Source: an uncultured Clostridia bacterium
GTDB lineage: Bacteria > Bacillota > Clostridia > Christensenellales > Aristaeellaceae
NCBI GenBank assembly: GCA_946627565.1
Contig: CAMOVR010000002.1
Location: 16,854 to 80,853, forward strand
Direction: 5' to 3'
Length of the DNA stretch: 64,000 nucleotides
A program made the position numbers and the translations under genes. This document shows, piece after piece, positions 1 through 64,000 of the stretch; the first letter of the stretch is position 1, and each line of letters opens with the position of its first letter. The notes beneath the pieces were generated by a model, which saw only the letters and a list, made by a program, of their open reading frames with translations, was not told the origin of the DNA and searched no databases.

Positions 1-576
1 TATAAGAACAGCTTTTTTCATTTCCGGGGCGCTCCGGCCATCTCCACGGCCCGGGCGGGAAATGTTATAGGGGGCGGGGACTTTGCCCGGGACCGGATTA
101 TTCCGGACTGTATCCGTGCCGCCCTTGCGGGCCGGCCGATCCGGCTGCGCAACCCTCATTCCATCCGGCCCTATCAGCATGTGCTGGAGCCGGTCATGGC
201 CTATCTGATGCTGGCCAGGGCCCAGATGGAAGATCCGGAAAAGGCCGACTGGTACAATGTGGGGCCGGATGAAGAAAACTGTGTCACCACAGGCACGCTG
301 GCGGACCTGTTTGTCCGCTGCTGGGGAGAAGGAAGCTCATGGATCTCTGAGGCGGAAGCCAATGCCGTGCATGAGGCGTCCTATCTTAAGCTTGACAGCA
401 CCAGAATCCGGGAAAGCATTCCGTGGGAACCTGTGTGGTCCGTGGAAAAGGCTGTGCAGGAGACGGTTAAGTGGACCCGGGCATGGCAGCGGGGAGAGAA
501 TGTATTCAGGGAAATGGAGCGCGAGATACAGCTCTATGTTTCGGATTGGAAGGCAGAAAATGGAAAAGCACTTTAA
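1..576 (+). CDS. rfbG: CDP-glucose 4,6-dehydratase, C-terminal part (5' end outside window)
   Basis: Frame 1 is open from nt 1. The translation (..TARAGNVIGGGDFARDRIIPDCIRAA..IRPYQHVLEPVMAYLMLA..) matches the conserved C-terminal half of CDP-glucose 4,6-dehydratases. The stop at 574-576 overlaps the next gene's start. Confidence 0.85.
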   Translation, partial: YKNSFFHFRGAPAISTARAGNVIGGGDFARDRIIPDCIRAALAGRPIRLRNPHSIRPYQHVLEPVMAYLMLARAQMEDPEKADWYNVGPDEENCVTTGTLADLFVRCWGEGSSWISEAEANAVHEASYLKLDSTRIRESIPWEPVWSVEKAVQETVKWTRAWQRGENVFREMEREIQLYVSDWKAENGKAL

Positions 577-1906
577 CAGTGAGGCGGAAGCCAGGGAAGA
601 GATCCGCGCCATGGTGGCGGCATATTATCATCAGTTCAGGGAACCGAAAAAAGCCTTTGAACCCGGCGACAGGATTGCCTATGCATCCCGTGTGTATGAT
701 GAAAAGGAAATGTGTTCCCTCACCGACGCCATGCTGGACTTCTGGCTTACGTCAGGCAGGTTTGCGGAACAGTTTGAAAAGGATTTTGCTGCGTTTCTGG
801 GGGTCCCCTTTGTGCATCTGGTCAACTCCGGTTCTTCGGCCAACCTGCTGGCCTTTATGGTATTGACGGCGCCGGAGCTTGGAGAGAGAAGGATACGGCC
901 CGGGGATGAGGTCATCACGGTGGCCTGCGGGTTTCCCACCACCATTGCACCCATCCTGCAGTACGGGGCCGTGCCGGTGTTTCTGGATGTGACGGTGCCC
1001 CAGTACAACCTGGACGTGTCCCAGCTGGAGGCGGCCCTTACGGAAAAGACAAAGGCTGTCATGCTGGCCCACACCCTGGGCAATCCCTTTGACCTGAAGG
1101 CTGTGCGCGACTTCTGCCGGAAACATCAGCTGTTCCTGGTGGAGGACAACTGTGATGCCCTGGGCAGCCGGTACACCATAGACGGGGAGACCAGATACAC
1201 CGGGACATGGGGGGACATTGGAACCAGCAGTTTCTATCCGCCCCATCACATGACCATGGGGGAGGGCGGCGCTGTCTATACCCGGGATCCGCTTCTTCAC
1301 CGCCTGATCCTTTCCTACAGGGACTGGGGCAGGGACTGCATCTGCCCCTCCGGCCGGGACGATACCTGCGGGCACCGCTACGATGGCCAGTTCGGCCAGC
1401 TTCCTGCCGGGTATGACCATAAGTATGTGTACAGCCATATGGGCTATAACCTGAAGGCCACGGACCTGCAGGCATCCATAGGCTGCGAGCAGCTGAAAAA
1501 GATGCCCGGCTTTATCCGCCGCAGGCAGGAAAACTGGGAGCGGCTTCACCGTGCCCTGTCGGATCTTACGGACGTCCTGATCCTGCCGGAGCGGGCACCG
1601 GGGTCTGATCCCAGCTGGTTCGGTTTCCTGATTACCCTGAAGCCGTCCTCCGGCCTTTCAAGAGAAAACGTGGTGAGAAAGATCGAAAGCCGGAACATCC
1701 AGACCAGGATGCTCTTTTCCGGGAACATGACCCGGCATCCCGCCTTTGATACCATCCGGGGCACGGATGCCTACCGGGTGGTGGGGGATCTTGCGGTGAC
1801 GGACATGATCATGCGCCAGACCTTCTGGGTGGGGGTATACCCTGGCATGACCGATGAAATGCTGGATTATATGGCCGGCGTGATCCACGAAAGCGTGAGG
1901 GCATGA
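560..1906 (+). CDS. rfbH: CDP-4-keto-6-deoxy-D-glucose 3-dehydrase (E1; DegT/DnrJ/EryC1 fold)
   Basis: ATG at 560 (MEKHFNSEAEAREEI..) lies inside ORF 257..1906; the upstream part of that ORF overlaps rfbG out of frame. Family-typical motifs are LVNSGSSANL, FYPPHHMTMGEGG and the Cys/His-rich stretch RDWGRDCICPSGRDDTCGHRYD, typical of RfbH/DdhC/AscC. Confidence 0.9.
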   Translation: MEKHFNSEAEAREEIRAMVAAYYHQFREPKKAFEPGDRIAYASRVYDEKEMCSLTDAMLDFWLTSGRFAEQFEKDFAAFLGVPFVHLVNSGSSANLLAFMVLTAPELGERRIRPGDEVITVACGFPTTIAPILQYGAVPVFLDVTVPQYNLDVSQLEAALTEKTKAVMLAHTLGNPFDLKAVRDFCRKHQLFLVEDNCDALGSRYTIDGETRYTGTWGDIGTSSFYPPHHMTMGEGGAVYTRDPLLHRLILSYRDWGRDCICPSGRDDTCGHRYDGQFGQLPAGYDHKYVYSHMGYNLKATDLQASIGCEQLKKMPGFIRRRQENWERLHRALSDLTDVLILPERAPGSDPSWFGFLITLKPSSGLSRENVVRKIESRNIQTRMLFSGNMTRHPAFDTIRGTDAYRVVGDLAVTDMIMRQTFWVGVYPGMTDEMLDYMAGVIHESVRA

Positions 1907-2418
1907 AGAATTTCATAAACCGCCTGATGGAAAGGCTGGAAAACTCGCCTCTTGCCCCGTTCATGCAGTTCATCCGGTTCGGCCTGGTGGGCTTTACCAG
2001 CACACTGGTATCCTACGGCATCGAAATGCTGATGTACTATGTGGTTTTCAGGGATACGGTCTTTTCCGCCCTGGAGCCGGTCCCGGGCTTAAGGCTGTCT
2101 GCAGACCAGGTCCGGGTTATGGCGGTGAACATCGTTGCCTTTGTCATCTCGGTCACCTATTCCTATATGATGAACAGCCGTTTTACCTTCCGCTCAGAGG
2201 AGAAAAGGACTTTTGCCCAGCATCTCCGCTCTTATCTTAAGACGGTGGCCAGCTATGCCTTCACGGGTCTTCTGCTGGCACCGGCCATCAAGATGGGCCT
2301 GAGCGGGATGGGCGTGCCCTACTATGCGGCCAGCCTGTTATCCCTGCTTGTGACCATACCCCTCAATTATGTGCTCAATAAATTCTGGGCCTTCCGCCAG
2401 ACGGGGTCCGGGGCATAA
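1903..2418 (+). CDS. GtrA-family membrane protein (putative polyprenyl-phosphate-sugar flippase component)
   Basis: 171 aa with 4 predicted TM helices. It carries the GtrA signature ends (FIRFGLVGFTSTLVSY.. and ..LNYVLNKFWAFR). ATGA overlap with the rfbH stop. Confidence 0.8.
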   Translation: MKNFINRLMERLENSPLAPFMQFIRFGLVGFTSTLVSYGIEMLMYYVVFRDTVFSALEPVPGLRLSADQVRVMAVNIVAFVISVTYSYMMNSRFTFRSEEKRTFAQHLRSYLKTVASYAFTGLLLAPAIKMGLSGMGVPYYAASLLSLLVTIPLNYVLNKFWAFRQTGSGA

Positions 2419-2457
2419 AACAGAACTCCCTGCATTGCAGGGAGTTCTGTTTTATGC
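2413..2457. terminator. bidirectional intrinsic terminator between convergent GtrA-like and GT2 genes
   Basis: Near-perfect palindrome gcataaaacagaactccctgca/tgcagggagttctgttttatgc. A/T runs on both flanks give a U-tract in either orientation. Confidence 0.75.
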
Positions 2458-2458
2458 C

Positions 2459-3409
2459 TTATTCATCCGGGGATACGTCAAAGTTGATCCGCTCTTCTTC
2501 CACCACCAGGGGCCGGTTCATGATGCGCTGGTTCATGCTGAGAATGTATTCTCCGATGATCCCCAGGAAGATCAGCTGAACGGCGCCCAGGAAAAACATG
2601 CCGATGACAATGGGCGCGGTACCGGCTTCAAACCCGTACCAGTTGCTGAGCTTGAGGATCAGATAGATCAGGGCCACCAGCAGGCTGACGGCGGCGATGC
2701 ATACCCCAAGGATGGTGGCGAGGCGCAGCCCCACCTTGGTGTAGGAAGTGAAGCTCAGCATGGCGGCGTCATAGAGGGTATACCAGTTGTTGTGGGTTTT
2801 TCCTGCCCGGCGCTTTTCCTGATGGTAGGGGATGATTTTGATTTTGCATCCCAGTTCTGCCACCACACCCCGGAGGAAGGGGATAGGGTCATGCAGGTCC
2901 CGCATGACATTGACAAAGGAGCGGTCATACAGGCCAAAACCGGTGAAATGCTCAATCTGCTCCACGTCCGAGTACTTATGGATCAGCTTGTAGTAGCCGC
3001 TGCGCAGCAGGTACATGAGCTTTCCCTCGTCGCTGGAGTTTTTCTGCATCACCACGATTTTCGTGCCCTGCTCCCACTCCCGCACCATAACCGGAATCAT
3101 GGAGATGGGCTCCTGAAAATCGCAGCACATCATGATGGTACAGTCCCCGGTGGTCTGCAGGATGCCGTAATAGGGAGAGCGGAACTGTCCGAAATTCCTG
3201 GCGTTGAAAATGGCCCGGATGTGCCTGTCCTTTTCGCACAGCTGCCTGAGCAGAGCCCGGGTCCCGTCAGTGGAACGGTTGTCAATAAAGAGGATTTCAT
3301 AGGAATAGGAAGACAGCTGGGTGCGGAAAAGCTCGGTGAGCTGTTCCGCCATGGGCACCACATTTTCCTGCTCGTTAAAGCAGGGAATCATGACACTGAT
3401 CTTGCTCAT
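2459..3409 (-). CDS. family-2 glycosyltransferase, GtrB/DPM1-like (polyprenyl-phosphate sugar synthase type)
   Basis: 316 aa. The N-terminal GT-A domain reads SVMIPCFNEQENV..IDNRSTDGT. Two C-terminal TM helices (..ATILGVCIAAVSLLVALIYLIL.., ..IVIGMFFLGAVQLIFLGIIGEY..) are characteristic of GtrB/CsbB-type enzymes. Confidence 0.85.
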   Translation of the reverse strand: MSKISVMIPCFNEQENVVPMAEQLTELFRTQLSSYSYEILFIDNRSTDGTRALLRQLCEKDRHIRAIFNARNFGQFRSPYYGILQTTGDCTIMMCCDFQEPISMIPVMVREWEQGTKIVVMQKNSSDEGKLMYLLRSGYYKLIHKYSDVEQIEHFTGFGLYDRSFVNVMRDLHDPIPFLRGVVAELGCKIKIIPYHQEKRRAGKTHNNWYTLYDAAMLSFTSYTKVGLRLATILGVCIAAVSLLVALIYLILKLSNWYGFEAGTAPIVIGMFFLGAVQLIFLGIIGEYILSMNQRIMNRPLVVEEERINFDVSPDE

Positions 3410-3511
3410 ATTGATCTCCGTGCCGGTACATGTCCGGCTGAAACAGACTTGCGCAGATGGTTTTCATTATGCGGGAATATTACCCGTCCTGCGGCAGTTT
3501 AAGGTATGCTG

Positions 3512-4417
3512 TCAGCTGCGGGCTTCCGCCCGGGCTTTCAGGATTTCCCGGATACCCTCCCGGAACGTGACCTGAGGCACAAAGCCGGTGGCCTTCAGGG
3601 TTTTTCCCATATCCACCTCAAGCCCCGCATGTCCGCAGTCCGAGGGGTCAAAGGTGCAGCGGGCCCCGCCGTATTCCTCACAGAGGGTTTCTATATACTC
3701 CTTCAGGGGGATGGATTCCGGATGGGCAATGCAGTACAGGCCGTCCTCCACCGGCAGGGCTCCCAGCAGATAGTACAGTCTCCCTGCATCGGATTCGTGC
3801 AGGTAGTTCCAGATCTGGGTGCCGGATGTGAAGTGCACGGTTTCACCCCGGTCAAGACGGTCCAGGGTGTCATTGATCATGGTGCCGCTGTTGTCATTGA
3901 CACCGTAAACACTGAAGGCCCTGGCCCAGATATGGTGCATCCCGTACTGTTCACACTGCCGGCGGGTCAGCATGCAGGCGGCAAGCTTGGCCATGCCGTA
4001 GGCGATGACGGGTTCCGGTTTGGTCTCCTCGGAAATGATGCCGGAGACAGGCCCGTACTCCGCCTGGGATCCTGCCCCGATGAACCGGCTGCAGCCAAGC
4101 CTTTTTGCCAGGTCCACCGCGTCCAGGGACCAGGGAATGTTCCGCTGGCACAGACGCGGGACATCCCGCTCGCTGCGGATGGTGTAGTCCCAGGCCAGAT
4201 GATAGAACGTATCGTAGGGGCCGCCGTCCCCCTTCACGCTGTTTAAGGCACTGAGGGAGACGGTTTCCACCCGGAGAAGATCCGAGACGGGCAGTCTGGT
4301 CATGCGTCGGGTACCCTCCCGCACCAGGGCCAGCACGGAGCAGCCGTTTTTCAGGCATTCCCTTATCAGGGCGACCCCGATCATGCTGGTGGCGCCGGTG
4401 ACAACCACTTTCTTCAT
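3512..4417 (-). CDS. NAD(P)-dependent extended SDR (sugar 4-ketoreductase/epimerase type; RfbS/RfbJ/YerF-like)
   Basis: 301 aa. Rossmann motif VVVTGATSMIGVAL and catalytic YGMAK (YxxxK). ATGA overlap with the upstream ThDP-enzyme gene. Confidence 0.8.
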   Translation of the reverse strand: MKKVVVTGATSMIGVALIRECLKNGCSVLALVREGTRRMTRLPVSDLLRVETVSLSALNSVKGDGGPYDTFYHLAWDYTIRSERDVPRLCQRNIPWSLDAVDLAKRLGCSRFIGAGSQAEYGPVSGIISEETKPEPVIAYGMAKLAACMLTRRQCEQYGMHHIWARAFSVYGVNDNSGTMINDTLDRLDRGETVHFTSGTQIWNYLHESDAGRLYYLLGALPVEDGLYCIAHPESIPLKEYIETLCEEYGGARCTFDPSDCGHAGLEVDMGKTLKATGFVPQVTFREGIREILKARAEARS

Positions 4418-6207
4418 TTGCTGTCTTCACGCTCCGCAATCATGTTCTTTCTGTATTCATCCCGGTTAAGGAAGGGGAACATGTCGCTGTATTCGTGGGC
4501 CACCAGGCGGCCGTCAGGCATCTTTTCTGAGGTAATCCTGGGCACCAGGGCCTGCCACTGGGGCGTCATGACTTCGCAGATGACGGGGCCTTCCGTTTCA
4601 AAGACACGGCGCACAGTCTCATCGATCTCATCCACGCTGCTGATCCTGTAAAAGGGGATCTCATAGGCTGCGGCGATCTTCTCAAGATCCGGGCACCAGA
4701 CACCGGAATCCGGTCCTTCTCCCAGAAAACGGTCCTCCATGAAGTTTCTCTGGGTGGAGCGGATCAGCAGATAGCCGTTGTTGTTCAGCACAAAGGTCTT
4801 GATGGGAAGACGGTTGTAATGGATCGGGGCAAACTCCTGGATGTTCATCTGCAGGCTGCCGTCACCTGTGATGACCACGGTATCCTTCCGGCCGTTAGCC
4901 ACACAGGCGCCAATGCCTGCGCACCAGTAGCCCATGGAGCTGATGCCCCCCGTTGTCAGGAACTGCTGGCCCCGCTTGACCTTCCAGGTCTGGCATGCTA
5001 CGTGGAAACAGGAACCCGTATCCACAAGGATATTGGCATTATCCGGGGAAAGCGCGGAGAGGCGGTCGATGAAATAATAGGAATTGACGGGCTTTTCATC
5101 TTTGTATGAGGGCTGCACCACGGGATAATGCTCTTTCCAGAAGGCACACTGCTGTACCCATTCCGGGCAGGGCGGCAGGGGGGATGCGGAAATGCGTTTG
5201 GCCAGCTCTGCAATCACGTCCCTGCAGTCCAGATGGACTTTCTCATCTATGACCACGCCGGGCTTGTCCAGCTCCTCCTGATCGATGTCCACCACGATTT
5301 TGTATGCATGCTTCCCGAAGGATTCGGGGGAATGGCCCACCAGAGAGGAGGCCAGGCGGCAGCCCAGGGAGATGATCAGGTCAGCATTCTGGATGGCAAA
5401 GTTGGCGGAACGCTCCCCATAGTTGCCGGGCCGCCCCACATACAGAGGATGGCTGCTTTCAATCAGGTCAATGCCAAGCCTTGCGGTGATCACCGGAATG
5501 CCGGCAGCCTCCACCAGATCCCTGAAAAGGCCCCGGGCGCCGGACAGGCTGACACCCTGTCCCGCCAGAAAAACGGGCCGCTTTGCTTTTTTCAGGTGGT
5601 CCACCATGGAGGAAACGGCAGCATCCAGGCGGTATGTATCGTTATATTTGGGGGGAAGGGGATGCCGGACCTGGTTTTCCGGCACTTCTGCCCGCTGGAT
5701 ATCCAGGGGCACGTCGATCCAGACAGGGCCTGGCCTGCCGCCGGTGGCGGCTTCCCAGGCTTCCTCCAGGTAAGCCTGGACACGGTTTACCTGGTCGATG
5801 GTCTTAAAGTATTTGACCAGCCCTTCCACCATGGAACGGATGTTGATGCCCTGAATGCCGAACTGGCGGATATTTGTCTTCTCTTCGTACTGGACAAAGG
5901 ACAGGTTGGCCTGGCCTGAAAGGACGATCATGGGGGAAGAATCGGTATAGGCGCCCACCACACCGTTCATGGCATTGACACTGCCGGGGCCTGCTGTTAC
6001 CAGGGCAATGGCGGGCTTGTTCCGGATGCGCCCGTAGGCGTCGGCGCTCATGGTGCAGGCCTGCTCGTGGTGGTGGCAGATGATGCTGTAGTGCCCGTTC
6101 CTGCCCACGGCATCATCCAGGTACATGGCCTGTCCGCCGGTGACCATGAAGACGGCTTCCACACCCTTCTTATGGAAGAAGTCAAAAATGTATTCCGAGA
6201 CGTTCAT
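4414..6207 (-). CDS. thiamine-diphosphate-dependent enzyme, acetolactate-synthase large-subunit fold (YerE-like candidate)
   Basis: 597 aa. The N-terminal Pyr domain reads VFMVTGGQAMYLDDA..HHHEQACTMSADAYGR..VTAGPGSVNAMNG. The C-terminal PP domain has the ThDP/Mg motif ITGDGSLQMNIQEF...NNNGY. GGAGGA RBS upstream. Confidence 0.85.
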   Translation of the reverse strand: MNVSEYIFDFFHKKGVEAVFMVTGGQAMYLDDAVGRNGHYSIICHHHEQACTMSADAYGRIRNKPAIALVTAGPGSVNAMNGVVGAYTDSSPMIVLSGQANLSFVQYEEKTNIRQFGIQGINIRSMVEGLVKYFKTIDQVNRVQAYLEEAWEAATGGRPGPVWIDVPLDIQRAEVPENQVRHPLPPKYNDTYRLDAAVSSMVDHLKKAKRPVFLAGQGVSLSGARGLFRDLVEAAGIPVITARLGIDLIESSHPLYVGRPGNYGERSANFAIQNADLIISLGCRLASSLVGHSPESFGKHAYKIVVDIDQEELDKPGVVIDEKVHLDCRDVIAELAKRISASPLPPCPEWVQQCAFWKEHYPVVQPSYKDEKPVNSYYFIDRLSALSPDNANILVDTGSCFHVACQTWKVKRGQQFLTTGGISSMGYWCAGIGACVANGRKDTVVITGDGSLQMNIQEFAPIHYNRLPIKTFVLNNNGYLLIRSTQRNFMEDRFLGEGPDSGVWCPDLEKIAAAYEIPFYRISSVDEIDETVRRVFETEGPVICEVMTPQWQALVPRITSEKMPDGRLVAHEYSDMFPFLNRDEYRKNMIAEREDSK

Positions 6208-6225
6208 ATCTTCCGTCCTCCGTTC

Positions 6226-7269
6226 TTATGTGAGGGATTCAAGCATATAGGATTCCGTATCTCCGTGGACCGGGCGGGACAGCTCTTCTGCCACGGCCAC
6301 CACCATGTCCTCCTGTCCGCCCACCACTTTCCGCCGTCCAAGCTCCATAAAGATATCCCGCGGATCCACATGGAATTCTCCGGCGGCTGCCAGAACCTGG
6401 GTTTTAAAGGAGGAAAACACGCCAGCCATGCCGCTGACGATGCTCACGTCCGTCAGTGCCCTGTCCTCGGGCATGACCGGGCGGACAAGCTTTTCGCTGA
6501 CATCCATCATGGCATACAGATCCTGGCGGAGTTCATATCCTTCCCGGATCAGCAGGGCAGAGAGGGCTTCCAGCTGCACGTTTCCGGCACCGGCACCGAA
6601 CCCCCGGAGGGTTCCGTCGATGATGCGGGCGCCTTCCTGAATGGCGGTATAGGCATTGCCCACAGCCAGGCCCATGTTGTTGTGGGGATGAAATCCCACC
6701 AGCACGTAGAGGTGTTCCACCAGGGTTCCTATGCTGCGCCTGACCATCTCCGGGGTGGAGGCGCCGGCACTGTCCATGAGGATAACGCCCTGGGCGCCGT
6801 AGGACTGCATCTTCTGCGCCTCCTCCAGAAGACGCTCTGTGGAGGTCATGTGATAGTTCATCAGGACCCCGTAGACTTCCTTGCCCTCCCTGCGGAGGTA
6901 TTCAATATGCTGCCGGGTGGTGTCGGCTTCCGTGCAGTGGCAGCCCAGCTTGAAAAGTTCCACCCCGTCCTCCATGGCCGGGATCAGGTTATCCCGTATG
7001 GTGCCAAAGCCGGGGATCATATAGGCGCCCAGCCGGGTATGCTTCAGGCACCTGCGGGCGGTTGAGAGCATGTCATGGTCAGAGAGCAGGGAACGGCCCA
7101 CCTGCAGGGAGGAGGCCCCCAGTCCGTTGCCGTGTCCCACCACAATGGTGTACATGCCGGCCTGGTCCATGGCTTCACAGTAACTGGAAATGAATTCCCC
7201 GGTCAGCTGATGGCGCACCGCATGGGAGCCGTCCCGGAGGGTGGCGTCAAAGAAGCGGATTTTGCTCAT
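6226..7269 (-). CDS. 4-hydroxy-2-oxovalerate aldolase (DmpG/BphI family)
   Basis: 347 aa. The N-terminus IRFFDATLRDGSHAVRHQ, the metal-site region VGFHPHNNMGLAVGN and the C-terminal DmpG communication domain are all present. ATGA overlap with the upstream dehydrogenase gene. Confidence 0.9.
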   Translation of the reverse strand: MSKIRFFDATLRDGSHAVRHQLTGEFISSYCEAMDQAGMYTIVVGHGNGLGASSLQVGRSLLSDHDMLSTARRCLKHTRLGAYMIPGFGTIRDNLIPAMEDGVELFKLGCHCTEADTTRQHIEYLRREGKEVYGVLMNYHMTSTERLLEEAQKMQSYGAQGVILMDSAGASTPEMVRRSIGTLVEHLYVLVGFHPHNNMGLAVGNAYTAIQEGARIIDGTLRGFGAGAGNVQLEALSALLIREGYELRQDLYAMMDVSEKLVRPVMPEDRALTDVSIVSGMAGVFSSFKTQVLAAAGEFHVDPRDIFMELGRRKVVGGQEDMVVAVAEELSRPVHGDTESYMLESLT

Positions 7270-8132
7270 AACAGCCTCCTTCTGGCGTAGCTCTCGGCAA
7301 TCTCCACGGCGGCACAGGTGATGATGTCAAGGTTGCCGGCATAAGCGGGGAGAAAATCCCCTGAGCCGGTTACTTCAATGGTGGTGGTGACGCGGCCGTT
7401 TTCCAGAATCGGCCCCAGTACAACCCTGTAGCCGGGCACATACCGCTTAAGTTCTGTTTCCACCCGATGAATGGCCCTGCGGATCAGATCCATATCCGGA
7501 TCATCGATCAGGGCATAGACGGTATTGCGCATGGTAATGGGGGGCTCTGCCGGGTTCAGGATGATGATGGCCTTGGCGTCCCTGCATCCGCCCAGCTCTA
7601 TCAGGGCGTCCTTGGTGGTCTGGGTGAATTCGTCGATATTGTTCCTTGTCCCTGCCCCGGCGGATTTGGAAGAGATGGTGGCCACCACCTCCAGGTATTT
7701 TACATCCGCCACCTGCGTCAGGGCCCGGGCGATGGGTACCGTTGCCTGTCCGCCGCAGGTCACACAGTTGACATTGGGCAGGTCCATGGCCTGATCAAGG
7801 TTCACCTGGGGAACGCAGAACGGCCCCACGTGGGCGGGGGTAAGGTCGATGGCGTATTTGCCCAGCCTTTTCAGAATGGGCGCGTGCTCCGCGTGCACCT
7901 TTGCCGAGGTGGCGTCAAAGACAATCTCGCAGCAGTCGGGATACTTTTCTATATAGCGTATGGAATCGCAGGTGACGGGGACACCCAGTTCCCTTGCCCG
8001 GGCAATGCCCTTGGAGTCCGGATTCTGTCCTGCGAAGATCCCGCACGAAATCACATCGGACCGGAGAATTTTCATCAGAAGATCGGTCCCGATGTTCCCT
8101 GTACCCAGGATGCCAGCTCGTACTTTTTCCAT
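7266..8132 (-). CDS. acetaldehyde dehydrogenase (acetylating) (DmpF/BphJ family)
   Basis: Start taken at the ATG at 8132 (MEKVRAGILGTGNIGTDL..), preceded by AAAGGA. The longer ORF reaching 8231 runs into the predicted promoter. Catalytic Cys context is NCVTCGGQATVP. Confidence 0.88.
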   Translation of the reverse strand: MEKVRAGILGTGNIGTDLLMKILRSDVISCGIFAGQNPDSKGIARARELGVPVTCDSIRYIEKYPDCCEIVFDATSAKVHAEHAPILKRLGKYAIDLTPAHVGPFCVPQVNLDQAMDLPNVNCVTCGGQATVPIARALTQVADVKYLEVVATISSKSAGAGTRNNIDEFTQTTKDALIELGGCRDAKAIIILNPAEPPITMRNTVYALIDDPDMDLIRRAIHRVETELKRYVPGYRVVLGPILENGRVTTTIEVTGSGDFLPAYAGNLDIITCAAVEIAESYARRRLL

Positions 8133-8219
8133 CTTGATCCTTTCGCCCTGCGCTCTGATATGCCGCAGGGGCTCCCTGACAAGGAAGCCCCTGGAAATGC
8201 GCAACTGAGCCCGAGGGGG

Positions 8220-8248
8220 ATTATAGAGCATACTTGAGCCCTTTTCAA
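8220..8248 (-). promoter_or_regulatory. sigma-A-type promoter for the aldehyde-DH/aldolase/ThDP/SDR operon
   Basis: On the minus strand: TTGAAA - 17 nt - TATAAT, about 85 nt upstream of the ATG at 8132. Confidence 0.55.
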
Positions 8249-8269
8249 GGAGCCGGATGCTGTATCATA

Positions 8270-8298
8270 TTGACGCCGCGGGCATGAAAAGGTAAGAT
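8270..8298 (+). promoter_or_regulatory. sigma-A-type promoter for lon
   Basis: TTGACG - 17 nt - TAAGAT, followed by a GGAGG RBS (8316-8320) and the ATG at 8327. Confidence 0.5.
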
Positions 8299-8326
8299 AT
8301 GCCGCGATTGAATATGGAGGCTTACT

Positions 8327-10636
8327 ATGAGACTGATTCCCATTCGCTGTACGGCGCTTCTGCCCGATACCACAGTCTATCTGCATACAAGTGAACTGCT
8401 CCTGGCAAAGGATGAGAAAATGCCGGAAAAGGGGGAGCAGGTCCTGCTGGTCCCCATGAAGGCCGGAGAAACAGTCTTTGAACCGGAAAGGGCAGAGGAG
8501 CTGCTTTTCCCCATCGGTGTGGTGGGCGCACCTGCCGAATGCCTGTTCCAGGATTACATGGCCTTTGCCACGGATGAGCGGATCATCTGGTCAAATCTGA
8601 CTTCCCAGGGGGATATGTTTGAAGCGGATTTCATGCCCGTTGAGGATACGGATCCTCTGGAACCCTTCGTGGCCGGCATGCGGTATGCCAGGCTCCTGGA
8701 TGCCTTTGCTTCCTTCCTGGATGAAATGCCGGCCGGGGACATGATCAAGCAGCGCATCCTTCCGGGACTGAAATCGGTGGCGGACCTTTTCTGCGTGCTG
8801 ACCGTGTGGCTTAACTGGCAGGGGGAGGACATGGAGTACCTTCTCAATGAGAGCAGTGAAACCAGACGTGTGGACAAGATGGAAGGCATGCTGCAGGAAA
8901 CCATTGCGTCCCTGCGGCTGAGCCATGCCGGCGCCGTGGAGAGGGAAACGGAGAATATCCGCCAGTACCGGGAAGCGGCCATCCGCAAACAGATTTCCTT
9001 CCTGGAAAAGCAGCTGGATGAGCTGCATCCGGAGGCCATATCGGATATACGGCTGTTTGAAAAGCGCCTGGAAGAGAGCGGCATGAACGAGACCGCCATG
9101 AAGGAAGCCCGCCGGGTACTGGCCAGGCTCAAGCAGGAGAACGAACACAGCGCAGAGTATGGTCTTCTGACGGACTATATGGATTTTGTCACGTCCCTGG
9201 ACTGGAAGGAGACGCCCTACGTCCCTGTCAATCTGGAAGAGGCGGAGAAAATCCTGGACCGGGACCACTATGGCCTGAAGGAGGCCAAGCGGCGGGTGGT
9301 GGAACAGATTGCGGTGATGAACCTTACCGGACATGTGTCCGGCTCCATCCTGCTGTTTGTGGGCAGCCCGGGTACGGGCAAGACCAGCATCGGCAGAAGT
9401 GTGGCGGAGGCCATGGGACGCAAGTATGTCCGGGTGTCCCTGGGCGGCGTCCGGGATGAAGCTGACATCCGCGGCCACCGGCGCACCTATATCGGTGCCA
9501 TGCCGGGGCGCATCATGGATGCCATCCATAAATGCGGGGACAATCATCCGGTCATGGTGCTGGATGAAGTGGACAAGCTGTGCGCATCCGTGCAGGGAGA
9601 CCCCGCCAGCGCCCTGCTGGAGGTTCTGGATCCGGAGCAGAACAATACCTTTACGGACCACTACATGAATGTGCCCTATGACCTCTCCCATGTGTTCTTT
9701 ATCTGCACGGCCAATACCACCACTTCCATTCCCGAGCCCCTGCTCAACCGTATGGAGGTGATCCGTTTCCCGGGGTATACGGCCGTGGAGAAGCGGGAGA
9801 TCGGGGAAAGACATCTGCTACCCAGAGCACGGGAAGCTGTGGGCCTGAAGGAAGAAAACCTGACATTGGGTGCCGGGGTCATGGACCAGATCATAGCGGA
9901 ATATACGGCGGAAGCCGGCGTCCGGGCCCTGCGCAAGCGCCTGGATGCCCTGTGCCGGCAGGCTGCCGTCAGGAGCTGGAAACAGAAGGGAAAGGCCCTG
10001 CGGATCACAAAGCGGAATCTTTCCAGCTTCCTTGAGGGTCATCCGATCCATCATGTCCGGGTGCCTGAGAGCCAGAGGAGCGGTGTGGTGACCGGGCTTG
10101 CCTGGACAGCAGCGGGCGGTGACATTCTGTTCATTGAAACCGCCCTTATGGAGGGTAAGGAGCAGGTGCTTCTGACAGGCCAGCTGGGGGATGTCATGAA
10201 GGAATCCGCCAGGATTGCCCTGAGTCTGGTGCAGATCCTGCTGCCGGAGCATGCAGGGAAACTGCGGGACCATGTGGTGCATGTGCATGTACCGGCCGGC
10301 AGTGTGCCCAAGGACGGACCCAGTGCAGGCATTACCATGACCACAGCTCTGGCATCCCTTCTGACGGGCAGGCCTGTGGACCCGGCCCTGGCCATGACAG
10401 GGGAAATCTCCCTGAGGGGCGATGTGACCGCCATAGGCGGGCTGCCGGAAAAGCTCATGGCAGCGGTCCGGGCGGGCGTTACCAGGGTCCTGATTCCCGA
10501 AGAGAACAAAGAGGACCTGGAGGATGTGCCGGATGAGGTACGCAGGCAGCTTGACATCATTCCAGTGAAAACCATCCAGGAAGTCCTGGGTATCGCCGGC
10601 ATTCTGGAAAGCGGAGACAGCGCCCAGAAACAGTAA
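8327..10636 (+). CDS. lon: ATP-dependent Lon protease (endopeptidase La)
   Basis: 769 aa with an N-terminal LON substrate-binding domain, Walker A GSPGTGKTS, Walker B VMVLDEVDK, and a protease domain with VPKDGPSAGITMTTAL (catalytic Ser). Confidence 0.95.
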   Translation: MRLIPIRCTALLPDTTVYLHTSELLLAKDEKMPEKGEQVLLVPMKAGETVFEPERAEELLFPIGVVGAPAECLFQDYMAFATDERIIWSNLTSQGDMFEADFMPVEDTDPLEPFVAGMRYARLLDAFASFLDEMPAGDMIKQRILPGLKSVADLFCVLTVWLNWQGEDMEYLLNESSETRRVDKMEGMLQETIASLRLSHAGAVERETENIRQYREAAIRKQISFLEKQLDELHPEAISDIRLFEKRLEESGMNETAMKEARRVLARLKQENEHSAEYGLLTDYMDFVTSLDWKETPYVPVNLEEAEKILDRDHYGLKEAKRRVVEQIAVMNLTGHVSGSILLFVGSPGTGKTSIGRSVAEAMGRKYVRVSLGGVRDEADIRGHRRTYIGAMPGRIMDAIHKCGDNHPVMVLDEVDKLCASVQGDPASALLEVLDPEQNNTFTDHYMNVPYDLSHVFFICTANTTTSIPEPLLNRMEVIRFPGYTAVEKREIGERHLLPRAREAVGLKEENLTLGAGVMDQIIAEYTAEAGVRALRKRLDALCRQAAVRSWKQKGKALRITKRNLSSFLEGHPIHHVRVPESQRSGVVTGLAWTAAGGDILFIETALMEGKEQVLLTGQLGDVMKESARIALSLVQILLPEHAGKLRDHVVHVHVPAGSVPKDGPSAGITMTTALASLLTGRPVDPALAMTGEISLRGDVTAIGGLPEKLMAAVRAGVTRVLIPEENKEDLEDVPDEVRRQLDIIPVKTIQEVLGIAGILESGDSAQKQ

Positions 10637-10651
10637 ATGTCGGGTTTGGAA

Positions 10652-10681
10652 CAGAAGAAGGCTGTTTTCCTGCCTTTTCTG
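10652..10681 (+). terminator. possible terminator after lon (weak)
   Basis: Imperfect hairpin cagaagaaggc..gccttttctg with one bulge. The T-tract is short and partly inside the stem. Confidence 0.3.
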
Positions 10682-10853
10682 CTGACATGTACCGCAGAAC
10701 CCGTATACTTCTGTTCAGCCGGGGTAAAACCCGGGAGAGAAAACGCTCAGATCATGGGCGCCGTCTGAGATGGCTGCCGGAGTCAGAATGGTCTGCTGCT
10801 GTCTGATGGTATCTGATGAAATACAACGCGATCTGCTTGAGAAAGGAAATGTT

Positions 10854-11597
10854 ATGATCAGACTGGAGCATGTCAGCAAAGTGTACGGAAACAGTGACAG
10901 GAAAGCACTGAACGATCTTTCCATGGAAGTGCCGGGGGGCTGTGTCTATGGATTCCTGGGCCCGAACGGCGCAGGCAAGACCACAGCCATCCGTCTTATC
11001 ACCGGGGTGCTGAAGCCCACGGAGGGGCGGATCCTGGTGGACGGAATCGACGTGGCGGAAAATCCCCTGGAAGTCAAACGCCGCATCGGCTTTGTCCCGG
11101 ACTCCCAGGAAATGTATGAAAAACTCACCGGCATGGAGTACCTGAATTTCATGGCGGACATCTTCGGTGTCAGCGTGAAGGACAGGAAGGAGAGGGCAGA
11201 AAAGTATCTGGCCACCTTTGAACTGGAGAGTGCAGCCGGACAGAGAATCCAGGGCTATTCCCGCGGCATGAAGCAGAAGCTGGCGGTGATCGGGGCCCTG
11301 ATCCATGATCCCGCGGTATGGATCCTGGACGAACCCATGGTGGGCCTGGACCCCAGGGCATCCTTCCTGCTGAAGGAGGAACTGCGGGCAAGGGCGGAGG
11401 CAGGCGTCACCGTCTTCTTCTCCACCCATGTACTGGAGGTGGCGGAGCGGCTGTGCGACCGGGTGAGCATCATCAATCATGGACACCTGATCGCTGAGGG
11501 TACGCCGGAGGAACTCCGCAGCGGTGAGCATGCCGCATCCCTGGAAGAACTGTTCCTTGAGCTTACGGAGGATTCGGAGGAAGGTGAAGGCGCATGA
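10854..11597 (+). CDS. ABC transporter ATP-binding protein
   Basis: ATG at 10854 (MIRLEHVSKVY..) after AAAGGA. Walker A GPNGAGKTT, signature YSRGMKQKL, Walker B VWILDEP. Overlaps the permease gene start (ATGA). Confidence 0.92.
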   Translation: MIRLEHVSKVYGNSDRKALNDLSMEVPGGCVYGFLGPNGAGKTTAIRLITGVLKPTEGRILVDGIDVAENPLEVKRRIGFVPDSQEMYEKLTGMEYLNFMADIFGVSVKDRKERAEKYLATFELESAAGQRIQGYSRGMKQKLAVIGALIHDPAVWILDEPMVGLDPRASFLLKEELRARAEAGVTVFFSTHVLEVAERLCDRVSIINHGHLIAEGTPEELRSGEHAASLEELFLELTEDSEEGEGA

Positions 11598-13240
11598 GGA
11601 ATTACAGGATTCTCACTGCCTTCCAGCTGAAGAACATGCTCTATTCCATGAACCCCTTTGATTCCATCGGGAAAAAGGGGAAAGCCAGGTACCGGGGCAT
11701 CCTGGTATGCCTGCTGCTGATCATGGCGGTGGGAAGTGTGGTTTTCCTGGAATTTGAAATGAATCAGGTGCTCTCTACGATACGCCAGCAGGCCATTTTA
11801 CCGGGACTTGCCCTGATGATCTGTATGATGTCCACCCTGGTGCTGGGCCTGTTCCAGTGTCTTTCCGAACTCTATCAGGGGCGGGATGCTGTTTTCCTGT
11901 CCGTGCTGCCCCTTTCGTCCAGACAGATTCTGACGGCAAGGCTGGCCACGCTGTATGTGTCGGAACTGGCCATAAATGCCGTCCTTCTGATGCCCGCCAC
12001 GGTTCTGTACGCCCTGAGCACGGACGAGGCGGTCACCGTTATCCTCCGGGGCCTGCTGGTGGTCCTGTTCTCCCCGGCGATACCCCTGGCGGTGGTGTCC
12101 CTTATCTCGTATTTCCTGATGCGGATCTCCGGCTTTGCAAAACACAGGGAAACCATCACCATGGCTCTGAGCCTGGTTCTGGCCATAGCCTGGTCCGTGT
12201 TTGTCACCCTCAACAACAGTTCAAATGACGAACAGATGTCTTCCCTGGTTATGCTCCTTCTTAAGGAAAACGGGCTGCTGCAGATGCTCACCAGCCGTAT
12301 CCCGCCGGTGCGCTGGGGCGCGGAGGGAATCTGCGGGAATGTGCCGCTGTGCCTTCTGTTTGTGGGAGTATCCTGTCTGGCCATGCTTCTTCCCATCTTT
12401 GTCTGCGGCCCCGGTTATCTGGAACAGGCGCTGAGCCTGACAGAGCAGACCATGACGACAAAGAGCAGGAAGATCCGGCAGACGGACTGGAAGGAATCCT
12501 CCCGCTTCATGGCCCAGTACATGCTGGAATGGCGCATGATCCTCAGAACGCCGGCCTGGATGATGAACTCCCTGATGGGCGTCATCATGTTCCCCCTGAT
12601 GATCGGCATAGGTGTGATTGCAGGGGTCAGCAACAATGCGGGCCCTGAGATGATGACACAGCTGCAGGAAATCACCCGGAATGCGGACCAGGGCTGGGTT
12701 CTGCTGATCGGCATTGCGGTGATCTGCATGGGCTGCATGGTCAATCCTGCCGTGGCCACGGCGTATTCCCGGGAGGGCGGCCGCTTCAGTGCTGCGCTGA
12801 CATGGCCGATCCTGGAAAGGACCAGGATGCATGCCAAACTGGCCATGGGTCTTTCCGTGAATCTGCTGTGCGGTTTCATGATTGCCTGCGTGAACTTTTT
12901 CACCGTGCGGGCTCCGCTTCTCACCGTTGCAGGGGCCTTTGTGATGGCTCAGCTCATAGGTCTTGCCACATCCGCCTTTTCCCTGCTTATTGATATGTGC
13001 TACCCCCGCCTGAGCTATATCAACGAAATGCAGGCCATAAAGCAGAACATGCATGTGGGCCTGTCCATGGCCATCTGGCTGGTATGCGTCATCCTGGCCG
13101 GTGTGCCCGTCATCTGGACCTGGAATCTTGGCGGCATGGCCGCTGCAGGCATAACCTGCGGGGTGATTGTGCTGGAAAGCGCAGTTTCCATGGTGCTTCT
13201 GGAACGGGCTGCCGCAAAGCCCCGTTACCTTCCTGACTGA
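11594..13240 (+). CDS. multi-pass membrane protein, putative ABC exporter permease
   Basis: 548 aa with about 12 hydrophobic segments, translationally coupled to the ATPase gene. Family assignment rests on context only. Confidence 0.7.
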   Translation: MRNYRILTAFQLKNMLYSMNPFDSIGKKGKARYRGILVCLLLIMAVGSVVFLEFEMNQVLSTIRQQAILPGLALMICMMSTLVLGLFQCLSELYQGRDAVFLSVLPLSSRQILTARLATLYVSELAINAVLLMPATVLYALSTDEAVTVILRGLLVVLFSPAIPLAVVSLISYFLMRISGFAKHRETITMALSLVLAIAWSVFVTLNNSSNDEQMSSLVMLLLKENGLLQMLTSRIPPVRWGAEGICGNVPLCLLFVGVSCLAMLLPIFVCGPGYLEQALSLTEQTMTTKSRKIRQTDWKESSRFMAQYMLEWRMILRTPAWMMNSLMGVIMFPLMIGIGVIAGVSNNAGPEMMTQLQEITRNADQGWVLLIGIAVICMGCMVNPAVATAYSREGGRFSAALTWPILERTRMHAKLAMGLSVNLLCGFMIACVNFFTVRAPLLTVAGAFVMAQLIGLATSAFSLLIDMCYPRLSYINEMQAIKQNMHVGLSMAIWLVCVILAGVPVIWTWNLGGMAAAGITCGVIVLESAVSMVLLERAAAKPRYLPD

Positions 13241-13281
13241 CATGAAAAAAGCTGCAGATCTCTGCAGCTTTTTTCATGTCA
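13238..13281. terminator. bidirectional intrinsic terminator
   Basis: Perfect 21-nt arms tgacatgaaaaaagctgcaga / tctgcagcttttttcatgtca that include both convergent stop codons. A6/T6 tracts occur on both sides. Confidence 0.8.
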
Positions 13282-14203
13282 GGAGCAGCTGACCCAGCCG
13301 GAGAACCGGGTCCTGCATAAGGTAGTTTCCCCGCATAAGCAGCCCGGGACGGCGCCATTTGGGCTGACGGGGTATTTCCAGAAAACGGTTTACCACATTC
13401 TTCGCTTCATCCGGCAGGGCATTTCCGTAGTATGCAAGAAAGCTTTGGGCCTGGGTGTAGTTTAATAGAATCCTTTTTTTCGCTTTCTCCGGCATGGTCA
13501 GGGCTTTGAGCACACGGCCGGGAATTCCGGAGGTGCTGGCCCCTACAGCATTGTCCCCGTGCTGCCGGTAGCTGACCAGGGGCCGGGGTACAAAGACAAT
13601 GTGTCCGAAGGCTGCTGCGGTCTGGGCAAGGAACCAGTCATGCATGAAGATGCCGCTGTTTTTTGCATGCCGGGACGCCAGCTGCCTGAGGGGCTCGTTG
13701 ATGAGGACGGAACAGCCGGTGACGTTGTTCTGCACCAGGAGATTCTGCAGGGAAGCCGCCTCCGGGTTCCATTTCTGGTGACCGAAGAAACTTTCATGGA
13801 TGGGACTGCCGTCTTCTGAAACCACCCGGAGGTCAGAATGCACCAGGATGGGTGTATCGCTGCCCCACTGAGCCTCAGCCCGGGAAAGAGCCTCCAGACA
13901 GGTTTCCAGTCTGTCCGGCATCCAGATATCATCCTGGTCACACAGGGCTGCCGGTCCCCGGGTCTGCTGCAGCATGCTCAGAAAATTGCCGGGGGCGCCC
14001 AGGTGCTGTCCCTGGTTTGCACCGAAAACCACATTGGGCTGAGAGCCGGCAAAATCTTTCAGGACATCCGCAGAGCTGTCTGTGGAACCGTCATCCTGCA
14101 CCAGAAGCCTGAAGGGCACAGTCTGCCGGCTGAGGGACTGCAGCTGCTCGGGCAGATAGGGGAGCCCGTTATAGACCGCCAGCAGGACGGAGACGTTCAC
14201 CAT
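13274..14203 (-). CDS. family-2 glycosyltransferase
   Basis: MVNVSVLLAVYNGLPYLPEQLQSLSRQT..LLVQDDGSTDSS is a GT-A/DXD-type N-terminus. An alternative ATG lies at 14215. Either start overlaps the upstream GT2 stop at 14197. Confidence 0.85.
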   Translation of the reverse strand: MVNVSVLLAVYNGLPYLPEQLQSLSRQTVPFRLLVQDDGSTDSSADVLKDFAGSQPNVVFGANQGQHLGAPGNFLSMLQQTRGPAALCDQDDIWMPDRLETCLEALSRAEAQWGSDTPILVHSDLRVVSEDGSPIHESFFGHQKWNPEAASLQNLLVQNNVTGCSVLINEPLRQLASRHAKNSGIFMHDWFLAQTAAAFGHIVFVPRPLVSYRQHGDNAVGASTSGIPGRVLKALTMPEKAKKRILLNYTQAQSFLAYYGNALPDEAKNVVNRFLEIPRQPKWRRPGLLMRGNYLMQDPVLRLGQLLLT

Positions 14204-14970
14204 CTGAACCCCCATTTCCAGAAGAACTGCAGGGCGGAGCGGATATGAACCCAGCGCAGATAGGGAGACCTTGCGTCCTCCCGGTTCCAGACATGGGTCA
14301 CATGCATATCCGGATGATAGACCACATGTCCGTACTGAAGGGCCTTCAGCGTCAGGTCACTGTCTTCCAGATAGAGGAAATAGCGCGGATCAAAACCCTG
14401 CATTCTGTTGAGAATATGGCTGCGGACCATCATGAAACAGCCCGTGGCAAATTCCACGTCAATGGGTTCGGTGATCTCCTCATTGCGCATGGTGTACTCG
14501 TCCCGCCAGGTTGTAAAAGGCTTCCCGAACTTTTCCAGGGGGCCGCCCAGGAGATAGCGGACAGTGGGCCTGCGGTGGGGCAGGTGCTGTTCTTCACCGT
14601 TGGGGAAGAAGACCCGGGGAGAGAGAATGATGATGTCGTGATGGGCATCCATATAGTCAGCCATGCGGGAGACCAGATCCGGTTCAAAGGTGATGTCCGG
14701 GTTCAGAATGATATGGTAGGTGGAAGTCAGGTGCGGCAGGACGACATTGTTGGCCCTCCCGTACCCGATGTTCTTTTTCTGAGGGAAAAAGACAGTGGAG
14801 GGGTCCATGTTGTATATGATTTTCTGAACCGTGTCCTGATTGCTGTTGTCCACCACATACAGCCGGATGCGTTCGGTGGAACGGATCAGGCATCCCACGG
14901 AACGCTGGACCGTGGCTGAAGGCGTATTGTACAGGACCATACAGGCGGAAATGCGGGGATCGTCAATCAT
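14197..14970 (-). CDS. family-2 glycosyltransferase (rhamnosyltransferase-like)
   Basis: ATG at 14970 (MIDDPRISACMVLYNTP..VVDNSNQD..) preceded by GGAGG. The longer ORF to 15147 crosses the upstream terminator. Confidence 0.85.
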   Translation of the reverse strand: MIDDPRISACMVLYNTPSATVQRSVGCLIRSTERIRLYVVDNSNQDTVQKIIYNMDPSTVFFPQKKNIGYGRANNVVLPHLTSTYHIILNPDITFEPDLVSRMADYMDAHHDIIILSPRVFFPNGEEQHLPHRRPTVRYLLGGPLEKFGKPFTTWRDEYTMRNEEITEPIDVEFATGCFMMVRSHILNRMQGFDPRYFLYLEDSDLTLKALQYGHVVYHPDMHVTHVWNREDARSPYLRWVHIRSALQFFWKWGFRW

Positions 14971-15083
14971 GGGTAACCTCCAAACAAGGAATCTGATCGG
15001 ACTGCAGATAAAAAAACTGCACTTCAGATAGATTGTAAACTTGGAGCGCATTTTTGACAAGGGAATATCCGTATGCTGCAGAG

Positions 15084-15110
15084 CAAAACCCGCTGCCTTC
15101 CGGCAGCGGG
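15084..15110 (-). terminator. intrinsic terminator after the DUF4956 gene
   Basis: On the minus strand: cccgctgcc-ggaa-ggcagcggg followed by TTTTG, 12 nt after the stop. Confidence 0.7.
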
Positions 15111-15121
15111 CCTTATTGCGT

Positions 15122-15793
15122 TTACAGCTGGGTCTGATTTTCCACATAGGGCAGAACGGAGATCTCCAGATTGCCGTTCCTGGTGCGCAGTTCGTCGATG
15201 AAGGCCTTTTCTTCGGAAGGGTTCTTCATCCGGATCCGGAAGGAGAGACGGAACATGGAGCCCATGCCGGTGGTCTTGACGCCTGCATTTTCCACGCTCT
15301 TCAGATAATGATCAAAGGTGTCCTTGAACACATCGGTGTAATCCAGGGATTCCGGAATGGTGATGCGCAGGAGCTTTTCCCCCATCAGGGAAGCATGGTC
15401 AAAGATCTTAAGGGAAGAGAGGAGAAGGAAGATGAGTCCCAGCACCAGAAGGGAGAGAATGCCATAGGCTACATAGCCCATGCCGAAAGCCACACCGGAA
15501 GCCATGGTGATCAGGATGGTGGCGATTTCATCGGAAGTACCCTGGGCGGAACGGAAGCGGATCAGGGCAAAGGCACCGCCGAAGGCCACGCCGGCACCGA
15601 TGTTGCCGTTGACGAAGGTCAGTACCATGCCCACCACAAAGGGAATCAGGGATGTGACGATAAAGAAGCGGCGGTTTGCCCGGATCCGGAAGGAGGCCAG
15701 ATAGGAAAAGAGTACACCGGAGAAAAGGGATGCGCATGCCATGATAAAGAACTGGGTGGGTGTAACGCTAAGGGAATAAATGGAATCGAACAT
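15122..15793 (-). CDS. DUF4956-family membrane protein
   Basis: 223 aa. The N-terminal multi-TM part includes the conserved-looking FALIRFRSA segment and is followed by a ~90-aa soluble C-terminal domain. It sits immediately downstream of a VTC-domain gene, as is usual for this family. Confidence 0.75.
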   Translation of the reverse strand: MFDSIYSLSVTPTQFFIMACASLFSGVLFSYLASFRIRANRRFFIVTSLIPFVVGMVLTFVNGNIGAGVAFGGAFALIRFRSAQGTSDEIATILITMASGVAFGMGYVAYGILSLLVLGLIFLLLSSLKIFDHASLMGEKLLRITIPESLDYTDVFKDTFDHYLKSVENAGVKTTGMGSMFRLSFRIRMKNPSEEKAFIDELRTRNGNLEISVLPYVENQTQL

Positions 15794-15808
15794 GATATTC
15801 TATCCTCC

Positions 15809-16513
15809 TCAATGAACCGCGGAGCGGACAATCTGCTGCCTGAATGCTTCACCGTATTTTGAAAAACTGTTTTTGTAGATATGACCCTGGTCCAGGATCC
15901 TGGAAAGCCACATGGGCACAGCCTGCTGGACTTTGATTTCCAGGATAGTGTCACCCTCCGGCCTCAGGAGCGTCCCGTCCATGGAGGTGGACAGGTTCAG
16001 ATCACTGACCCGGTAGCGGGGATTGTAGTCTATGGTCAGCCGCAGATCCCCGCCGGGTTCATAGTACGCTTCCCGGTCATAGATGATGAGGCAGGAAGGA
16101 ACAAGGGAACCGTAGAAGTCCCTGAACCAGGTAATTTCCCGGTTGATCTGGCCGCCTGCACAGATATCGCCGCTGCCGGCAAAGAATTTATCCACCAGGG
16201 GGATGGTGCTCTGGACCCGGCGCTTGTAGACAACGCCGTAGGCCTTGCGCTTGAGCTCCAGAAAGACCGGGGAGGAATCCGTGGCGAGGCCGTAGCTGCG
16301 CAGACGGATCTTTTCCTTGAACAGGGGCTTTTCCAGAGATGTGCGGATCAGCCTGTAGTCCGGGGTGTCGTAATAAAGGGAAGCGATGCTGGTGCGCCCG
16401 TACTGGTCAAGGCACATATGTCCTTCAAGCTGCCTGACCAGGTATTCTGTCTGCGCGGCATTGAGCAGGTATTTCAGCTCATAGCGCATCATGACGACAA
16501 TTGGTCCTGCCAT
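15809..16513 (-). CDS. VTC-domain protein (polyphosphate-polymerase-like tunnel domain)
   Basis: 234 aa. The N-terminal RYELKYLL motif and basic beta-strand pattern (..FKEKIRLRSY..FLELKRKAYGVVYKRR..) match bacterial VTC domains. GGGAGG RBS 6 nt upstream of the ATG at 16513. Confidence 0.75.
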   Translation of the reverse strand: MAGPIVVMMRYELKYLLNAAQTEYLVRQLEGHMCLDQYGRTSIASLYYDTPDYRLIRTSLEKPLFKEKIRLRSYGLATDSSPVFLELKRKAYGVVYKRRVQSTIPLVDKFFAGSGDICAGGQINREITWFRDFYGSLVPSCLIIYDREAYYEPGGDLRLTIDYNPRYRVSDLNLSTSMDGTLLRPEGDTILEIKVQQAVPMWLSRILDQGHIYKNSFSKYGEAFRQQIVRSAVH

Positions 16514-16530
16514 GGTTTACCTCCCTCAGA

Positions 16531-17766
16531 TTACAGACGTATGGTAAGGGTAAAGACACCGCCGTCTGCTTTGGCGTGTGCACGTCCGTTCAGAAGCTGC
16601 ACGGTTTCTCTGACCCTGGCCAGCCCCAGGCCGTAGCCGGGCACATCCTGTGCGTTTTCAAGTCTTGTGAAGCGGTCAAACACCTGATCCAGACTGCCGT
16701 CGGGAAGGGATGTATCGTTTCTCGTCTCTATGGTGATCCGGCCGCCGGTTTCCTTCAGTTCAATCTCAAACCAGGACAGGGCATATTTCCGTCCGTTTTC
16801 GATCAGCTCCCGTATCAGCGCGGCAGTTTCTTCACCGTTGCCGCTTATCTCAATGGGGGTGTCCGTTTCCGGGAGCATGCGGATCTGACAGCGCCTTTCC
16901 TCAAAGGACGGCATGGCGGAATCCACGCAGCGTCTTGCCAGGGAAGTGAGGTCGAAGCGGATGTCAGCATGCTCTTCGTCCGGCAGGTTCTGATCTGGCA
17001 GCTGCCGGATGATATCCGTCATGTGCCGGACCTGTCTTAGGATGGTCCGCGTCTCATCGCTTTCCCCGTGCGCCCGCTCCAGAAGTTCCGTATTGGCTTC
17101 AATCAATGTCAGGGGCATGCGGAAGGTGCTGCTGACGTCCCGGGTGAAGTGCCGCTGCTTCCGCTCAGCTTCTTCCAGGGGCCTGTAGAGCTTCCGGCTG
17201 AGGAGCGTGAGCAGGATGGCGCTGATGAAGGTTCCCAGCACCAGGCCGGCGATGGAGATCAGGAGGATGCGGTAGGAGGGTACAAGCTCACGGCTCTGGT
17301 CCACCACCGTGACAAAGGTGCGGTCCTTGATGGTATAGATCCGGTAGCGGTACGTAATACCGGTCCATCCGGTTTCACTGCCGGATTTTTCCAGCAGGGA
17401 GAGGGCCCAGCTGATGGCCTCATCCTGGGAAACGGCGGAAATGGAATAATGAACCAGTTCGCCGCCGTTGCGGTCTGCATCCAGGGCATATGTGAAGTAC
17501 CGCAGGGAAGGAGTGAGATCCGGGGACATGGGTGTATTGAATCCGAATCCTCCGAATGGACTGGTTCTTCTGCCGCGGCCCGGCATGGCAAAGCTGTTTT
17601 CCTGCTGCAGGATGCCGTTGTTCTGAGCAATGATGCCGGTGATGTGGTCCCCGTCTTCGCTGACAACGGTGAAGTTGACGCCGTTGATGATCAGCAGCAG
17701 GATGGAAAGAAGGGCAAATACGGAAATGGTGGCAAACAGGATCAGCCGTTTTCTTGCTTTGTTCAT
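16531..17766 (-). CDS. sensor histidine-kinase-like protein (H-box apparently lacks the phospho-His)
   Basis: 411 aa with two TM helices flanking a ~140-aa extracytoplasmic domain. The DHp-like segment reads QRHFTRDVSSTFRMPL, against the canonical ..SHELRTPL. N-box LIENGRKYA and G2 GYGLGL are present, but G1 is not evident. Confidence 0.8.
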   Translation of the reverse strand: MNKARKRLILFATISVFALLSILLLIINGVNFTVVSEDGDHITGIIAQNNGILQQENSFAMPGRGRRTSPFGGFGFNTPMSPDLTPSLRYFTYALDADRNGGELVHYSISAVSQDEAISWALSLLEKSGSETGWTGITYRYRIYTIKDRTFVTVVDQSRELVPSYRILLISIAGLVLGTFISAILLTLLSRKLYRPLEEAERKQRHFTRDVSSTFRMPLTLIEANTELLERAHGESDETRTILRQVRHMTDIIRQLPDQNLPDEEHADIRFDLTSLARRCVDSAMPSFEERRCQIRMLPETDTPIEISGNGEETAALIRELIENGRKYALSWFEIELKETGGRITIETRNDTSLPDGSLDQVFDRFTRLENAQDVPGYGLGLARVRETVQLLNGRAHAKADGGVFTLTIRL

Positions 17767-18362
17767 ACTCTCACCACACTGTGATATCCTTTCTCGTGGC
17801 TGTATTCGATACGGGCCCCTTTGCCCATCCGGCGCAGCTTCTCATTGAGGGCCAGGACCATGGAGCGGGTCCTGCTGCCCCGGAGGGAATCGCCCCTGTC
17901 AAGGGCACGGATCAGTTCAAGTTCATTTCCTGTCAGACGGACCGGGCTGTCATGAAAACAGAAGCGGGACACATCTGCCTGGGCATCGCCCAGCTGCAGG
18001 CTGTTTTCATCCTTAAGGCAGCGGAGGACCATGTCCATGGATCCCAGGAGCTCCTCATGGGTGAAGGGGAGAGAAAGAAAAGCATGGGGAAGCTGGGGAC
18101 GGAGCAGATGGGAAACCCGCAGCTGCTGGGATAAAAGCGTGATGACAGGTGTCTGAAGAAAATGTCTGAGCATCTGTTCCCGGTTGACACAGGGCAGGGT
18201 ATCCTCCAGAAGAATCATGTCATATCCGCCGGACACCAGCATGATGGCCTGGGCTCCGTCAAAGGCGGTGCTGACCTCATGCCCGTCCATTTTCAGCAGC
18301 TTTTCATAGGTCTTCAGGAAGTCTCTGTCGGAGACTGCAAGAAGAATTTTCATGCCTTTCAT
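17763..18362 (-). CDS. OmpR-type response-regulator-like protein (atypical receiver)
   Basis: 199 aa with a receiver-like N-terminus (KILLAVSDRD..YDMILLEDTLP..) and a winged-helix C-terminus (LTGNELELIRAL..YSHEKGYHSV). ATGA overlap with the kinase gene. An alternative start lies at 18353. Confidence 0.8.
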   Translation of the reverse strand: MKGMKILLAVSDRDFLKTYEKLLKMDGHEVSTAFDGAQAIMLVSGGYDMILLEDTLPCVNREQMLRHFLQTPVITLLSQQLRVSHLLRPQLPHAFLSLPFTHEELLGSMDMVLRCLKDENSLQLGDAQADVSRFCFHDSPVRLTGNELELIRALDRGDSLRGSRTRSMVLALNEKLRRMGKGARIEYSHEKGYHSVVRV

Positions 18363-18391
18363 TCCTTCCGTAAGGTTTTTCTGACCGGGTC

Positions 18392-19594
18392 TCAGCGGCG
18401 CTTGCCGCCGCCAAAGCCGCCGCCGTTGCCCCAGCCGCCGCCGAAGCCACCGTTTCCGCCTCCGAAACCGCCCATGCCGCCGTTGCCCCAGCCGCCCCTG
18501 CCCATGTTCTGGTTGGGAATGTAATCAATCTGGGTCCCGTTGGCAATGATGGTGCCGCCGGTGTAGGAAGCGTTTCCGTCATAGTCGAAGGTGCTGTTTC
18601 CGCTTACGCTGATGGTGCCGCCGTTGACATAGATGTTGCCGTTGGCGTCCACGCCGTCTGTGTCCCCGGCGCCCATGACGATGGTGGTTTCACCGCCGTT
18701 GAATTCCACGGTGGGGGTGTAGGCGCTGGACTTGCTGGCGGCGTTGATGCCGTCATCGGAAGCCTGGATGGAGATGGTGCCGCCGTTGATGAGAATGTAG
18801 GTGCCTTCAATGCCTTCGGCGCCCTGAACGGAGATGGTGCCGCCGTCGATCTGGACAACGCTGGTGGCGTGGATGGCGTCATCCCCTGCCTTTATGGAAA
18901 GGGTGCCGCCGCAGATATAGATATAGCCCAGGGTGGGATCTTCATCGCTTTCTGCATGGAGGCCGTCTGTTCCTGCGGTGAGGTTCAGGGTACCGTCGGC
19001 AATGCGGATGGAGTTTTCGGCCTCAAGGCATTTGGTTCCGGCTGTTACGGAAAGGGTGCCGCCGGTAACCTTGAGATCCTTCTTGCAGGCAATGCCGTTG
19101 TCGGTGGAGGATATGTTCAGCGCTGCAGTCCCGTTGATGACCAGATCAGCGCGGCAGAAGATGGTGCCGTCGGTGTTCCGGTCACCGTCTGCCCGGAAGG
19201 TTCCGGTGACGGAAAGGGAACTGTCAGAGACCGTGGTGATGAAGACTTTGTCGGCCTTGATGACGTAGATGCAGGGAAAGTCGGCGTTTGTGATGTTCAG
19301 GCCGTCAAGGACCAGCTGGACCCTGTCATCTGAGGTGGCCTCCACCCTCACGGTGACGCTGCTTGCCGTGCCGCTTAAAACATAGGTGCCGGCGGCGGTG
19401 ATGCTGATGTCATTTCCGTCTGAGACGGTATAGTATACGGCATCGGTCAGGTCCGGTTGCTGGTTCAGGTCACGGCTGGTGAAAAGATCACCGGAAGTGT
19501 AGAAACTGCCTGCACCTTCGGCAAGTGCCGTGAAGGACAGGGAAAGTACGAGGATCAGGGCGAGGAGAGAGAAGAAAATGGAATGGTTGCGCAT
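18392..19594 (-). CDS. secreted right-handed beta-helix protein, Cthe_2159-like carbohydrate-binding family, with Gly-rich C-terminal tail
   Basis: ATG at 19594 after AAAGGAG. Signal peptide MRNHSIFFSLLALILVLSLSFTALAEG. Repeated GGT(L/I)S(V/I)..DDGI/DGL turns. Tail GGWGNGGMGGFGGGNGGFGGGWGNGGGFGGGKRR. Confidence 0.75.
   Translation of the reverse strand: MRNHSIFFSLLALILVLSLSFTALAEGAGSFYTSGDLFTSRDLNQQPDLTDAVYYTVSDGNDISITAAGTYVLSGTASSVTVRVEATSDDRVQLVLDGLNITNADFPCIYVIKADKVFITTVSDSSLSVTGTFRADGDRNTDGTIFCRADLVINGTAALNISSTDNGIACKKDLKVTGGTLSVTAGTKCLEAENSIRIADGTLNLTAGTDGLHAESDEDPTLGYIYICGGTLSIKAGDDAIHATSVVQIDGGTISVQGAEGIEGTYILINGGTISIQASDDGINAASKSSAYTPTVEFNGGETTIVMGAGDTDGVDANGNIYVNGGTISVSGNSTFDYDGNASYTGGTIIANGTQIDYIPNQNMGRGGWGNGGMGGFGGGNGGFGGGWGNGGGFGGGKRR
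18395..18500 (-). repeat. coding low-complexity GGN/GGF/GGW repeat
   Basis: On the plus strand this reads as reiterated gccgcc(g/a)(aa/tt)gcc units. It encodes the Gly-rich tail of the beta-helix protein. Confidence 0.8.
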
Positions 19595-19685
19595 GGGGAT
19601 GCTCCTTTCTGAATCGGGCATAAATGTATACAGATCAGGTAAGTGATATGGGTTCCTGAGATATCCGGATGGAATCCGGGAAGTC

Positions 19686-21659
19686 TCAGAGGATACATAC
19701 AAGGTTTTCCGTGTCCATCTGCACGGTCAGGGATGTTTCATCCAGGACCCAGATGACCGGAAGGTCTTCAGGCAGCAGGATCAGGGGAAAGGTGAGCACC
19801 TCTTCCTCGGCCGTGTCTTCCTGAAGGGTATCTGCACCGCTTTCCGACAGGGGAATGGTATATACCCTGGCGCCACTGGTGATTTCCAGCTGCCGGATGC
19901 CGCAGGCCCGGAGAAGACTGAGGTCGGATAAACTGAACTGCCATACAGCGGGGTCTGTGTTGAGGGAGATGGCCAGGGCATCCTCCATCACGGTGGTGAC
20001 GAAGGTGCCCACCTCATCGGGTTTCAGGGTAAGTGTGCCGTCATGGACCTTCGCGGTGAAGGTGTCCGAGCCGCCGTTCAGGGAGAGGTCCAGGGGTACA
20101 TCGCCTGCAGTCAGGACAAGAATGGAAGATGCCGTGCCTGCCTCCAGTTTTCCGATGGCCGGGGATTCTTCTTCCGAAGTCTCCTGTTCAGCGGCTGTGT
20201 CTGATGCGGATCCGGGCTTTTTGGCCCCGGAAGAGGAAGACTGGGAAGAAGTGTCTGCGGCCTTTTTGGTTCCGGCGGAAGCGGGTTTGGAACTTCCTTT
20301 GGCAGTTCCCTTTGAAGTCTTTTTGGAAGCTTTTGAACCGGCATTTCCGGAGGAAGAGGCAGAGGCGGAATCTGAAGAAGTATCCGGCACGGTGTCTTCT
20401 TCGCCGCTCTCATCTGAAGTGCTTTCTTCCGCATCTTCACCGCTGTCCTCCTGAGTATCAGCGTTTTTCCGCCCTGAGGAGGTGGATTTGGCCTTTTTTC
20501 CACTGCCTGCGGATGTGCCGGCAGCGGAGAAAGCTGTTTCTGAAGTGTCTGCCCCGGTGGAATCCTGAGCAGGGACGGAAGCGGTATCTGCCTGGCTGTG
20601 CAGGGTATCTGTACCGGCCGGCTCTTCCGGGATCTCCTGGGCAGCTTCTTCCTGAATGCCTTCCGTGTCTGAAAGGCCGGTGCTCTCCAGGATGAAACTG
20701 CAGAGAGAAACGGTTGACAGACCATCCGGGTACCGGGCCGTCAGAATGACGGAGCAGGGTTCATTTACGGGAAACCATACAGAAGAGGCGGAAGAAGAAA
20801 GCCAGACGGTGAGAAAGGGTTCTGCGGTCTGGGCATGCAGCAGGGTTTCGCTCTGGCTGCTGATAACGGTGAAGTCGTACACTGCCTGCTCTCTGCCGTC
20901 CCAGCTCCAGGTGATTTCATCCCTGTTCCCCTGTACGTGCCAGATCCCGGTCTGTGGATCCAGCGTCCCGGAAACCGTGATCTGCGGTGCCGTATGGCCG
21001 GGGGATGCTTCGGAGACGGTGTCTTCCACAACCAGTACGGCAGGTGCTGCTTCCTGAACGGGTGCTTCCTCCGCAACGGGTGTGTCAGGGGTGTCCGTGG
21101 CCAGGCTCCCGGTGGATATTCCATCTTCCGTTTCTGTCTGCCATAAGGCAGTTTCCTGAGCGGATGGGTTTTCCCCGGGAATGTCCTGAAGGTAAGGATC
21201 CTGAACAGGCGTTTCTGAAATCAGGTCTTCCTGCGCGGTTGTTTCTGTCTCGCCGGATGATACCGCTGTCTCACCGGCAGCTGCCTGTGCTGCGCCGGTG
21301 CCGGCATATGCCGCTTCCGGTACAGGGGCTGTTTCATACTGGGGGGCTTCCGCTGCCCATTGTGTGGCGGAAGTTTCATCTGCACTTTCCGCTTCAGCCA
21401 TGGCTGCATCCTCTGCAGCATCCGGCAGCGCTGCGGAAGCTTCTTCAGGAGACACGAAGGTGTCTGCATCTCCGGAATCTGTTGTATTCAGGATGGTTTC
21501 CGCTTCCAGGGCGGAAACACCATACTCCATTTCGCACTGGATTTCCAGTATGCTCCCGTCGGATGCGGGCAGGATTTCTTCCGGGAGCTCTTCAGCCATG
21601 GAGACGGCGCCTGTCAGAAGGAAGATAGCCAGCAGGATACCGGCCGAACGTTTTTTCAT
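19686..21659 (-). CDS. secreted acidic Ser/Thr/Ala/Glu-rich protein of unknown function
   Basis: ATG at 21659 after AGGAGG. Signal peptide MKKRSAGILLAIFLLTGAVSMAEE. Long disordered acidic and S/K-rich tracts separate two compositionally normal segments. The ORF track extends this frame to 24191, but that part is antisense to real genes. Confidence 0.75.
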   Translation of the reverse strand: MKKRSAGILLAIFLLTGAVSMAEELPEEILPASDGSILEIQCEMEYGVSALEAETILNTTDSGDADTFVSPEEASAALPDAAEDAAMAEAESADETSATQWAAEAPQYETAPVPEAAYAGTGAAQAAAGETAVSSGETETTAQEDLISETPVQDPYLQDIPGENPSAQETALWQTETEDGISTGSLATDTPDTPVAEEAPVQEAAPAVLVVEDTVSEASPGHTAPQITVSGTLDPQTGIWHVQGNRDEITWSWDGREQAVYDFTVISSQSETLLHAQTAEPFLTVWLSSSASSVWFPVNEPCSVILTARYPDGLSTVSLCSFILESTGLSDTEGIQEEAAQEIPEEPAGTDTLHSQADTASVPAQDSTGADTSETAFSAAGTSAGSGKKAKSTSSGRKNADTQEDSGEDAEESTSDESGEEDTVPDTSSDSASASSSGNAGSKASKKTSKGTAKGSSKPASAGTKKAADTSSQSSSSGAKKPGSASDTAAEQETSEEESPAIGKLEAGTASSILVLTAGDVPLDLSLNGGSDTFTAKVHDGTLTLKPDEVGTFVTTVMEDALAISLNTDPAVWQFSLSDLSLLRACGIRQLEITSGARVYTIPLSESGADTLQEDTAEEEVLTFPLILLPEDLPVIWVLDETSLTVQMDTENLVCIL

Positions 21660-21847
21660 GGGTACATCCCTCCTGTTTCTCGTGCCCACGGTCAGAATGG
21701 TATCATGGCAACCTGAAAGGAATCTTGAAGGAATGTGAAAAGCATGTGAAAAAACACGGGACACATTCTGAAAGGAAAGGCGTTTGGTTCCGAAACGGCC
21801 TCTTTCAGGGCATGGCAGGCCGGAAACCGGAAACTTCTTGTGGGAAG

Positions 21848-21876
21848 AACGGCTTTGGGCTATACTCCCCCTTGTC
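21848..21876 (+). promoter_or_regulatory. sigma-A-type promoter for the MATE/rsmH/rsmI/DegV gene string
   Basis: TTGTGG - 17 nt - TATACT, about 110 nt upstream of the MATE start. Confidence 0.4.
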
Positions 21877-21986
21877 CCTATATGGACAGATCCGCATACG
21901 GATCCGAAATGCCGGATACATACCCGGCAGAGACGGCTTAAGCATACAGGCAGGCGCGCTGTACCTGTCTGAGAAACAGAGGCGTT

Positions 21987-23411
21987 TTGATCTTGAATCG
22001 TACGGCGTATACCAAGGAACAGCTGTTCAGGGAAGTTCCGGTCACCCGGGCCCTCTTCTCCCTGGCGGTGCCCACAATTATCTCCCAGATGATCAACCTC
22101 ATCTACAATATGGTGGATGCTTTTTTCATCGGGAGGACAGGCAATGCCTACATGATGGCAGCCACATCCCTGACGCTGACCCTGGTGATGATGAATGTGG
22201 CCCTGTCCAATCTCTTCGGCATCGGGGGCGGCAGCCTGGTGGCCCGCCTTATGGGGGCAGGAAAACGGGAAACAGCCAGGAAGGTAAGTGCCTTTTCCTT
22301 CTACGGGGCGGCAGCCATTGCCCTTTTCTACTCTCTTCTGACAGGCCTGTTCCTGGACCCGGTGCTCCGCTTCCTGGGTGCCAGCGATGCAACCCTGGGT
22401 TTTGCCAGGACCTATACGCTCATTGTCATCGTCATAGGGGCGCTGCCGGCCATCCTGTCGGCGACCCTGGCCCATCTTCTGCGCAACACCGGTTACGCCA
22501 GACAGGCGGGCATCGGACTGAGTCTGGGCGGCATTCTCAATGTGGCCCTGGACCCGCTGTTCATGTTTGTCCTGATGCCCAAAGGACAGGAGGTGGCCGG
22601 CGCCGCCATTGCCACAGCCCTTTCCAATCTGGTGTCCCTGCTGTACCTGCTCAGGGCATACCACCGGGCAGGCGCTGAAACGCCCCTGTCCTGGAGTCCG
22701 GCTGAAGCCCGGAGCCTGGACAGTCAGCAGATTGTGAACCTGTTTGCTGTGGGCGTGCCCTCCGCCGTACTGACGGGTCTGTTTGATGTGGCCAATATCT
22801 GTGTCAACATACTGGCTGCTGGGCACAGCGACTTGGTGCTGGCGGCCATGGGCATTGTGATGAAGGTGGAAAGGGTTCCCAATGCGGTGAACATCGGTAT
22901 CTGCCAGGGCATGCTGCCCATGGTGGCCTATAATTATGCATCCGGGAACCATGACCGGATGCAGAAGACCATGAACCAGGCCAGAAAGTGGGGCTTTCTG
23001 ATTTCTTTCCTCTCCATGGCGATGTTTGAGTTTTTTGCGGGCCCCATGTGCAGGGTATTTCTGAGCACGTCTGCAGGCGACGGGGAAACTGCCCTGAAAA
23101 CCATTTCCTATGCCATTCTTTTCCTGCGCATACGCTGCCTGGCGTCCCCGGTCCAGTTCATGAACTATCAGACATCCTACAGCCTGCAGGCCATGGGGGA
23201 TGGCCGGGACACTCTGCTGCACGCATTTGTCCGGGAACTGGTTTTCTACATTCCCTTTATGTTCCTTTTGAACGCGCTTTTCGGCGAAACCGGTCTTGCA
23301 GCGGCGCTTCCCGTGGGGGAAAGCTGCGGTGCCGCCTTTGCCCTGATTCTGCTCATGCGGTTTCTCAGGAAAACTTCCATGGAACGGAAAGATGGACCAG
23401 AAACGAGGTAA
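21987..23411 (+). CDS. MATE-family efflux transporter
   Basis: 474 aa with 12 TM helices. N-terminal signature LFSLAVPTIISQMINLIYNMVDAFFIGR. The start is TTG (21987 or 21993); there is no in-frame ATG upstream of the first TM helix. Confidence 0.88.
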   Translation: MILNRTAYTKEQLFREVPVTRALFSLAVPTIISQMINLIYNMVDAFFIGRTGNAYMMAATSLTLTLVMMNVALSNLFGIGGGSLVARLMGAGKRETARKVSAFSFYGAAAIALFYSLLTGLFLDPVLRFLGASDATLGFARTYTLIVIVIGALPAILSATLAHLLRNTGYARQAGIGLSLGGILNVALDPLFMFVLMPKGQEVAGAAIATALSNLVSLLYLLRAYHRAGAETPLSWSPAEARSLDSQQIVNLFAVGVPSAVLTGLFDVANICVNILAAGHSDLVLAAMGIVMKVERVPNAVNIGICQGMLPMVAYNYASGNHDRMQKTMNQARKWGFLISFLSMAMFEFFAGPMCRVFLSTSAGDGETALKTISYAILFLRIRCLASPVQFMNYQTSYSLQAMGDGRDTLLHAFVRELVFYIPFMFLLNALFGETGLAAALPVGESCGAAFALILLMRFLRKTSMERKDGPETR

Positions 23412-23414
23412 CAT

Positions 23415-24368
23415 ATGACGTTTTCGCATATTCCTGTGCTTTTTGACGAGGTTATGGCAGCCCTGCCGGACCGTCCCGACGGGATTTTTGTGGACGGAAC
23501 CCTTGGGGGCGGCGGGCACAGTGAGGGTATCCTGAAGACCTTTCCCCAGGCTGTGCTCTACGGTCTGGACAGGGACCCGTCCGCCATAGCGGCGGCATCT
23601 GAAAGGCTCAGGGGATACCCGGGCTTCCATGCTGTGCGGGCCAATTTCCATGACGCAAAGGACGTGCTGGCCAGGGAAGGAATCCGGAAGGTGGACTGCG
23701 TGCTGCTGGACCTTGGCGTTTCCTCGCCCCAGCTGGATGTGGGGGAGCGGGGTTTTTCCTACCATACGGACGCACCCCTGGACATGCGCATGGACCCGGA
23801 CCAGGCCGTCACGGCGGAGGAGATTGTCAATACCCTGAGCGAAGCAGAGCTGACCCGGATCCTGCGGGATTACGGTGAGGAAAAGTGGGCGGCCAGGATT
23901 GCTGCCATCATCTGCGAACACAGGAAAAAGGAAAGACTGAAAACCACCGGGGATCTGGTGGCGTGCGTGGATGCTGCCATTCCAAAGGCTGTACGGCGCA
24001 AAGACGACGGGCATCCGGCCCGCCGGACTTTCCAGGCCATCCGGATAGCCGTTAATGACGAGCTGGAACCCCTGGACCGGGCACTGACGGATTTTGTGGA
24101 CATGCTGAATCCGGGCGGCCGTCTGCTGGTGATCTCCTTCCACTCCCTGGAGGACCGGGTGGTGAAGCAGTGCTTCCAGAGGCTGCACCATCCCTGCACC
24201 TGCCCACCCAAGATTCCGGTGTGCATCTGCGGGAAGAAGCCCCAGATTGATATCCTCTCCGGTGTTCAGACCGCGGGGGATGAGGAACTTCAGGCAAACC
24301 CCAGGGCCCGGAGCGCCAAGCTCAGGGTGGCAGTGAAGAGGGAAGATGCAGGAGGCGCAGAGGCATGA
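23415..24368 (+). CDS. rsmH: 16S rRNA (cytosine1402-N4)-methyltransferase
   Basis: 317 aa. HIPVLFDEV..DGTLGGGGHSEGIL..LLDLGVSSPQLD..SFHSLEDRVVK are canonical RsmH/MraW motifs. Confidence 0.95.
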   Translation: MTFSHIPVLFDEVMAALPDRPDGIFVDGTLGGGGHSEGILKTFPQAVLYGLDRDPSAIAAASERLRGYPGFHAVRANFHDAKDVLAREGIRKVDCVLLDLGVSSPQLDVGERGFSYHTDAPLDMRMDPDQAVTAEEIVNTLSEAELTRILRDYGEEKWAARIAAIICEHRKKERLKTTGDLVACVDAAIPKAVRRKDDGHPARRTFQAIRIAVNDELEPLDRALTDFVDMLNPGGRLLVISFHSLEDRVVKQCFQRLHHPCTCPPKIPVCICGKKPQIDILSGVQTAGDEELQANPRARSAKLRVAVKREDAGGAEA

Positions 24369-25234
24369 CGCTGTATGTCACGGCAACCCCCATAGGAAAC
24401 CTGCAGGATTTTTCACCCAGGGCCGTTCAGACACTGAAATCCGTGGGCTTTATTGCCGCGGAGGATACCAGGGTCACCATGAAGCTCTGCCAGGTTTTTG
24501 ATATCCATACCCCTCTCGTTGCCTGTCATATGCACAATGAGGAGAGCAAGGGGGAAGAGCTGGCGGAAAAGATGCTCAGGGAAAACGTGGACGCGGCGCT
24601 GGTGACGGATGCCGGGACGCCCTGCGTTTCGGATCCCGGGCATCTGTTTGTCAAGGCGTGCCTGGACAGGGGCATAACGGTTGTGCCGGTTCCCGGCCCC
24701 TCCGCGGCTGTGGCAGCCCTTTCGGTCAGCGGGTTTCCGTGCAGGACGTGGAAGTTCTACGGATTCCTGCCCAGAGAGAAAAAAGAACTGCAGGAAGCCC
24801 TTCTGCAGATCCCCCGGGAAACCGGCATAGGCATTGTCCATGAATCCCCCTACCGGGTGCTGAACCTGCTGGAGACGGTGGCACAGGTGCTTCCTGAAGC
24901 CAGTGTGAGCGTTTCCTGCGATCTGACCAAGCTCCATGAACTGACGCTGAGAGGACCGGCAGAAGAAGTGCTCCGCAGAATGCAGGACAACCCCAAGGCG
25001 GAAAAGGGGGAGTACTGTCTGGTGCTGGACGTAAGTGCCTGCAGGAAGGATGAACCGGAGGAGAAAAAACAGGAGGAGCTGCCCCTGGAGCTTGAGCTCC
25101 TGAAAAGGATGCTGGAGGGCACTGCGCTCAGGGATGCACAGACGGAACTGGTGGAGGCAGGGGCAAAAAAGAACGCCGTGAAGGCAGCGGCACTGCATAT
25201 TAAGAAGAGCCTGCTGGAAGAGGATGTGTGGTAA
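24365..25234 (+). CDS. rsmI: 16S rRNA (cytidine1402-2'-O)-methyltransferase
   Basis: 289 aa. LYVTATPIGNLQDFSPRAVQTL..IAAEDTR and DAGTPCVSDPG are typical of the RsmI tetrapyrrole-methylase fold. ATGA overlap with rsmH. Confidence 0.92.
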   Translation: MTLYVTATPIGNLQDFSPRAVQTLKSVGFIAAEDTRVTMKLCQVFDIHTPLVACHMHNEESKGEELAEKMLRENVDAALVTDAGTPCVSDPGHLFVKACLDRGITVVPVPGPSAAVAALSVSGFPCRTWKFYGFLPREKKELQEALLQIPRETGIGIVHESPYRVLNLLETVAQVLPEASVSVSCDLTKLHELTLRGPAEEVLRRMQDNPKAEKGEYCLVLDVSACRKDEPEEKKQEELPLELELLKRMLEGTALRDAQTELVEAGAKKNAVKAAALHIKKSLLEEDVW

Positions 25235-25332
25235 CGGATTTGCCGCTTGCAGTTCCTGCGTGAATCGGTTAGAATGAATGAGCTTCAGGAAAGAGCGGGC
25301 AGGTGCCTGCATCCGTGGCATTTTTTAGGAGG

Positions 25333-26226
25333 ATGATAGGTTTGAATTACGTGATTACCTGCTGTTCCACCTGTGACCTGAATGAACAGCATGTCAAAGA
25401 CCGGGATCTTCATTATATTTCTTTTCATGCGCAGCTTGGCGATAAGACCATTCTGGACGATTTCGGCAAGACCATGCCCATGGAAGATTTCTACAACGCC
25501 ATGGAGGAGGGTGCGGATACCCGCACATCCCAGATCAACCAGGAAGAATATGAAGCCTTCTTTGAATCCTTCCTGAAGGAAGGCAAGGACATCGTCCATG
25601 TGAGCCTCTCCAGCGGCATTTCCGGCACGGTGAATGCAGCCAGGCTTGCCAAGGAAGTCCTCAGCGAAAAGTATCCCGACCGGAAGCTCTATATCATTGA
25701 CTCCCTGGCAGCTTCCTCCGGTTACGGTCTTCTGATGGACGAGATGGCAGACCGCCGGGATGAAGGCATGAGCATCGAAGAACTGGTGGAATGGACAGAG
25801 AAGAACAAGAAGCGGGTACACCACTGGTTCTTCTCCACCACCCTCAAGTACTATATCCGGGGCGGACGCGTTTCCAAGACAGCCGGCATTTTCGGCACAC
25901 TGCTTAACATCTGCCCCCTGCTGAATGTGGACTATATGGGACGTCTGATCCCCAGGGACAAGATCCGCACAAAGAAGCGGGTGATCCAGGAAATCGTCAA
26001 GCGCATGGAAGAACATGCGGATGGCGGTCTGGACTACAGCGGCAAGGTATACATCAGCCAGTCTGCCTGCTATGAGGACGCAAAGGCAGTAGCAGACCTG
26101 GTGGAAGCCACCTTCCCGAAACTGAAGGGAAAAGTGGAGATCTACTGGATCGGTGCCACCATCGGTGCGCATACCGGCCCGGGCACTGTGGCCCTCTTCT
26201 TTATGGGCGACGAACGGGTTGACTGA
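25333..26226 (+). CDS. DegV-family fatty-acid-binding protein
   Basis: DegV pattern (..ITCCSTCDL.., ..TSQINQEEYEAFFE.., ..GGRVSKTAG..). The start is uncertain: the ATG at 25333 abuts AGGAGG, and the TTG at 25342 has better spacing. Confidence 0.85.
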   Translation: MIGLNYVITCCSTCDLNEQHVKDRDLHYISFHAQLGDKTILDDFGKTMPMEDFYNAMEEGADTRTSQINQEEYEAFFESFLKEGKDIVHVSLSSGISGTVNAARLAKEVLSEKYPDRKLYIIDSLAASSGYGLLMDEMADRRDEGMSIEELVEWTEKNKKRVHHWFFSTTLKYYIRGGRVSKTAGIFGTLLNICPLLNVDYMGRLIPRDKIRTKKRVIQEIVKRMEEHADGGLDYSGKVYISQSACYEDAKAVADLVEATFPKLKGKVEIYWIGATIGAHTGPGTVALFFMGDERVD

Positions 26227-26231
26227 GACAG

Positions 26232-26275
26232 AAAAAACGATGCAGGTTTTTGAAAGCCTGCATCGTTTTCTTTTG
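26232..26275. terminator. bidirectional intrinsic terminator (DegV / antiporter)
   Basis: Stem acgatgcagg / cctgcatcgt, flanked by an A-run upstream and TTTTCTTTT downstream. Confidence 0.75.
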
Positions 26276-26297
26276 GGAACCTCAGCCATGGACCGCC

Positions 26298-27926
26298 TCA
26301 GGTGGCGTCTTCAAGGGAACGGGTATCAGCTGTATCCTGGGATTTTGACAGGAGAAAGAGCCTGTGCAGACGGCCGGTGTCTGCCTGGGGTTCAGGGTCC
26401 AGAAGACGGAGGACCGGTTTGCCGCCGCGGAGCGGCTTTTCCTCTTTTCCTTCTGCTCTGTTTTTCGCCGCCTTGTCTATTCCTTTATCTTTCTTTGCTT
26501 TCTGCTTTTTCTCCCGCTTCTTCTTTTCCTTCCCTTTCTTTCCGTCCTTTCCGGAATCAGCCTTTTTCTGTTCCCGGTTTTCAGGGGCAGCTGTCCGGGT
26601 GCCCGCTTCGCCCTTTTTTGCGGGAGAGGCATTCTGCACCTGAACCGGTTCCATGACCGCGGCCTTTTTGGCACCGCCTGTCTTGGTACTGTTCATTTTC
26701 ACGGAGGGAAGGGGTTCCGGCAGGGCATCCGGGTGGATGGCGCCGGAATGGACCAGAGCGTACTTGGCGCTCATGGGGCCGATCATTTCATAGAGCACGG
26801 AGGAGGAAAGAATGATGGTGTTGATCAGCATGCCGGATTCAGGGGGAAGGATGCGCTGCGCCAGAACAGCAAGACCTATGCTGACACCGGCCTGGGGAAT
26901 CAGGGCCAGGCCCAGGTATCTCTGGACCTCCGGCGGGGACTTGATGAGCCGGCAGCCCAGGAATGCCCCCAGGTACTTGCCGATGATGCGGATGGCAAAA
27001 TAGCTCACCCCTATGATGCCCACGGTCTGAAGGGCCCCGATGTTCAGCCGCATGCCGGAGAGAACGAAAAACAGCATGCTGATGGGCGGGGAGACACGGT
27101 TGACCTGTTTGAACAGTGCCTTGTCATCCGTGACATTGATATAGGTGGCACCCAGCATCATGCACCCCAGCAGAGGGGAGACGTTCAGCATGGCGCAGCC
27201 GCCGGCAATGGCGAAAATAAAGGCACAGGTCAGGACGATGCGATGGTCCGGGCTCCTGCCCCGCAGGGCAACGCACAGAAGACGGCCCAGAATATAGGAG
27301 ACCAGCAGAACTCCCAGGTTCTGCGCCAGAGGGAGGACCATCTGCTGCCAGCCGCTGGCCGTACCTTCGGTACTTGCCGCAATGGCAGCGGAGACAGAGA
27401 AGGCCATGAGGGCGACGGCATCATCCAGTGCCACCACCTGGATCAGGGTGTTGACGAAGGGACCCTTGGCATGGTACTGGCGGATGGTCATGAGGGAGGA
27501 AGCAGGCGCCGTGGCGGAGCCGATGGCGCCGAGAAGCAGGGACGTGGAGAGGGGAAGACGGAACACGGTGAGCATCAGGACCGTCACCAGCACCGCGGCG
27601 GTCATGGCTTCCATAAAGGTCAGCAGAATGACCCGTTTCCCCTCGTTGCGAAGGGTTTCCAGACGCAGGTACCGGCCCACGCCGAAGGCGATGAGGGCCA
27701 GGGCAGCATCCGTGACAAAGGACATATGGCTGGCAATGTCCGGGGGAATCAGGTTGAGCCCGTATGGCCCGATGGCCACGCCTGCAAGAATGTACCCGGT
27801 GACATTGGGCAGGGAAAAGATCTTGGAAACACGTGACATGAGGAAGCCTGCGAGCCAGAGAATGGAGATGGCCAGCAGGGCCTGCGCCTCCAGGGAAAGT
27901 GAAGAAATAAACTGGGAAATCTGCAT
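26298..27926 (-). CDS. cation:proton antiporter (CPA2/Kef-type membrane domain) with Lys-rich C-terminal tail
   Basis: ATG at 27926 (MQISQFISSLSLEAQALL..LPNVTGYILAGVAIGP..). About 12 TM helices. The last ~140 aa are K/E/A/G-rich (..KKGKEKKKREKKQKAKKDKG..). The ORF extension to 28223 crosses the predicted promoter. Confidence 0.85.
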   Translation of the reverse strand: MQISQFISSLSLEAQALLAISILWLAGFLMSRVSKIFSLPNVTGYILAGVAIGPYGLNLIPPDIASHMSFVTDAALALIAFGVGRYLRLETLRNEGKRVILLTFMEAMTAAVLVTVLMLTVFRLPLSTSLLLGAIGSATAPASSLMTIRQYHAKGPFVNTLIQVVALDDAVALMAFSVSAAIAASTEGTASGWQQMVLPLAQNLGVLLVSYILGRLLCVALRGRSPDHRIVLTCAFIFAIAGGCAMLNVSPLLGCMMLGATYINVTDDKALFKQVNRVSPPISMLFFVLSGMRLNIGALQTVGIIGVSYFAIRIIGKYLGAFLGCRLIKSPPEVQRYLGLALIPQAGVSIGLAVLAQRILPPESGMLINTIILSSSVLYEMIGPMSAKYALVHSGAIHPDALPEPLPSVKMNSTKTGGAKKAAVMEPVQVQNASPAKKGEAGTRTAAPENREQKKADSGKDGKKGKEKKKREKKQKAKKDKGIDKAAKNRAEGKEEKPLRGGKPVLRLLDPEPQADTGRLHRLFLLSKSQDTADTRSLEDAT

Positions 27927-28037
27927 GGTTTCACCGCCTTGCGCCGGAGATTTTAACCGGAAGCAGAAAAGGGAAAAAACAAAAAAGCAGACGTTGTTTC
28001 TGCCTGTATGCTGCATCCGGACCCTGGTCTGTTTCTG

Positions 28038-28066
28038 ATTATAGCGCCTGAAACGGGCAAATGCAA
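28038..28066 (-). promoter_or_regulatory. sigma-A-type promoter for the antiporter gene
   Basis: On the minus strand: TTGCAT - 17 nt - TATAAT, about 110 nt upstream of the ATG at 27926. Confidence 0.5.
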
Positions 28067-28126
28067 TCCGCAGCGGGCGGAAAGCAAGGAGTGAAGCGGC
28101 ATCGTAAGAAGCGCCTGAAAAGGTAT

Positions 28127-28155
28127 TTGTCAATCTTCGCCCTTGCGTGTAAGAT
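28127..28155 (+). promoter_or_regulatory. sigma-A-type promoter for the large LRR surface-protein gene
   Basis: TTGTCA - 17 nt - TAAGAT, about 85 nt upstream of the ATG at 28244. Confidence 0.5.
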
Positions 28156-28243
28156 ATACGCTGTCTTTGGACATCAGCCTGAAAGCAGTATGAAGCTGTA
28201 AACGATAAAGCAGAAAAAAGCAAGACAATTGGAGGATAAGAAA

Positions 28244-31200
28244 ATGACAGGACAGAATAACCGCCAGCGGAGAATACGGGTATACCTGCTCTGTCTGGCC
28301 GTTCTGTTTGTGTCCGCCATACAGGGCATTTCCGGCGCAGAGTCCGGGCGTGTGCCTGTCATTACTGTGGAAAACCAGATCGGACAGATCGAAGAAGATC
28401 CGGGTTTTCAGGGTTTCAATCCGGAAGATACAGAAATCGCAGTGCCTGCTGCAGCCGGAGGGGACCTGGTCACAGCGTATGTGGAAAGGACCATGAAGGA
28501 AGTCCGGCCGGGCAGAGCCTCCAGGAGCCCCCGCAATGTGGGCGACAGGCTCAGCGATACAGAAAAGAAGCTGTATAACGCCCTGAGGGAGGCCGTTTCG
28601 AAGGTGGCCGCCGGCGAGAGCACGTCCACGGTCTTTACCTTTGCATGCACGGATATCCTGGACAAGGTGGAATTTACCGCGGAGGATCTGGGCCTGGAAA
28701 CCCTGGCCGAGGTGATTGTGGACGTGGACGACGCGGGATCGCCGACGGTGCGGGAACAGCTGACAGAGGAAGCCAGAAATGCCCTGATGGACATCATCAA
28801 GTCTGTCAATGTGGTCCGGGTGGTCAATGCGCTGTTTGCCGACTGCCCCTATGAACTGTACTGGCAGAACAAGGAATACAGCATCCAGGTGCAGTTCCCA
28901 AGCATTGCAAGGCGCACGGAAGCCGGCACCACCAAGTCGGCCCTGATCCGCAACAGTTACAAGCTGTCCTTTGCCGTGTCCCTGAATTACGCCCCTGCCG
29001 GATCCACATCCCCTGCATATGTGGTGGATGCATCCTACGGACAGAGCGCTGCCCAGGCTGTGGAAAACGCCAGAGCGATTCTGGATACCTATGCTTCCTG
29101 CAGCGATATGGAGAAAATCAAGGGGTACTTTACCGAGATCCTGAACCGGACTTCATATGATTACAATGCATCCGCAGGCGCTGCGTACGGGAACCCCTGG
29201 CAGATGATCTGGGTGTTTGACGATGACACCACCAACAAGGTGGTCTGCGAAGGATATGCCAAGGCTTTTCAGTTCCTGTGCGACAATACGGTGTTTGATA
29301 CCCCGGACCTGACCGTCATCTCGCCCACAGGCACCCTGCGGGTGGATACCCGCAGCAGTGAAGCCCATATGTGGAATGTCGTCACCCTGAACGGCCGGAA
29401 CTATCTCATGGACGTGACCAACTGCGATGAGGGAACCATAGGAACCCCGAACCTGCTGTACATGCGCGGGTTTACAAGCGGCAGTGTCTCGGAGGGGTAC
29501 CGGTTTGCCTGCAAGGGCTCCACACTGCTGTACACCTACGATGCCACCAGTATGTCCCTCTATAACGAGGACGAACTGGAAATGAGCGATCTGTGGCTCC
29601 TGGACCGGGGAAACCTGACGGATACCATCCAGTATGAGCTTACCAGGACCCAGGCGGATGCCATTGTGCTGACACTGACAGGCAGCGGCCGGATTCCCGC
29701 CAGGGATGACGGGTATCCCTGGGAGGACAGAGTCGGGAGCATTACCCTGTGCGTGTTGGGCGAGGGCATCACCGGGATCGGGGAAGGCATGTTCAAAGGC
29801 GGCGGCCTGAGAGAAATTCAGCTCCCGGACTCGCTGCTCAGCATTGGCGCGGAAGCCTTTTCCGGGGCATCCAGTCTCAGGACCATCACCCTTCCGGCGG
29901 GCCTTAAGGACATAGGGGAAAAAGCTTTCTATGACACAGGCAGCCTCAGGGATCTGGAGATTCCCGCAGGCATTGAAACCATAGGGGAGGGGGCCTTCTG
30001 GCGGTCCGCCGCCAGACTCACCCTTTCGGGAGAAAACCCGGTATACAGCTGTGCAGACGGTCTTCTGATCAATCAGGATACCATGACGGTACTGCGGGGC
30101 AACGCAGAGACCCTTATTGTCCCGGAGGGGATTGTCAGTACAGAGGACGGTGCCTTCCAGAAAACCGACGTGAAAACCATCCAGCTTCCCTCAACCCTGA
30201 TCGTTTTGCCCGCCGAGGCCTTTGCCGGATGCAGTCTGCTCAGACAGGTGACGTTTGCGGAAGGGCTGGAGGAGATCGGGGAAGCAGCCTTTAAGAATAC
30301 CATGCTGACAGGCAGTCTGGTAATCCCCGCGAGCGTGAAGAAAATCGGGGCAGGGGCCTTTGAAGGCACCCGGCTGACGGACATTTCCTTCCCCGGAACG
30401 GAGACGGAGGTAACCGGCAGCATCACCGGTGAAACCGGGGCCGTCCTGAAGGCCTCTGTGAACAGCCTGACGGCAAAAAGCCTGTCGCATTTCCATGAAC
30501 GCTTTACGGACAGGGAAAATGAGAACATGCAGTATGTCTGGGCTTTCCGCGAAAGCGGGGAAAACTGGACGGAAGCATATGAGACCGCAGCCGCAGACCC
30601 GGATGCGCAGTGGCTGGTCCTCCTTGCATGCAGCGCTTCGGGAAAGGCTGAAATCCCCTCCGGCGTTAATGTGATCGGCGAAAAGGCACTGTACGGAAAC
30701 GCAGCGGTCACGGAGATTGCCTTCCCGGATACACTCCGGGTCATTGGCACCAGTGCCTGCGAAAATATGACGAAACTCACGGAAGTCTCCCTGCCGGATG
30801 GAACGCGGGTCCTGGGTGACCGTGCCTTTGCCGGCTGTACCGCGCTTGAGACAGTCCTGCTGCCGGAGAACCTGGCGGTCGTGGGCGACGGGGTGCTGCA
30901 GGGGTCCCTGAAGGTGGATAGCATCACGCTGCCGGATCATCTCACGGCCGTAGGCAGCTCCCTGCTCACTTCAGCGGAACAGCTGGTATATGCCCGTCCG
31001 GATTCGGATACGGCCCGGGCCCTTGGCGGTCTCAGTTTCTTTGTGGACAGGGACCATCCGGAATACCGCTACCGCTGGCTTAACGAGGGTACCACGGTTC
31101 AGCTGTCGGATACGGAAAGCCGTGAGGTGGAAGCGGAAGGGCTGGAACTGGCCCTGTACACCGGCAATGAAACCCGTGTCAGCCTGGCAGAGGGCTGTGT

Positions 31201-33916
31201 CAGTATCGGAGCGCAGGCATTCTGCTGGAGGGATCAGGAAACCGGAGCCTGGAAGAAAAACAGCACCCTTCAGGAGCTGGTCTGTCCGGAAGGGATGAAG
31301 GCCATAGGGGCGTATGCCCTCTACGGAGCGGGAGCCCTTAAGAAACTGACATTTTCGGGGGACCTTAACTGCGTCGGCATGTATGCCTTTTCAGGCTGCC
31401 CTCTCACGGATATGTCAGATGCCTCATCTGTTGCATATTTTGGTACAAATGCCTTTTCAGACACATTGCTTGCGTCTGTAAGCGTCGGTCCGGACGCGGC
31501 TTTCGGACAGGAAGCGTTTACGCTGCCTGCAAGAATCACGACGCAGCTGGACAGCAGCCTGTCCGCCAGCCTGTCCGGGGCCGGCATCCCCTTCTATGTG
31601 GAGGAGCCGGCGGAACTTAAGGACTGTGCTCTGCTGTATCTGGATGCGGCGGAAGGCACGGGGGATCTGTGCCTGGCTGCCTATACCGGTGCGGCGGCGT
31701 TTATCACGGTGCCCGAGCGGCTTAAGGATGTGCTGGACAAGGCAGATACGGGGGATGCACGCCTCATCTGTGACCCGGACAGCGATATGGCCAGAAACAT
31801 CAGCGGAAAACAGAAGGCCGATGGGACACCGCAGGGCTTTACCACGGGACAGACGGATCTGTTTGACTACCGCTGGCAGGGAGATGCGCTGCAGCTGATC
31901 CGGTATACCGGTTCGGAAGAAGTTATAACGGAACTCCCGGAGATCGCAGATACGCTGCTGGGGTGCAGCCTGGACGGCAGGACCCTGGTGCTGGAAGCTT
32001 CCTCCCACGGTGCACAGCTGCTGAAAAACACCGGCTATGCCTTCCTTGACCCCACGGACCGCGGTCTTTCCATGAACTGGCAGGACGGCAAACTGGTGCT
32101 TCATACATATACGGGCACGGCATCTTCCGTCAGGGTACCTGACGGGGTGGAAAAGATTGCAGAAGGGGCATTCAAGGATCATACAGGCCTTACGGAAGTC
32201 CTGCTGCCGGACACCCTTGCGGAGATCGGTGATCAGGCCTTCCTGAACACCGGCCTGTCTGAACTGAAGGTGCCGGATGGTGTAACCGCCCTGGGCAGCC
32301 GGGTCCTGAGCGCAGGAAAGCTTTATCTGCCGGACAGCATGGTCTCCCTGGGGGATCAGACAGATCTTACTTATGAACAGTATATGATTCATGCCGGCTC
32401 TGCCACCGCCATACTGCGGGGCGGGGAAAACGGGAAAGATGCGTGGGAGAAGGCCGCCTTCCGGGATCCGGATGACGGAAACCTGTATGCATGGCTGGAC
32501 GGGAAGCTCTATCTTCTTCAGGCAGTCAGCGGCACGTCGCTTCGCAGCGATCTGTACGGCATGCTGGACCATACCCTGACGGGCATTGCAGGCACTGTTC
32601 TGGTGCTGCCCGACACCTTCCGGGATTTCTGGGTACAGGAAGGGAACAGCTTCTTTGAAGGCCCGGTTGAAACCGTGGTCTTCCCGGATGGCCTGACGGT
32701 GATTCCGAAAAATACCGCCGGAAGCTGCACGGATCTTAAGACGGTGGTGATTCCCGCCTCTGTGACAGACATCCATGATGAAGCCTTCAGCGGAAGTCTT
32801 GCCACCGTGTACGGATACAGGGATACGGAAGCGGAAGCCTTTGCCGGGCGCCTGGGTCTTACGTTTGTGGAAATGGACGGGGATCTGGAGGATGACATCG
32901 TTCTTGCGGCCGCAAGCGAGCTTCTTTTGCTTCATGTGGACGAGGAAATCCCGCTTAAGGATACCGTAACCATGGAATCCGAAATCCTGGTGGATGTGTC
33001 CCTCTCTGCGGAGACGGACGGCACAGGCATTCTCACGGCGGAGGACGGCAGGCTGAAAGGCATTAAGCCGGGAAGCGGACAGGCCAGTGTCTATGTAACG
33101 GACCATAAGGGCACAGCGGTGACCATCCGGGTCAAGGTGCTGAACAACGTTGCGGATTTCGGTGTGCCGGAGAATGCCTATGTGGATATCGCTGCCGGCG
33201 GGGCCGATTTTGAGATTGCGTACATGGAGCCCGAAGATGCGGATTCTGACTTTGTCTGGACCCTTTCTGAGCAGACAAAGACAGGCAGACAGGTCTGGCT
33301 GGATGTCACGGAGAAAGGCACGGAAACCGTAAAGGTCACAAGCCATAACGGCATCGTCAGGGAGTTTGCCGTCACAGGGTATGAAACCCTGGGCAGGCTC
33401 AACATGACCTGCGCCTCTTCCCTGAAAACGGGCCAGGCAGCAGATGTACAGGTACAGCTTGAGGTGGACGGCACGTTCGCGGACAATCCCGCGCAGCTGT
33501 ACACCCTCTCAAGCAGCGATGAAAGAGTTGTGTCTGTGGAAGATGGCCGCCTGATCGCTGTCAGTGCGGGAAGCGCCGTGATCACGGCACGGCACCTGCA
33601 GGGCGGTGAAACGCAGGTCACACTTACCGTGACGGATCCTCTTGAAGTGAAGCTGCCGGGGAGCCTCAAGGAAATCGGCGAGGAAGCTTTCATTGGGATA
33701 CACGCGGAAAAGGTTGTGGTACCCTCAGGTACGGAACGTATCGCCAGCCGTGCCTTTGCAGAGTCGGATATCCTGCTGGTGGAGATTCCCGCCAGCGTAA
33801 AGGAGATTGCCGAGGATGCCTTTGAAAATGCCCTCAGCATCCGGATCCTGTGCCCTGCTGGAAGCACGGCGGAAACATACGCCAGAAGCCACGGAATGGA
33901 CGTGGGCCTGAAGTAA
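28244..33916 (+). CDS. giant secreted BspA-type leucine-rich-repeat protein with N-terminal transglutaminase-like Cys protease-fold domain and Big_2 Ig-like domains
   Basis: ATG at 28244, 8 nt after GGAGGA, followed by a signal-like segment VYLLCLAVLFVSAIQGISGAES. Cys-His-Asp triad context VVCEGYAKAFQFLCD / EAHMWNVVTLNGRNYLMDVT (about 29246-29413). Many ..IGE.AF....L..I.LP..L..IG..AF.. repeats. Two Ig-like segments (..GIKPGSGQASVYVTDHKG.., ..LIAVSAGSAVITARH..) precede a final LRR block. Confidence 0.85.
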   Translation: MTGQNNRQRRIRVYLLCLAVLFVSAIQGISGAESGRVPVITVENQIGQIEEDPGFQGFNPEDTEIAVPAAAGGDLVTAYVERTMKEVRPGRASRSPRNVGDRLSDTEKKLYNALREAVSKVAAGESTSTVFTFACTDILDKVEFTAEDLGLETLAEVIVDVDDAGSPTVREQLTEEARNALMDIIKSVNVVRVVNALFADCPYELYWQNKEYSIQVQFPSIARRTEAGTTKSALIRNSYKLSFAVSLNYAPAGSTSPAYVVDASYGQSAAQAVENARAILDTYASCSDMEKIKGYFTEILNRTSYDYNASAGAAYGNPWQMIWVFDDDTTNKVVCEGYAKAFQFLCDNTVFDTPDLTVISPTGTLRVDTRSSEAHMWNVVTLNGRNYLMDVTNCDEGTIGTPNLLYMRGFTSGSVSEGYRFACKGSTLLYTYDATSMSLYNEDELEMSDLWLLDRGNLTDTIQYELTRTQADAIVLTLTGSGRIPARDDGYPWEDRVGSITLCVLGEGITGIGEGMFKGGGLREIQLPDSLLSIGAEAFSGASSLRTITLPAGLKDIGEKAFYDTGSLRDLEIPAGIETIGEGAFWRSAARLTLSGENPVYSCADGLLINQDTMTVLRGNAETLIVPEGIVSTEDGAFQKTDVKTIQLPSTLIVLPAEAFAGCSLLRQVTFAEGLEEIGEAAFKNTMLTGSLVIPASVKKIGAGAFEGTRLTDISFPGTETEVTGSITGETGAVLKASVNSLTAKSLSHFHERFTDRENENMQYVWAFRESGENWTEAYETAAADPDAQWLVLLACSASGKAEIPSGVNVIGEKALYGNAAVTEIAFPDTLRVIGTSACENMTKLTEVSLPDGTRVLGDRAFAGCTALETVLLPENLAVVGDGVLQGSLKVDSITLPDHLTAVGSSLLTSAEQLVYARPDSDTARALGGLSFFVDRDHPEYRYRWLNEGTTVQLSDTESREVEAEGLELALYTGNETRVSLAEGCVSIGAQAFCWRDQETGAWKKNSTLQELVCPEGMKAIGAYALYGAGALKKLTFSGDLNCVGMYAFSGCPLTDMSDASSVAYFGTNAFSDTLLASVSVGPDAAFGQEAFTLPARITTQLDSSLSASLSGAGIPFYVEEPAELKDCALLYLDAAEGTGDLCLAAYTGAAAFITVPERLKDVLDKADTGDARLICDPDSDMARNISGKQKADGTPQGFTTGQTDLFDYRWQGDALQLIRYTGSEEVITELPEIADTLLGCSLDGRTLVLEASSHGAQLLKNTGYAFLDPTDRGLSMNWQDGKLVLHTYTGTASSVRVPDGVEKIAEGAFKDHTGLTEVLLPDTLAEIGDQAFLNTGLSELKVPDGVTALGSRVLSAGKLYLPDSMVSLGDQTDLTYEQYMIHAGSATAILRGGENGKDAWEKAAFRDPDDGNLYAWLDGKLYLLQAVSGTSLRSDLYGMLDHTLTGIAGTVLVLPDTFRDFWVQEGNSFFEGPVETVVFPDGLTVIPKNTAGSCTDLKTVVIPASVTDIHDEAFSGSLATVYGYRDTEAEAFAGRLGLTFVEMDGDLEDDIVLAAASELLLLHVDEEIPLKDTVTMESEILVDVSLSAETDGTGILTAEDGRLKGIKPGSGQASVYVTDHKGTAVTIRVKVLNNVADFGVPENAYVDIAAGGADFEIAYMEPEDADSDFVWTLSEQTKTGRQVWLDVTEKGTETVKVTSHNGIVREFAVTGYETLGRLNMTCASSLKTGQAADVQVQLEVDGTFADNPAQLYTLSSSDERVVSVEDGRLIAVSAGSAVITARHLQGGETQVTLTVTDPLEVKLPGSLKEIGEEAFIGIHAEKVVVPSGTERIASRAFAESDILLVEIPASVKEIAEDAFENALSIRILCPAGSTAETYARSHGMDVGLK

Positions 33917-33952
33917 GGCACGGCAAAAGAAAAAACAAACGGGAGAAACGAT

Positions 33953-34846
33953 ATGGGTTACCTCTATCTGATGTGCGTGGCGCTGCTGTTCAGTTTTGGC
34001 GGCAGCTGTGTCCGGATGATCCGTCCCTTCTTTTCTCCTGAGATGATCACCTTTCTGCGCTTTGCGGTGGGGGTTTGCTGGCTGCTTCTGCTCAAGGCTG
34101 TGAAACGGCAGCCTTTCAGGGGAGATTTCCGGCAGGCTTTCCGCCGTGGCTGGAAATGGCTCCTGTTCGGGGCCATGGCCAAGTGGGCTGCCTACCTGAC
34201 GGAAAATACCGCGTTGTCCATAGGTGTATCATACGGAAACATCCTGACCCAGCCGTCGCAGATGATCCTGCTGACGGTGCTTGGGGCTGTCACGCTGCAC
34301 GAGGCGCTGACCCGGGGCGAAATCCTGGGGGTGGTGTTCTGCGCCTGCGGCATTGTCCTGATTTCCTGGAACGGCCTGCCTCTGGAAACATTCCTGTCAG
34401 GCAGCCTGTACCTGACGCTGCTCTATGTGCTCTCAGGCTGCTGCGCCGGCCTGTTTGTGTACGCCCAGAAACGGGTGGAACATGACTTTGATATCCTGGA
34501 CAGCAACCTGGTGATGTTTTTTGCCGCAGCCGTCCTGTCCTTCATAACGCCCGTATCCCAGGGCAGGGTACTCCCCGCATCCGCGCCGGATCTGTACTGC
34601 ATCCTTGCCATTGTTTTCTACGGCTTTGTGACGGGCATCGGTTTTTATCTCAATGCCAAGGCCATCCCCCTGGTACCGTTCCATATGGTGGCCCTGCTGC
34701 AGAGCACCATGGTCTTCTTTGCCCTGGCCTGGGGCATCCTGTTTTTCCGCGAAACGGTTACGGTCTGGATTATACTGGGCACCCTGCTGTTTGTGCTGGG
34801 AACGGTACTGCAGCGCCAGCCCGGGAAGAAAACCCGGAACGGATGA
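33953..34846 (+). CDS. DMT-superfamily (EamA-like) transporter
   Basis: 297 aa with about 10 TM helices and a duplicated EamA-like architecture. RBS GGGAGA. Confidence 0.75.
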   Translation: MGYLYLMCVALLFSFGGSCVRMIRPFFSPEMITFLRFAVGVCWLLLLKAVKRQPFRGDFRQAFRRGWKWLLFGAMAKWAAYLTENTALSIGVSYGNILTQPSQMILLTVLGAVTLHEALTRGEILGVVFCACGIVLISWNGLPLETFLSGSLYLTLLYVLSGCCAGLFVYAQKRVEHDFDILDSNLVMFFAAAVLSFITPVSQGRVLPASAPDLYCILAIVFYGFVTGIGFYLNAKAIPLVPFHMVALLQSTMVFFALAWGILFFRETVTVWIILGTLLFVLGTVLQRQPGKKTRNG

Positions 34847-34896
34847 GGATGGAAATAAAACAACATGGAAAGGAACAAAGAGATCATCTTTCTTGC

Positions 34897-34924
34897 TTGA
34901 CGTGATTTCCAGACTGAATATAAT
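34897..34924 (+). promoter_or_regulatory. sigma-A-type promoter for the hydrolase/STAS genes
   Basis: TTGACG - 16 nt - TATAAT, about 65 nt upstream of the ATG at 34990. Confidence 0.55.
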
Positions 34925-34989
34925 GCATACAGGCGGAGAATGCTTCTCTGCATCACCGCCGGATCCGTGAAGACAGGGAGCAGGGTGTC

Positions 34990-35673
34990 ATGGGAATGGA
35001 CCATGTACAGACAAACGGTATCCGTCTGGCCTATGAAAAACGGGGCAGTGGCTATCCGCTGGTACTGGTCCATGGCAACGGTGAGGACCATCATCTGTTT
35101 GACACCCAGATTCGCCAGATGTCAGAAGCCGGGTACTGCGTATACGCCCTGGATTCCAGGGGGCATGGAGAGAGCAGCCCGGTGAGGGAGTACCATTATG
35201 AGCAGATGGCGGAGGATGTCTTTCAGTTTGTCAGGGCTATGGGATTGAAGGCGCCTGCCTATTACGGACACAGCGACGGAGGCATCATCGGACTGATAAC
35301 AGAACTCCGCCATCCGGAAACCTTCTGCGCCATGGCGGTCAGCGGTGCGAATCTTTCACCTTCCGGTCTGGACCCTGCATTTGTCAGGGAATGTGAAGCC
35401 ATGCAGAAGAACCGGCCGGATCCCCTGATTGCCCTCATGCTGACAGAGCCTGAGATTGATCCGGAAGAACTCCGGCATATCTCCATCCCTGTGCTGGTTA
35501 CCTGCGGGGAGCGGGATCTGATTCAGCGGGAGGAGACACTGAGCATTGCCGCGCATTTGCGCAAAGCGGAACTTGTCATTGTTCCGGGTGCAGATCACGG
35601 TAGCTATATTTATCAAAGTGAGCTTATGGGAAACCTGCTGCTCGCATTTCTCAGAAAGCACCTGACTGTGTAG
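34990..35673 (+). CDS. alpha/beta-fold hydrolase
   Basis: 227 aa. Oxyanion region LVLVHGNGEDH, nucleophile elbow YYGHSDGG (GxSxG), and a C-terminal GADHGS His region. Confidence 0.85.
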   Translation: MGMDHVQTNGIRLAYEKRGSGYPLVLVHGNGEDHHLFDTQIRQMSEAGYCVYALDSRGHGESSPVREYHYEQMAEDVFQFVRAMGLKAPAYYGHSDGGIIGLITELRHPETFCAMAVSGANLSPSGLDPAFVRECEAMQKNRPDPLIALMLTEPEIDPEELRHISIPVLVTCGERDLIQREETLSIAAHLRKAELVIVPGADHGSYIYQSELMGNLLLAFLRKHLTV

Positions 35674-35707
35674 GCAACACACAGTAATAAAAGAGGAGGA
35701 AACCATT

Positions 35708-36004
35708 ATGACCATTACCAAGAACCTGAACGGAACGAATCTGCAGATCGCACTGGAGGGCCGTCTGGACACCACCACGGCACCGGAGCTGGAAGCAGAA
35801 CTGAAGGGCTCCCTGGACAGTGCTGACACCCTTGTTCTGGATTTCAGCAAGCTGGACTACATTTCTTCTGCTGGTCTGCGTGTGCTGCTTTCTGCTCACA
35901 AGGTAATGGCCAGAAAGGGCGGCATGAAGGTCACGCACGTCAACGATATCGTGCAGGAAGTTTTCGAAGTGACCGGTTTTGCCGATATCCTGACCATTGA
36001 GTGA
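35708..36004 (+). CDS. STAS-domain protein (anti-sigma-factor-antagonist-like)
   Basis: 98 aa. The SpoIIAA/RsbV-like pattern LVLDFSKLDYISSAGLRVLL contains the conserved Ser. AGGAGGA RBS. Confidence 0.85.
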   Translation: MTITKNLNGTNLQIALEGRLDTTTAPELEAELKGSLDSADTLVLDFSKLDYISSAGLRVLLSAHKVMARKGGMKVTHVNDIVQEVFEVTGFADILTIE

Positions 36005-36177
36005 TGGGGAAGGGCGCTGCGCCCCTCTGTCTGCAGGGCTGACAGAAACAGCCTTACATGGACCGCCTGTCCCGGCCGAAAGCCGAGGGCTGTCCTTTGT
36101 ATGCCTGTAAAGCATCTTTTACGCTGGCGTGGAAGTGTCTGCGGCCTGTCCAGAGTACCTGAATGAGGAGAATGAGC

Positions 36178-36780
36178 ATGAGAACAGATACGATTATTGT
36201 TTCCAGCCGGGGAAACCAGATGGAAGCAGCCCTGAAAGAGGCGGAGAAAGTCGCTGCCTACAAAGGGCTCAGCGCAAAAAACGCCCTGCACCTGCGGCTG
36301 CTGACCGAGGAAATGATGGGCATGATGCGTTCCATCACCGGAGAGAATACAGGTGAATTCTGGATCGAGGACAAGGACAACGAATTCCGCCTGCATCTTA
36401 CGGTTGTCACCCGTATGGACAGCGCCAAGCGGGATCAGCTTCTTGCAGCATCCACTAGCGGCCGGAATGAATCTGCCAAAACCTTCATGGGTATGATCCG
36501 GGACTTCTTTGACCGCGGCGCCGATGAAGATGTGGCAAGTTATGCCAGCCCCCTGATGATGTCGGGCATGTATGAGTATTCTTCCAGTCCTACCCTGGAT
36601 CTGGAATGGTCCATGATGCGCTACCAGACTGCCCTTTCCACCAACATGGAGGGGGACACCAAAGCCAGGGATGCCTGGGACGAACTGGAAAAGTCCGTTG
36701 TGGCCCATGTGGCGGACGACGTAAAAGTCTATATCCGCGGCAGAGAGGTCGAACTGGTGATCGTGAAGAAGTGCGAATGA
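36178..36780 (+). CDS. hypothetical protein (200 aa, no family recognised)
   Basis: Balanced composition, in contrast to the His/Gly/Arg-rich antisense ORF. GAGGAG lies 7 nt upstream of the ATG at 36178; alternative ATGs are at 36163 and 36172. Confidence 0.6.
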   Translation: MRTDTIIVSSRGNQMEAALKEAEKVAAYKGLSAKNALHLRLLTEEMMGMMRSITGENTGEFWIEDKDNEFRLHLTVVTRMDSAKRDQLLAASTSGRNESAKTFMGMIRDFFDRGADEDVASYASPLMMSGMYEYSSSPTLDLEWSMMRYQTALSTNMEGDTKARDAWDELEKSVVAHVADDVKVYIRGREVELVIVKKCE

Positions 36781-36806
36781 CATAATCAGGCGGCATGTTG
36801 CCGTGC

Positions 36807-36849
36807 AAAAAAATGGCCGAAGAGGCATTTGCCTGATCCGCCATTTTTT
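36807..36849. terminator. bidirectional intrinsic terminator (hypothetical gene / kptA)
   Basis: aaaaaaatggccgaagaggc-attt-gcctgatccgccatttttt. The stem is imperfect, with A7/T6 flanks. Confidence 0.6.
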
Positions 36850-36858
36850 ATGTGCAGG

Positions 36859-37407
36859 TTACAGCTTTGTAAGGTACTGCAGGGGTACCCGCTTTGTGAG
36901 CCATACGCCGTTTTCCGAGAGGAAGAAGGTACAGCCGTCCCGGACCATCCCCGCAGCATCCACCTGGAATACCACCGGTGTCCCGTGACGCCTCCCCACA
37001 TCCTCGGCGGTCTGCGTATCCCGGGAGAGATGCACATACAGTCTGGTTTTGGGGATAAGGCCTTCCCTGAGGATGGAAGGCACATACTTTTCACCTGTGC
37101 CATGGTAGAGAATCCCGGGAGGAACGGCCTGTTTCAGTTCCACGTCCACGGGAATGGAATGCCCCTGTCTGGCACGGATCCTGGTGTGATCGTCGCTGAA
37201 AGCATAACGCTGCTTGCTGTCGGTGCGCACAATCTCCTCCAGTATGTCCCGGTCAAGAACCGGCGGATTCCCGGGATGCGCTTTGTTTATGCCGTTAATC
37301 AGTTCCTCTGTATCCGCCCATCCGTGTTCATCCAGGGTTATCCCAATGGCTTCCGGTTTGTGCCGGAGGATCAGGGCGATAAACCGGCTCACATCTGTCT
37401 GTGTCAT
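36859..37407 (-). CDS. kptA: RNA 2'-phosphotransferase (Tpt1/KptA family)
   Basis: 182 aa. SRFIALILRHKPEAIGITLDEHGWADTEELI.., ..IRARQGHSIPV.., ..LYHGT.. and ..VHLS.. are the conserved R-H-R-R family segments. Confidence 0.9.
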   Translation of the reverse strand: MTQTDVSRFIALILRHKPEAIGITLDEHGWADTEELINGINKAHPGNPPVLDRDILEEIVRTDSKQRYAFSDDHTRIRARQGHSIPVDVELKQAVPPGILYHGTGEKYVPSILREGLIPKTRLYVHLSRDTQTAEDVGRRHGTPVVFQVDAAGMVRDGCTFFLSENGVWLTKRVPLQYLTKL

Positions 37408-37507
37408 GTTCTCACCGCCTTTTTCTGAGAGTATGCCATGCCCGGATCATACAGCAAAAGGGGAGGCAGAACAAGGCAGAACAGGGCCCGCCTTACAGAT
37501 TTGCATC

Positions 37508-37538
37508 ATAAAAATGCGCCGTCACCGGCGCATTTTAG
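37508..37538 (-). terminator. intrinsic terminator after the ATP-grasp gene
   Basis: On the minus strand: aaaatgcgccg-gtga-cggcgcattttta, 13 nt after the stop at 37551. Confidence 0.7.
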
Positions 37539-37550
37539 ATTGGGCATGTT

Positions 37551-38744
37551 TCAGTCGGCAAAGGTCAGGGCGTCGTTATAGAAGGCGTTGAGGCCATCTT
37601 CATCCGGGAACACGGCGATATACACCTGGTTGCCCATGGCATCGGACAGAGCGTCGGGCATACGGACCTGCATCTTCATATGGTCAGCGTACTTCCGGGA
37701 GAGCTCCTCTCCGGAGATGACGTAGCGGCGGTTGTCGCGGCGGCCTACGAACACGCAGTACTGATGATCCCCGCATCCCTTGAGGGTGCTGTCATATGCA
37801 ATCATGTCCGCGTAAATCTTGTAGACATCCGTGGAATTGGCGAAATTCATCATGTCGGGGGCAAAGCCGCCGCAGGGACGCATGTTGACTTCCAGGGCCA
37901 CGATCTGGCCTTTCTTTCCGATATGCTGGTCCGCGGTGAGACGGAAGAATTCGAAATGGACAAAGCGGCTGTGGACACCGAAGGCCTTCGCGGCGGCCCT
38001 GCCTGCGGCGCGGACATCGTCCTGAAGGTGCTTCATGATATGGAAGACAGCGTTGTCCTCATTGTTGACAATGTCCATGATGGCGATGGGGGTGATGTTG
38101 CCCGTCTCAAAAACGGGATTGGACTGGCTGTCCAGGATGGCATCGTAGGAATGAATTTCACCCTGGATGAACTCTTCCATGATGACGGGGACAGACGGGT
38201 CACGCTCAGCCAGATATGCCTGCAGTTCCTGTTCATTGTCCAGCTTATAGGTATGGCTGGCACCAACGCCGTTGTCCGGCTTGACGATGACCGGGAAACC
38301 CACCTGGGCAATGAACTGCATGCAGCCGTCATAGCTGTCCACCAGATGATAGCGCGCCACCGGAATGCCGGCCTTCTCATAGCAGGCTTTCATCTTGCTC
38401 TTGTACTTGACTTTGGGCATGTCCTCTGTCTGCCAGCCGCTGGTGATATGGAAATCCGTGCGCAGCCGGGCATCCTGTTCCAGCCAGTATTCGTTGTTGC
38501 TCTCCAGCCAGCTGATGGGACCGTAGCGGAAGCAGAAATAGGCCACGGCGCGGTAGACTTCCTCATAGTTTTCCAGGGTGTCCACCTTATAGTATTCCGT
38601 CAGGCTGTCTTTCAGTTCCTGTACGAGCTGGTCATAGGGCTGGTCCCCGATTCCCAGGACCCGCATGCCGTTGTTCTTCAGCTCACGGCAGAAGCGGGAA
38701 AAGTGGGTGGGAAAGTTGGGAGAGATAAAGACAAAGTTTTTCAT
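37551..38744 (-). CDS. ATP-grasp-fold carboxylate-amine/thiol ligase-like protein
   Basis: About 397 aa with a pre-ATP-grasp N-domain and a nucleotide-binding segment GFPVIVKPDNGVGASHTYKL..EEFIQGEIHSYD. GGAGT lies 6 nt upstream of the ATG at 38744 (alternative 38750). Confidence 0.8.
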   Translation of the reverse strand: MKNFVFISPNFPTHFSRFCRELKNNGMRVLGIGDQPYDQLVQELKDSLTEYYKVDTLENYEEVYRAVAYFCFRYGPISWLESNNEYWLEQDARLRTDFHITSGWQTEDMPKVKYKSKMKACYEKAGIPVARYHLVDSYDGCMQFIAQVGFPVIVKPDNGVGASHTYKLDNEQELQAYLAERDPSVPVIMEEFIQGEIHSYDAILDSQSNPVFETGNITPIAIMDIVNNEDNAVFHIMKHLQDDVRAAGRAAAKAFGVHSRFVHFEFFRLTADQHIGKKGQIVALEVNMRPCGGFAPDMMNFANSTDVYKIYADMIAYDSTLKGCGDHQYCVFVGRRDNRRYVISGEELSRKYADHMKMQVRMPDALSDAMGNQVYIAVFPDEDGLNAFYNDALTFAD

Positions 38745-38783
38745 ATGCATACTCCAATCCGAAATCGGTTTTGACGCATCCTG

Positions 38784-39560
38784 TCAGTAGAGAAGGTGCG
38801 GCACGTGATAGTCCACCTGGCGGTACCACCAGTCCCAGTCGTGGGCGGAATCAGAACCCCATATGTCCACCCAGAGTCCCAGGTTTTTCTCCTCGGAAAG
38901 CTCCTTGAGGCGGAAAGTGCTCTCCGGCATTTCCCAGGGGCCGGTGCCCACCACAATGATTCCCCGGCCGTTGCGGTAGCGCTCCGCATAAGGATGGGAA
39001 GGATCCATGCCGCCCAGGAAATCCACGGGGGAATTCAGGTACACCTGCTCGTTCATGAAGGAGCCGAAGCCGTAGGATGCCGTGTAGATGCCGCTTAAGG
39101 CCAGAAGACCGTCAAACAGGTCAGGCCTGCGGAGGAAAAGATTGGTGGCATGGAGTGCCCCCAGGGAGCAGCCAAAGGCGATGATCCCCGGATAACCGTC
39201 CCAGCCGTTGAGGCGGTTGACATCCGAGCGGATGAAGGGTGCCAGTTCATCGGTCAGGAAGCGGAACCAGGATTCGTGCCGGTTGATGCGCCATACAGGA
39301 TCGCCTTCGGTATCGCTCCAGGTCTCCTGGTCGATGACATCCGTGGAATAGACAACACAGTCGCCGCTGTCGATGAACCGCTGCCAGGCATCGGTCATGT
39401 GGAAGTTTTCAAAATCGAAAAAGCGGCCGTTCTGGCAGGGAATGAAGAGCACGGGGCGGCCGGCATGGCCGTAGCGCTTGACTTCCATGTTCCGGCCAAG
39501 GGAGGGAGAGTATTCATTCCAGTATTGTGTCTGCAAATTCGTTCCTCCTCTGTTTCTCAT
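38784..39560 (-). CDS. esterase-family alpha/beta hydrolase ('putative esterase', Fes/IroE/esterase-D type)
   Basis: 258 aa. Nucleophile elbow FGCSLGA and a C-terminal ..DSAHDW.. His region. ATGA overlap with the upstream esterase gene. A TTG at 39536 after AGGAGGA is an alternative start. Confidence 0.75.
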   Translation of the reverse strand: MRNRGGTNLQTQYWNEYSPSLGRNMEVKRYGHAGRPVLFIPCQNGRFFDFENFHMTDAWQRFIDSGDCVVYSTDVIDQETWSDTEGDPVWRINRHESWFRFLTDELAPFIRSDVNRLNGWDGYPGIIAFGCSLGALHATNLFLRRPDLFDGLLALSGIYTASYGFGSFMNEQVYLNSPVDFLGGMDPSHPYAERYRNGRGIIVVGTGPWEMPESTFRLKELSEEKNLGLWVDIWGSDSAHDWDWWYRQVDYHVPHLLY

Positions 39561-40345
39561 GCATCATGGGAAAAGCCGTCGTAGGACAGGGTTTCCATGA
39601 AAAAGGGAATCTGCTGTTCCCAGCAGGCTTCACAGTGTTCCCCTCCGGGAACAATGCGGAAATTCAGGCATGCACCGGCCCTGAGCAGTTCTGCAGCCGT
39701 CCTGCCGAGCCCCTCCAGCATGTCGGGGTTCCGCCCCATCTCCTTCTCTCCGTAATCCATGTACAGGACAGTACCGTTAAGATAAGGGCTTTCCCGGATC
39801 ATCTTCTGGATCCGGTCAAAGGATGTCCACAGAGAGGGCGAGAGGGCTGCTCCCCGTGAAAACGTATCCCCGTAGGCACACAGGGCATACAGTGTCATGA
39901 GGCCGCCCATGGAAGAGCCGGCAATAAAGGTGGTTTCCCGCCCGGGCAGTGTGGGGTAGGATGCGTCAATATGGGGTTTGAGGGTATGGACAAACCATTC
40001 CATGGTTTTTCTGCCCTTGCCCTCAATGTGCCCGAGCCCGGGATCGTCAAAGGAAAACGGAGCATACTCCCGGAGTCTTCCGTGGTTCTTGCTGTGGTTG
40101 CAGTCCACTGCCACCACCATCAGGGGGGTGCGGGAGGATTCCAGATATTCCTTCATGCCCCAGGATTTTCCGTAGGTGGCATCGCTGTCAAAGAACACAT
40201 TGTGTCCGTCAAACATATAAAGGACAGGAAAACCGGGCATTTCATCCGAAAGCATTTCATCCGCATGATCCGGAACATAGACGTATACCCTGCGTTTCCT
40301 TCTGGAATCCGGCAGCGGATGGGGAAGGCTGAAAATATCAATCAT
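39557..40345 (-). CDS. esterase-family alpha/beta hydrolase (second copy, diverged)
   Basis: ATG at 40345 after AAAGGAG (MIDIFSLPHPLPDSRRKRRVYVYVPD..). PVLYMFDGHN, nucleophile elbow IAGSSMGG and the C-terminal GGEHCEACW are present. Confidence 0.8.
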   Translation of the reverse strand: MIDIFSLPHPLPDSRRKRRVYVYVPDHADEMLSDEMPGFPVLYMFDGHNVFFDSDATYGKSWGMKEYLESSRTPLMVVAVDCNHSKNHGRLREYAPFSFDDPGLGHIEGKGRKTMEWFVHTLKPHIDASYPTLPGRETTFIAGSSMGGLMTLYALCAYGDTFSRGAALSPSLWTSFDRIQKMIRESPYLNGTVLYMDYGEKEMGRNPDMLEGLGRTAAELLRAGACLNFRIVPGGEHCEACWEQQIPFFMETLSYDGFSHDA

Positions 40346-40503
40346 GGGTGGTGCTCCTTTCTGCCGGTGCCCAGGCAGCACCTGCAGTATCATATCATAA
40401 AAAAGCAGCCGGAAAAGGCATGCGGGAAGGGGAAAATCATAAAAAGCGCAAAAAAGACAAAGCATCAGGCCCTTCAGGACGCCTGCAGCGGGTTTCGGAC
40501 CTG

Positions 40504-40536
40504 AAGGGAGCCCCATGCAAGGCACGGGGCTCCCTT
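40504..40536 (-). terminator. possible terminator after the GH20 gene (no clear U-tract)
   Basis: Hairpin aagggagcccc / ggggctccctt, 11 bp with an 11-nt loop, 50 nt downstream of the GH20 stop. Confidence 0.35.
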
Positions 40537-40588
40537 ATGCGCTTAACGTATCATCAGAAAAGAATATGTTAAGTCAGGCCGGTCCTGC

Positions 40589-42400
40589 TCAGTGCATCTG
40601 GGCGCCGGCACTGGTGACAGAGCTGAAGAAGAAACGGTTGGCACCCTTGGGCAGGGGTGCTTCTTCCAGTTCCGGAATGCTGTCCGTGTCGCCGTCCACG
40701 TAGGAGGAGATGGTCATGGCCACATCCTCCAGCCTGCCTGAGACGGCACCGTAGCGGCAGGCCAGCATTTCCCAGCCCTGGGGCTTGTAGTCCCGGAGCC
40801 AGAGCCGGCGGTGGGCCAGCATGAGGGCGTGCATTTCCTCCTCAAGGGCAGGTATGTGTTCGGTGACAAAGCAGGACATGGCCTCCCTGCAGCCGTCTTT
40901 TCGGGTCTTTTCATAGGTCTCCCTGAGACGGGCGAGCAGCCGGGCCTTTTCACAGGCCACCGTAAAGACAAGGGAAAGATAGTCTGTTTCCGCGCCTTCC
41001 GGGAAGGATTCCATGGCCTTCAGGGCATTTGACAGGCGGTCCGCAAAATCGTCCATGGAGATATCGTCCACGGGCATCAGGGGAAGCAGGGGATCTGACC
41101 AGATCAGACTCTTGCCGCAGCAGGCGGAATCGGGACAGGGATAAAAGGCATCGCAGACCTCAGGATAGTTTTCCGGAAATCCTGTCAGGCACATGCCGGA
41201 CAGGCGCATTTCTTCCTCGGAAACATCCGGCCCCTGCCAGCAGGTTTCGGAAAAATAGGGCAGCTGGAAGTTGGCCAGGTAATGGCTGGTTTCCGCGCCG
41301 TCATCCCCCCACTGCGTGGCAATGACGGTCTCCACCCGGTGCCTTGAGGCGGCCTTGAGACCGGGAATCATGGTTTCCCGGGTCTTTCTGGTCTCAGGGA
41401 CAAAGCCGGCCCAGGTCCAGATGCCGCCGGCAAAGGCCGTGGTTTGTCCCATGCGGGCGTGTTCTTTCATCATGGCGTCATAGAAGGCTTCATCCCGGTG
41501 ATAGTAATCCCAGTAGACCATGTCGCAGTCCGGCAGGGCGGAGATGACCGATTCGGGCATATGGGCATCCATGTCATAGTAGGCGTTGTTTTTGGAACCC
41601 AGACGGAAGAACATGTCCGACCACATCATGGGATGGAAGCCGTACTTCCTGCAAAGATCCGTCACCCGCTTTAAGTGGCGGGAGAGCAGTTCAAAGCGGT
41701 CCACAAATCCGTGCAGATTGAGATAGCGCCCCAGGCCCACGTCCATGGCTTCGTCCATGCCGATGTGAATGCGGCCGGAGGAGAAGCAGGAACGCAGGGA
41801 ACGCAGCATGGCTTCAATCAGCGCATAGGTCTCTTCCGAATCAATCAGAAGAATGTCCCCCTGGTCCCGCAGGGAGCTGTTCTGGCCCCATCTGAGGAAG
41901 GTGCGCAGGTGGGCCAGGGTCTGTACGCAGGGAATGAGTTCAATACCCCACTGCTGAGCGTATGCATCGATCTGGCGCAGTTCATCCTGGGAATAGCGTC
42001 CCCGGAGGGCACCGAAGAGCGGATATTCGGGAATCTCATAGGTGTCTTCCGTATAGAGCATGAGCATGTTCATGCCAAGGGCCGCCAGATGGTCCATGTA
42101 ACGTTTCACGGACTCCACCCGCATGACGGCATTCCTGGACATATCCAGCATGGGGCCCACGGACCTGAAATGCCGGGTTTCATGCACGTTAAGCACAGTA
42201 TTTTCCTTCATGGCCCTGGTGATGCGGAAGAAGCCGCGGGCGATGGCGGTGGGTTCATCCGCCGTGATGCAGGCGGTATCCGGTTTGGCGGGATCAAAGT
42301 CAATATGCAGTCCCTCCCCGGACTTTACCAGGACGGGAAAGGGAAGGCTGACCCCGGTGACAGCTGCCACACGGGAACGGATGGTTTCTGTATCAAGCAT
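40589..42400 (-). CDS. GH20-family beta-N-acetylhexosaminidase-like glycoside hydrolase
   Basis: ATG at 42400 after GGAGTG; the ORF track's TTG at 42427 is the alternative. TIM-barrel start RSVGPMLDMSRNAV and LAALGMNMLMLYTEDTYEIP.. are present. HIGMDEA is the catalytic D-E pair context of GH20. Confidence 0.8.
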   Translation of the reverse strand: MLDTETIRSRVAAVTGVSLPFPVLVKSGEGLHIDFDPAKPDTACITADEPTAIARGFFRITRAMKENTVLNVHETRHFRSVGPMLDMSRNAVMRVESVKRYMDHLAALGMNMLMLYTEDTYEIPEYPLFGALRGRYSQDELRQIDAYAQQWGIELIPCVQTLAHLRTFLRWGQNSSLRDQGDILLIDSEETYALIEAMLRSLRSCFSSGRIHIGMDEAMDVGLGRYLNLHGFVDRFELLSRHLKRVTDLCRKYGFHPMMWSDMFFRLGSKNNAYYDMDAHMPESVISALPDCDMVYWDYYHRDEAFYDAMMKEHARMGQTTAFAGGIWTWAGFVPETRKTRETMIPGLKAASRHRVETVIATQWGDDGAETSHYLANFQLPYFSETCWQGPDVSEEEMRLSGMCLTGFPENYPEVCDAFYPCPDSACCGKSLIWSDPLLPLMPVDDISMDDFADRLSNALKAMESFPEGAETDYLSLVFTVACEKARLLARLRETYEKTRKDGCREAMSCFVTEHIPALEEEMHALMLAHRRLWLRDYKPQGWEMLACRYGAVSGRLEDVAMTISSYVDGDTDSIPELEEAPLPKGANRFFFSSVTSAGAQMH

Positions 42401-42416
42401 GACACCACACTCCAGT

Positions 42417-43838
42417 TCAGTCGTCAAAGGGAAGAGAGCAGAAATCCGCCATGGTCTTTACCAGGTCATGGGCGTGGCGCATGGTGTCGCTTTCCGCAAA
42501 GATCCGGACCCTGGGCTCCGTACCGGAGAAGCGGATGATGATCCAGCCATCTTCAAAGTAGACCTTGCAGCCGTCCATATAGCTGATGCGCTCCACCTTC
42601 CGGCCAAAGTCCGGGATCTCCCGGCGCACCATGATGGTATCATGAATGGCGCTGCGGCTTTCTTCCGTCAGGGCCCAGTCATATTCCGCCATGTGCATCT
42701 CGCCGTAGGTGTCATAGATTTCCTGAATCAGGGAGGAGAGGGGGCGGCCGGTGACGGAGATCATTTCCACCAGCTGGGAGGCAGCGTAGAGACCGTCCTT
42801 GCCGGAGATATGGCCCCGCACGGTAAGACCGCCGGAGGATTCGCCGCCGATGAGGGCGTCGTGTTCCTCCATGCCGGAGGAGATGTATTTGAAACCGACG
42901 GGCACTTCAATGCATTCCTGACCGAAGGCAGCGGCCACCCGGTCAAGAAGATGGGTGGTGGCGATATTGCGCACCGCTGCGCCGCGCCACCCCTTGTACT
43001 TGAGCAGATAGTAGTACAGCAGGACCAGGATCAGGTTGGCGGAGACATACTGTCCCTTTTCATCGATGATGCCAAGACGGTCTGCATCGCCGTCGGTGGC
43101 GATGCCCAGGTCCGCATGATGGTCCCGTACAGCCACCTGCAGGTCCAGCAGGGTCTCCGGGTTCGGCGCCGGCAGATGGCCGCCAAAGAAGGCATCATGC
43201 CGGTCATTGATCACGTCGATGTCGCACCGGGCCGTATACAGGATGGTCTGCAGCCCCGACAGACTGACGCCGAACATGGGGTCCAGCACGACCCTGGGAC
43301 GGCGTGCCCGGATGGAGGCGATGTCGATCTGGTTCATGATGGAATCAAGATAGGCATCCCTTGGATCAATCAGGCGGATGGTGCCGTTTCTGACAGCTCC
43401 GTCAAAGGAGACGGAGGTGATCTCTTCTTCCGAAAGGGCGTTGCATTCTTTCTGGATTTCGTCGGTGATGTCCTGGGTGGCATCCCTGCCGCCGAAGGTG
43501 AAGAGCTTGATGCCGTTGTAGATGGCCGGATTGTGGCTGGCGGTGATCATGGCCCCGTAGTGCAGGCCCATGTTCCGCACGGTGAACATGATCAGGGGGG
43601 TGGGGCAGAACAGGTTCACAAAATAGGTTCGGATGCCCTCTGCTGCCAGGACCTCAGAAAACCATATGGCGCTCTCCCTGGAGAGAAAGCGGCGGTCATA
43701 GCCGATGCACAGCCCGGTTTCTGCAATCCCTTCCCGCTTCATTCTCCTTGCAACAGCACAGGCCACACGGCGGATATTGGAACGGGTGAACTCATCTCCT
43801 ATGATGGCGCGCCACCCGCCTGTTCCGAAATGAATCAT
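42417..43838 (-). CDS. phosphohexomutase (phosphoglucomutase/phosphomannomutase family)
   Basis: 473 aa. FGTGGWRA.., active-site loop ITASHNPAIYNGIK (phospho-Ser), metal loop ATDGDADRLG, and sugar loop GGESSGG. Confidence 0.92.
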   Translation of the reverse strand: MIHFGTGGWRAIIGDEFTRSNIRRVACAVARRMKREGIAETGLCIGYDRRFLSRESAIWFSEVLAAEGIRTYFVNLFCPTPLIMFTVRNMGLHYGAMITASHNPAIYNGIKLFTFGGRDATQDITDEIQKECNALSEEEITSVSFDGAVRNGTIRLIDPRDAYLDSIMNQIDIASIRARRPRVVLDPMFGVSLSGLQTILYTARCDIDVINDRHDAFFGGHLPAPNPETLLDLQVAVRDHHADLGIATDGDADRLGIIDEKGQYVSANLILVLLYYYLLKYKGWRGAAVRNIATTHLLDRVAAAFGQECIEVPVGFKYISSGMEEHDALIGGESSGGLTVRGHISGKDGLYAASQLVEMISVTGRPLSSLIQEIYDTYGEMHMAEYDWALTEESRSAIHDTIMVRREIPDFGRKVERISYMDGCKVYFEDGWIIIRFSGTEPRVRIFAESDTMRHAHDLVKTMADFCSLPFDD

Positions 43839-43913
43839 GGCGTCTCCTCCTTATGGATTCAATCTGTGCGATATGATACGCTTTCGTCCCGCAAAAGACA
43901 ACACAGCTTTGCA

Positions 43914-43944
43914 TAAAAAAGCCCTGCCCGTTTTGGCGGGCAGG
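43914..43944 (-). terminator. intrinsic terminator after the cyclophilin gene
   Basis: On the minus strand: cctgcccg-ccaaaa-cgggcagg followed by GCTTTTTTAT. Confidence 0.7.
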
Positions 43945-43953
43945 ACAGAGCTA

Positions 43954-44562
43954 TTATTCCAGGACGCGTATGGCTGTAATGACAGGCTGGTTTTCCCGGG
44001 CCACAGACCCGTTATTATCCGTTACCGGTGTTTCCTCGCAGATCCGGTCCACAATATCCATGCCGTCTGTGACGCAGCCGAAAGCGGCATAGGAACCGTC
44101 CAGATGGGGTGCGTCCGCGTGCATGATGAAGAACTGGGAGGAAGCGCTGTCATACTGCTTTGAGCGGGCCATGGACAGGACGCCCCGGGTATGCTTCAGG
44201 CTGTTTTCAAAGCCGTTTGCGGAAAATTCCCCCCGGATGGTTTCAGAGCTTCCGCCGGTGCCGTTCCCGTTGGGATCACCGCCCTGGATCATGAATCCGG
44301 ATATGACCCGGTGGAAAGTCAGGCCGTCATAAAAGGAGGAACGGGCAAGCTTAACGAAGTTTGTGACGGTGACGGGGGCTGTGTCCGCGTAGAGCTCAGC
44401 GGAAATGGTGCCGTAATCCTTCACGTCAATCTCAATGTGCCATGTGCCGGTAAGGAGATCGGGATCGGGTACCGGGGTGGAAGACGGGGCAGGCGCAGGT
44501 GCGGCGCAGGAGGAAAGGGCCAGAGCAGATGTCAGAAGAAAAAAGATGAGCAGGCGTTTCAT
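43954..44562 (-). CDS. cyclophilin-type peptidyl-prolyl cis-trans isomerase, lipoprotein
   Basis: ATG at 44562 after GGAGG. Lipobox LALSSC. Cyclophilin core FHRVISGFMIQGGDP..GTGG..SMARS..DSASSQFFI. Confidence 0.9.
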   Translation of the reverse strand: MKRLLIFFLLTSALALSSCAAPAPAPSSTPVPDPDLLTGTWHIEIDVKDYGTISAELYADTAPVTVTNFVKLARSSFYDGLTFHRVISGFMIQGGDPNGNGTGGSSETIRGEFSANGFENSLKHTRGVLSMARSKQYDSASSQFFIMHADAPHLDGSYAAFGCVTDGMDIVDRICEETPVTDNNGSVARENQPVITAIRVLE

Positions 44563-44592
44563 AGAGAACCTCCATATGGAAAATAAAAAAAC

Positions 44593-44621
44593 AGTATACC
44601 GTACTGTAAACCGGCCGTGAA
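44593..44621 (-). promoter_or_regulatory. possible promoter for the cyclophilin gene
   Basis: On the minus strand: TTCACG - 17 nt - TATACT. Confidence 0.35.
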
Positions 44622-44664
44622 TTCCCGGCCGGAGCAGGTGAGATTGTACATCATGGCTGCCGGA

Positions 44665-44693
44665 TTGTCCAAAGGCAGGGGATGCGGTATACT
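44665..44693 (+). promoter_or_regulatory. sigma-A-type promoter for the nine-gene plus-strand operon
   Basis: TTGTCC - 17 nt - TATACT, about 45 nt upstream of the ATG at 44739. Confidence 0.45.
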
Positions 44694-44738
44694 GCCCCTG
44701 ATACATGGACAGGAAGGACAGCAGAAAAGGAGACAGTC

Positions 44739-46394
44739 ATGCGGACAGACCAGATTGTAACAGGCAGTGCAAAAGGACCGGGGGATGGCTTCCTGCTGGG
44801 AAACGGACACTTTCAGGCATATGTCAGGATGGATGCAGGGGAGGATGTCATTCTTCTGCGGCATGTGGGATTTGTGGGGAATCAGGCATCTTTCTGTGAA
44901 GAGGAAGCCTGCCGCCTGATCCTGCGTCAGGACCTTAAGGAGGTTAACACCTGTGAGCGGTCCATGAACCTGCGGGACGGGATTGCGGCATGCAGCCTGT
45001 TTTATGAAAACCAGGCAGGGCCCGGGGTGCAGCTCCGGTCTGTTTACTGCATGGAGGATCCCAAAATCCTCTGCATACATATCAGTGACCCTTCCGGCAT
45101 GGTCCTTGAGGCAGAGATGGCAGGCAGTCTCCTGACAAAGACGGGCGCCGGCTTTGACCGGATCTTTTTTGAGGGCCGCACCGGGGAAACATGCAATCTC
45201 CTGGGCATTGTCTTTGCCGTCTCAGACGGAAACGTGGAAAGCAGCGGGGGAAAGCTTACGATCCGGGGAACAGAAGTCATGCTGTTTCTGGCCATGGATA
45301 CGGATTATGCCCCGGATCCCCGGGAGGAAGCCGGGGACAGGTGGCGGGAAATCCTCAAAAAGTGCGTGGACACGGAGATTGAAAAGGCCGTGCATGGGTA
45401 TCTGGGGGGAAAGCTCCGGGAGGCAAAGGCCTTTACGGAACCGGTATCCATACAGGGAGAGGATCCGGTGAGCCGGCAGGTGACCTTTGCATCCTGCCTT
45501 GTGCGCCAGCTTTATTCACACCGCAGCCCCCTGCCGCCCCTGTTCTGGGACAGAAAGACGGAAGGACAGGCGGAAAGAAGCGCCCTTATGCTCCATGCCG
45601 CCCTTATGCTGGGCATGGAAAAGCTGCCGGAGGCATGCATGCATTTTCTGCGCTTCAGAATGATCGGGCAGCCTTCCGGCCCCGTGAGTGCATACGGTAC
45701 GGTGCTTAAGGAGGATACCGCCTTCCCTTATGTATGGACGCTGCCGCTGCTGGAAAAGGGCTGCATCCTCCCCGGGATGCTCCCCCTGCTCTGGCCCCTC
45801 AGGGAGGCGGCGGACAGGGATGCAGGGGAATGTGCTTCCGAATGTGCTTCCGTGAGAATCTGGAAGCAGATGTACGATGAAGCCCTGCGGGAAGATGACG
45901 GCGGAGCTGTCATGACCCCGCCGGATGCATATATCCCCCTGTGCCTTGAGAAGATGCCGGACACACCGGTTTTCCGGGCCCTGGGCCTGGCGCTTCAGGG
46001 CAGGGGAGACGAGGCCTTCTCTGTGCTTCAGACAGTTTCCCTGTCGGATACCTGTCTGGTTAAGGACGGGGAAGAGACGGACCTGTGCGGCACCCTTGCG
46101 TATGCCCTGGCAGTGGTTTCCTTCCTGGTCCGGCATACGCCGGACGGTCTGTGCCTGCTCCCGGCCCTTCCCGGGGCCTGGGAGAGCGGATGCCTCCGGG
46201 AAATCCGGATGGGTCCCTGGCAGATCCGTGAACTGAGCTGGGAACACGGGCGTCCCTGCCTTCTTTCCCTGACGGGCCGGGGTGGGGAGAAAATCACCCT
46301 GCATATGAAGGACAGAACAGAACCTCTGACGCTGCCGGAAAACGGACAGCTGGTGCACAGGTTTGGGGAGGAAGAGCTGCATGAAAACAAGTGA
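44739..46394 (+). CDS. short GH95-like glycoside-hydrolase-like protein
   Basis: ATG at 44739 after AAGGAG. The N-terminal FLLGNGHFQAYV.. and C-terminal LCLLPALPGAWESGCLREIRMGPWQIRELSWEHG resemble the ends of GH95 enzymes. At 551 aa it is much shorter than typical members. Confidence 0.45.
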   Translation: MRTDQIVTGSAKGPGDGFLLGNGHFQAYVRMDAGEDVILLRHVGFVGNQASFCEEEACRLILRQDLKEVNTCERSMNLRDGIAACSLFYENQAGPGVQLRSVYCMEDPKILCIHISDPSGMVLEAEMAGSLLTKTGAGFDRIFFEGRTGETCNLLGIVFAVSDGNVESSGGKLTIRGTEVMLFLAMDTDYAPDPREEAGDRWREILKKCVDTEIEKAVHGYLGGKLREAKAFTEPVSIQGEDPVSRQVTFASCLVRQLYSHRSPLPPLFWDRKTEGQAERSALMLHAALMLGMEKLPEACMHFLRFRMIGQPSGPVSAYGTVLKEDTAFPYVWTLPLLEKGCILPGMLPLLWPLREAADRDAGECASECASVRIWKQMYDEALREDDGGAVMTPPDAYIPLCLEKMPDTPVFRALGLALQGRGDEAFSVLQTVSLSDTCLVKDGEETDLCGTLAYALAVVSFLVRHTPDGLCLLPALPGAWESGCLREIRMGPWQIRELSWEHGRPCLLSLTGRGGEKITLHMKDRTEPLTLPENGQLVHRFGEEELHENK

Positions 46395-48624
46395 GATCAA
46401 CATCCGTGACCCGTTTGTTCTGACGGATGACGGCAGGTACTATCTCTACGGCACCCGGGGCGCCACCTGCTGGGGCCCTGCGGACGGTTTTGATGTCTAT
46501 GTCAGCACCGATCTGGAAAACTGGGAGGGCCCTGCCGTCTGTTTTGAAAACAGGGGGGACTTCTGGGCGGACCGGAATTACTGGGCACCGGAGGTGCACA
46601 GGTGGCATGGCGCATACTACATGTTTGCCTCCTTCAAAAGCGAAGACAGGTGCCGGGGCACCGCCATTTTGCGCAGCGAAAGCCCCATGGGCCCCTTTGT
46701 GCCGCATTCGGATAAGACCGTTACCCCGCAGGACTGGGAGTGTCTTGACGGCACCTTCTATGTCTCCCAAAGGGGCGAGCCCTACATGGTTTTCTGCCAT
46801 GAGTGGGTACAGGCCGGGGACGGGGAAGTCCGGGCCGTGCGTCTTTCTGAGGATCTGAAAAAGGCTGTGGGAGAACCCCGCCTGCTTTTCCGGGCATCCC
46901 AGGCACCCTGGACGAAATGGCTGACCCACTCCAGCGGAAAGCGGGGCTGCGTGACAGACGGGCCCTTCATGTGGCGGGGAAGCCGGGGCGAGCTGTTCTG
47001 TCTGTGGGCCAGTTTTTCTGAGACGGGCTACACACAGGGCCTGGCGGTCTCCGACAACGGGGAGATCGACGGGAACTTTACCCAGCTGCCGCCCCTGTTT
47101 GACCGGGACGGCGGACACGGCATGGTGTTTCAGGACCTGAAGGGTCATCTGTACCTGACACTGCATGCCCCCAATACGCATCTGTGTGAGCACCCGGTCT
47201 TCATTCCCCTTATGGAGAAGGACGGGCGGCCCCGGACCATGGCGCATGAGAAGCCGGCATGGCTTCAGGATATGAATTTTGAAATAACGCCTCCCAGGGT
47301 CCCGGTTATCCCGTCCCCTGTCCTGACACCGGAGGAGATGGGGTATACGGGTGATGGAAAAGCCACGGCATATATCCAGGCTGCCATGGACCGGCTGGGG
47401 GAAACGGGCGGCGGTACGCTGCTTCTGGCCGGGGGCACCTATGTGTCCGGCACCCTGGTTTTCCGCTCCCATGTGCGGCTTAAGGTGGAGGAAGGCAGCT
47501 GTCTTACGGGCTCCCTGGACCTTCAGGATTATCCGGAACATCACGCCCGCCGCCTTACGGTGCAGGATACCAGCATGGGCATGCACCAGTCCCTGATCTT
47601 TGCAGAGGGCTGCGAGGACATTGAACTGTGCGGCCCGGGGGAGATCTCGGGGCGCGGCACCCAGGAGCATTTCCCCGGGGAGGAGACATGTCAGGGAACG
47701 CCGGGCCGGCCTTTCGTCATCCGGATGATTGACTGCTCCGGGGTGAAGGTCCACGGGATCACCCTCCGGGACAGCCCCTGCTGGATGCAGAACTATCTGA
47801 ACTGCGAGGACATGTGCCTGGAAAAGGTACAGGTATTCAGCCAGGTGAATTACAACAACGACGGTCTGGATATCGACAGCTGCCGGCGGGTATGGGTCCA
47901 TGACTGTGTCATCCGCTCCGGGGATGACGGCATCTGTTTCAAGGGCGCCGGGGAAAGGGACTGCGAGGATGTGCTGGTGGAGAACTGCGACATCCTGTCT
48001 TCCTGCAATGCCGTCAAAATCGGGACGGACACCCAGGGAAACTTCCGGCGCATCCTGGTGAGAAACTGCAGCATCGGGGGCGTTGAAACGGATCCCTCCG
48101 GCCTCAAGCATCCCTGGGCGGACAGCGGCATTTCCCTTGAGATGATGGACGGCGGCGAGGTGGACGGGATCTGCTTTCGGGACCTGACCATCCGCCGGGT
48201 ATGGAGTCCCTTCTTTATCCGCCTTGAGAACCGGGGACGGGTCAGGCCCACGGATCCGGCGCCGGGGCCCGGACATCTTCAGCATGTCCTCATGGAAAAC
48301 ATCCGGGCGGAGGAAACCGGCCCCAGGGGATCCTATTTCCTGGGCTCCCCGGAGCAGGCAGCAGAGCATATATACATGAAAAACATCTCCGTCACCCAGC
48401 TTCCCAGCACAAAACCGGTGCTCCGGGATGAGGACATCGGCAGGATGAAGGATGTCTATCCGGATGCCCATATGATCGATTCCATGGGGGACAGCCCGGC
48501 CCGGGTGCTCTGGGCCCGGCACATCCATGACCTGACCCTTGACGGGGTCAGGATGGACAGCACCGGGGAGGACAGAAGACCCGACTTTGTGTGCAGCCGG
48601 GACGTTTCCATGACGGTGCTGTGA
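46381..48624 (+). CDS. bifunctional-looking glycoside hydrolase: N-terminal GH43 beta-propeller + C-terminal GH28-like beta-helix
   Basis: ATG at 46381 overlaps the previous stop. GH43 motifs: IRDPFVLTDDGRYYLYGT, YWAPEVHRWHGAYYMFAS. GH28 motifs: IQAAMDRLGETGGGTLLLAGGTYVSG, NNDGLDIDSC, RSGDDGICFK. Confidence 0.8.
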   Translation: MKTSEINIRDPFVLTDDGRYYLYGTRGATCWGPADGFDVYVSTDLENWEGPAVCFENRGDFWADRNYWAPEVHRWHGAYYMFASFKSEDRCRGTAILRSESPMGPFVPHSDKTVTPQDWECLDGTFYVSQRGEPYMVFCHEWVQAGDGEVRAVRLSEDLKKAVGEPRLLFRASQAPWTKWLTHSSGKRGCVTDGPFMWRGSRGELFCLWASFSETGYTQGLAVSDNGEIDGNFTQLPPLFDRDGGHGMVFQDLKGHLYLTLHAPNTHLCEHPVFIPLMEKDGRPRTMAHEKPAWLQDMNFEITPPRVPVIPSPVLTPEEMGYTGDGKATAYIQAAMDRLGETGGGTLLLAGGTYVSGTLVFRSHVRLKVEEGSCLTGSLDLQDYPEHHARRLTVQDTSMGMHQSLIFAEGCEDIELCGPGEISGRGTQEHFPGEETCQGTPGRPFVIRMIDCSGVKVHGITLRDSPCWMQNYLNCEDMCLEKVQVFSQVNYNNDGLDIDSCRRVWVHDCVIRSGDDGICFKGAGERDCEDVLVENCDILSSCNAVKIGTDTQGNFRRILVRNCSIGGVETDPSGLKHPWADSGISLEMMDGGEVDGICFRDLTIRRVWSPFFIRLENRGRVRPTDPAPGPGHLQHVLMENIRAEETGPRGSYFLGSPEQAAEHIYMKNISVTQLPSTKPVLRDEDIGRMKDVYPDAHMIDSMGDSPARVLWARHIHDLTLDGVRMDSTGEDRRPDFVCSRDVSMTVL

Positions 48625-48661
48625 GAGCAATATAAACAGAAGAAAAAAGGAGACATAAAAA

Positions 48662-49747
48662 ATGCACAGGGAACTGCTTGTGGATTTTCTGAATACGGTC
48701 ACCGTCAGCGGATGCGAGGAGGCAGGGCAGGAGAAGGCGCTGGCATACGGACGCGGCTTTGCCCATGAACAGCGCACCGACCCGGTGGGCAATGCTGTGT
48801 CCATTGTCAACCCGGAAGCGCCTTTCAAAGTGCTGCTGTCGGGACACATGGATGAGATCGGGTTCCGGGTCACCCACATCGGGGATGACGGCATGGTGCA
48901 CGTACAGAAGGCCGGCGGCGTACGCCCCGGTCTGTATGTGGGCGCGCCCATGCAGGTGATCCATGAGATCCGTGAAGGGGAGAAGATCACGCGCTGCAGG
49001 GTCTGCGGCGTGGGGGTTATCACGGATGAGTTACTGAAAAACACGGAGGTCAAAGACCGGGATCTGCTGATTGACATCGGGGCAGAGAACCGGGAGAGCG
49101 CGGAAAAAGCGGTTTCCGTGGGGGACCCTGTCTGTGCGGACACACAGGTAAGGGAGCTGCTTGGGAACAACTTCACCTGCAGGGCACTGGACGACAAAAC
49201 CGGCGCCTTTGTCATCCTGGAGGCGGCCCGCCGGGCGGCGGAGCAGAATGTTCACTGCGGCGTGTATGCCCATACCTCCGTGGGCGAGGAGACCACGGGC
49301 CGGGGTGCCTGGATGGCAGCTACCTCGGTGCGGCCGGACTGTGCGATTGTGGTGGATGTGACCTGGGCCAGCGACTGTCCGGGCACAGACCCGGGAACCA
49401 CGGGGCAGATCCGTCTGGGCAAAGGCCCGGTGCTGTGCCTCAGCGGCATGGTCAACAAGGCCATGAACCGGATGCTGGAGGAGACTGCCCGGGAAATGGA
49501 GATTCCCGTCCAGTACGAGGTGGCAGGCGGACATACCTCCACCGACGGGGATGTCATGCTCATGACCGGGGAGGGTGTCCCGGTGGCTCTGGTGTCCATC
49601 CCGCTCAGGTACATGCATTCCTCCGTGGAGGTGGCCAACTGGCAGGACCTGGAGAACGCCATACAGCTGATTGCGGGTTTCGTTAAAAAGGCGGAGGGGG
49701 CTGCTAAAGACGGGTCTCTGGATTTCAGGCCGGTCAGGGCAGAGTAA
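48662..49747 (+). CDS. M42-family metallopeptidase (glutamyl aminopeptidase / 'CelM' type)
   Basis: 361 aa. SGHMDEIGF.., ..ALDDKTGAFV.., ..VGEETTGRGA.. and the C-terminal IPLRYMHSSVE are conserved M42 metal-site contexts. Confidence 0.88.
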   Translation: MHRELLVDFLNTVTVSGCEEAGQEKALAYGRGFAHEQRTDPVGNAVSIVNPEAPFKVLLSGHMDEIGFRVTHIGDDGMVHVQKAGGVRPGLYVGAPMQVIHEIREGEKITRCRVCGVGVITDELLKNTEVKDRDLLIDIGAENRESAEKAVSVGDPVCADTQVRELLGNNFTCRALDDKTGAFVILEAARRAAEQNVHCGVYAHTSVGEETTGRGAWMAATSVRPDCAIVVDVTWASDCPGTDPGTTGQIRLGKGPVLCLSGMVNKAMNRMLEETAREMEIPVQYEVAGGHTSTDGDVMLMTGEGVPVALVSIPLRYMHSSVEVANWQDLENAIQLIAGFVKKAEGAAKDGSLDFRPVRAE

Positions 49748-49769
49748 AGATGTGCAGGAGGACAGGGAT

Positions 49770-50297
49770 ATGTCGGAAGAGGAAAAACGGCAGCACAGGT
49801 GCTGCTTTTCCGGCCACAGGCAGGAAAAACTGAAGACAGACCCTGAACGGGTGCTTGCGTGGCTGGATGAAAGGATTGAGGAGGCTGTCCGGGAAGGTTT
49901 TGTGACCTTCATCACCGGCATGGGCATGGGGGTGGACCTGTGGGCCGCGGAAACGGTGCTTGAAAAGAAAAAGGTGTATCCCTTTGTCCGCCTCATTGCC
50001 GCAGCGCCCTATCCCGGCTTTTCCCGCCGCTGGAGCGAGGCATGGAAGGCCAGGTATGAAAAGGTATGGCAGGAGGCAGACCTTACGGTGTATGTGAGAC
50101 CTGCCTTTGAAAATACTGCCTTTCAGCAGCGCAATGAATGGATAGTACGTCACAGCCGCCGGCTCATCGCCTTTTATAACGGTGACCCGGGCGGTACGGA
50201 TGACATGATCCGCTATGCCAGGGAGCAGGGGATTGAGACCATGGTATATGCGGAGAAGGAAGAGACAGAAGATAAAGAAGGGGGCAATGCGCTATGA
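49770..50297 (+). CDS. SLOG-fold protein, DUF1273/YpsA family
   Basis: ATG at 49770 after AGGAGG. CCFSGHRQEKL..FITGMGMGVDLWAAETVLE..RLIAAAPYPGF..RRLIAFYNGDPGGT follows the B. subtilis YpsA pattern. Confidence 0.8.
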   Translation: MSEEEKRQHRCCFSGHRQEKLKTDPERVLAWLDERIEEAVREGFVTFITGMGMGVDLWAAETVLEKKKVYPFVRLIAAAPYPGFSRRWSEAWKARYEKVWQEADLTVYVRPAFENTAFQQRNEWIVRHSRRLIAFYNGDPGGTDDMIRYAREQGIETMVYAEKEETEDKEGGNAL

Positions 50298-51385
50298 CAT
50301 ATCTTTCACCGGCCGCACTTGACACAGCCTGCATCCTGGGCCGTACTCCCTGCGAGAAACACGGGGAGGAAACATGGCTGCACCTGTACTGGACAGGCAG
50401 CGGTCTGGATTTTGTGTTTCAGGGACAGGACCTGGAAATCGGCCTGCAGGCTGACTGGGCCGTTTTTGCACCCTATGTGAGCGTGGAAGTGGACGGCGCA
50501 TGGATTGCGCGCTTCCCCCTTTCCCCCGGCAGCTTCCGTCTTCCTCTTTTTTCTCATGTGGACCCGGCTGCGGCGCACCGCGTGCGGATCCTGAAGGATA
50601 CCCAGCCCATGCAGGACGATCCCAGACACGGGCTGTGGATCACGGGGCTGTATGCGGAGGGAACCGTGACGCCCCCCGGGCGGCGGAAGCTGTGCCTTGA
50701 GTTTGTGGGGGACAGCATCACCACCGGGGAGGGCTCCATAGGGGCAAACATGGAGATGGACTGGATCCCGGCCTGGTGCACGGCAAAGAACGCCTTCCCC
50801 TGCATGACGGCAGATGCCCTTGGGGCGGACTTCCGTATCGTTTCCCAGAGCGGCTGGGGCATACGCAGCGCCTGGGACAACAATCCAAACAATGCCATTC
50901 CCCGGATCTACGACATGGTCTGCGGTCCCCAGGGAAACACGGAACCCTATGATTTCACTGCCAGGCCCGCAGACGCGGTCATCATCAACCTGGGAACCAA
51001 TGACAACGGCGCCTTCTCCCAGCCCCCGTGGCGGAATCCGGAAACCGGGGAGGAATTTGCCGAGCGCATGCAGGACGGAAAGCCGGACCCTGCATGTGTA
51101 CGTGCAATCCTGGAGGATCAGGCCCGCTTTCTCAGGCAGGTCCGGTCAAAGAACCCGGATGCCCACATCATCTGGTGCCTTGGGATGATCCCCGGGGACC
51201 TGACGGAGGCACTGAAGCAGGGGACGGAGGAATTCGCCCGCACGGACAGTCGTGTGCATTTTGTGTATCTTCCGCCTGTCACAGAGGAGACCATGGGGGC
51301 CCGGCAGCATCCCGGCAGGGGCTGTCACATGCAGGCAGCTAAAGTGCTTGCAGACAAACTGGAAGCAATCTTCGGAAAGGCATGA
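50294..51385 (+). CDS. SGNH/GDSL hydrolase with N-terminal beta-sandwich (CE2-like acetylesterase architecture)
   Basis: 363 aa. Block I FVGDSITTGEG, block III NLGTNDN, and C-terminal His context RQHPGRGCH. ATGA overlap with the SLOG gene. Confidence 0.8.
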   Translation: MTYLSPAALDTACILGRTPCEKHGEETWLHLYWTGSGLDFVFQGQDLEIGLQADWAVFAPYVSVEVDGAWIARFPLSPGSFRLPLFSHVDPAAAHRVRILKDTQPMQDDPRHGLWITGLYAEGTVTPPGRRKLCLEFVGDSITTGEGSIGANMEMDWIPAWCTAKNAFPCMTADALGADFRIVSQSGWGIRSAWDNNPNNAIPRIYDMVCGPQGNTEPYDFTARPADAVIINLGTNDNGAFSQPPWRNPETGEEFAERMQDGKPDPACVRAILEDQARFLRQVRSKNPDAHIIWCLGMIPGDLTEALKQGTEEFARTDSRVHFVYLPPVTEETMGARQHPGRGCHMQAAKVLADKLEAIFGKA

Positions 51386-51388
51386 GCC

Positions 51389-52561
51389 ATGGCATACTTT
51401 GACAACAGAAAAAAACGGGAGAAGGTGCAGGGGAGCGCATGCAATCAGGACAAAGCCATGCTGGTCCGGGCGTTTCACGCATCCCTGCCGGGCTATAAAC
51501 CAACGCGCCTTCAGGACATGCAGGCCCTGGCCCGGCATCTTGGGCTTGGAAGCATCCGCATCAAGGATGAAGACAGCCGCTTCGGCCTCCATGCCTTCAA
51601 GAGCCTGGGAGGCCTGTGGTGCGCGGCCAGATGTCTGCAGGAAAAGCTGGGTCTGCCGTCCCCTCTGACATATGAGGCCATACAGGCGGTCCCGGAACAG
51701 GTCCGGGCCGACATGACCTTTGCCACCGCCACCGACGGCAATCACGGCAGGGGTGTTGCCTTTGCCGCCCGCATGTTCGGGACAAAGGCCGTGGTTTTCA
51801 TGCCATCGGGCAGCGCGGAGGACCGGGTGGAAAACATCCGCCGGGAAGGCGCCCGGGTCTGCGTTACGGACATGGATTACGATGCCACGGTGCGCCTGGC
51901 AGCGGAGGAAGCGGAAAAGAACGGCTGGATGCTCATGCAGGACACCACGGACAGGGAAGAAGACCGGGTTTGCGGGACCATCATGGAGGGATATCTCACG
52001 CTGGGGGCAGAGATTCTGGAAGAGATGGACAAAACGCCCACCCATATCTTTCTGCAGGCCGGGGTGGGCACCATGGCCGCAGCCCTGTGCGCCTTTTTCC
52101 GCAGCTGCTGCGGGGAAGAGCCGGTTATTTCCGTGGTGGAGGCGGAGGCAGCCGACTGCCTGTATCAGACAGCGCGGCACGGGGACGGCAGGATGTACCG
52201 GACAGAGGGAAACATGCAGACCATGATGGCAGGCCTGTGCTGCGGGGAACCGTGCTGCATGGCACAGCGCATGCTGGAAAAGCAGGCGGATTTCTATCTG
52301 ACCTCAGGGGATGATGCTTCCAGGCTGGGCATGCGAACGCTGGCAGCTCCCATGGAGGGGGACCCGGTGATTATCTCCGGGGAAAGCGGGGCTGTCACCA
52401 CGGGACTGCTTGTTAAGATCATGCAGGAGGAACATCTTCAGGATCTGCGCATGGCCCTGGGACTGAATGAAGAATCCCGGGTCCTGCTCATCTCAACCGA
52501 GGGAGCCACAGACCGGGAAAATTACAAGAAGATAACAGAAGGTACCGGCATACGTATCTGA
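51389..52561 (+). CDS. dpaL: diaminopropionate ammonia-lyase (PLP-dependent)
   Basis: 390 aa, colinear with E. coli YgeX: KDEDSRFGLHAFKSLGG (PLP-Lys), FATATDGNHGRGVAFAA, ISGESGAVTTG, ISTEGATD. Confidence 0.9.
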   Translation: MAYFDNRKKREKVQGSACNQDKAMLVRAFHASLPGYKPTRLQDMQALARHLGLGSIRIKDEDSRFGLHAFKSLGGLWCAARCLQEKLGLPSPLTYEAIQAVPEQVRADMTFATATDGNHGRGVAFAARMFGTKAVVFMPSGSAEDRVENIRREGARVCVTDMDYDATVRLAAEEAEKNGWMLMQDTTDREEDRVCGTIMEGYLTLGAEILEEMDKTPTHIFLQAGVGTMAAALCAFFRSCCGEEPVISVVEAEAADCLYQTARHGDGRMYRTEGNMQTMMAGLCCGEPCCMAQRMLEKQADFYLTSGDDASRLGMRTLAAPMEGDPVIISGESGAVTTGLLVKIMQEEHLQDLRMALGLNEESRVLLISTEGATDRENYKKITEGTGIRI

Positions 52562-52619
52562 AGCCGCAAATCAGCACGGCCCGGGCGAAGGCAGAAGGAC
52601 AGACAAGGAGAAGACAGGC

Positions 52620-54053
52620 ATGGAAACCCGTTTTGTCACAGACAACGAACAGCTGCAGCACCTGTATGACACCTGCCTTGAAAAGTGCAGGCAGAACCTG
52701 AATATGTTCGGGCCCTGCCGTGTTCTGGTGGAAGGCGGCGGCTATGAGAAGATCTGGCTTGAGACACAGCCCATGGGCGGGGAAATGTTTGCCGCCTATG
52801 ACATGGAGGCCGCCCTGAACAATTCAAGGCTTTTTCTGCTCAATCAGCGTTCAGACGGGCGCATGCCCGGTTCCATCCGCCTTGCGGAGGACGGCAGTGT
52901 GGTACCGGAATTCAACAAGTTCCAGGGCTTCTGCTTCCCCTGGCATGCCCTGAACATGTATTATCTGACGGACCGGGATCCGGCTTTCCTTTCCCTGCTG
53001 AAGACGGGTCTGGAAGGCATGTACGAGTACCTCCGCACATTCCGTATGAATCCTGAAAACGGCGCCTTCCAGAGCTTCTGCGTATATGACACGGGGGAGG
53101 ACAATGCCCTGCGGTACGGGGACAGTCCCTGCTACTGGACAGAGGACAGGGCACCGGAAGGCTTCCGGGTAGTCCCCATGCAGAGCATGGATGTGACCAG
53201 CTGGGCATACGCTGCAGCGGACACTCTGCGGGAGATCGGACAGATCCGGGGAAGGGAAGACCAGGCGGAAATATGGCAGGAGAGGGCATCCCATATCCTT
53301 AAGACCCTGAGGCGGGTCTTCTGGGACGAAGAGAAGGGTGCCGCCTTTGACCGGGACCGGCAGGGCCGCACGCTGCCGCAGCTGGTGCACAACAATCTGC
53401 GCTGCATGTACTGGGGAAGCTTTGAACCTGACATGGCACAGACTTTTGTAAAGCGGCATCTGCTGAAACCGGAGGAATTCTGGACACCCATGCCCCTGCC
53501 TTCCGTGGCGGTTTCTGATCCGGATTTCCGGAATGCCCCTGAGAACAACTGGTCCGGGCAGTGCGAGGGACTCACCTTTCAGCGGGCCATTCTGGCACTG
53601 GAAAGGTACGGCATGTACGGTACCGTGACGGAGATCGGGAACCGGTTTCTGTCTGCCCTGATCCGGGGAGGGTACCGCTACACCCAGCAGTTTGATCCCT
53701 TTACGGGGGAACCCAGCCGGGTGGGCCTCATGAGCCATATGCCCCTTAAGGAAGGCGACAGCGAACCCTTCCAGGACGCCTACGGCCCCACCATGCTGGC
53801 GGCACTGGAATACCTTTCCCACCGGGAAGGCCTGGATATGGAGCGGGAGGAGCTTGTATGCTCTGCCGTCCGCGGGGAAACCTTTACATATGAGCGGGAG
53901 GGCATGGGACACAGCTTCCTGCTGCAAAGCGACGGGGAGGAAGCCGTCCTGTACATGGACGGGGTCAGGCAGGCCGCGTTCCCTGCGGGGAACCGTCTTA
54001 TGTTTTATCCCCGGGAGAAGGAAATATGCGCCGTGTGCTCCCTGGAGGGCTGA
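52620..54053 (+). CDS. putative (alpha/alpha)6-barrel glycoside-hydrolase-like protein (GH63/trehalase-clan-like)
   Basis: 477 aa. The acidic loop VYDTGEDNALRYGD resembles the (D/E)(S/T)G.D(N/D)S.R motif of that clan. The assignment is tentative. Confidence 0.45.
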   Translation: METRFVTDNEQLQHLYDTCLEKCRQNLNMFGPCRVLVEGGGYEKIWLETQPMGGEMFAAYDMEAALNNSRLFLLNQRSDGRMPGSIRLAEDGSVVPEFNKFQGFCFPWHALNMYYLTDRDPAFLSLLKTGLEGMYEYLRTFRMNPENGAFQSFCVYDTGEDNALRYGDSPCYWTEDRAPEGFRVVPMQSMDVTSWAYAAADTLREIGQIRGREDQAEIWQERASHILKTLRRVFWDEEKGAAFDRDRQGRTLPQLVHNNLRCMYWGSFEPDMAQTFVKRHLLKPEEFWTPMPLPSVAVSDPDFRNAPENNWSGQCEGLTFQRAILALERYGMYGTVTEIGNRFLSALIRGGYRYTQQFDPFTGEPSRVGLMSHMPLKEGDSEPFQDAYGPTMLAALEYLSHREGLDMEREELVCSAVRGETFTYEREGMGHSFLLQSDGEEAVLYMDGVRQAAFPAGNRLMFYPREKEICAVCSLEG

Positions 54054-54118
54054 ACATAAGATACGGGGCATGACAAAACATATTGCCGCGGGATCTCTTC
54101 CTCGGCATGGAGGGCAGG

Positions 54119-55057
54119 ATGGACGTTTTTCCTCTGATCTCATCGAAGATGATCTACTTTTTCCTTCTCATGATGCTGGGATTTGTGCTGGGGAAAACCC
54201 GCCTCATAACAAGGGAGAGCCTGCCGGTCTTTTCCCATCTCATTGTCCGGATTCTGCTGCCCGCTCTGCAGATCTCCCTGATTTTCCGCAACGGCACCAC
54301 CTTTGCGTCCTTTGCGGAAAAAGGTGCCTTTGTGCTTATGCAGGCCGGGGTCTATGTGCTTCTGACCCTGGCGGGTGCTGCGGGGGCGTGGATGCTGCGC
54401 ATGCGTTTCCCGCAGCGCAACTCTTTCCGGGGCGGCATGATCGGGGGCAATGTGGGCTTCCTGCTGGTGCCCCTGCTTCTGTCCGTGTTCCCGGGGGGTG
54501 AGGGACAGGCGTACATCCCCATTCTGGTGGCACTTGACGTGCTGTTTGTGTGGACCGTGGGATTGTATTTTTACACGGAAGGGGCAGGCGGGATGGAAGG
54601 AAAGGCCTTCCTGAAACGGCTTTTCGGCCCCATGCTCACCGGCATCCTCATCGCCCTGGCCCTGACCACCCTGAAGGTGCCACTCCCCGCTGTCCTCCTG
54701 GATGCGGTGGACGCCGTGGGCAGCACGTCCGGGACCCTGGGCCTCATCATCCTGGGCGTCAACATCTGTTACATGGACAGACATCTGTCCGGGAACCTGA
54801 AACCCATGCTGGTCTTTGTTTTCATCCGCCAGCTGCTGCTTCCTGTGGTCATTTACCTCTGTGTCAGAAACTTTGCCACCGGCATGGAGAGCATCCTGCT
54901 CATGCTCATCAGCGCCATTCCCACCATGACCACCACCAGTCTTCTGGCCATAGAATACAGGACGGATGTGAACTTCGCCTCCGGTCTGGTGTTCCTGTCC
55001 ACCACAGCATCCATACTGACCATCCCACTGGTGTCCCTGCTGGTATCTGTGCTGTAG
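54119..55057 (+). CDS. AEC-family (auxin-efflux-carrier-like) transporter
   Basis: About 312 aa with 10 TM helices. ATG at 54119 after GGAGGG (alternatives 54083 and 54107). N-terminus MDVFPLISSKMIYFFLLMMLGFVLGK. Confidence 0.8.
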   Translation: MDVFPLISSKMIYFFLLMMLGFVLGKTRLITRESLPVFSHLIVRILLPALQISLIFRNGTTFASFAEKGAFVLMQAGVYVLLTLAGAAGAWMLRMRFPQRNSFRGGMIGGNVGFLLVPLLLSVFPGGEGQAYIPILVALDVLFVWTVGLYFYTEGAGGMEGKAFLKRLFGPMLTGILIALALTTLKVPLPAVLLDAVDAVGSTSGTLGLIILGVNICYMDRHLSGNLKPMLVFVFIRQLLLPVVIYLCVRNFATGMESILLMLISAIPTMTTTSLLAIEYRTDVNFASGLVFLSTTASILTIPLVSLLVSVL

Positions 55058-55118
55058 CAGATGCAAAGGGGATAAGGGAAGAAAAGGAATAAGCCGAAAC
55101 AAACAGGAGGAATAAGCC

Positions 55119-56720
55119 ATGCGGGAATTGCAGAGGCAGGATTACCGTGTTTTTCTGGTGTCATCCCTTGACCATGTCATGCCGGATCAGGAGCCCAGGG
55201 CTCTTCAGGAAACGTGTCTGTACGCTGCCTGCGGGGAATGGGTTCATCTGCAGGTGGCATGCAGGACGGAGATCCCTCTTCAGCTGACGATGGGCTTCAG
55301 AGGGGACATCCGCACATATCGTGTGGAGCGTGTGCCCTGCAGGCGCCCGTGCAATGAAAGGCGGGATGAGGACTACCTGTTCACGGAGCCCGGCATGTAT
55401 CCGGACCGTCTGGTGGAACTGGAACATCCCGGTTTTTCCCCGTCCCCGGACTGGCAGAGCATATTTGTGAGCATAAGGCCATGGGAAACGGGGGAAACAG
55501 AGCTGGAGATCGCCTGCGGGGACGATGCACTTTCCCTTACGGTTCGCACCCTTCCGGAAATGGTTCCCCTGAGGCTTCATCATACGGAGTGGTTCCATGC
55601 GGACTGCCTGGCGGATTATTACAATGTGCCTGTCTTTTCAGAAGAACACTGGAAGATCCTGGAAAACTTTATCCGCGCTGCGGCCGAACACGGCGTGAAC
55701 ATGCTGTACACCCCGCTTTTTACGCCGCCCCTGGATACCGGGGAGGGCGGGGAAAGAACCACGGTGCAGCTGGTCAGGGTATCCTGCAGGGACGGCTACA
55801 CCTTTGACTACACGCTTCTGGACCGCTGGATCCGTCTGGCACAGCGGTGCGGGATCCGGGAGATCGAATGCTCCCATCTCTTCACCCAGTGGGGGGCAAA
55901 ATATGCCCCCAAGATCATGGCAGTCAATAAAGAGGGCGAAGAGGTGCGCATCTTTGGCTGGGATACCCCGGGCACAGGGGAAGACTATCTTGCCTTCCTC
56001 CGGGTCTTCCTGCCGTCTCTCAGGGAGCACCTTGAGGGGCTTGGCGTCCTTGAACACACCTGGTTCCATATCTCGGACGAACCGGGGCTTCAGGACCTTC
56101 CCCAGTATGCAAGGGCAGTTGAGGTGGTACGGGAATACCTTCAGGGCTGCCGCATGCTGGATGCCCTGTCCCACATCGAATTCTGGCGGGAAGGGCTGGT
56201 GCAGACCCCGGTGTGCGCCATTGACCAGATCGAACCCTTCCTTGAGGCAGGGGTGAAGCCCCTTTTCGGTTACTACTGCACCGCCCAGTGTGAAAAGGTG
56301 CCCAACCGGTTTATCGCCATGCCGCAAAGGCGGCACAGGATCATGGGGGTGCTGCTGTACAGAGCAGGGCTGCAGGGCTTCCTGCAATGGGGCTTTAATT
56401 TCTACAATTCCCAGTATTCCGTCCGTCATCTGGATCCGCATGAATCCACCGATGCGGACGGCGCATTCCCATCCGGGGATCCCTTCCTGGTCTATCCGGA
56501 AGAAGGCGGGGTGCCGGGGGAGTCACTTCGCGGCATGATCTCGAAGGAAGCCGTGCTGGACTACCGGATGCTTTGCACCCTTGAGGACAGGATTGGCCGC
56601 CCGGCTGTGGAGCAGCTTCTGGACAGGCTTTTTCCCGGCATGTCCTTTACCAGCTACCCCAGGGACACAGCCTTTTTCCATATTCTCTGGGATGAGGCCG
56701 GACGCCTTATGGGGTCCTGA
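55119..56720 (+). CDS. DUF4091-domain protein (glycoside-hydrolase-like TIM barrel)
   Basis: 533 aa with AGGAGG 8 nt upstream. The pattern HTEWFHADCLADYY..HGVNMLYTPLFTPPLD.. recalls DUF4091 family members; this is from memory and unverified. Confidence 0.5.
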   Translation: MRELQRQDYRVFLVSSLDHVMPDQEPRALQETCLYAACGEWVHLQVACRTEIPLQLTMGFRGDIRTYRVERVPCRRPCNERRDEDYLFTEPGMYPDRLVELEHPGFSPSPDWQSIFVSIRPWETGETELEIACGDDALSLTVRTLPEMVPLRLHHTEWFHADCLADYYNVPVFSEEHWKILENFIRAAAEHGVNMLYTPLFTPPLDTGEGGERTTVQLVRVSCRDGYTFDYTLLDRWIRLAQRCGIREIECSHLFTQWGAKYAPKIMAVNKEGEEVRIFGWDTPGTGEDYLAFLRVFLPSLREHLEGLGVLEHTWFHISDEPGLQDLPQYARAVEVVREYLQGCRMLDALSHIEFWREGLVQTPVCAIDQIEPFLEAGVKPLFGYYCTAQCEKVPNRFIAMPQRRHRIMGVLLYRAGLQGFLQWGFNFYNSQYSVRHLDPHESTDADGAFPSGDPFLVYPEEGGVPGESLRGMISKEAVLDYRMLCTLEDRIGRPAVEQLLDRLFPGMSFTSYPRDTAFFHILWDEAGRLMGS

Positions 56721-56761
56721 CAGCCCGCCTGAGACAGGGCTTCAGATCCGGTTCATATCAA

Positions 56762-56800
56762 AAAGCCTCCCACAGGTTGTGGGAGGCTTTTGGTTTTTGA
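56762..56800. terminator. bidirectional intrinsic terminator (operon end / hydratase gene)
   Basis: aaaagcctcccaca-ggtt-tgtgggaggctttt followed by GGTTTTTG. Confidence 0.8.
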
Positions 56801-56825
56801 GATAATCCGACGCTTTCCCCGGGTG

Positions 56826-59111
56826 TTACAGACCTTTTCTTTCCCGGTTATAGTTGATCAGGCAGCCGGCCTTGACGATGCGCTTTTCATCATCCGTCAT
56901 CTCGGTGATATACAGGTGCAGGGGCTCTGCTTTTCCGTTCCGGATCAGCCAGGCAGGGATATCCTTCATATCCCCGTCCAGGGCGGAGCGAATGCCGGGG
57001 ACAAAGATGCAGTCGCCCACATCGAAATCCGGGTCCCCTTCCATCTGGAAGGGAATCATGCCCCAGTTGATCACGTTGGAACGGTAACGCTTGGTGGCAT
57101 ATTCCCTGGTGATATTGGCAAGGCCCCCGATGACCCTCTGGCAGGAGGCAGCCTGTTCCCGGGCGGACCCGTCGCCGGGTTTGATGGCGTAGATCATGGA
57201 ACCGATTTCCGTTGCCATGGGATCCACGTTTTCCATGCCGTCAATGGCATGGATGGCATCGTAGACTTCCTTCAGGGAAGCATCCAACCCACAGGGATCC
57301 TCACCCTTTGCCCTGGCCTTTTCCAGGACGTCCACTGCCTTGGAAAGCCCCACATAGGCCGGATCCCGGCGGCTGAGGGTGAATTCAGCCAGTCCCAGGG
57401 GGTTGGAGCGGTAGGAAGAGGTTTCCCCGGAGGGAATCAGCTCGTCCGTGGTGGTGACCGGGTCCAGAATCCTGGAGCATACCCTGAGCAGAATGTTATC
57501 CGTCAGGCGGCTCATCTTCGGCCAGTCCTTGATGTTGGGCCCCAGAACAAGCTCTCCGCTGCCGGGCTTGCCAAAGCCATTGTACACCCTCTTTTCGTAG
57601 ATGCCGGGATCAAAGGTGTATTCAGGCACATCGCCCCATGTGTCAAAGGCAGCTGCGGAAGTCAGCACGCCATGGCAGGCTGCGGTGGCGGCAATGGAAC
57701 GGGCGTCCATGAGGGCGACGGCTGCCATCTGGGCATTGCCGGGCTTGGAACCCTCCCGGTTGGGGAAGTTGCGGGTGGAGTGACGGACGGAAAGGGCATT
57801 GTTGGCGGGGGTGTCGCCGGCACCGAAGCAGGGTCCGCAGAAAGCCGTGCGGATAATGGCGCCGCTCTCCATGAGGGAGGCGATATAGCCCTGCCGGGTC
57901 AGGTTCATGAGCACAGGCTGAGAGGAGGGATAGATGGACAGGCTGAAGGAGCCGTTCCCACAGTCCCTGCCCCTGAGCAGATTGGCAGCCTCCACCACAT
58001 TGGAATAGTTGCCGCCGGCACAGCCTGCAATGATGCCCTGCTGTACCCGGAGATGGCCGTTTTCGATCTTGTCCAGCAGCGTAAAGGGTGCCCTTCCGCC
58101 GGATACCTTTGCAGCTTCCTTTTCCACGGAGGAGAGAATATCGGAAAGATTGGCGTTGAGTTCGTCAATCTCATAGACATTGGAGGGATGGAAGGGAAGG
58201 GCAATCATGGGCTTGATGGTGGACAGGTCCACATACACGCAGGCATCATAATAGGCCACATCCGCCGGACGCAGCGGGCGGTAATCCTCTTCGCGGCCAT
58301 GGGCCCTGAGGAAGGACTTTGTCTCATCATCCGTGCACCAGATGGAGGAAAGGCAGGTGGTCTCCGTGGTCATGACATCGATGCCGTTGCGGTAGTCCGT
58401 GGTCATTTCTTTAATGCCGGGGCCCACGAATTCCATGACCTTGTTCTTGACAAATCCGGATTTGAACACAGCCCCGATGATGGCTAGGGCGATGTCCTGC
58501 GGGCCAACATACGGTGCGGGCTTTCCGTCGAGATAGACTGCCACAACACCGGGATAGGCCACATCATAGGTGTCTTCCAGAAGCTGCTTGACCAGCTCGC
58601 CCCCGCCCTCGCCAATGGCCATGGTGCCCAGGGCGCCGTAGCGGGTATGGGAGTCGGAACCCAGGATCATCTTCCCGCATCCGGCGTGCATTTCCCGCAT
58701 GTACTGATGAATGACGGCAATATGCGGAGGAACAAAGATGCCGCCGTATTTCCGGGCAGCGGAGAGACCGAAGATATGATCGTCCTCATTGATGGTGCCG
58801 CCCACGGCACACAAGGTGTTATGACAGTTGGTGAGCACGTAGGGCATGGGGAAATGGTCCATGCCGGAAGCCCTGGCTGTCTGAATGATTCCCACGAAGG
58901 TGATATCGTGGGAAGCCATGGCATCAAAGCGGAGACGAAGGTGCTCCATGTCTTCGGAGCGGTTGTGTGCCTTGAGGATGCCGTAGGCGATGGTGCCCTT
59001 CCGGGCTTCCTCCCGGTTTACGGGGCTGCCGGGGATCCGGGCGCTTTCCGCTTCCGGGACCAGTTCGGTGCCTCCGACAAGATACATGCCGCTGTCATAC
59101 AGCTTGATCAT
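56826..59111 (-). CDS. aconitase-family hydratase (catalytic and swivel domains fused)
   Basis: 761 aa. [23 protein letters not shown] and FCGPCFGAG provide Fe-S ligand contexts, and there is a C-terminal swivel domain. AAGGAG RBS. Substrate not assignable. Confidence 0.8.
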
Positions 59112-59426
59112 ATGGTTTTCTCTCCTTCTGAAAAGGGTCAGCGCAAAAGGCTGAAATACATGAACGATGCGGATTTAAGGTGAGACAGGTGCCGGAGATT
59201 TGGCTGCTTCAGGGCTCCGGAATGTCCAAGCCCATGCCGGCTTATGCGCATCCGGAATACAGGTGCTGGGCGGGGTATGCTTGCTTTGCATCCCGGACAC
59301 CTGCTATGCATTCTACAACAGCATGGTCCTGCCTGTCAAAACGGGAAAGAGGGCAAAAAAACAGGGCCAAATAACAGGAAAAAAAGAAGGAAAAGCAGAG
59401 GCAGACAGGGATGAAAGAACGAAAAG

Positions 59427-59454
59427 TTGCGGGAATACGGGCATGGTGTATAAT
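59427..59454 (+). promoter_or_regulatory. sigma-A-type promoter for the second MATE gene
   Basis: TTGCGG - 16 nt - TATAAT with TG immediately upstream, about 55 nt before the TTG at 59512. Confidence 0.5.
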
Positions 59455-59511
59455 ACCCCGGTGCCCGGATGGGCAGATATCATTTCAGTCTTTTCCAGGA
59501 GGAAGACAAAA

Positions 59512-60912
59512 TTGAGTCATCAGCCGTCGGAACGTTCCCGCATGCTCGGAAGCATGCCCATGACAAAACTTGTTCCCACCATCTCGGTGCCCATCATGGT
59601 CAGCATGCTGATCCAGGCACTGTACAATGTGGTGGACAGTATCTTTATTGCCCGCTTTGACTCCCGGGCCCTGACAGCCGTTTCCCTGGCCATGCCGGTG
59701 CAGATGCTCATCGTGGCCGTCAGCGTCGGTCTTGGTACAGGCATGAACAGCCTGATCTCCCGCAGGCTCGGTGAGAAGCGTCCGGACGAGGCCCGGTCAG
59801 CGGCATGGAACGGCCTGTTCCTTTCCCTCTGCGGCTTCCTGCTGTTTCTGATTTTCGGCCTTTTTCTGACCCGGCCTGTGATTGACCTTCTTTCAGAAGG
59901 CCTCAGCGCGGATGTCATTGACGCGGTCCGTGAACACGGCTATCAGTATCTGGGCACAGTGACCACCTTCAGTTTCGGTGTTTTCATGGCGGTGCTCTTT
60001 GAAAGGATGATGCAGTCCACCGGAAATACCGTCCTTTCCATGACAACGCAGATGAGCGGTGCACTGACCAACATTGTGCTGGATCCCATCATGATTTTCG
60101 GCCTTCTCGGGTTTCCAAGGCTGGGAGCCCTTGGCGCTGCGGTGGCCACAGTCATCGGCCAGTGGGTCAGCATGACGGTGGGCTTTCTCCTCAACCAGAA
60201 AAAGAACACGGAGCTGCGGCTTGATGTAAAGGAGTTTGCCATCCGTTCCCGGTGCATCCGGGACATTCTCAGTGTGGGCCTGCCCAGCATGGTGATGCAG
60301 GCAATAGGTTCCCTGATGAACATCATGCTCAACATGATCCTGGTGGCCTATGGGGCTGTTGCCGTAAATGTCCTGGGTGTCTATTTCAAGCTTCAGTCCT
60401 TTGTCTTCATGCCTGTATTTGGCCTGAGCAGCGGCATGGTGGCCATCGTGGGTTACAATTACGGTGCCCGGCAGCGCAGCCGGGTCTACAGCGGCATCCG
60501 GGTGAGCCTCACCTATGCCGCGGCCATTCTCGGGGTTGGCATGGCTGCCTTCCTCCTCTTCCCGGAAGCGCTGCTGTCCCTCTTTGAACAGGAGGGCGGG
60601 GACGCGGCCTTGACGGCCATGGGCGTTCCGGCCCTGCGGACCATCTGCTGGTGCTTCCTGCCGGCAGCCGTGGGCATCACGCTGTCCACTGTCTTCCAGG
60701 CTGTGGGCAAAGGCATGTATTCCCTGATCATTTCCCTCTGCCGGCAGCTGGTGCTGCTGGTTCCCAGCGCCTGGCTTCTCAGTACGCTGACCCATGACGT
60801 GGGCGCCGTGTGGTGGAGCTTTGTCATTGCGGAGTCGATGTCCCTCCTGATCTGTCTTCTGTTTTTCAGAAGAGTGGACAGGACCATGCTCAGACCGCTT
60901 GGAGATGCATAA
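59512..60912 (+). CDS. MATE-family efflux transporter
   Basis: 12 TM helices. VPTISVPIMVSMLIQALYNVVDSIFIARF signature. The start is proposed at TTG 59512, 9 nt after AGGAGG. The first ATG (59542) has no RBS, and the ORF track start (59200) lies upstream of the promoter. Confidence 0.85.
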   Translation: MSHQPSERSRMLGSMPMTKLVPTISVPIMVSMLIQALYNVVDSIFIARFDSRALTAVSLAMPVQMLIVAVSVGLGTGMNSLISRRLGEKRPDEARSAAWNGLFLSLCGFLLFLIFGLFLTRPVIDLLSEGLSADVIDAVREHGYQYLGTVTTFSFGVFMAVLFERMMQSTGNTVLSMTTQMSGALTNIVLDPIMIFGLLGFPRLGALGAAVATVIGQWVSMTVGFLLNQKKNTELRLDVKEFAIRSRCIRDILSVGLPSMVMQAIGSLMNIMLNMILVAYGAVAVNVLGVYFKLQSFVFMPVFGLSSGMVAIVGYNYGARQRSRVYSGIRVSLTYAAAILGVGMAAFLLFPEALLSLFEQEGGDAALTAMGVPALRTICWCFLPAAVGITLSTVFQAVGKGMYSLIISLCRQLVLLVPSAWLLSTLTHDVGAVWWSFVIAESMSLLICLLFFRRVDRTMLRPLGDA

Positions 60913-60913
60913 C

Positions 60914-60942
60914 AAAAAGGGCCGCCGGCCCTTTTTGTTTTT
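60914..60942. terminator. bidirectional intrinsic terminator (MATE / sugar kinase)
   Basis: aaaaagggccg/cggcccttttt followed by GTTTTTG. Confidence 0.8.
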
Positions 60943-60952
60943 GCTGATTGTT

Positions 60953-62044
60953 TTACCGTTTGATATCGTAGCTCATGTTCATGAGGTTCCGGATGGTGTC
61001 CGCCTGGTCAATGATGTTGGCATCCCCGTGGATGGTATGCTTCAGGGCCGAGGAAGCTACGGCGAAATTGATCATGTCCATGGGCTTGTAGTGGTTCATC
61101 ATGGCGTAGATCAGGCCGCTGGCAAAGGCGTCGCCGCCGCCCACACGGTCCAGGATATGGAAGGTGAACAGCTTGCTCTCAAAGGTATGCCCTTCATAGT
61201 ACATATAGGCCTTCAGGCTGTTTTCCGAGCCGGAATGCGCATAGCGGACATGCCTTGCAATACAGGTCAGATTGGGATAGCGCTCAATGAAAGCCTGGAA
61301 AACTTCATCCTGCTCCTCATAGCTGGGCTGCAGGGGCACGCCGTCCTTCCAGTCTCCCTTGCTGTGATCCGCTTCATCCCGCCAGAGATGGTAGGGTTCA
61401 ATGCCAAAGAGAATATTGACATAGGGCAGACACTGGGTGCAGAAGTCCCGGGCCTCCTCCCAGGTCCACAGGGAGGAACGGAAATTGCCGTCGAAGCTTA
61501 CGGTAATATTCTTCTCTTTCGCCACCCGGAGCATGTCCAGAATGACGGTGCGCAGGTTGCCGGACAGAGCCGGGGTGATACCGCTCAGGTGCAGCCAGGT
61601 GAACCCGTCCAGCAGCCTGTCCAGATCCACGCCGGAGAAATCGTATTCAGAGATGGCGCTGTGCTTTCTGTCGTAGGTGACCTGGCTGGGGCGGATGCCG
61701 AAACCGGTTTCCAGATAGTAGGAACCCAGACGGTGGGTGGGGGTTTCCTGGGGCGTGGTCAGGATCATGGGCGTGCAGTGCACATCGTTGGAACGCAGCC
61801 AGCGGATGGCGCTTTTCCCCAGGGAATTGTTGGGGACAACGGAGAAGAAGGTGGCATCCATGCCCAGGTTGGCAAGGGCCATGGCAATGTTGGCTTCGCT
61901 GCCGCCATAGGATGCCTCAAAGGATGTGGCCATACGGATCTTCTCATAGTTGGGCGGTGTCAGCCGCAGCATGATTTCGCCCATGGTGATAAAACGGTTG
62001 GAAGCGTCAACTTCACGCTGCAGTGGATTGGAATGGACCATCAT
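60953..62044 (-). CDS. PfkB-family sugar kinase (2-dehydro-3-deoxygluconokinase-like)
   Basis: 363 aa. ITMGEIMLRLTPP.., GGSEANIAMALANLG.., and the C-terminal DRVGGGDAFASGLIY anion-hole/catalytic Asp motif. Confidence 0.85.
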   Translation of the reverse strand: MMVHSNPLQREVDASNRFITMGEIMLRLTPPNYEKIRMATSFEASYGGSEANIAMALANLGMDATFFSVVPNNSLGKSAIRWLRSNDVHCTPMILTTPQETPTHRLGSYYLETGFGIRPSQVTYDRKHSAISEYDFSGVDLDRLLDGFTWLHLSGITPALSGNLRTVILDMLRVAKEKNITVSFDGNFRSSLWTWEEARDFCTQCLPYVNILFGIEPYHLWRDEADHSKGDWKDGVPLQPSYEEQDEVFQAFIERYPNLTCIARHVRYAHSGSENSLKAYMYYEGHTFESKLFTFHILDRVGGGDAFASGLIYAMMNHYKPMDMINFAVASSALKHTIHGDANIIDQADTIRNLMNMSYDIKR

Positions 62045-62110
62045 ATCCCTCCTGGCTGGTTAATGTACAGTATCGTTATCAATTCGCCGCTGTGCACGGA
62101 AATCCTTTTC

Positions 62111-64000
62111 TTACTTGCGGTCCGGGTTCTTTTTCCAGAACGTGAAGATGACAGCCCCGTCTATGCCCGTTTTCCAGGGGATACCGTCCATCTTTGTGAC
62201 AGGACAGGGGGCCGTCAGGATGATCAGGTCATTTTCCCCGGGATGTATGACATGGGTCAGGTCAAATACATAGGGTTCCGTCAGGCAGTGGCCCACTTCC
62301 TCCCCGTCAAGAAACAGGGTGGCATAGGTGTGAACGCCGGTCAGGAGCAGTTCCGCACGCATGGTGCCCTCATCCGCATGCACTTTCAGACGGTAGGTTC
62401 CGGGTGCAATCTGCTCAAGCTGGTTTTCCATATGCCGGTTTGATACCTGAATGAAACCGGCATCTGCGTCAGAATCTGCGTCAGAATCTGATTCGGAACC
62501 TGTTTCGGAAAGAGCGGATGGCGTATCGGACAGGGTAAGCACCAGCAGCTGTCCCGGCCGGATGTACAGGCTGAAGGTATCCTGAACCCCCTTTATGCTC
62601 CTCTCGCCGCTCCAGGGATCCCAGATTTCAACGGAGCGCTTCCTGGGAAGGGAGCACTCAAGCGGTTCTGCAACAGGCTCCTGGGGACGCTCGTAAAAGA
62701 CCATTACGATGTCCGCCCCGTCCCTCTTCTGCCAGCTGGTCCGCACATGCCTGTTATGCGTAAATGACAGAGGCTTTGGGAACGTTTCCGGGTCAGGACA
62801 TCCGTTTTGCAGATGCACCACATTGCCGCCCATGGCCTTAAAGCGCTCAAGGGCATCCAGGTGGCGGGTACTCAGACTGAGGGATGCGGGCACCAGGAGA
62901 TGGCTCAGGTGCATGCCGGGAAGCAGCAGCTTTCCGTTTTCCATTCTGCCTGTGAGAAGGTCTTCTATATACACGAAGTGGAAGGGAACCTGGTTTTCAT
63001 ACATAAGGGCCGCCGCCTCATCGTCCAGGGAACTCCCATCGGTGAGGATGCCCGTGCCAGCCAGGGAAAACCGTCCCGTATTCAGAAAGCTCAGGCGGGC
63101 AATGTATTCGGCAAAATCCAGGTAATAGCGCCAGAAGGTGTTGTTGGGCCCCACATCCGGCGGCCGGTCCGCCCGGGCCTCAGGCTTGCGCAGGCTGTAG
63201 AAAAAGGCATGGGGGACCAGACGGGAAATGCCCCGGACGGCCATCCAGTCTGTGAGCCACTTCATATCCCCCAGCGTCATACCCCACTGGCTTTCAGCGG
63301 GCCCGCAGCAGCCGAAACATTCGCACAGGCTCTGGGGAATGCCCAGGGCAAGGGATGTATCGGCAGCGCACTGCGCCAGCGTGCTTTCAGGCCCGTGGGT
63401 GGCAGTCTGTCCGGGGGCCACCCAGCCCCAGACCAGGTCCTGTCCGGGCATGGAGAAAATGCGTTCCGGATGCATGGTGTCAGGCCGGGCGGGATGGCCC
63501 GTCAGCAGAATGCCGTGGGCGTCGCACCAGTCCCGCAAAAGCCTGTAATAGGTGCGTTCCATTCTGGAAAGGACCAGCAGGTCATGGGTTCTGCGGACTT
63601 TTCCGATTTTTTCTTTCTCTGCTTCGTCAGGTTTTTCCTGAGTTCCTTCAGCGCCTTCCGGGAAGAGATAGGGAAGGTCTTCAGGGCGCATGCCGGCCTG
63701 AAGCCATTCCTGCTCAAACCCTTCCGTCCAGGGTACCAGCCCGTGCCTGGGATTGCGTCCCAGGGGGCTGGGTTCATCGGTGAACATGGCCCGCACCGTG
63801 GTGCCGAAGAAGGGGGACAGGGCCTGATAATACTTTTCATGGGTCAGACGGATAAAGCAGGCCACCGCTTCCGGGTTCAGAAGGTCTGCCGCAGCAGGCG
63901 CCAGAGGCTGTCCGTCATCCTCCTCGGGCCGAAGGCCCCGGATGGTGCCGCGGCTTCTGACAACGCAGAAGTACCGGAGCACTTCCCCTTCCCGGATATC
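62111..64000 (-). CDS. glycoside-hydrolase-like protein, N-terminus outside the window
   Basis: The frame stays open through nt 64000, and the ORF track's GTG at 63982 is not preceded by a stop. ..RAMFTDEPSP..WTEGFEQEWL.. and a C-terminal jelly-roll-like region resemble large uncharacterised GH (GH106-like) proteins. The family call is tentative. Confidence 0.6.
   Translation of the reverse strand, partial: DIREGEVLRYFCVVRSRGTIRGLRPEEDDGQPLAPAAADLLNPEAVACFIRLTHEKYYQALSPFFGTTVRAMFTDEPSPLGRNPRHGLVPWTEGFEQEWLQAGMRPEDLPYLFPEGAEGTQEKPDEAEKEKIGKVRRTHDLLVLSRMERTYYRLLRDWCDAHGILLTGHPARPDTMHPERIFSMPGQDLVWGWVAPGQTATHGPESTLAQCAADTSLALGIPQSLCECFGCCGPAESQWGMTLGDMKWLTDWMAVRGISRLVPHAFFYSLRKPEARADRPPDVGPNNTFWRYYLDFAEYIARLSFLNTGRFSLAGTGILTDGSSLDDEAAALMYENQVPFHFVYIEDLLTGRMENGKLLLPGMHLSHLLVPASLSLSTRHLDALERFKAMGGNVVHLQNGCPDPETFPKPLSFTHNRHVRTSWQKRDGADIVMVFYERPQEPVAEPLECSLPRKRSVEIWDPWSGERSIKGVQDTFSLYIRPGQLLVLTLSDTPSALSETGSESDSDADSDADAGFIQVSNRHMENQLEQIAPGTYRLKVHADEGTMRAELLLTGVHTYATLFLDGEEVGHCLTEPYVFDLTHVIHPGENDLIILTAPCPVTKMDGIPWKTGIDGAVIFTFWKKNPDRK
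62464..62511 (-). repeat. short coding tandem repeat (12-nt unit, 2 perfect + 2 diverged copies)
   Basis: ctgcgtcagaat ctgcgtcagaat ctgattcggaac ctgtttcggaaa on the plus strand. It encodes an acidic S/D/A linker (..SESDSDADSDADAG..) in the minus-strand gene. Confidence 0.8.

Follow-up and report, generated by a model that had tools for sequence, protein, structure and literature searches.

A nine-gene island of an uncultured Clostridia bacterium that probably makes and exports an erwiniose-type branched sugar

Layout of the island

Most of a self-contained nine-gene island makes up the left end of the 64,000-nt stretch of DNA analysed here (the window), which comes from an uncultured gut Clostridia bacterium. 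The following features lie within this island:

1 to 576, plus strand: rfbG/ddhB, CDP-glucose 4,6-dehydratase, 3' part (TIGR02622, 172 bits, model positions 168-351)
560 to 1906, plus strand: rfbH/ddhC, E1, CDP-4-keto-6-deoxyglucose 3-dehydrase, 448 aa (NF011936, 701 bits vs cutoff 423)
1903 to 2418, plus strand: GtrA-family small membrane protein (PF04138 GtrA_DPMS_TM, E 1e-16)
2412 to 2458, no strand assigned: perfect 20-bp-stem hairpin between the two convergent operons, read from the sequence
2459 to 3409, minus strand: GtrB/ArnC/PgfS-type glycosyltransferase, GT2 (PF00535)
3512 to 4417, minus strand: extended SDR, 301 aa (PF01370, E 6e-28; TGATSMIG at residues 7-14, YGMAK at 140-144)
4414 to 6207, minus strand: predicted YerE-like ThDP-dependent carboligase, 597 aa (three TPP domains)
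6226 to 7269, minus strand: DmpG/BphI-type class II pyruvate aldolase, 347 aa (TIGR03217, 355 bits vs cutoff 286; HMGL-like and DmpG_comm domains)
7266 to 8132, minus strand: DmpF/BphJ-type acylating acetaldehyde dehydrogenase (ALDH), 288 aa (TIGR03215, 403 bits vs cutoff 282)
8220 to 8248, minus strand: sigma-70-type promoter of the minus-strand operon, TTGAAA-17-TATAAT (11/12 consensus positions)

The sequence to the left of nt 1 is covered by L081, a scaffold 99.99% identical to the window DNA, which has a 100-N scaffold gap at the spot of the hairpin. There, rfbG starts ~530 nt outside the window and is preceded by rfbF and then by genes for a RecD2 helicase and OGG. A previous sequence-only reading of the window had presumed that both rfbF and the E3 reductase would lie upstream; the former does, the latter does not. 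In full, the plus strand carries rfbF-rfbG-rfbH-gtrA, convergent with GT2-SDR-ThDP-aldolase-ALDH on the minus strand, and recD2 and lon form the island borders.

Genes within both operons are tightly packed. As read from the sequence, ATGA overlaps connect ALDH with aldolase (TTATGAGC) and ThDP enzyme with SDR (AAATGAAG), and the rfbH stop is overlapped in the same manner by the ATG of gtrA (GCATGAAG); the aldolase-ThDP gap of 18 nt harbors GGAGGA, and the SDR-GT2 gap measures 102 nt. The minus-strand promoter is the best of 3 promoter-like sites in 8.7 kb (shuffles mean 4.0), and a second promoter-like site is located upstream of rfbF on L081. The hairpin is probably a bidirectional terminator shared by both operons. 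Together, the ATGA overlaps, the strong promoter and the shared terminator hairpin argue for an operon organization. The genes, motifs, overlaps, gaps and promoter named in the sequence-only reading are all present where it placed them, but it missed gtrA and the hairpin, and its ALDH start at 8231 had to be abandoned, as this ATG falls within the -10 hexamer; the start is instead the ATG at 8132, preceded by GAAAGGA.

Enzymes of the two operons

The full-length rfbG product on L081 (368 aa) scores 423 bits against TIGR02622 (cutoff 278), and RfbH aligns with the Yersinia E1 structure (PDB 3bcx, E 5.5e-149). The rfbH start is most likely at 560, with GGAAGG upstream, although 536 is an alternative. 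RfbH conserves the His-His motif (PPHHMT) as well as a C-X-C-X7-C pattern and Cys198 at the Cys positions of Yersinia E1, which we take to be the [2Fe-2S] ligands. The iron-sulfur motif of E1 thus appears retained, which would require an electron donor. By motif search and family clustering, however, no E3 reductase was found in the island or the remaining 56 kb of the window, nor within 10 kb of any of the best 80 loci (out of 449 matches in 185,579 species genomes). Some general ferredoxin, flavodoxin or reductase would therefore need to stand in.

The aldolase resembles DmpG (1nvm; E 3.9e-69, 38% identity) and conserves the catalytic Arg12, Asp13, His16, His194 and His196, while at the stereocontrol sites of BphI it has Tyr83 for Leu87 and Phe285 for Tyr290. 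Solved catabolic aldolases carry Leu and Tyr at these two sites (4/4), whereas in sugar-linked aldolases DmpG-291 is Phe (44/44) and DmpG-88 is aromatic (43/44). In BphI, the double mutations L87W/Y290F and L87N/Y290F turn a 4S-specific enzyme into a 4R-specific one (PMC3962088); as both stereocontrol residues are replaced here, the product from pyruvate and acetaldehyde is predicted to be (4R)-4-hydroxy-2-oxopentanoate. The acetaldehyde is predicted to come from acetyl-CoA through the ALDH, which matches PDB 7z3s (E 6e-94) and DmpF (1nvm_B, E 5e-74) and has its Cys126 in VTCGGQAT, aligned with ITCGGQAT.

The closest solved relative of the ThDP enzyme is JanthE (8rph; E 1.6e-123, 417 bits), with 36% identity over 590 residues including a C-terminal tail absent from acetolactate synthases (ALS); PpYerE and ALS score at most 253 bits. 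Glu48 lies in HHEQA, and a canonical GDG is found at 448-450, where JanthE has CDG. JanthE (Janthinobacterium sp. HH01, PDB 8rph/8rpi/8rpj) takes pyruvate and longer donors, including 4-hydroxy-2-oxovalerate. In a neighbour-joining tree without support values, aldolase-linked ThDP enzymes form one clade that includes the window enzyme, and its sister clade (44-49% identity) comes with rfbH but without aldolase and ALDH. The position of JanthE Tyr297, a putative donor-site residue, is His in most of the aldolase-linked clade (50/55) and Tyr throughout the sister clade (12/12). We predict that the enzyme adds a decarboxylated 2-oxoacid donor to C-4 of a CDP-4-ketosugar. The SDR, by analogy to ErwF and YerF, is a predicted side-chain ketoreductase; in relatives its slot is taken by divergent Epimerase-family SDRs.

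The module in relatives and its lipid-carrier neighbours

Within the best 80 of the 449 matches, ALDH, aldolase and ThDP genes are directly adjacent, in fixed order and on one strand, in 53. Flanks of at least 7 kb upstream and 5 kb downstream are available for 26 loci, of which 23 have rfbH, 22 have rfbF, rfbG and rfbH together, and 16 have the GT2; hosts that combine the module with CDP-sugar genes span many phyla. Clustering of all ORFs yielded only reductases, gtrA, an FkbM methyltransferase and split transketolase genes as other recurrent families, and neither hydratases, hydrolases and dioxygenases nor any ilv family recur in the best 80 loci.

This context lends good support to the mechanism proposed in the sequence-only reading: YerE/YerF-like branching and reduction, with a DmpF/DmpG-type pair that runs in the condensing direction to feed 4-hydroxy-2-oxovalerate to the ThDP enzyme, leading to a C4 branch of erwiniose type. 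None of the computational outcomes that it had named against itself was observed, as the ThDP enzyme stands apart from acetolactate synthases and the cassette accompanies CDP-sugar genes, not ilv or meta-cleavage genes, in relatives. Its overall interpretation is partly supported, and its functional inference is supported by all that was computed.

The GtrA-family protein is a putative flippase for a polyprenyl-phosphate sugar, and its gene directly follows rfbH in four further loci (L008, L012, L013, L014). The GT2 aligns along its entire length with Synechocystis GtrB (5eke; E 2.7e-38, residues 3-305) and with ArnC (E 1e-25), has NCBIfam scores for PgfS (162 bits) and ArnC (101 bits) that are both under cutoff, and is a predicted polyprenyl-phosphate glycosyltransferase. 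This family occurs in 27 of the 53 module loci, mostly just 3' of the ThDP or reductase gene and co-oriented with it, a recurrence that the sequence-only reading, though correct in listing a GtrB-like GT2, passed over without comment. The module has YfhO or GtrII-like GT-C genes as neighbours in L003, L008, L013 and L063, and no GT-C enzyme was found within the 64-kb window.

A proposed pathway and its known counterparts

That no sugar-nucleotide pathway is known to use a DmpG/DmpF pair, as the sequence-only reading had it, is outdated: the erwiniose cluster of Pectobacterium atrosepticum SCRI1043 encodes an acetaldehyde dehydrogenase (ErwJ), an aldolase (ErwI), a ThDP enzyme (ErwE) and a reductase (ErwF) (Steitz et al., 2022; PMC9306805). 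Family models and solved structures identify the nine genes of our island, and all of the pathway chemistry is what we infer. We consider it likely that the sugar made and exported by the island is of erwiniose type: a 3,6-dideoxyhexose with a 1,3-dihydroxybutyl (C4) branch at C-4. RfbF, RfbG and RfbH would convert glucose-1-phosphate to CDP-4-keto-3,6-dideoxyglucose with the stand-in electron donor, while the ALDH would reduce acetyl-CoA to acetaldehyde for its partner aldolase to join with pyruvate into 4-hydroxy-2-oxopentanoate, predicted to be 4R. The YerE-like enzyme would decarboxylate this donor and add a 3-hydroxybutanoyl unit to the C-4 ketone, and the SDR would reduce the new side-chain ketone. 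Finally, the GT2 may transfer the sugar from CDP to undecaprenyl phosphate, to be flipped by GtrA and attached by some GT-C enzyme to a cell-envelope polymer.

The same pathway could instead draw on propionyl- or butyryl-CoA, yielding 4-hydroxy-2-oxohexanoate or -heptanoate and a five- or six-carbon branch. Both acyl-CoAs are abundant in gut Clostridia; ErwE in vitro reaches 76% conversion with 4-hydroxy-2-oxohexanoate vs 49% with the pentanoate (PMC9306805, Table 1), BphI accepts propionaldehyde (PMC3962088), and the chain-length gate Leu89 is Ile in 44/44 sugar-linked aldolases, with Leu87 replaced. Ile is, however, similar to Leu in size, and BphI became able to accept C4-C6 aldehydes only with the smaller Ala (L89A; PMC3962088); moreover, a bulky Tyr or Phe at 87 would narrow rather than widen the pocket, the ALDH scores above the cutoff of the acetaldehyde dehydrogenase equivalog model, and erwiniose, the only natural product known from these enzymes, has a C4 branch (PMC9306805). 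A longer branch is thus unlikely. Less probable still is a plain YerE orthologue that builds a two-carbon, yersiniose-type acetyl branch from pyruvate, with ALDH and aldolase as accessories or extending the attached branch. Pyruvate is indeed used by YerE, founder of the subclass (PMC9306805), and is among the JanthE donors, but identity to PpYerE (PDB 5ahk) is just 31%, the module with its translational coupling does not vary across 53 loci while rfbH persists in the sister clade that lacks the pair, and aldolase action after branching was tested for ErwE and rejected by Steitz et al. since pyruvate was not accepted (PMC9306805). Very improbable, and already largely refuted by synteny, is a minus-strand cassette unrelated to the CDP-sugar genes (a catabolic DmpFG pair of meta-cleavage type or an acetolactate/acetoin-type ThDP pathway that is adjacent by chance): aldolase and ALDH do pass equivalog models built on catabolic enzymes and the best NCBIfam matches of the ThDP enzyme are ALS models, yet all of the latter fall far below cutoff (322 bits vs 538) and JanthE outscores ALS and PpYerE, the aldolase lacks the catabolic Leu/Tyr pair, and the module keeps company with rfbF, rfbG and rfbH across many phyla, not with recurrent catabolic or ilv genes.

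The favoured C4-branched sugar pathway has several known counterparts. With the DmpG/DmpF, BphI/BphJ and HsaF/HsaG complexes of aromatic and steroid catabolism, the window pair shares both folds, the DmpG communication domain, the Arg/Asp/His/His/His set and the ALDH Cys; unlike them, it sits in a sugar operon with a proposed condensing direction, and window-type aldolases carry Tyr(Phe)/Phe for Leu87/Tyr290, as in engineered 4R-specific BphI. In three-component Gtr-type and CsbB-GtcA-YfhO systems, the donors that are known are UDP- and GDP-sugars. The window likewise pairs a GtrA-family protein with a GT2 that is GtrB/ArnC-like over its full length, but differs in its absent GT-C gene and its proposed CDP-sugar donor; we know of no GtrB-type enzyme that uses one. 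The yersiniose pathway of Yersinia pseudotuberculosis (YerE/YerF) similarly employs an ALS-fold ThDP enzyme on CDP-4-keto-3,6-dideoxyglucose followed by a reductase, whereas YerE takes pyruvate or 2-oxobutyrate and has no aldolase or ALDH partners.

Closest is the erwiniose cluster which, going by its published description, has in common with the window the four enzyme types and adjoining rfbF/G/H-type genes, along with the proposed scheme: acetyl-CoA gives acetaldehyde, which is joined with pyruvate into 4-hydroxy-2-oxopentanoate, and ThDP-dependent transfer to the C-4 ketone and reduction follow. ErwE accepts 4-hydroxy-2-oxopentanoate (49% conversion, 1R,4R product) and rejects pyruvate (PMC9306805), and its preferred (4R) donor is the enantiomer predicted for the window aldolase. 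Gene order is J-I-E-F in the window and seems to differ in Pectobacterium, whose accession numbers read E, F, J, I; since, in addition, no Pectobacterium locus is among the best 80 of 449 matches, the window lineage may be only distantly related to ErwE. Its host is a Clostridia bacterium as opposed to a gammaproteobacterium, and its island, unlike the erwiniose cluster, is without E3. The GtrB-type GT2 and its GtrA partner point to side-chain decoration through a lipid carrier, a route absent from the erwiniose paper. The chemistry is therefore known (published in 2022 for Pectobacterium) and its host possibly new; possibly new as well are the relatives of this Clostridia locus in many other phyla, the lack of E3 near any of the best 80 loci, the link to a GtrA/GtrB-type lipid-carrier route and the Tyr/Phe aldolase signature that predicts a (4R) product. 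As proposed, the ketosugar, donor, branching and reduction steps mirror the published ErwJ/I/E/F scheme, and the lipid-carrier step is our addition to it.

Gene content and borders of the island

Every gene named in the sequence-only reading was confirmed by the ORF list together with Pfam and NCBIfam scans, and the motifs it had quoted were all found in the translations; its gene list had overlooked the GtrA-family gene that follows rfbH.

Features of the island within the window
1-576, plus strand: rfbG, 3' part (TIGR02622)
560 (probable start) to 1906, plus strand: rfbH (NF011936, 701 bits; cutoff 423)
1903-2418, plus strand: GtrA-family gene (PF04138, E 1e-16), its start overlapping the rfbH stop
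2412-2458: perfect 20-bp hairpin between the two convergent operons
2459-3409, minus strand: GT2 glycosyltransferase (PF00535)
3512-4417, minus strand: extended SDR (PF01370)
4414-6207, minus strand: ThDP enzyme, 597 aa, with three TPP domains
6226-7269, minus strand: DmpG-type aldolase (TIGR03217, 355 bits; cutoff 286), with the DmpG communication domain
7266-8132, minus strand: acylating acetaldehyde dehydrogenase, 288 aa (TIGR03215, 403 bits; cutoff 282)

The junctions described for the minus-strand genes (ATGA overlaps and gaps of 18 and 102 nt) could be read directly off the sequence, with a GGAGGA inside the 18-nt gap. Both the aldolase and the acetaldehyde dehydrogenase pass their NCBIfam equivalog cutoffs and are joined to the ThDP gene by an ATGA overlap and this short gap, and the ThDP stop codon is in turn overlapped by the extended SDR, a putative NAD(P)H-dependent reductase. 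The proposed promoter on the minus strand (TTGAAA-17-TATAAT, 8248..8220) matches 11 of 12 consensus positions. The dehydrogenase start had to be moved: the ATG at 8231 falls within the -10 box, and the start is instead the ATG at 8132, which is preceded by GAAAGGA and is also consistent with the alignment to solved homologues.

The region left of nt 1 was recovered from an ENA metagenome scaffold (L081) that is 99.99% identical to positions 1-17269, except at the hairpin, where it has a scaffold gap of 100 N, and reaches 3.9 kb further left than the window. This scaffold carries the full rfbG (423 bits; cutoff 278) and rfbF, encoding glucose-1-phosphate cytidylyltransferase (TIGR02623, 371 bits; cutoff 300), such that rfbF, rfbG and rfbH are all present, each above its model cutoff. 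Just upstream of rfbF, TTGACA-17-TAGAGT resembles a promoter and has TG ahead of its second hexamer; beyond that gene are a RecD2 helicase and then an OGG glycosylase. The island therefore comprises nine genes, bordered by recD2 and lon, with no E3 reductase by motif search; both rfbF and E3 had been presumed to lie upstream of nt 1, and of these two only rfbF is there. An exact-sequence look-up returned a match with the aldolase and none with the ThDP protein.

A wider search for E3, based on motifs rather than profiles such that a divergent E3 may have escaped, found none in the island, the 3.9 kb upstream or the window's remaining 56 kb, and nothing credible among all ORFs of the window and 80 related loci when plant-type ferredoxin, FAD and NAD motifs were sought. 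Four small recurrent ORF families (f17, f18, f38 and f39) were considered as hidden redox partners and rejected, since they are antisense ORFs lying within the genes for the ThDP enzyme and the aldolase; small recurrent ORFs left over from the clustering of the 80 loci are antisense artefacts. RfbH itself aligns with Yersinia E1 (3bcx, E 5.5e-149) and retains the His-His motif. Furthermore, cysteines of the Yersinia enzyme that we take to be iron-sulfur ligands are matched in RfbH by Cys198 and a C-X-C-X7-C pattern. Judged by this alignment, RfbH is a genuine E1-type enzyme and, with these features kept, should still need an electron donor.

Elsewhere in the window, two tandem GT2 genes (13274-15147, minus strand) lie 5 kb from the island, past lon and an ABC transporter pair. 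They are followed on the same strand (15122-24191) by genes for a VTC-domain protein, a DUF4956 protein, a histidine-kinase-like ATPase protein and a Cthe_2159 carbohydrate-binding protein, along with a 1501-aa ORF with no Pfam match. Between 40589 and 56720 are glycoside hydrolase genes (GH20, a GH43+GH28 fusion and GH123), which fit a glycan-degrading gut organism, and a phosphoglucomutase-family (PGM/PMM) gene. Scans for tRNA genes and Rfam families found none within the 64-kb window.

Relatives of the module

Proteins at least 66% identical to the ThDP protein make up at least 120 distinct clusters when grouped at 90% identity; of the few clusters that are named, most bear a Lachnospiraceae or Eubacteriales label. 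Searching one genome per species gave 449 relatives, of which the best 80 loci were kept and analysed by tblastn and all-against-all ORF clustering. Among these best 80 of 449, there are 53 loci whose dehydrogenase, aldolase and ThDP genes are immediate neighbours on the same strand, ordered as named, and Pectobacterium contributes no locus. The 53 loci derive from Clostridia, Negativicutes, Erysipelotrichaceae, Elusimicrobia, Patescibacteria, Melainabacteria, Planctomycetes and Spirochaetes, as well as from Fibrobacteres-like and gammaproteobacterial genomes.

Long flanks (at least 7 kb upstream and 5 kb downstream) are available for 26 loci. An rfbG-family SDR gene is present in all 26 and rfbH in 23, rfbF, rfbG and rfbH occur together in 22, and 16 have a GtrB-type GT2; neither ilv nor meta-cleavage families recur among the 80 loci by ORF clustering. 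The usual order, on a single strand, is rfbF-rfbG-rfbH-(gtrA)-ALDH-aldolase-ThDP-reductase-GT2 (e.g., L008 and L013), relative to which the five-gene block of the window is inverted. The reductase slot is occupied in relatives by several divergent Epimerase-family SDRs, and some module loci add an FkbM methyltransferase. In four module loci (L011, L019, L021 and L043) the dehydrogenase gene is separated from rfbH or rfbG by transketolase genes split into N- and C-terminal subunits, which would constitute a second ThDP enzyme in a sugar operon. In L037 (Gastranaerophilales) there are three ThDP paralogues, at about 3297, 6122 and 10001, only one of which adjoins the aldolase pair.

In a neighbour-joining tree, the aldolase-linked ThDP enzymes group as a single clade; both seeming exceptions come from contigs that break off at the ThDP gene. 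Its sister clade, at 44-49% identity, has rfbH without the aldolase and dehydrogenase, and both JanthE and PpYerE fall outside the two clades. The sister clade probably serves a different branched sugar. Within about 10 kb on each side of the ThDP gene, its mostly Lachnospiraceae-labelled loci (L052, L054-L062, L065 and L066) have radical-SAM-like, FkbM-type methyltransferase and aldo-keto-reductase-like proteins, so named from sequence motifs, in place of the aldolase and dehydrogenase.

The island ThDP protein is 82-84% identical to proteins of Roseburia-, Ruminococcus- and Lachnospiraceae-labelled MAGs, whereas the adjacent Lon (8327-10636) is 75% identical to its nearest named Clostridia MAGs and about 55% to those of Lachnospiraceae and Oscillospiraceae. 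Lon's matches put the host among the uncultured Clostridia. The far stronger conservation of the ThDP protein than of Lon hints at lateral spread, and the island may thus be mobile among gut Clostridia.

Enzymes of the proposed branching step

The assignment of the ThDP enzyme as YerE-like, rather than as an acetolactate synthase, held. Its best solved relative is JanthE (8rph, 417 bits, 36% identity), a YerE-like carboligase that accepts ketones and has 4-hydroxy-2-oxovalerate also among its donors; PpYerE (31% identity) and acetolactate synthases score at most 253 bits. The catalytic Glu (HHEQA) and GDG motif are present. A role as biosynthetic acetolactate synthase (IlvB) was rejected, as the protein failed every such model (best 322 bits against a cutoff of 538) and the 80 related loci have no recurrent ilv family. 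At the site of JanthE Tyr297, a suggested contact with the donor, His is found in 50 of 55 members of the aldolase-linked clade and Tyr in 12 of 12 members of the sister clade; this split would be a weaker correlate than the aldolase signature.

That signature concerns stereochemistry. The catalytic Arg, Asp and His of DmpG and its two metal-binding His are kept in the window aldolase, as is the Cys of the dehydrogenase. BphI, a strictly 4S-specific aldolase (PMC3962088), owes this specificity to Leu87 and Tyr290, and at these sites the window aldolase has Tyr83 and Phe285. Across sugar-linked aldolases, the Tyr290 site is Phe in 44/44 and the Leu87 site is Tyr, Phe or His in 43/44, while Leu and Tyr occupy these sites in each of the four solved catabolic aldolases. 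A catabolic DmpFG/BphIJ meta-cleavage module would account for the intact catalytic residues, but it was rejected given the replaced Leu87/Tyr290 pair and the context of rfb genes. Rather, the alignment leads us to infer that the sugar-linked family makes the 4R acid, the enantiomer used by ErwE, the ThDP enzyme of the erwiniose pathway.

Proposed export, precedent and comparison with known systems

Synechocystis GtrB (5eke, E 2.7e-38) and ArnC both match the GT2 along its entire length, and rfbH and gtrA are translationally coupled. In many relatives the GT2 family comes after the reductase or ThDP gene; furthermore, YfhO genes flank the module in L003, L008 and L063, and L013 has a GtrII-like gene. 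Together these suggest a lipid-carrier export route, in which the GT2 would transfer the sugar from CDP to polyprenyl phosphate, with flipping and extracytoplasmic attachment to follow. Export is the least secure step of the scheme, since no cognate GT-C (GtrC or YfhO type) lies in the window and a CDP-sugar donor is, to our knowledge, unprecedented for GtrB-type enzymes.

In Pectobacterium atrosepticum SCRI1043, genes for ErwE and its reductase ErwF adjoin those for ErwJ, an acetaldehyde dehydrogenase, and ErwI, a BphI-like aldolase (Steitz et al. 2022, PMC9306805), alongside genes for CDP-4-keto-3,6-dideoxyglucose. ErwE accepts 4-hydroxy-2-oxopentanoate, giving the 1R,4R product, and does not accept pyruvate; in the published erwiniose scheme, acetyl-CoA gives acetaldehyde, this undergoes an aldol addition to pyruvate, and branching by the ThDP enzyme and a reduction follow (PMC9306805). 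The premise of the sequence-only reading that no sugar-nucleotide pathway is known to use a DmpG/DmpF pair was thus wrong, and its mechanism, in which such a pair supplies 4-hydroxy-2-oxovalerate to the ThDP enzyme, is a rediscovery. We nonetheless regard this mechanism as the best explanation of the island, and quite probably the right one. The pathway belongs to a known kind and, with its logic published in 2022, offers no new chemistry.

Literature searches returned nothing relevant on this cassette or on dideoxyhexoses in Firmicutes, and four points are possibly undescribed in the literature on this pathway: the range of hosts, the lack of an E3, the link to a Gtr-type system and the aldolase signature. 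It is tempting, if rather doubtful as a whole, to see the module as a lineage separate from Pectobacterium ErwE, with an E3-less E1, a natural 4R aldolase and a GtrB-type route. The module is found in gut Clostridia, Negativicutes, Elusimicrobia, Melainabacteria and candidate-phyla bacteria. On this view, general anaerobic electron carriers could reduce E1 in place of a dedicated E3; the DmpG-family aldolase could be 4R-specific through its Leu87-to-aromatic and Tyr290-to-Phe swap; and a GtrB-type transferase could move the sugar from CDP to undecaprenyl phosphate for addition outside the membrane. We know of no CDP-sugar-dependent Gtr-type system and of no C-branched 3,6-dideoxyhexose in a Gram-positive envelope; if true, the island would provide the first of each.

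Among surface antigens, branched 3,6-dideoxy sugars are rare; they are described in envelope glycans of proteobacteria, mycobacteria and spirochaetes. Finding the module across many gut Clostridia, and in other phyla that have been little studied, predicts an erwiniose-like surface sugar there, which in the gut could bear on recognition by the immune system, on phage receptors and on the typing of strains. For biocatalysis, the locus may also offer natural ThDP carboligases and aldolases that appear 4R-specific. Cultured carriers are Lachnotalea glycerini DSM 28816 (L012), Clostridium gasigenes DSM 12272 (L032), Butyrivibrio sp. WCD3002 (L051) and Lachnospiraceae bacterium ZAX-1 (L007).

With three-component Gtr-type systems the window shares GtrA and a GtrB-type GT2, though not the GT-C that those systems possess. 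Likened by its published description, the erwiniose cluster has in common with the island a YerE-like ThDP enzyme, the aldolase/dehydrogenase pair, a reductase and genes of the rfbF/G/H type.

Follow-up and report, generated by a model that had tools for sequence, protein, structure and literature searches.

We conclude that the 64,000-nucleotide stretch of DNA analysed here (the window), from a rumen Clostridia bacterium, carries an example of an envelope module that is conserved in Bacillota. In this module, the genes for a VTC-domain protein and a DUF4956 membrane protein form a near-obligate pair with tight spacing, accompanied by those for an exported protein and a dedicated OmpR/histidine-kinase pair, and the arrangement is far beyond chance. 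The best reading of the encoded proteins, which we advance tentatively, is that the module makes polyphosphate and delivers the polymer to the envelope, and a widely conserved gene set may make a phosphate polymer for the cell surface.

The sequence-only reading had described five minus-strand genes of particular identities and order, a strong GGGAGG ribosome-binding site before the VTC gene and a terminator at positions 15084-15110. Coordinates, Pfam matches and direct reading of the ribosome-binding sites bear this layout out. From the Cthe_2159-family beta-helix gene through the regulator, kinase and VTC genes to the DUF4956 gene, the successive spacings are 29 nt, a 4-nt overlap, 17 nt and 15 nt. 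Each gene has a ribosome-binding site, and those read from the sequence include GGGAGG (VTC), GAGGAGG (DUF4956) and AAAGGAG (Cthe_2159). The string ends at an intrinsic terminator-like hairpin on the minus strand (positions 15085-15110), which by direct reading has a 9-bp GC-rich stem (CCCGCTGCC and GGCAGCGGG) enclosing a GGAA loop and followed by TTTT; because our consensus scan demands at least five T, the hairpin is absent from the scan list. The window also carries two GT2 genes and a deoxysugar island. Downstream of the terminator, a promoter-like TTGTCA-17-TACAAT (positions 15060-15032) lies ahead of a GT2 gene that has its own ribosome-binding site and an ATG at 14970, which suggests that the GT2 genes belong to a unit of their own.

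To describe conservation of the arrangement, we surveyed 81 species-level genome loci and, overall, about 160-165 relatives and related loci. Of the 73 genome loci that could be assessed, 72 have DUF4956 immediately after VTC, and the two genes adjoin in every one of the 14 assessable 60%-identity clusters. The gap between them is ~9 nt at the median and no longer than 40 nt in 92% of cases. Failure of the two genes to co-occur had been named beforehand as a test, and they were found together in essentially every assessable locus. A kinase-like gene stands directly before VTC in 46/67 genome loci and a regulator-like gene is present in 36/62. In 21 of 35 genome loci a same-strand Cthe_2159 gene occurs no more than 4.5 kb away, and in 9 of the 12 60%-identity clusters that could be assessed one is found near the pair, on either side of it. 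The beta-helix protein, proposed earlier as a partner, is therefore a genuine recurrent neighbour, and the conserved linkage upholds the claim of a functional unit. CotH occupies the place of the exported partner in E. faecalis LR962858 and on Pseudobutyrivibrio pNP95.

The VTC protein (positions 15809-16513, minus strand; 234 aa), a stand-alone, cytoplasmic protein with a Vtc4-type triphosphate tunnel domain, is a candidate polyphosphate polymerase. It matches PF09359 over residues 10-224 of 234 (E 1.7e-35, 123 bits, cut-off 23), and its AF2 model (pLDDT 90.6) comprises an eight-strand tunnel and a C-terminal helix. The best PDB matches of this model in Foldseek are yeast Vtc4 structures (3G3R/3G3Q, E 1e-13, TM 0.74), with CYTH-type hydrolases and cyclases well behind (E 1e-7, TM ~0.5). 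A profile search against the PDB found Vtc4 at E 1.4e-12 and provided the residue map, in which R10 corresponds to R196, K14 to K200, R70 to R264, R72 to R266, E86 to E279, K88 to K281, K97 to K294, R99 to R296, Y145 to Y359, R147 to R361, R158 to R373, D162 to D377, E192 to E426, K194 to K428, S218 to S457 and K219 to K458, the last of these being described as the catalytic Lys of Vtc4 (PMC4641920). The mapped tunnel residues are identical to those of Vtc4 or conservatively substituted (R/K), and most are invariant among 86 diverse homologues (36-65% identity), R10 being nearly invariant and Y145 conserved in close relatives only. Loss of the basic tunnel residues had also been named beforehand as a test; none of them is missing, nor is the catalytic Lys or the metal-binding Glu. 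We strongly infer that the VTC protein would be catalytically competent, with an active site that hardly differs from the one in the yeast polyphosphate polymerase. Of note, we found no biochemical evidence for any bacterial VTC protein, polyphosphate synthesis and export included, in the searchable literature.

The single tunnel difference from Vtc4 is E12, an invariant Glu in place of Thr198. Because hydrolytic tunnel enzymes have the second ExExK Glu at this position, two-metal hydrolytic chemistry stays possible, and one VTC homologue has a weak CYTH match across the E12 strand. We considered that the VTC protein is a tunnel-fold hydrolase or another NTP- or triphosphate-processing enzyme that signals to or energises DUF4956, for instance in moving or modifying an envelope component. 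Hydrolases and cyclases make up most of the characterised tunnel-fold enzymes, and AtTTM3, which has a near-identical tunnel centre, made no polyphosphate (PMC4641920). The CYTH-type enzymes (E. coli YgiF 5A60, AtTTM3 and class IV adenylate cyclases) share the superfamily fold with the VTC protein, strand 1 of which retains the E-x-K part of ExExK. However, the match to them in fold and sequence is much weaker than that to Vtc4, and R10, at the first position of the motif, and K194 are basic as in Vtc4, whereas the hydrolases have Glu, the K194/K428 comparison being based on the Vtc4 alignment and a published description (PMC4641920) rather than on structural superposition. In addition, the equivalent of Lys458 is invariant, while the same Lys is dispensable in the plant hydrolase (PMC4641920). 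Taken with these differences, a hydrolase or signalling enzyme seems to us unlikely.

The DUF4956 protein (positions 15122-15793, minus strand; 223 aa) matches PF16316 (E 1.3e-8, 35.2 bits, cut-off 30.6). Its AF2 model (pLDDT 75.7) has five predicted transmembrane helices followed by a cytoplasmic beta-alpha-beta-beta-alpha-beta (ACT/ferredoxin-like) domain, in agreement with the transmembrane segments and intracellular ACT domain published for the S. intermedius homologue SIR_1592, whose transmembrane domain is described there as MgtC (PMC12345266). The residues R79-F80-R81 are invariant; among close relatives, R42, D88 and E89 are conserved as well. This charged cluster is predicted to lie at the cytoplasmic face, and the positive-inside rule places it and the ACT-like domain on the same side of the membrane as the VTC protein. 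Compared with the eukaryotic VTC complex (yeast Vtc4/Vtc3 or Vtc2/Vtc1; 3G3Q/3G3R, 7YTJ, 8I6V), the window's pair shares the catalytic tunnel fold and has a membrane protein encoded as obligate partner; in contrast to the eukaryotic proteins, the bacterial VTC protein lacks an SPX domain and a fused transmembrane region. DUF4956 itself has no similarity to the Vtc1-type (DUF202) channel subunits by sequence or Foldseek fold search, the Foldseek matches of its model being confined to the C-terminal domain and ferredoxin-like folds. The proposed split VTC-like synthase/translocase thus holds as an analogy and not as homology, the build of DUF4956 being closer to that of MgtC. Moreover, a single five-helix DUF4956 cannot make a polyanion pore unless it is oligomeric. 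In a human-gut lineage (at least 13 metagenome contigs), the DUF4956 gene is internally deleted and the adjoining VTC and Cthe_2159 genes are intact, which speaks against synthesis with delivery to the envelope. In B. thetaiotaomicron a DUF4956 protein (BT3498) is listed beside a DUF2490 protein (BT3499), a published context that we count in favour of that reading.

The likeness to MgtC/SapB proteins extends to similar size and to the order of domains, with a membrane domain of several helices at the N-terminus and a small cytoplasmic, ACT-like domain after it. It bears on a second explanation, in which VTC makes polyphosphate that is kept inside the cell, DUF4956 is a membrane anchor or MgtC-like regulator that couples the synthesis to membrane or phosphate status, and the exported partner is co-regulated only, in an envelope-stress or phosphate regulon. 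The conserved VTC catalytic residues, the MgtC-like architecture, the published description of SIR_1592 and the lack of similarity of DUF4956 to a known channel are all compatible with this explanation, as are weak Pfam MgtC matches in 5/25 DUF4956 members, all below cut-off (best E 0.008). However, hhalign of DUF4956 against E. coli YhiD gave no match and did not confirm MgtC homology, and the motifs VNGNIGxGV, LIRFRSA, ITIPESLDY and VKTTxMGS are peculiar to DUF4956. Furthermore, the third partner is extracytoplasmic wherever identified, and because it shifts position around the pair yet stays linked, co-regulation alone is hard to accept. We consider polyphosphate retained in the cell improbable.

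The exported protein (positions 18392-19594, minus strand; 400 aa) is a clear member of the Cthe_2159 family (PF14262, E 5.8e-67) and matches the polysaccharide-lyase-like beta-helix of Cthe_2159 from Clostridium thermocellum (PDB 4PEU/4PHB) at E 1.2e-30. An SPase-I type signal peptide (...FTALA|EG) is present, and the protein differs from the C. thermocellum one in being encoded with VTC-DUF4956 and in carrying a Gly/Trp/Phe/Asn-rich C-terminal tail with the final residues KRR. Homologues linked to the module are mostly lipoproteins, with a lipobox in 45 of 55 distinct N-termini. The VTC-DUF4956-CotH trio is already published: cotH, a polyphosphate polymerase gene and DUF4956 are accessory genes of Gram-positive pel loci (10.1101/768473), and in S. 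intermedius (SIR_1594-1592) reduced aggregation was reported for the DUF4956 and CotH knock-outs and not for the VTC knock-out (PMC12345266), a difference that counts against polyphosphate synthesis with envelope delivery. The sequence-only reading had taken neither publication into account. The authors of that mBio study did not find the three-gene synteny outside pel loci (PMC12345266). The window shares with this set the VTC-DUF4956 pair and an exported protein, but here the exported protein is a Cthe_2159 beta-helix and a dedicated, degenerate two-component pair is added, while no CotH or pel genes are among the annotated genes of the window. Neither the beta-helix variant nor the degenerate sensor pair turned up in the literature searched.

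The pel loci, whose closeness to the set also agrees with the envelope reading, bring up the explanation that phosphate, singly or in short chains, is added by the pair to a glycan that is lipid-linked or polymeric, with the beta-helix or CotH protein acting outside on the modified surface polysaccharide. The module lies beside or inside surface-glycan loci in the Gram-positive pel operons (PMC12345266), an exopolysaccharide cluster on Pseudobutyrivibrio pNP95 carries it, the two GT2 genes and the deoxysugar island are within the window, and binding to cellulose and polygalacturonic acid is reported for the Cthe_2159 family. Against this stands that ~160 relatives show no conserved glycosyltransferase or other glycan gene beside the module and that the window's GT2 genes lie beyond the terminator with their own promoter-like site. 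We know of no tunnel-fold enzyme that phosphorylates glycans, and we regard glycan phosphorylation as a distinctly doubtful function of the pair. That the five genes sit side by side without working as a unit is very hard to credit. Although the one available metatranscriptome gave no coverage of the string and Cthe_2159 is absent near the pair in ~40% of close relatives, pair and partners are still found together at 29-46% identity, in one actinomycete and in several Bacillota orders, while the gene order changes.

If the module does make polyphosphate for the envelope, as we prefer, VTC would use a nucleoside triphosphate to polymerise phosphate on the inner side of the membrane, docked on DUF4956 at the ACT-like domain and the conserved Arg/Asp/Glu cluster. 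More speculatively, a DUF4956 oligomer might carry the polymer, or phosphoryl groups from it, across to the outer face, where the membrane-tethered or wall-associated beta-helix protein, from a family that binds polyanionic sugars, could hold or use it.

The sequence-only reading had spoken of a two-component-like pair; the pair is present, and its identity proved more specific than claimed. The sensor kinase (positions 16531-17766, minus strand; 411 aa), in which two transmembrane helices flank a ~130-aa extracytoplasmic domain, has HATPase_c above cut-off (E 4.8e-9) and a HisKA score of 23 bits, under the 26.9-bit cut-off. Its N-box Asn and G2 box are retained, but its H-box (SSTFRMPLT) has Ser at the His position. 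The OmpR-type regulator (positions 17763-18362, minus strand; 199 aa) keeps a winged-helix-like C-terminus; its acceptor Asp is replaced by Glu (E53) and its conserved Lys by Leu (...SLPF). It had no Pfam match at E 0.01, with Response_reg just at E 0.12, and weak CpxR/CtrA-type matches in NCBIfam; the rough dN/dS of its gene is 0.38.

Dedicated OmpR/histidine-kinase pairs accompany VTC-DUF4956 in Acetoanaerobium, Paenibacillus, Enterococcus and the L121 lineage. In divergent relatives the pair is intact and has the same sensor domain, with LD.MMP and TKPF in the intact regulators of L115, L116, L121 and L122. The window's kinase aligns with the intact L121 kinase over 341 aa, sensor domain included (BLASTP, E 1e-29). 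We conclude that the sensor pair descends from a dedicated two-component system that was intact and has since degenerated. Loss of the kinase His prevails in the rumen clade, with H at this position in 2/53 clade orthologues and in 8/68 across all loci, and loss of the regulator Asp and Lys is seen in the window. Because the rumen-clade pair lacks phosphorelay residues, any remaining regulation must avoid phosphotransfer.

We regard as robust, on sequence grounds, that the five consecutive minus-strand genes belong to a conserved module comprising a catalytically intact Vtc4-like enzyme (the VTC protein), an obligate membrane partner (DUF4956), an exported and usually membrane-tethered partner, and a dedicated regulator pair. 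Our working interpretation, which we favor tentatively, is that the VTC protein produces a polymer of phosphate at the membrane, from where this product, or its phosphoryl groups, would be delivered to the outer face. Three features favor synthesis at the membrane with outward delivery: an active site of the Vtc4 type, close coupling of the genes, and the consistently extracytoplasmic nature of the third partner.

The string consists of genes for a Cthe_2159 beta-helix protein (18392-19594; PF14262, E 5.8e-67, 226 bits; PDB 4PEU/4PHB, E 1.2e-30), a regulator-like protein (17763-18362) with no Pfam hit and weak CpxR/CtrA-type matches in NCBIfam, a kinase-like protein (16531-17766) in which HATPase_c scored above and HisKA below the cut-off, the VTC protein (15809-16513; PF09359, E 1.7e-35, 123.1 bits against a cut-off of 23, residues 10-224 of 234), and DUF4956 (15122-15793; PF16316, 35.2 bits against a cut-off of 30.6), all on the minus strand and spaced by 29 nt, a 4-nt overlap, 17 nt, and 15 nt. 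A terminator at 15085-15110, identified by direct reading as a 9-bp GC-rich hairpin with a GGAA loop followed by TTTT, closes the string; it escaped a consensus terminator scan solely because the scan needs five T. The sequence-only reading had described this gene string together with its ribosome-binding sites and a terminator after it; all ORFs lie where it had placed them, and direct reading bore out both the ribosome-binding sites and the hairpin. Past the terminator, a promoter-like TTGTCA-17-TACAAT and a new ribosome-binding site and ATG serve the first of two GT2 genes and, because of these features and the terminator, the GT2 genes are probably a separate unit. The window contains no second copy of any module gene in its 64 kb, and the further flanking genes encode an upstream secreted acidic protein, a MATE transporter, an ABC pair, and Lon. 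The acidic protein (19686-21659, minus strand; 657 residues, Ser/Thr/Ala/Lys-rich) is encoded 91 nt upstream of the beta-helix gene; it had no Pfam hit and, because no homologue adjoined the module in ~160 related loci, we place it outside the conserved set. The Lon protease and the ABC ATPase/permease pair (8327-10636 and 10770-13240, both plus strand) lie on the opposite strand beyond the GT2 genes; the 548-residue permease-like protein of the ABC pair had no Pfam match, and conservation with the module was seen for neither Lon nor the ABC pair. The locus was detected solely in ruminant-gut DNA metagenomes, and its coverage in a single same-sample metatranscriptome was zero.

The AlphaFold2 model of the VTC protein, built with 37 orthologues (pLDDT 90.6), forms a strand-rich tunnel with a C-terminal helix. 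Its 13 best Foldseek matches in the PDB were all yeast Vtc4, Vtc3, or Vtc2 (E 1e-13 to 3e-11, TM up to 0.75), and CYTH-type hydrolases/cyclases followed at E 6e-8 or worse and TM ~0.5. A profile built from 86 homologues that share 36-65% identity with the window protein matched Vtc4 with E 1.4e-12. This profile and a search with a narrower 37-sequence profile gave a residue map in which (VTC=Vtc4) R10=R196, E12=T198, K14=K200, R70=R264, R72=R266, E86=E279, K88=K281, K97=K294, R99=R296, Y145=Y359, R147=R361, R158=R373, D162=D377, E192=E426, K194=K428, S218=S457, and K219=K458. Most of the mapped residues, among them K14, R70, R72, K88, R147, R158, E192, S218, and K219, are invariant in the 86 diverse homologues, R10 is nearly so, and Y145 is kept among close relatives only. 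Loss of the basic tunnel residues, which the sequence-only reading had singled out as a test, was not observed: the mapped Vtc4 basic residues are present in the 86-homologue profile. A single-sequence PDB search with the VTC protein yielded WD40 matches only, which were rejected as spurious, a profile being needed for this search.

One caveat lies in strand 1, which reads R-x-E-x-K in the VTC protein and so falls between two patterns, E-x-E-x-K in hydrolytic tunnel enzymes and R-x-T-x-K in Vtc4: at the first Glu position there is a basic residue, as in Vtc4, whereas at the second the protein has E12, an invariant Glu that takes the place of Thr198 in Vtc4. The invariant E12 argues against synthesis and delivery, and it is possible, judging from the residues, that the protein has a second metal site and hence hydrolytic chemistry. 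An alternative in which VTC is a hydrolytic or signaling tunnel enzyme is unlikely but deserves attention; set against it are the structural matches to yeast Vtc proteins and the invariance of K219, the counterpart of Lys458, a residue described as catalytic in Vtc4 that a plant hydrolase sharing this fold can do without (PMC4641920).

Pfam detected no further domains in the VTC protein, which therefore differs from the catalytic subunit of the eukaryotic VTC complex in having no SPX domain. More than 7,890 close homologues carry the NCBI name 'polyphosphate polymerase domain-containing protein', and, with clustering at 50% identity, the family comprises 8,699 clusters that match with E ≤1e-3, of which 1,067 reach E ≤1e-30. 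The 150 best cluster representatives listed are mostly stand-alone proteins of ~230-260 residues, and there was no VTC-DUF4956 fusion among the ten longest of them, one of which is instead a weak receiver-VTC fusion. The stand-alone bacterial family is thus large and, as judged by alignment, appears to retain the full Vtc4 active site. Characterized bacterial polyphosphate synthesis depends on PPK1 and PPK2, and we found no published assay of a bacterial VTC protein in the literature searched; if VTC enzymes polymerize phosphate, they would constitute one more bacterial synthase. With proteins of 234 and 223 residues, the system is small and easily testable in E. coli.

For the membrane partner, all 25 diverse DUF4956 relatives matched PF16316 (best E 1.7e-17). 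The model (pLDDT 75.7) comprises five membrane helices and, after them, a beta-alpha-beta-beta-alpha-beta domain. The positive-inside rule assigns the Arg-rich loop of residues 34-43 to the cytoplasm and the N-terminus to the outside, which would place the C-terminal domain in the cytoplasm with VTC; that this soluble domain faces the VTC enzyme is part of the conclusion that we regard as robust. R79-F80-R81 is invariant, R42, D88, and E89 are invariant among close relatives, and the predicted position of all six residues is at the cytoplasmic ends of helices 2-4. Strongly conserved motifs in the soluble domain are ITIPESLDY, VKTTxMGS, and NGNLEI. With Foldseek, only the C-terminal domain was matched, to generic ferredoxin/ACT-like folds and with nothing reaching E 0.001, and the membrane domain had no structural precedent in the PDB. 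In the eukaryotic VTC complex, the membrane subunits are of the three-helix Vtc1 type (DUF202), whereas DUF4956 is dissimilar: Pfam returned no DUF202 match for it at E up to 10, and Foldseek did not match it to any chain of 7YTJ or 8I6V. Therefore, a role for DUF4956 resembling that of a VTC channel subunit would be an analogy. The window protein matched MgtC/SapB (PF02308) with E 0.067 and 14 bits, below the cut-off of 31.4, weak sub-threshold MgtC matches occurred in 5 of the 25 family members (best E 0.008), and hhalign gave no signal between DUF4956 profiles and the MgtC-family protein YhiD of E. coli (probability ≤1%). A DUF4956 homologue in S. intermedius has been described as having an MgtC-type membrane domain and an intracellular ACT domain (PMC12345266); 'MgtC-like' is here a resemblance in build, with homology not established.

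The sequence-only reading had proposed a split VTC-like polyphosphate synthase/translocase with the beta-helix protein as an extracellular partner. The tunnel residues, the VTC-DUF4956 linkage, and the recurrent beta-helix partner stand, while DUF4956 bears no similarity to Vtc1-type subunits. The lack of channel homology in DUF4956 argues against synthesis with delivery, and so does a lineage from the human gut, seen in at least 13 metagenome contigs, whose DUF4956 gene carries an internal deletion beside VTC and Cthe_2159 genes that look intact. In this lineage the gene is split (L134:9038-9491, and also in the homologous loci L131, L133, L138, L143, L145, L150-L152, L155, L159, L161, and L162) into a 77-residue N-terminal piece ending after VNGNLGTGV and an 82-residue C-terminal piece in another frame, without helices 3-5 and the invariant RFRS motif. 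The lack of channel homology would suit cytoplasmic polyphosphate with DUF4956 as an anchor or regulator; the extracytoplasmic third partner would not, and we give this alternative a small but appreciable likelihood.

The VTC-DUF4956 pair has been noted in other settings. A cotH/polyphosphate-polymerase/DUF4956(/DUF4832) set is an accessory group of Gram-positive pel loci (10.1101/768473), and a VTC/'tubulin-like' membrane protein/CotH cluster is listed in C. perfringens NELoc-2 (PMC2879425). Whereas the pel-locus set has CotH and pel genes beside the pair, in the window a phmmer search with a CotH query found no CotH in the 64 kb, and there were no pel genes among the annotated flanking genes (GT2, ABC, Lon, MATE). 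In S. intermedius, deletion of the DUF4956 or CotH gene led to less aggregation and altered Pel levels, while the VTC mutant still aggregated with no change reported, and the authors considered a possible link to phosphate metabolism (PMC12345266). The VTC mutant without a reported phenotype is a further argument against synthesis with delivery. (Poly)phosphorylation of a surface glycan is a further alternative, which appears improbable to us. Relative to this literature, the Cthe_2159 partner and the degenerate two-component pair are the new elements of a known module.

Returning to our favored reading of membrane synthesis with outward delivery, the gene coupling on which it draws was assessed in a close set of 81 loci, comprising 80 from one species-representative scan (all rumen/gut Bacillota MAGs; VTC 63-83% identity) and one further relative, with counts limited to loci whose contig reaches far enough. 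DUF4956 directly followed VTC in 72/73 loci, a kinase-like gene directly preceded it in 46/67, a regulator-like gene was present in 36/62, and Cthe_2159 was encoded no more than 4.5 kb away on the same strand in 21/35 (11 upstream, 10 downstream). There was no other recurrent neighbor beyond the five, the acidic protein, GT2, and Lon/ABC genes not being conserved with the module. A metagenome scan with a diverse profile added 80 distant loci, down to 42% identity, with VTC, DUF4956, Cthe_2159 as the usual order. When VTC proteins were clustered at 60% identity, DUF4956 was adjacent in 14/14 assessable clusters and Cthe_2159 was near in 9/12; the VTC-to-DUF4956 gap had a median of ~9 nt and was ≤40 nt in 92%. 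The sequence-only reading had asked whether the two genes might fail to co-occur, and co-occurrence held in both loci and clusters. Mere adjacency of the five genes, against which this co-occurrence stands, is very improbable. Among named records, the order is VTC, DUF4956, Cthe_2159 in Paenibacillus cellulosilyticus; response regulator, histidine kinase, VTC, DUF4956, and a PLD/Cls-like gene in Acetoanaerobium noterae; VTC, DUF4956, response regulator, histidine kinase, CotH in E. faecalis LR962858; and CotH, VTC, DUF4956 within an exopolysaccharide cluster in Pseudobutyrivibrio pNP95, while Nonomuraea has the VTC-DUF4956 pair alone.

The kinase-like and regulator-like genes, previously read as a two-component-like pair, do descend from an intact pair but have lost the phosphorelay His, Asp, and Lys. 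Specifically, the window kinase has Ser at the H-box His position (SSTFRMPLT); among clade kinases, His occupies this position in 2/53 and the others have Lys, Ser, Arg, Asn, or Ala, while the N-box Asn and the G2 box are invariant. The window regulator has E53 for Asp and SLPF for KPF, with no Pfam receiver hit at E 0.01; in clade regulators the acceptor position varies, being Asp in about half, and the conserved Lys is replaced. Canonical H-boxes (SHELKTPL or GHELKTPL) occur in L066, L091, L115, L116, L121, L122, and L149, the L033 kinase retains His in an otherwise divergent H-box, and L115, L116, L121, and L122 have an intact regulator (LD.MMP, TKPF). The intact L121 kinase, which belongs to the same set of five genes and has an intact regulator next to it, aligned with the window kinase by BLASTP (E 1e-29) over 341 residues including the extracytoplasmic sensor domain. 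Because of this alignment and the intact divergent loci, we conclude that the window pair arose by degeneration from a dedicated two-component system that was intact. A rough dN/dS, with 8 usable pairs only and dS ~1, was 0.15 for VTC and DUF4956, against 0.36-0.38 for the degenerate pair; with the persistence of this pair as intact ORFs in ~50 species, this fits relaxed but continuing constraint. Of note, P0125, a VTC-family cluster representative of 351 residues, joins a full VTC domain (124-337) to a receiver domain (3-110) that is weak at 23 bits, under the Pfam cut-off; this fusion hints that two-component signaling may act directly on the VTC enzyme in some lineage.

Judging from annotated and named records, the third, exported partner is Cthe_2159 in some lineages and CotH in others; among all fetched loci, a CotH query gave one marginal match (L075, E 5e-5). 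A strict lipobox pattern was present in 45 of 55 distinct N-termini of module-linked Cthe_2159 proteins, and most of the remaining 10 show a Cys in comparable surroundings. The window protein departs from this, with an SPase-I site, no lipobox, and a Gly/aromatic tail ending KRR (18392-18520). Similar tails, rich in Gly with Phe, Trp, Met, Gln, and Asn scattered among them and frequently RR, KRR, or GRR at the end, recur on module-linked Cthe_2159 proteins of several lineages (L067, L073, L075, L100, L103, L153, L158, L020, L047). In Acetoanaerobium noterae, a cardiolipin-synthase-like protein (PLDc_N and two PLD domains; L165:7480-9066) follows DUF4956, in the position taken by the beta-helix protein or CotH in other lineages.

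Taken jointly, these elements would describe a PPK-independent, yeast-type polyphosphate synthase in many bacteria, the polymer of which might pass through an oligomer of MgtC-like DUF4956 to the outer face of the cytoplasmic membrane, where interchangeable exported partners (a lipid-anchored Cthe_2159 beta-helix or a CotH kinase) would capture or spend it, with control in the rumen clade by a sensor pair working without phosphotransfer; as a whole, we consider this combination rather doubtful. If it were true, cells would have a dedicated route by which an inorganic, energy-rich polymer reaches their surface. Outward delivery by DUF4956, if it occurs, would account for the arrival of polyphosphate or its phosphoryl groups in a compartment without ATP and would provide a role for two puzzling exported families, Cthe_2159 and CotH. 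To this, the window adds that the beta-helix protein and CotH share the same place beside the VTC-DUF4956 pair, that the beta-helix partner is normally a lipoprotein kept next to the membrane, and that the two-component system of the module can lose its phosphorelay residues and yet stay as intact genes.

In the literature searched, we found no paper joining Cthe_2159 to polyphosphate. Cthe_2159 and CotH are both among 40 Pfam domains unique to anaerobic gut fungi relative to their chytrid relatives, and a bacterial origin was inferred for fungal Cthe_2159 (10.1101/401869). These two families are the alternating exported partners of bacterial VTC-DUF4956.
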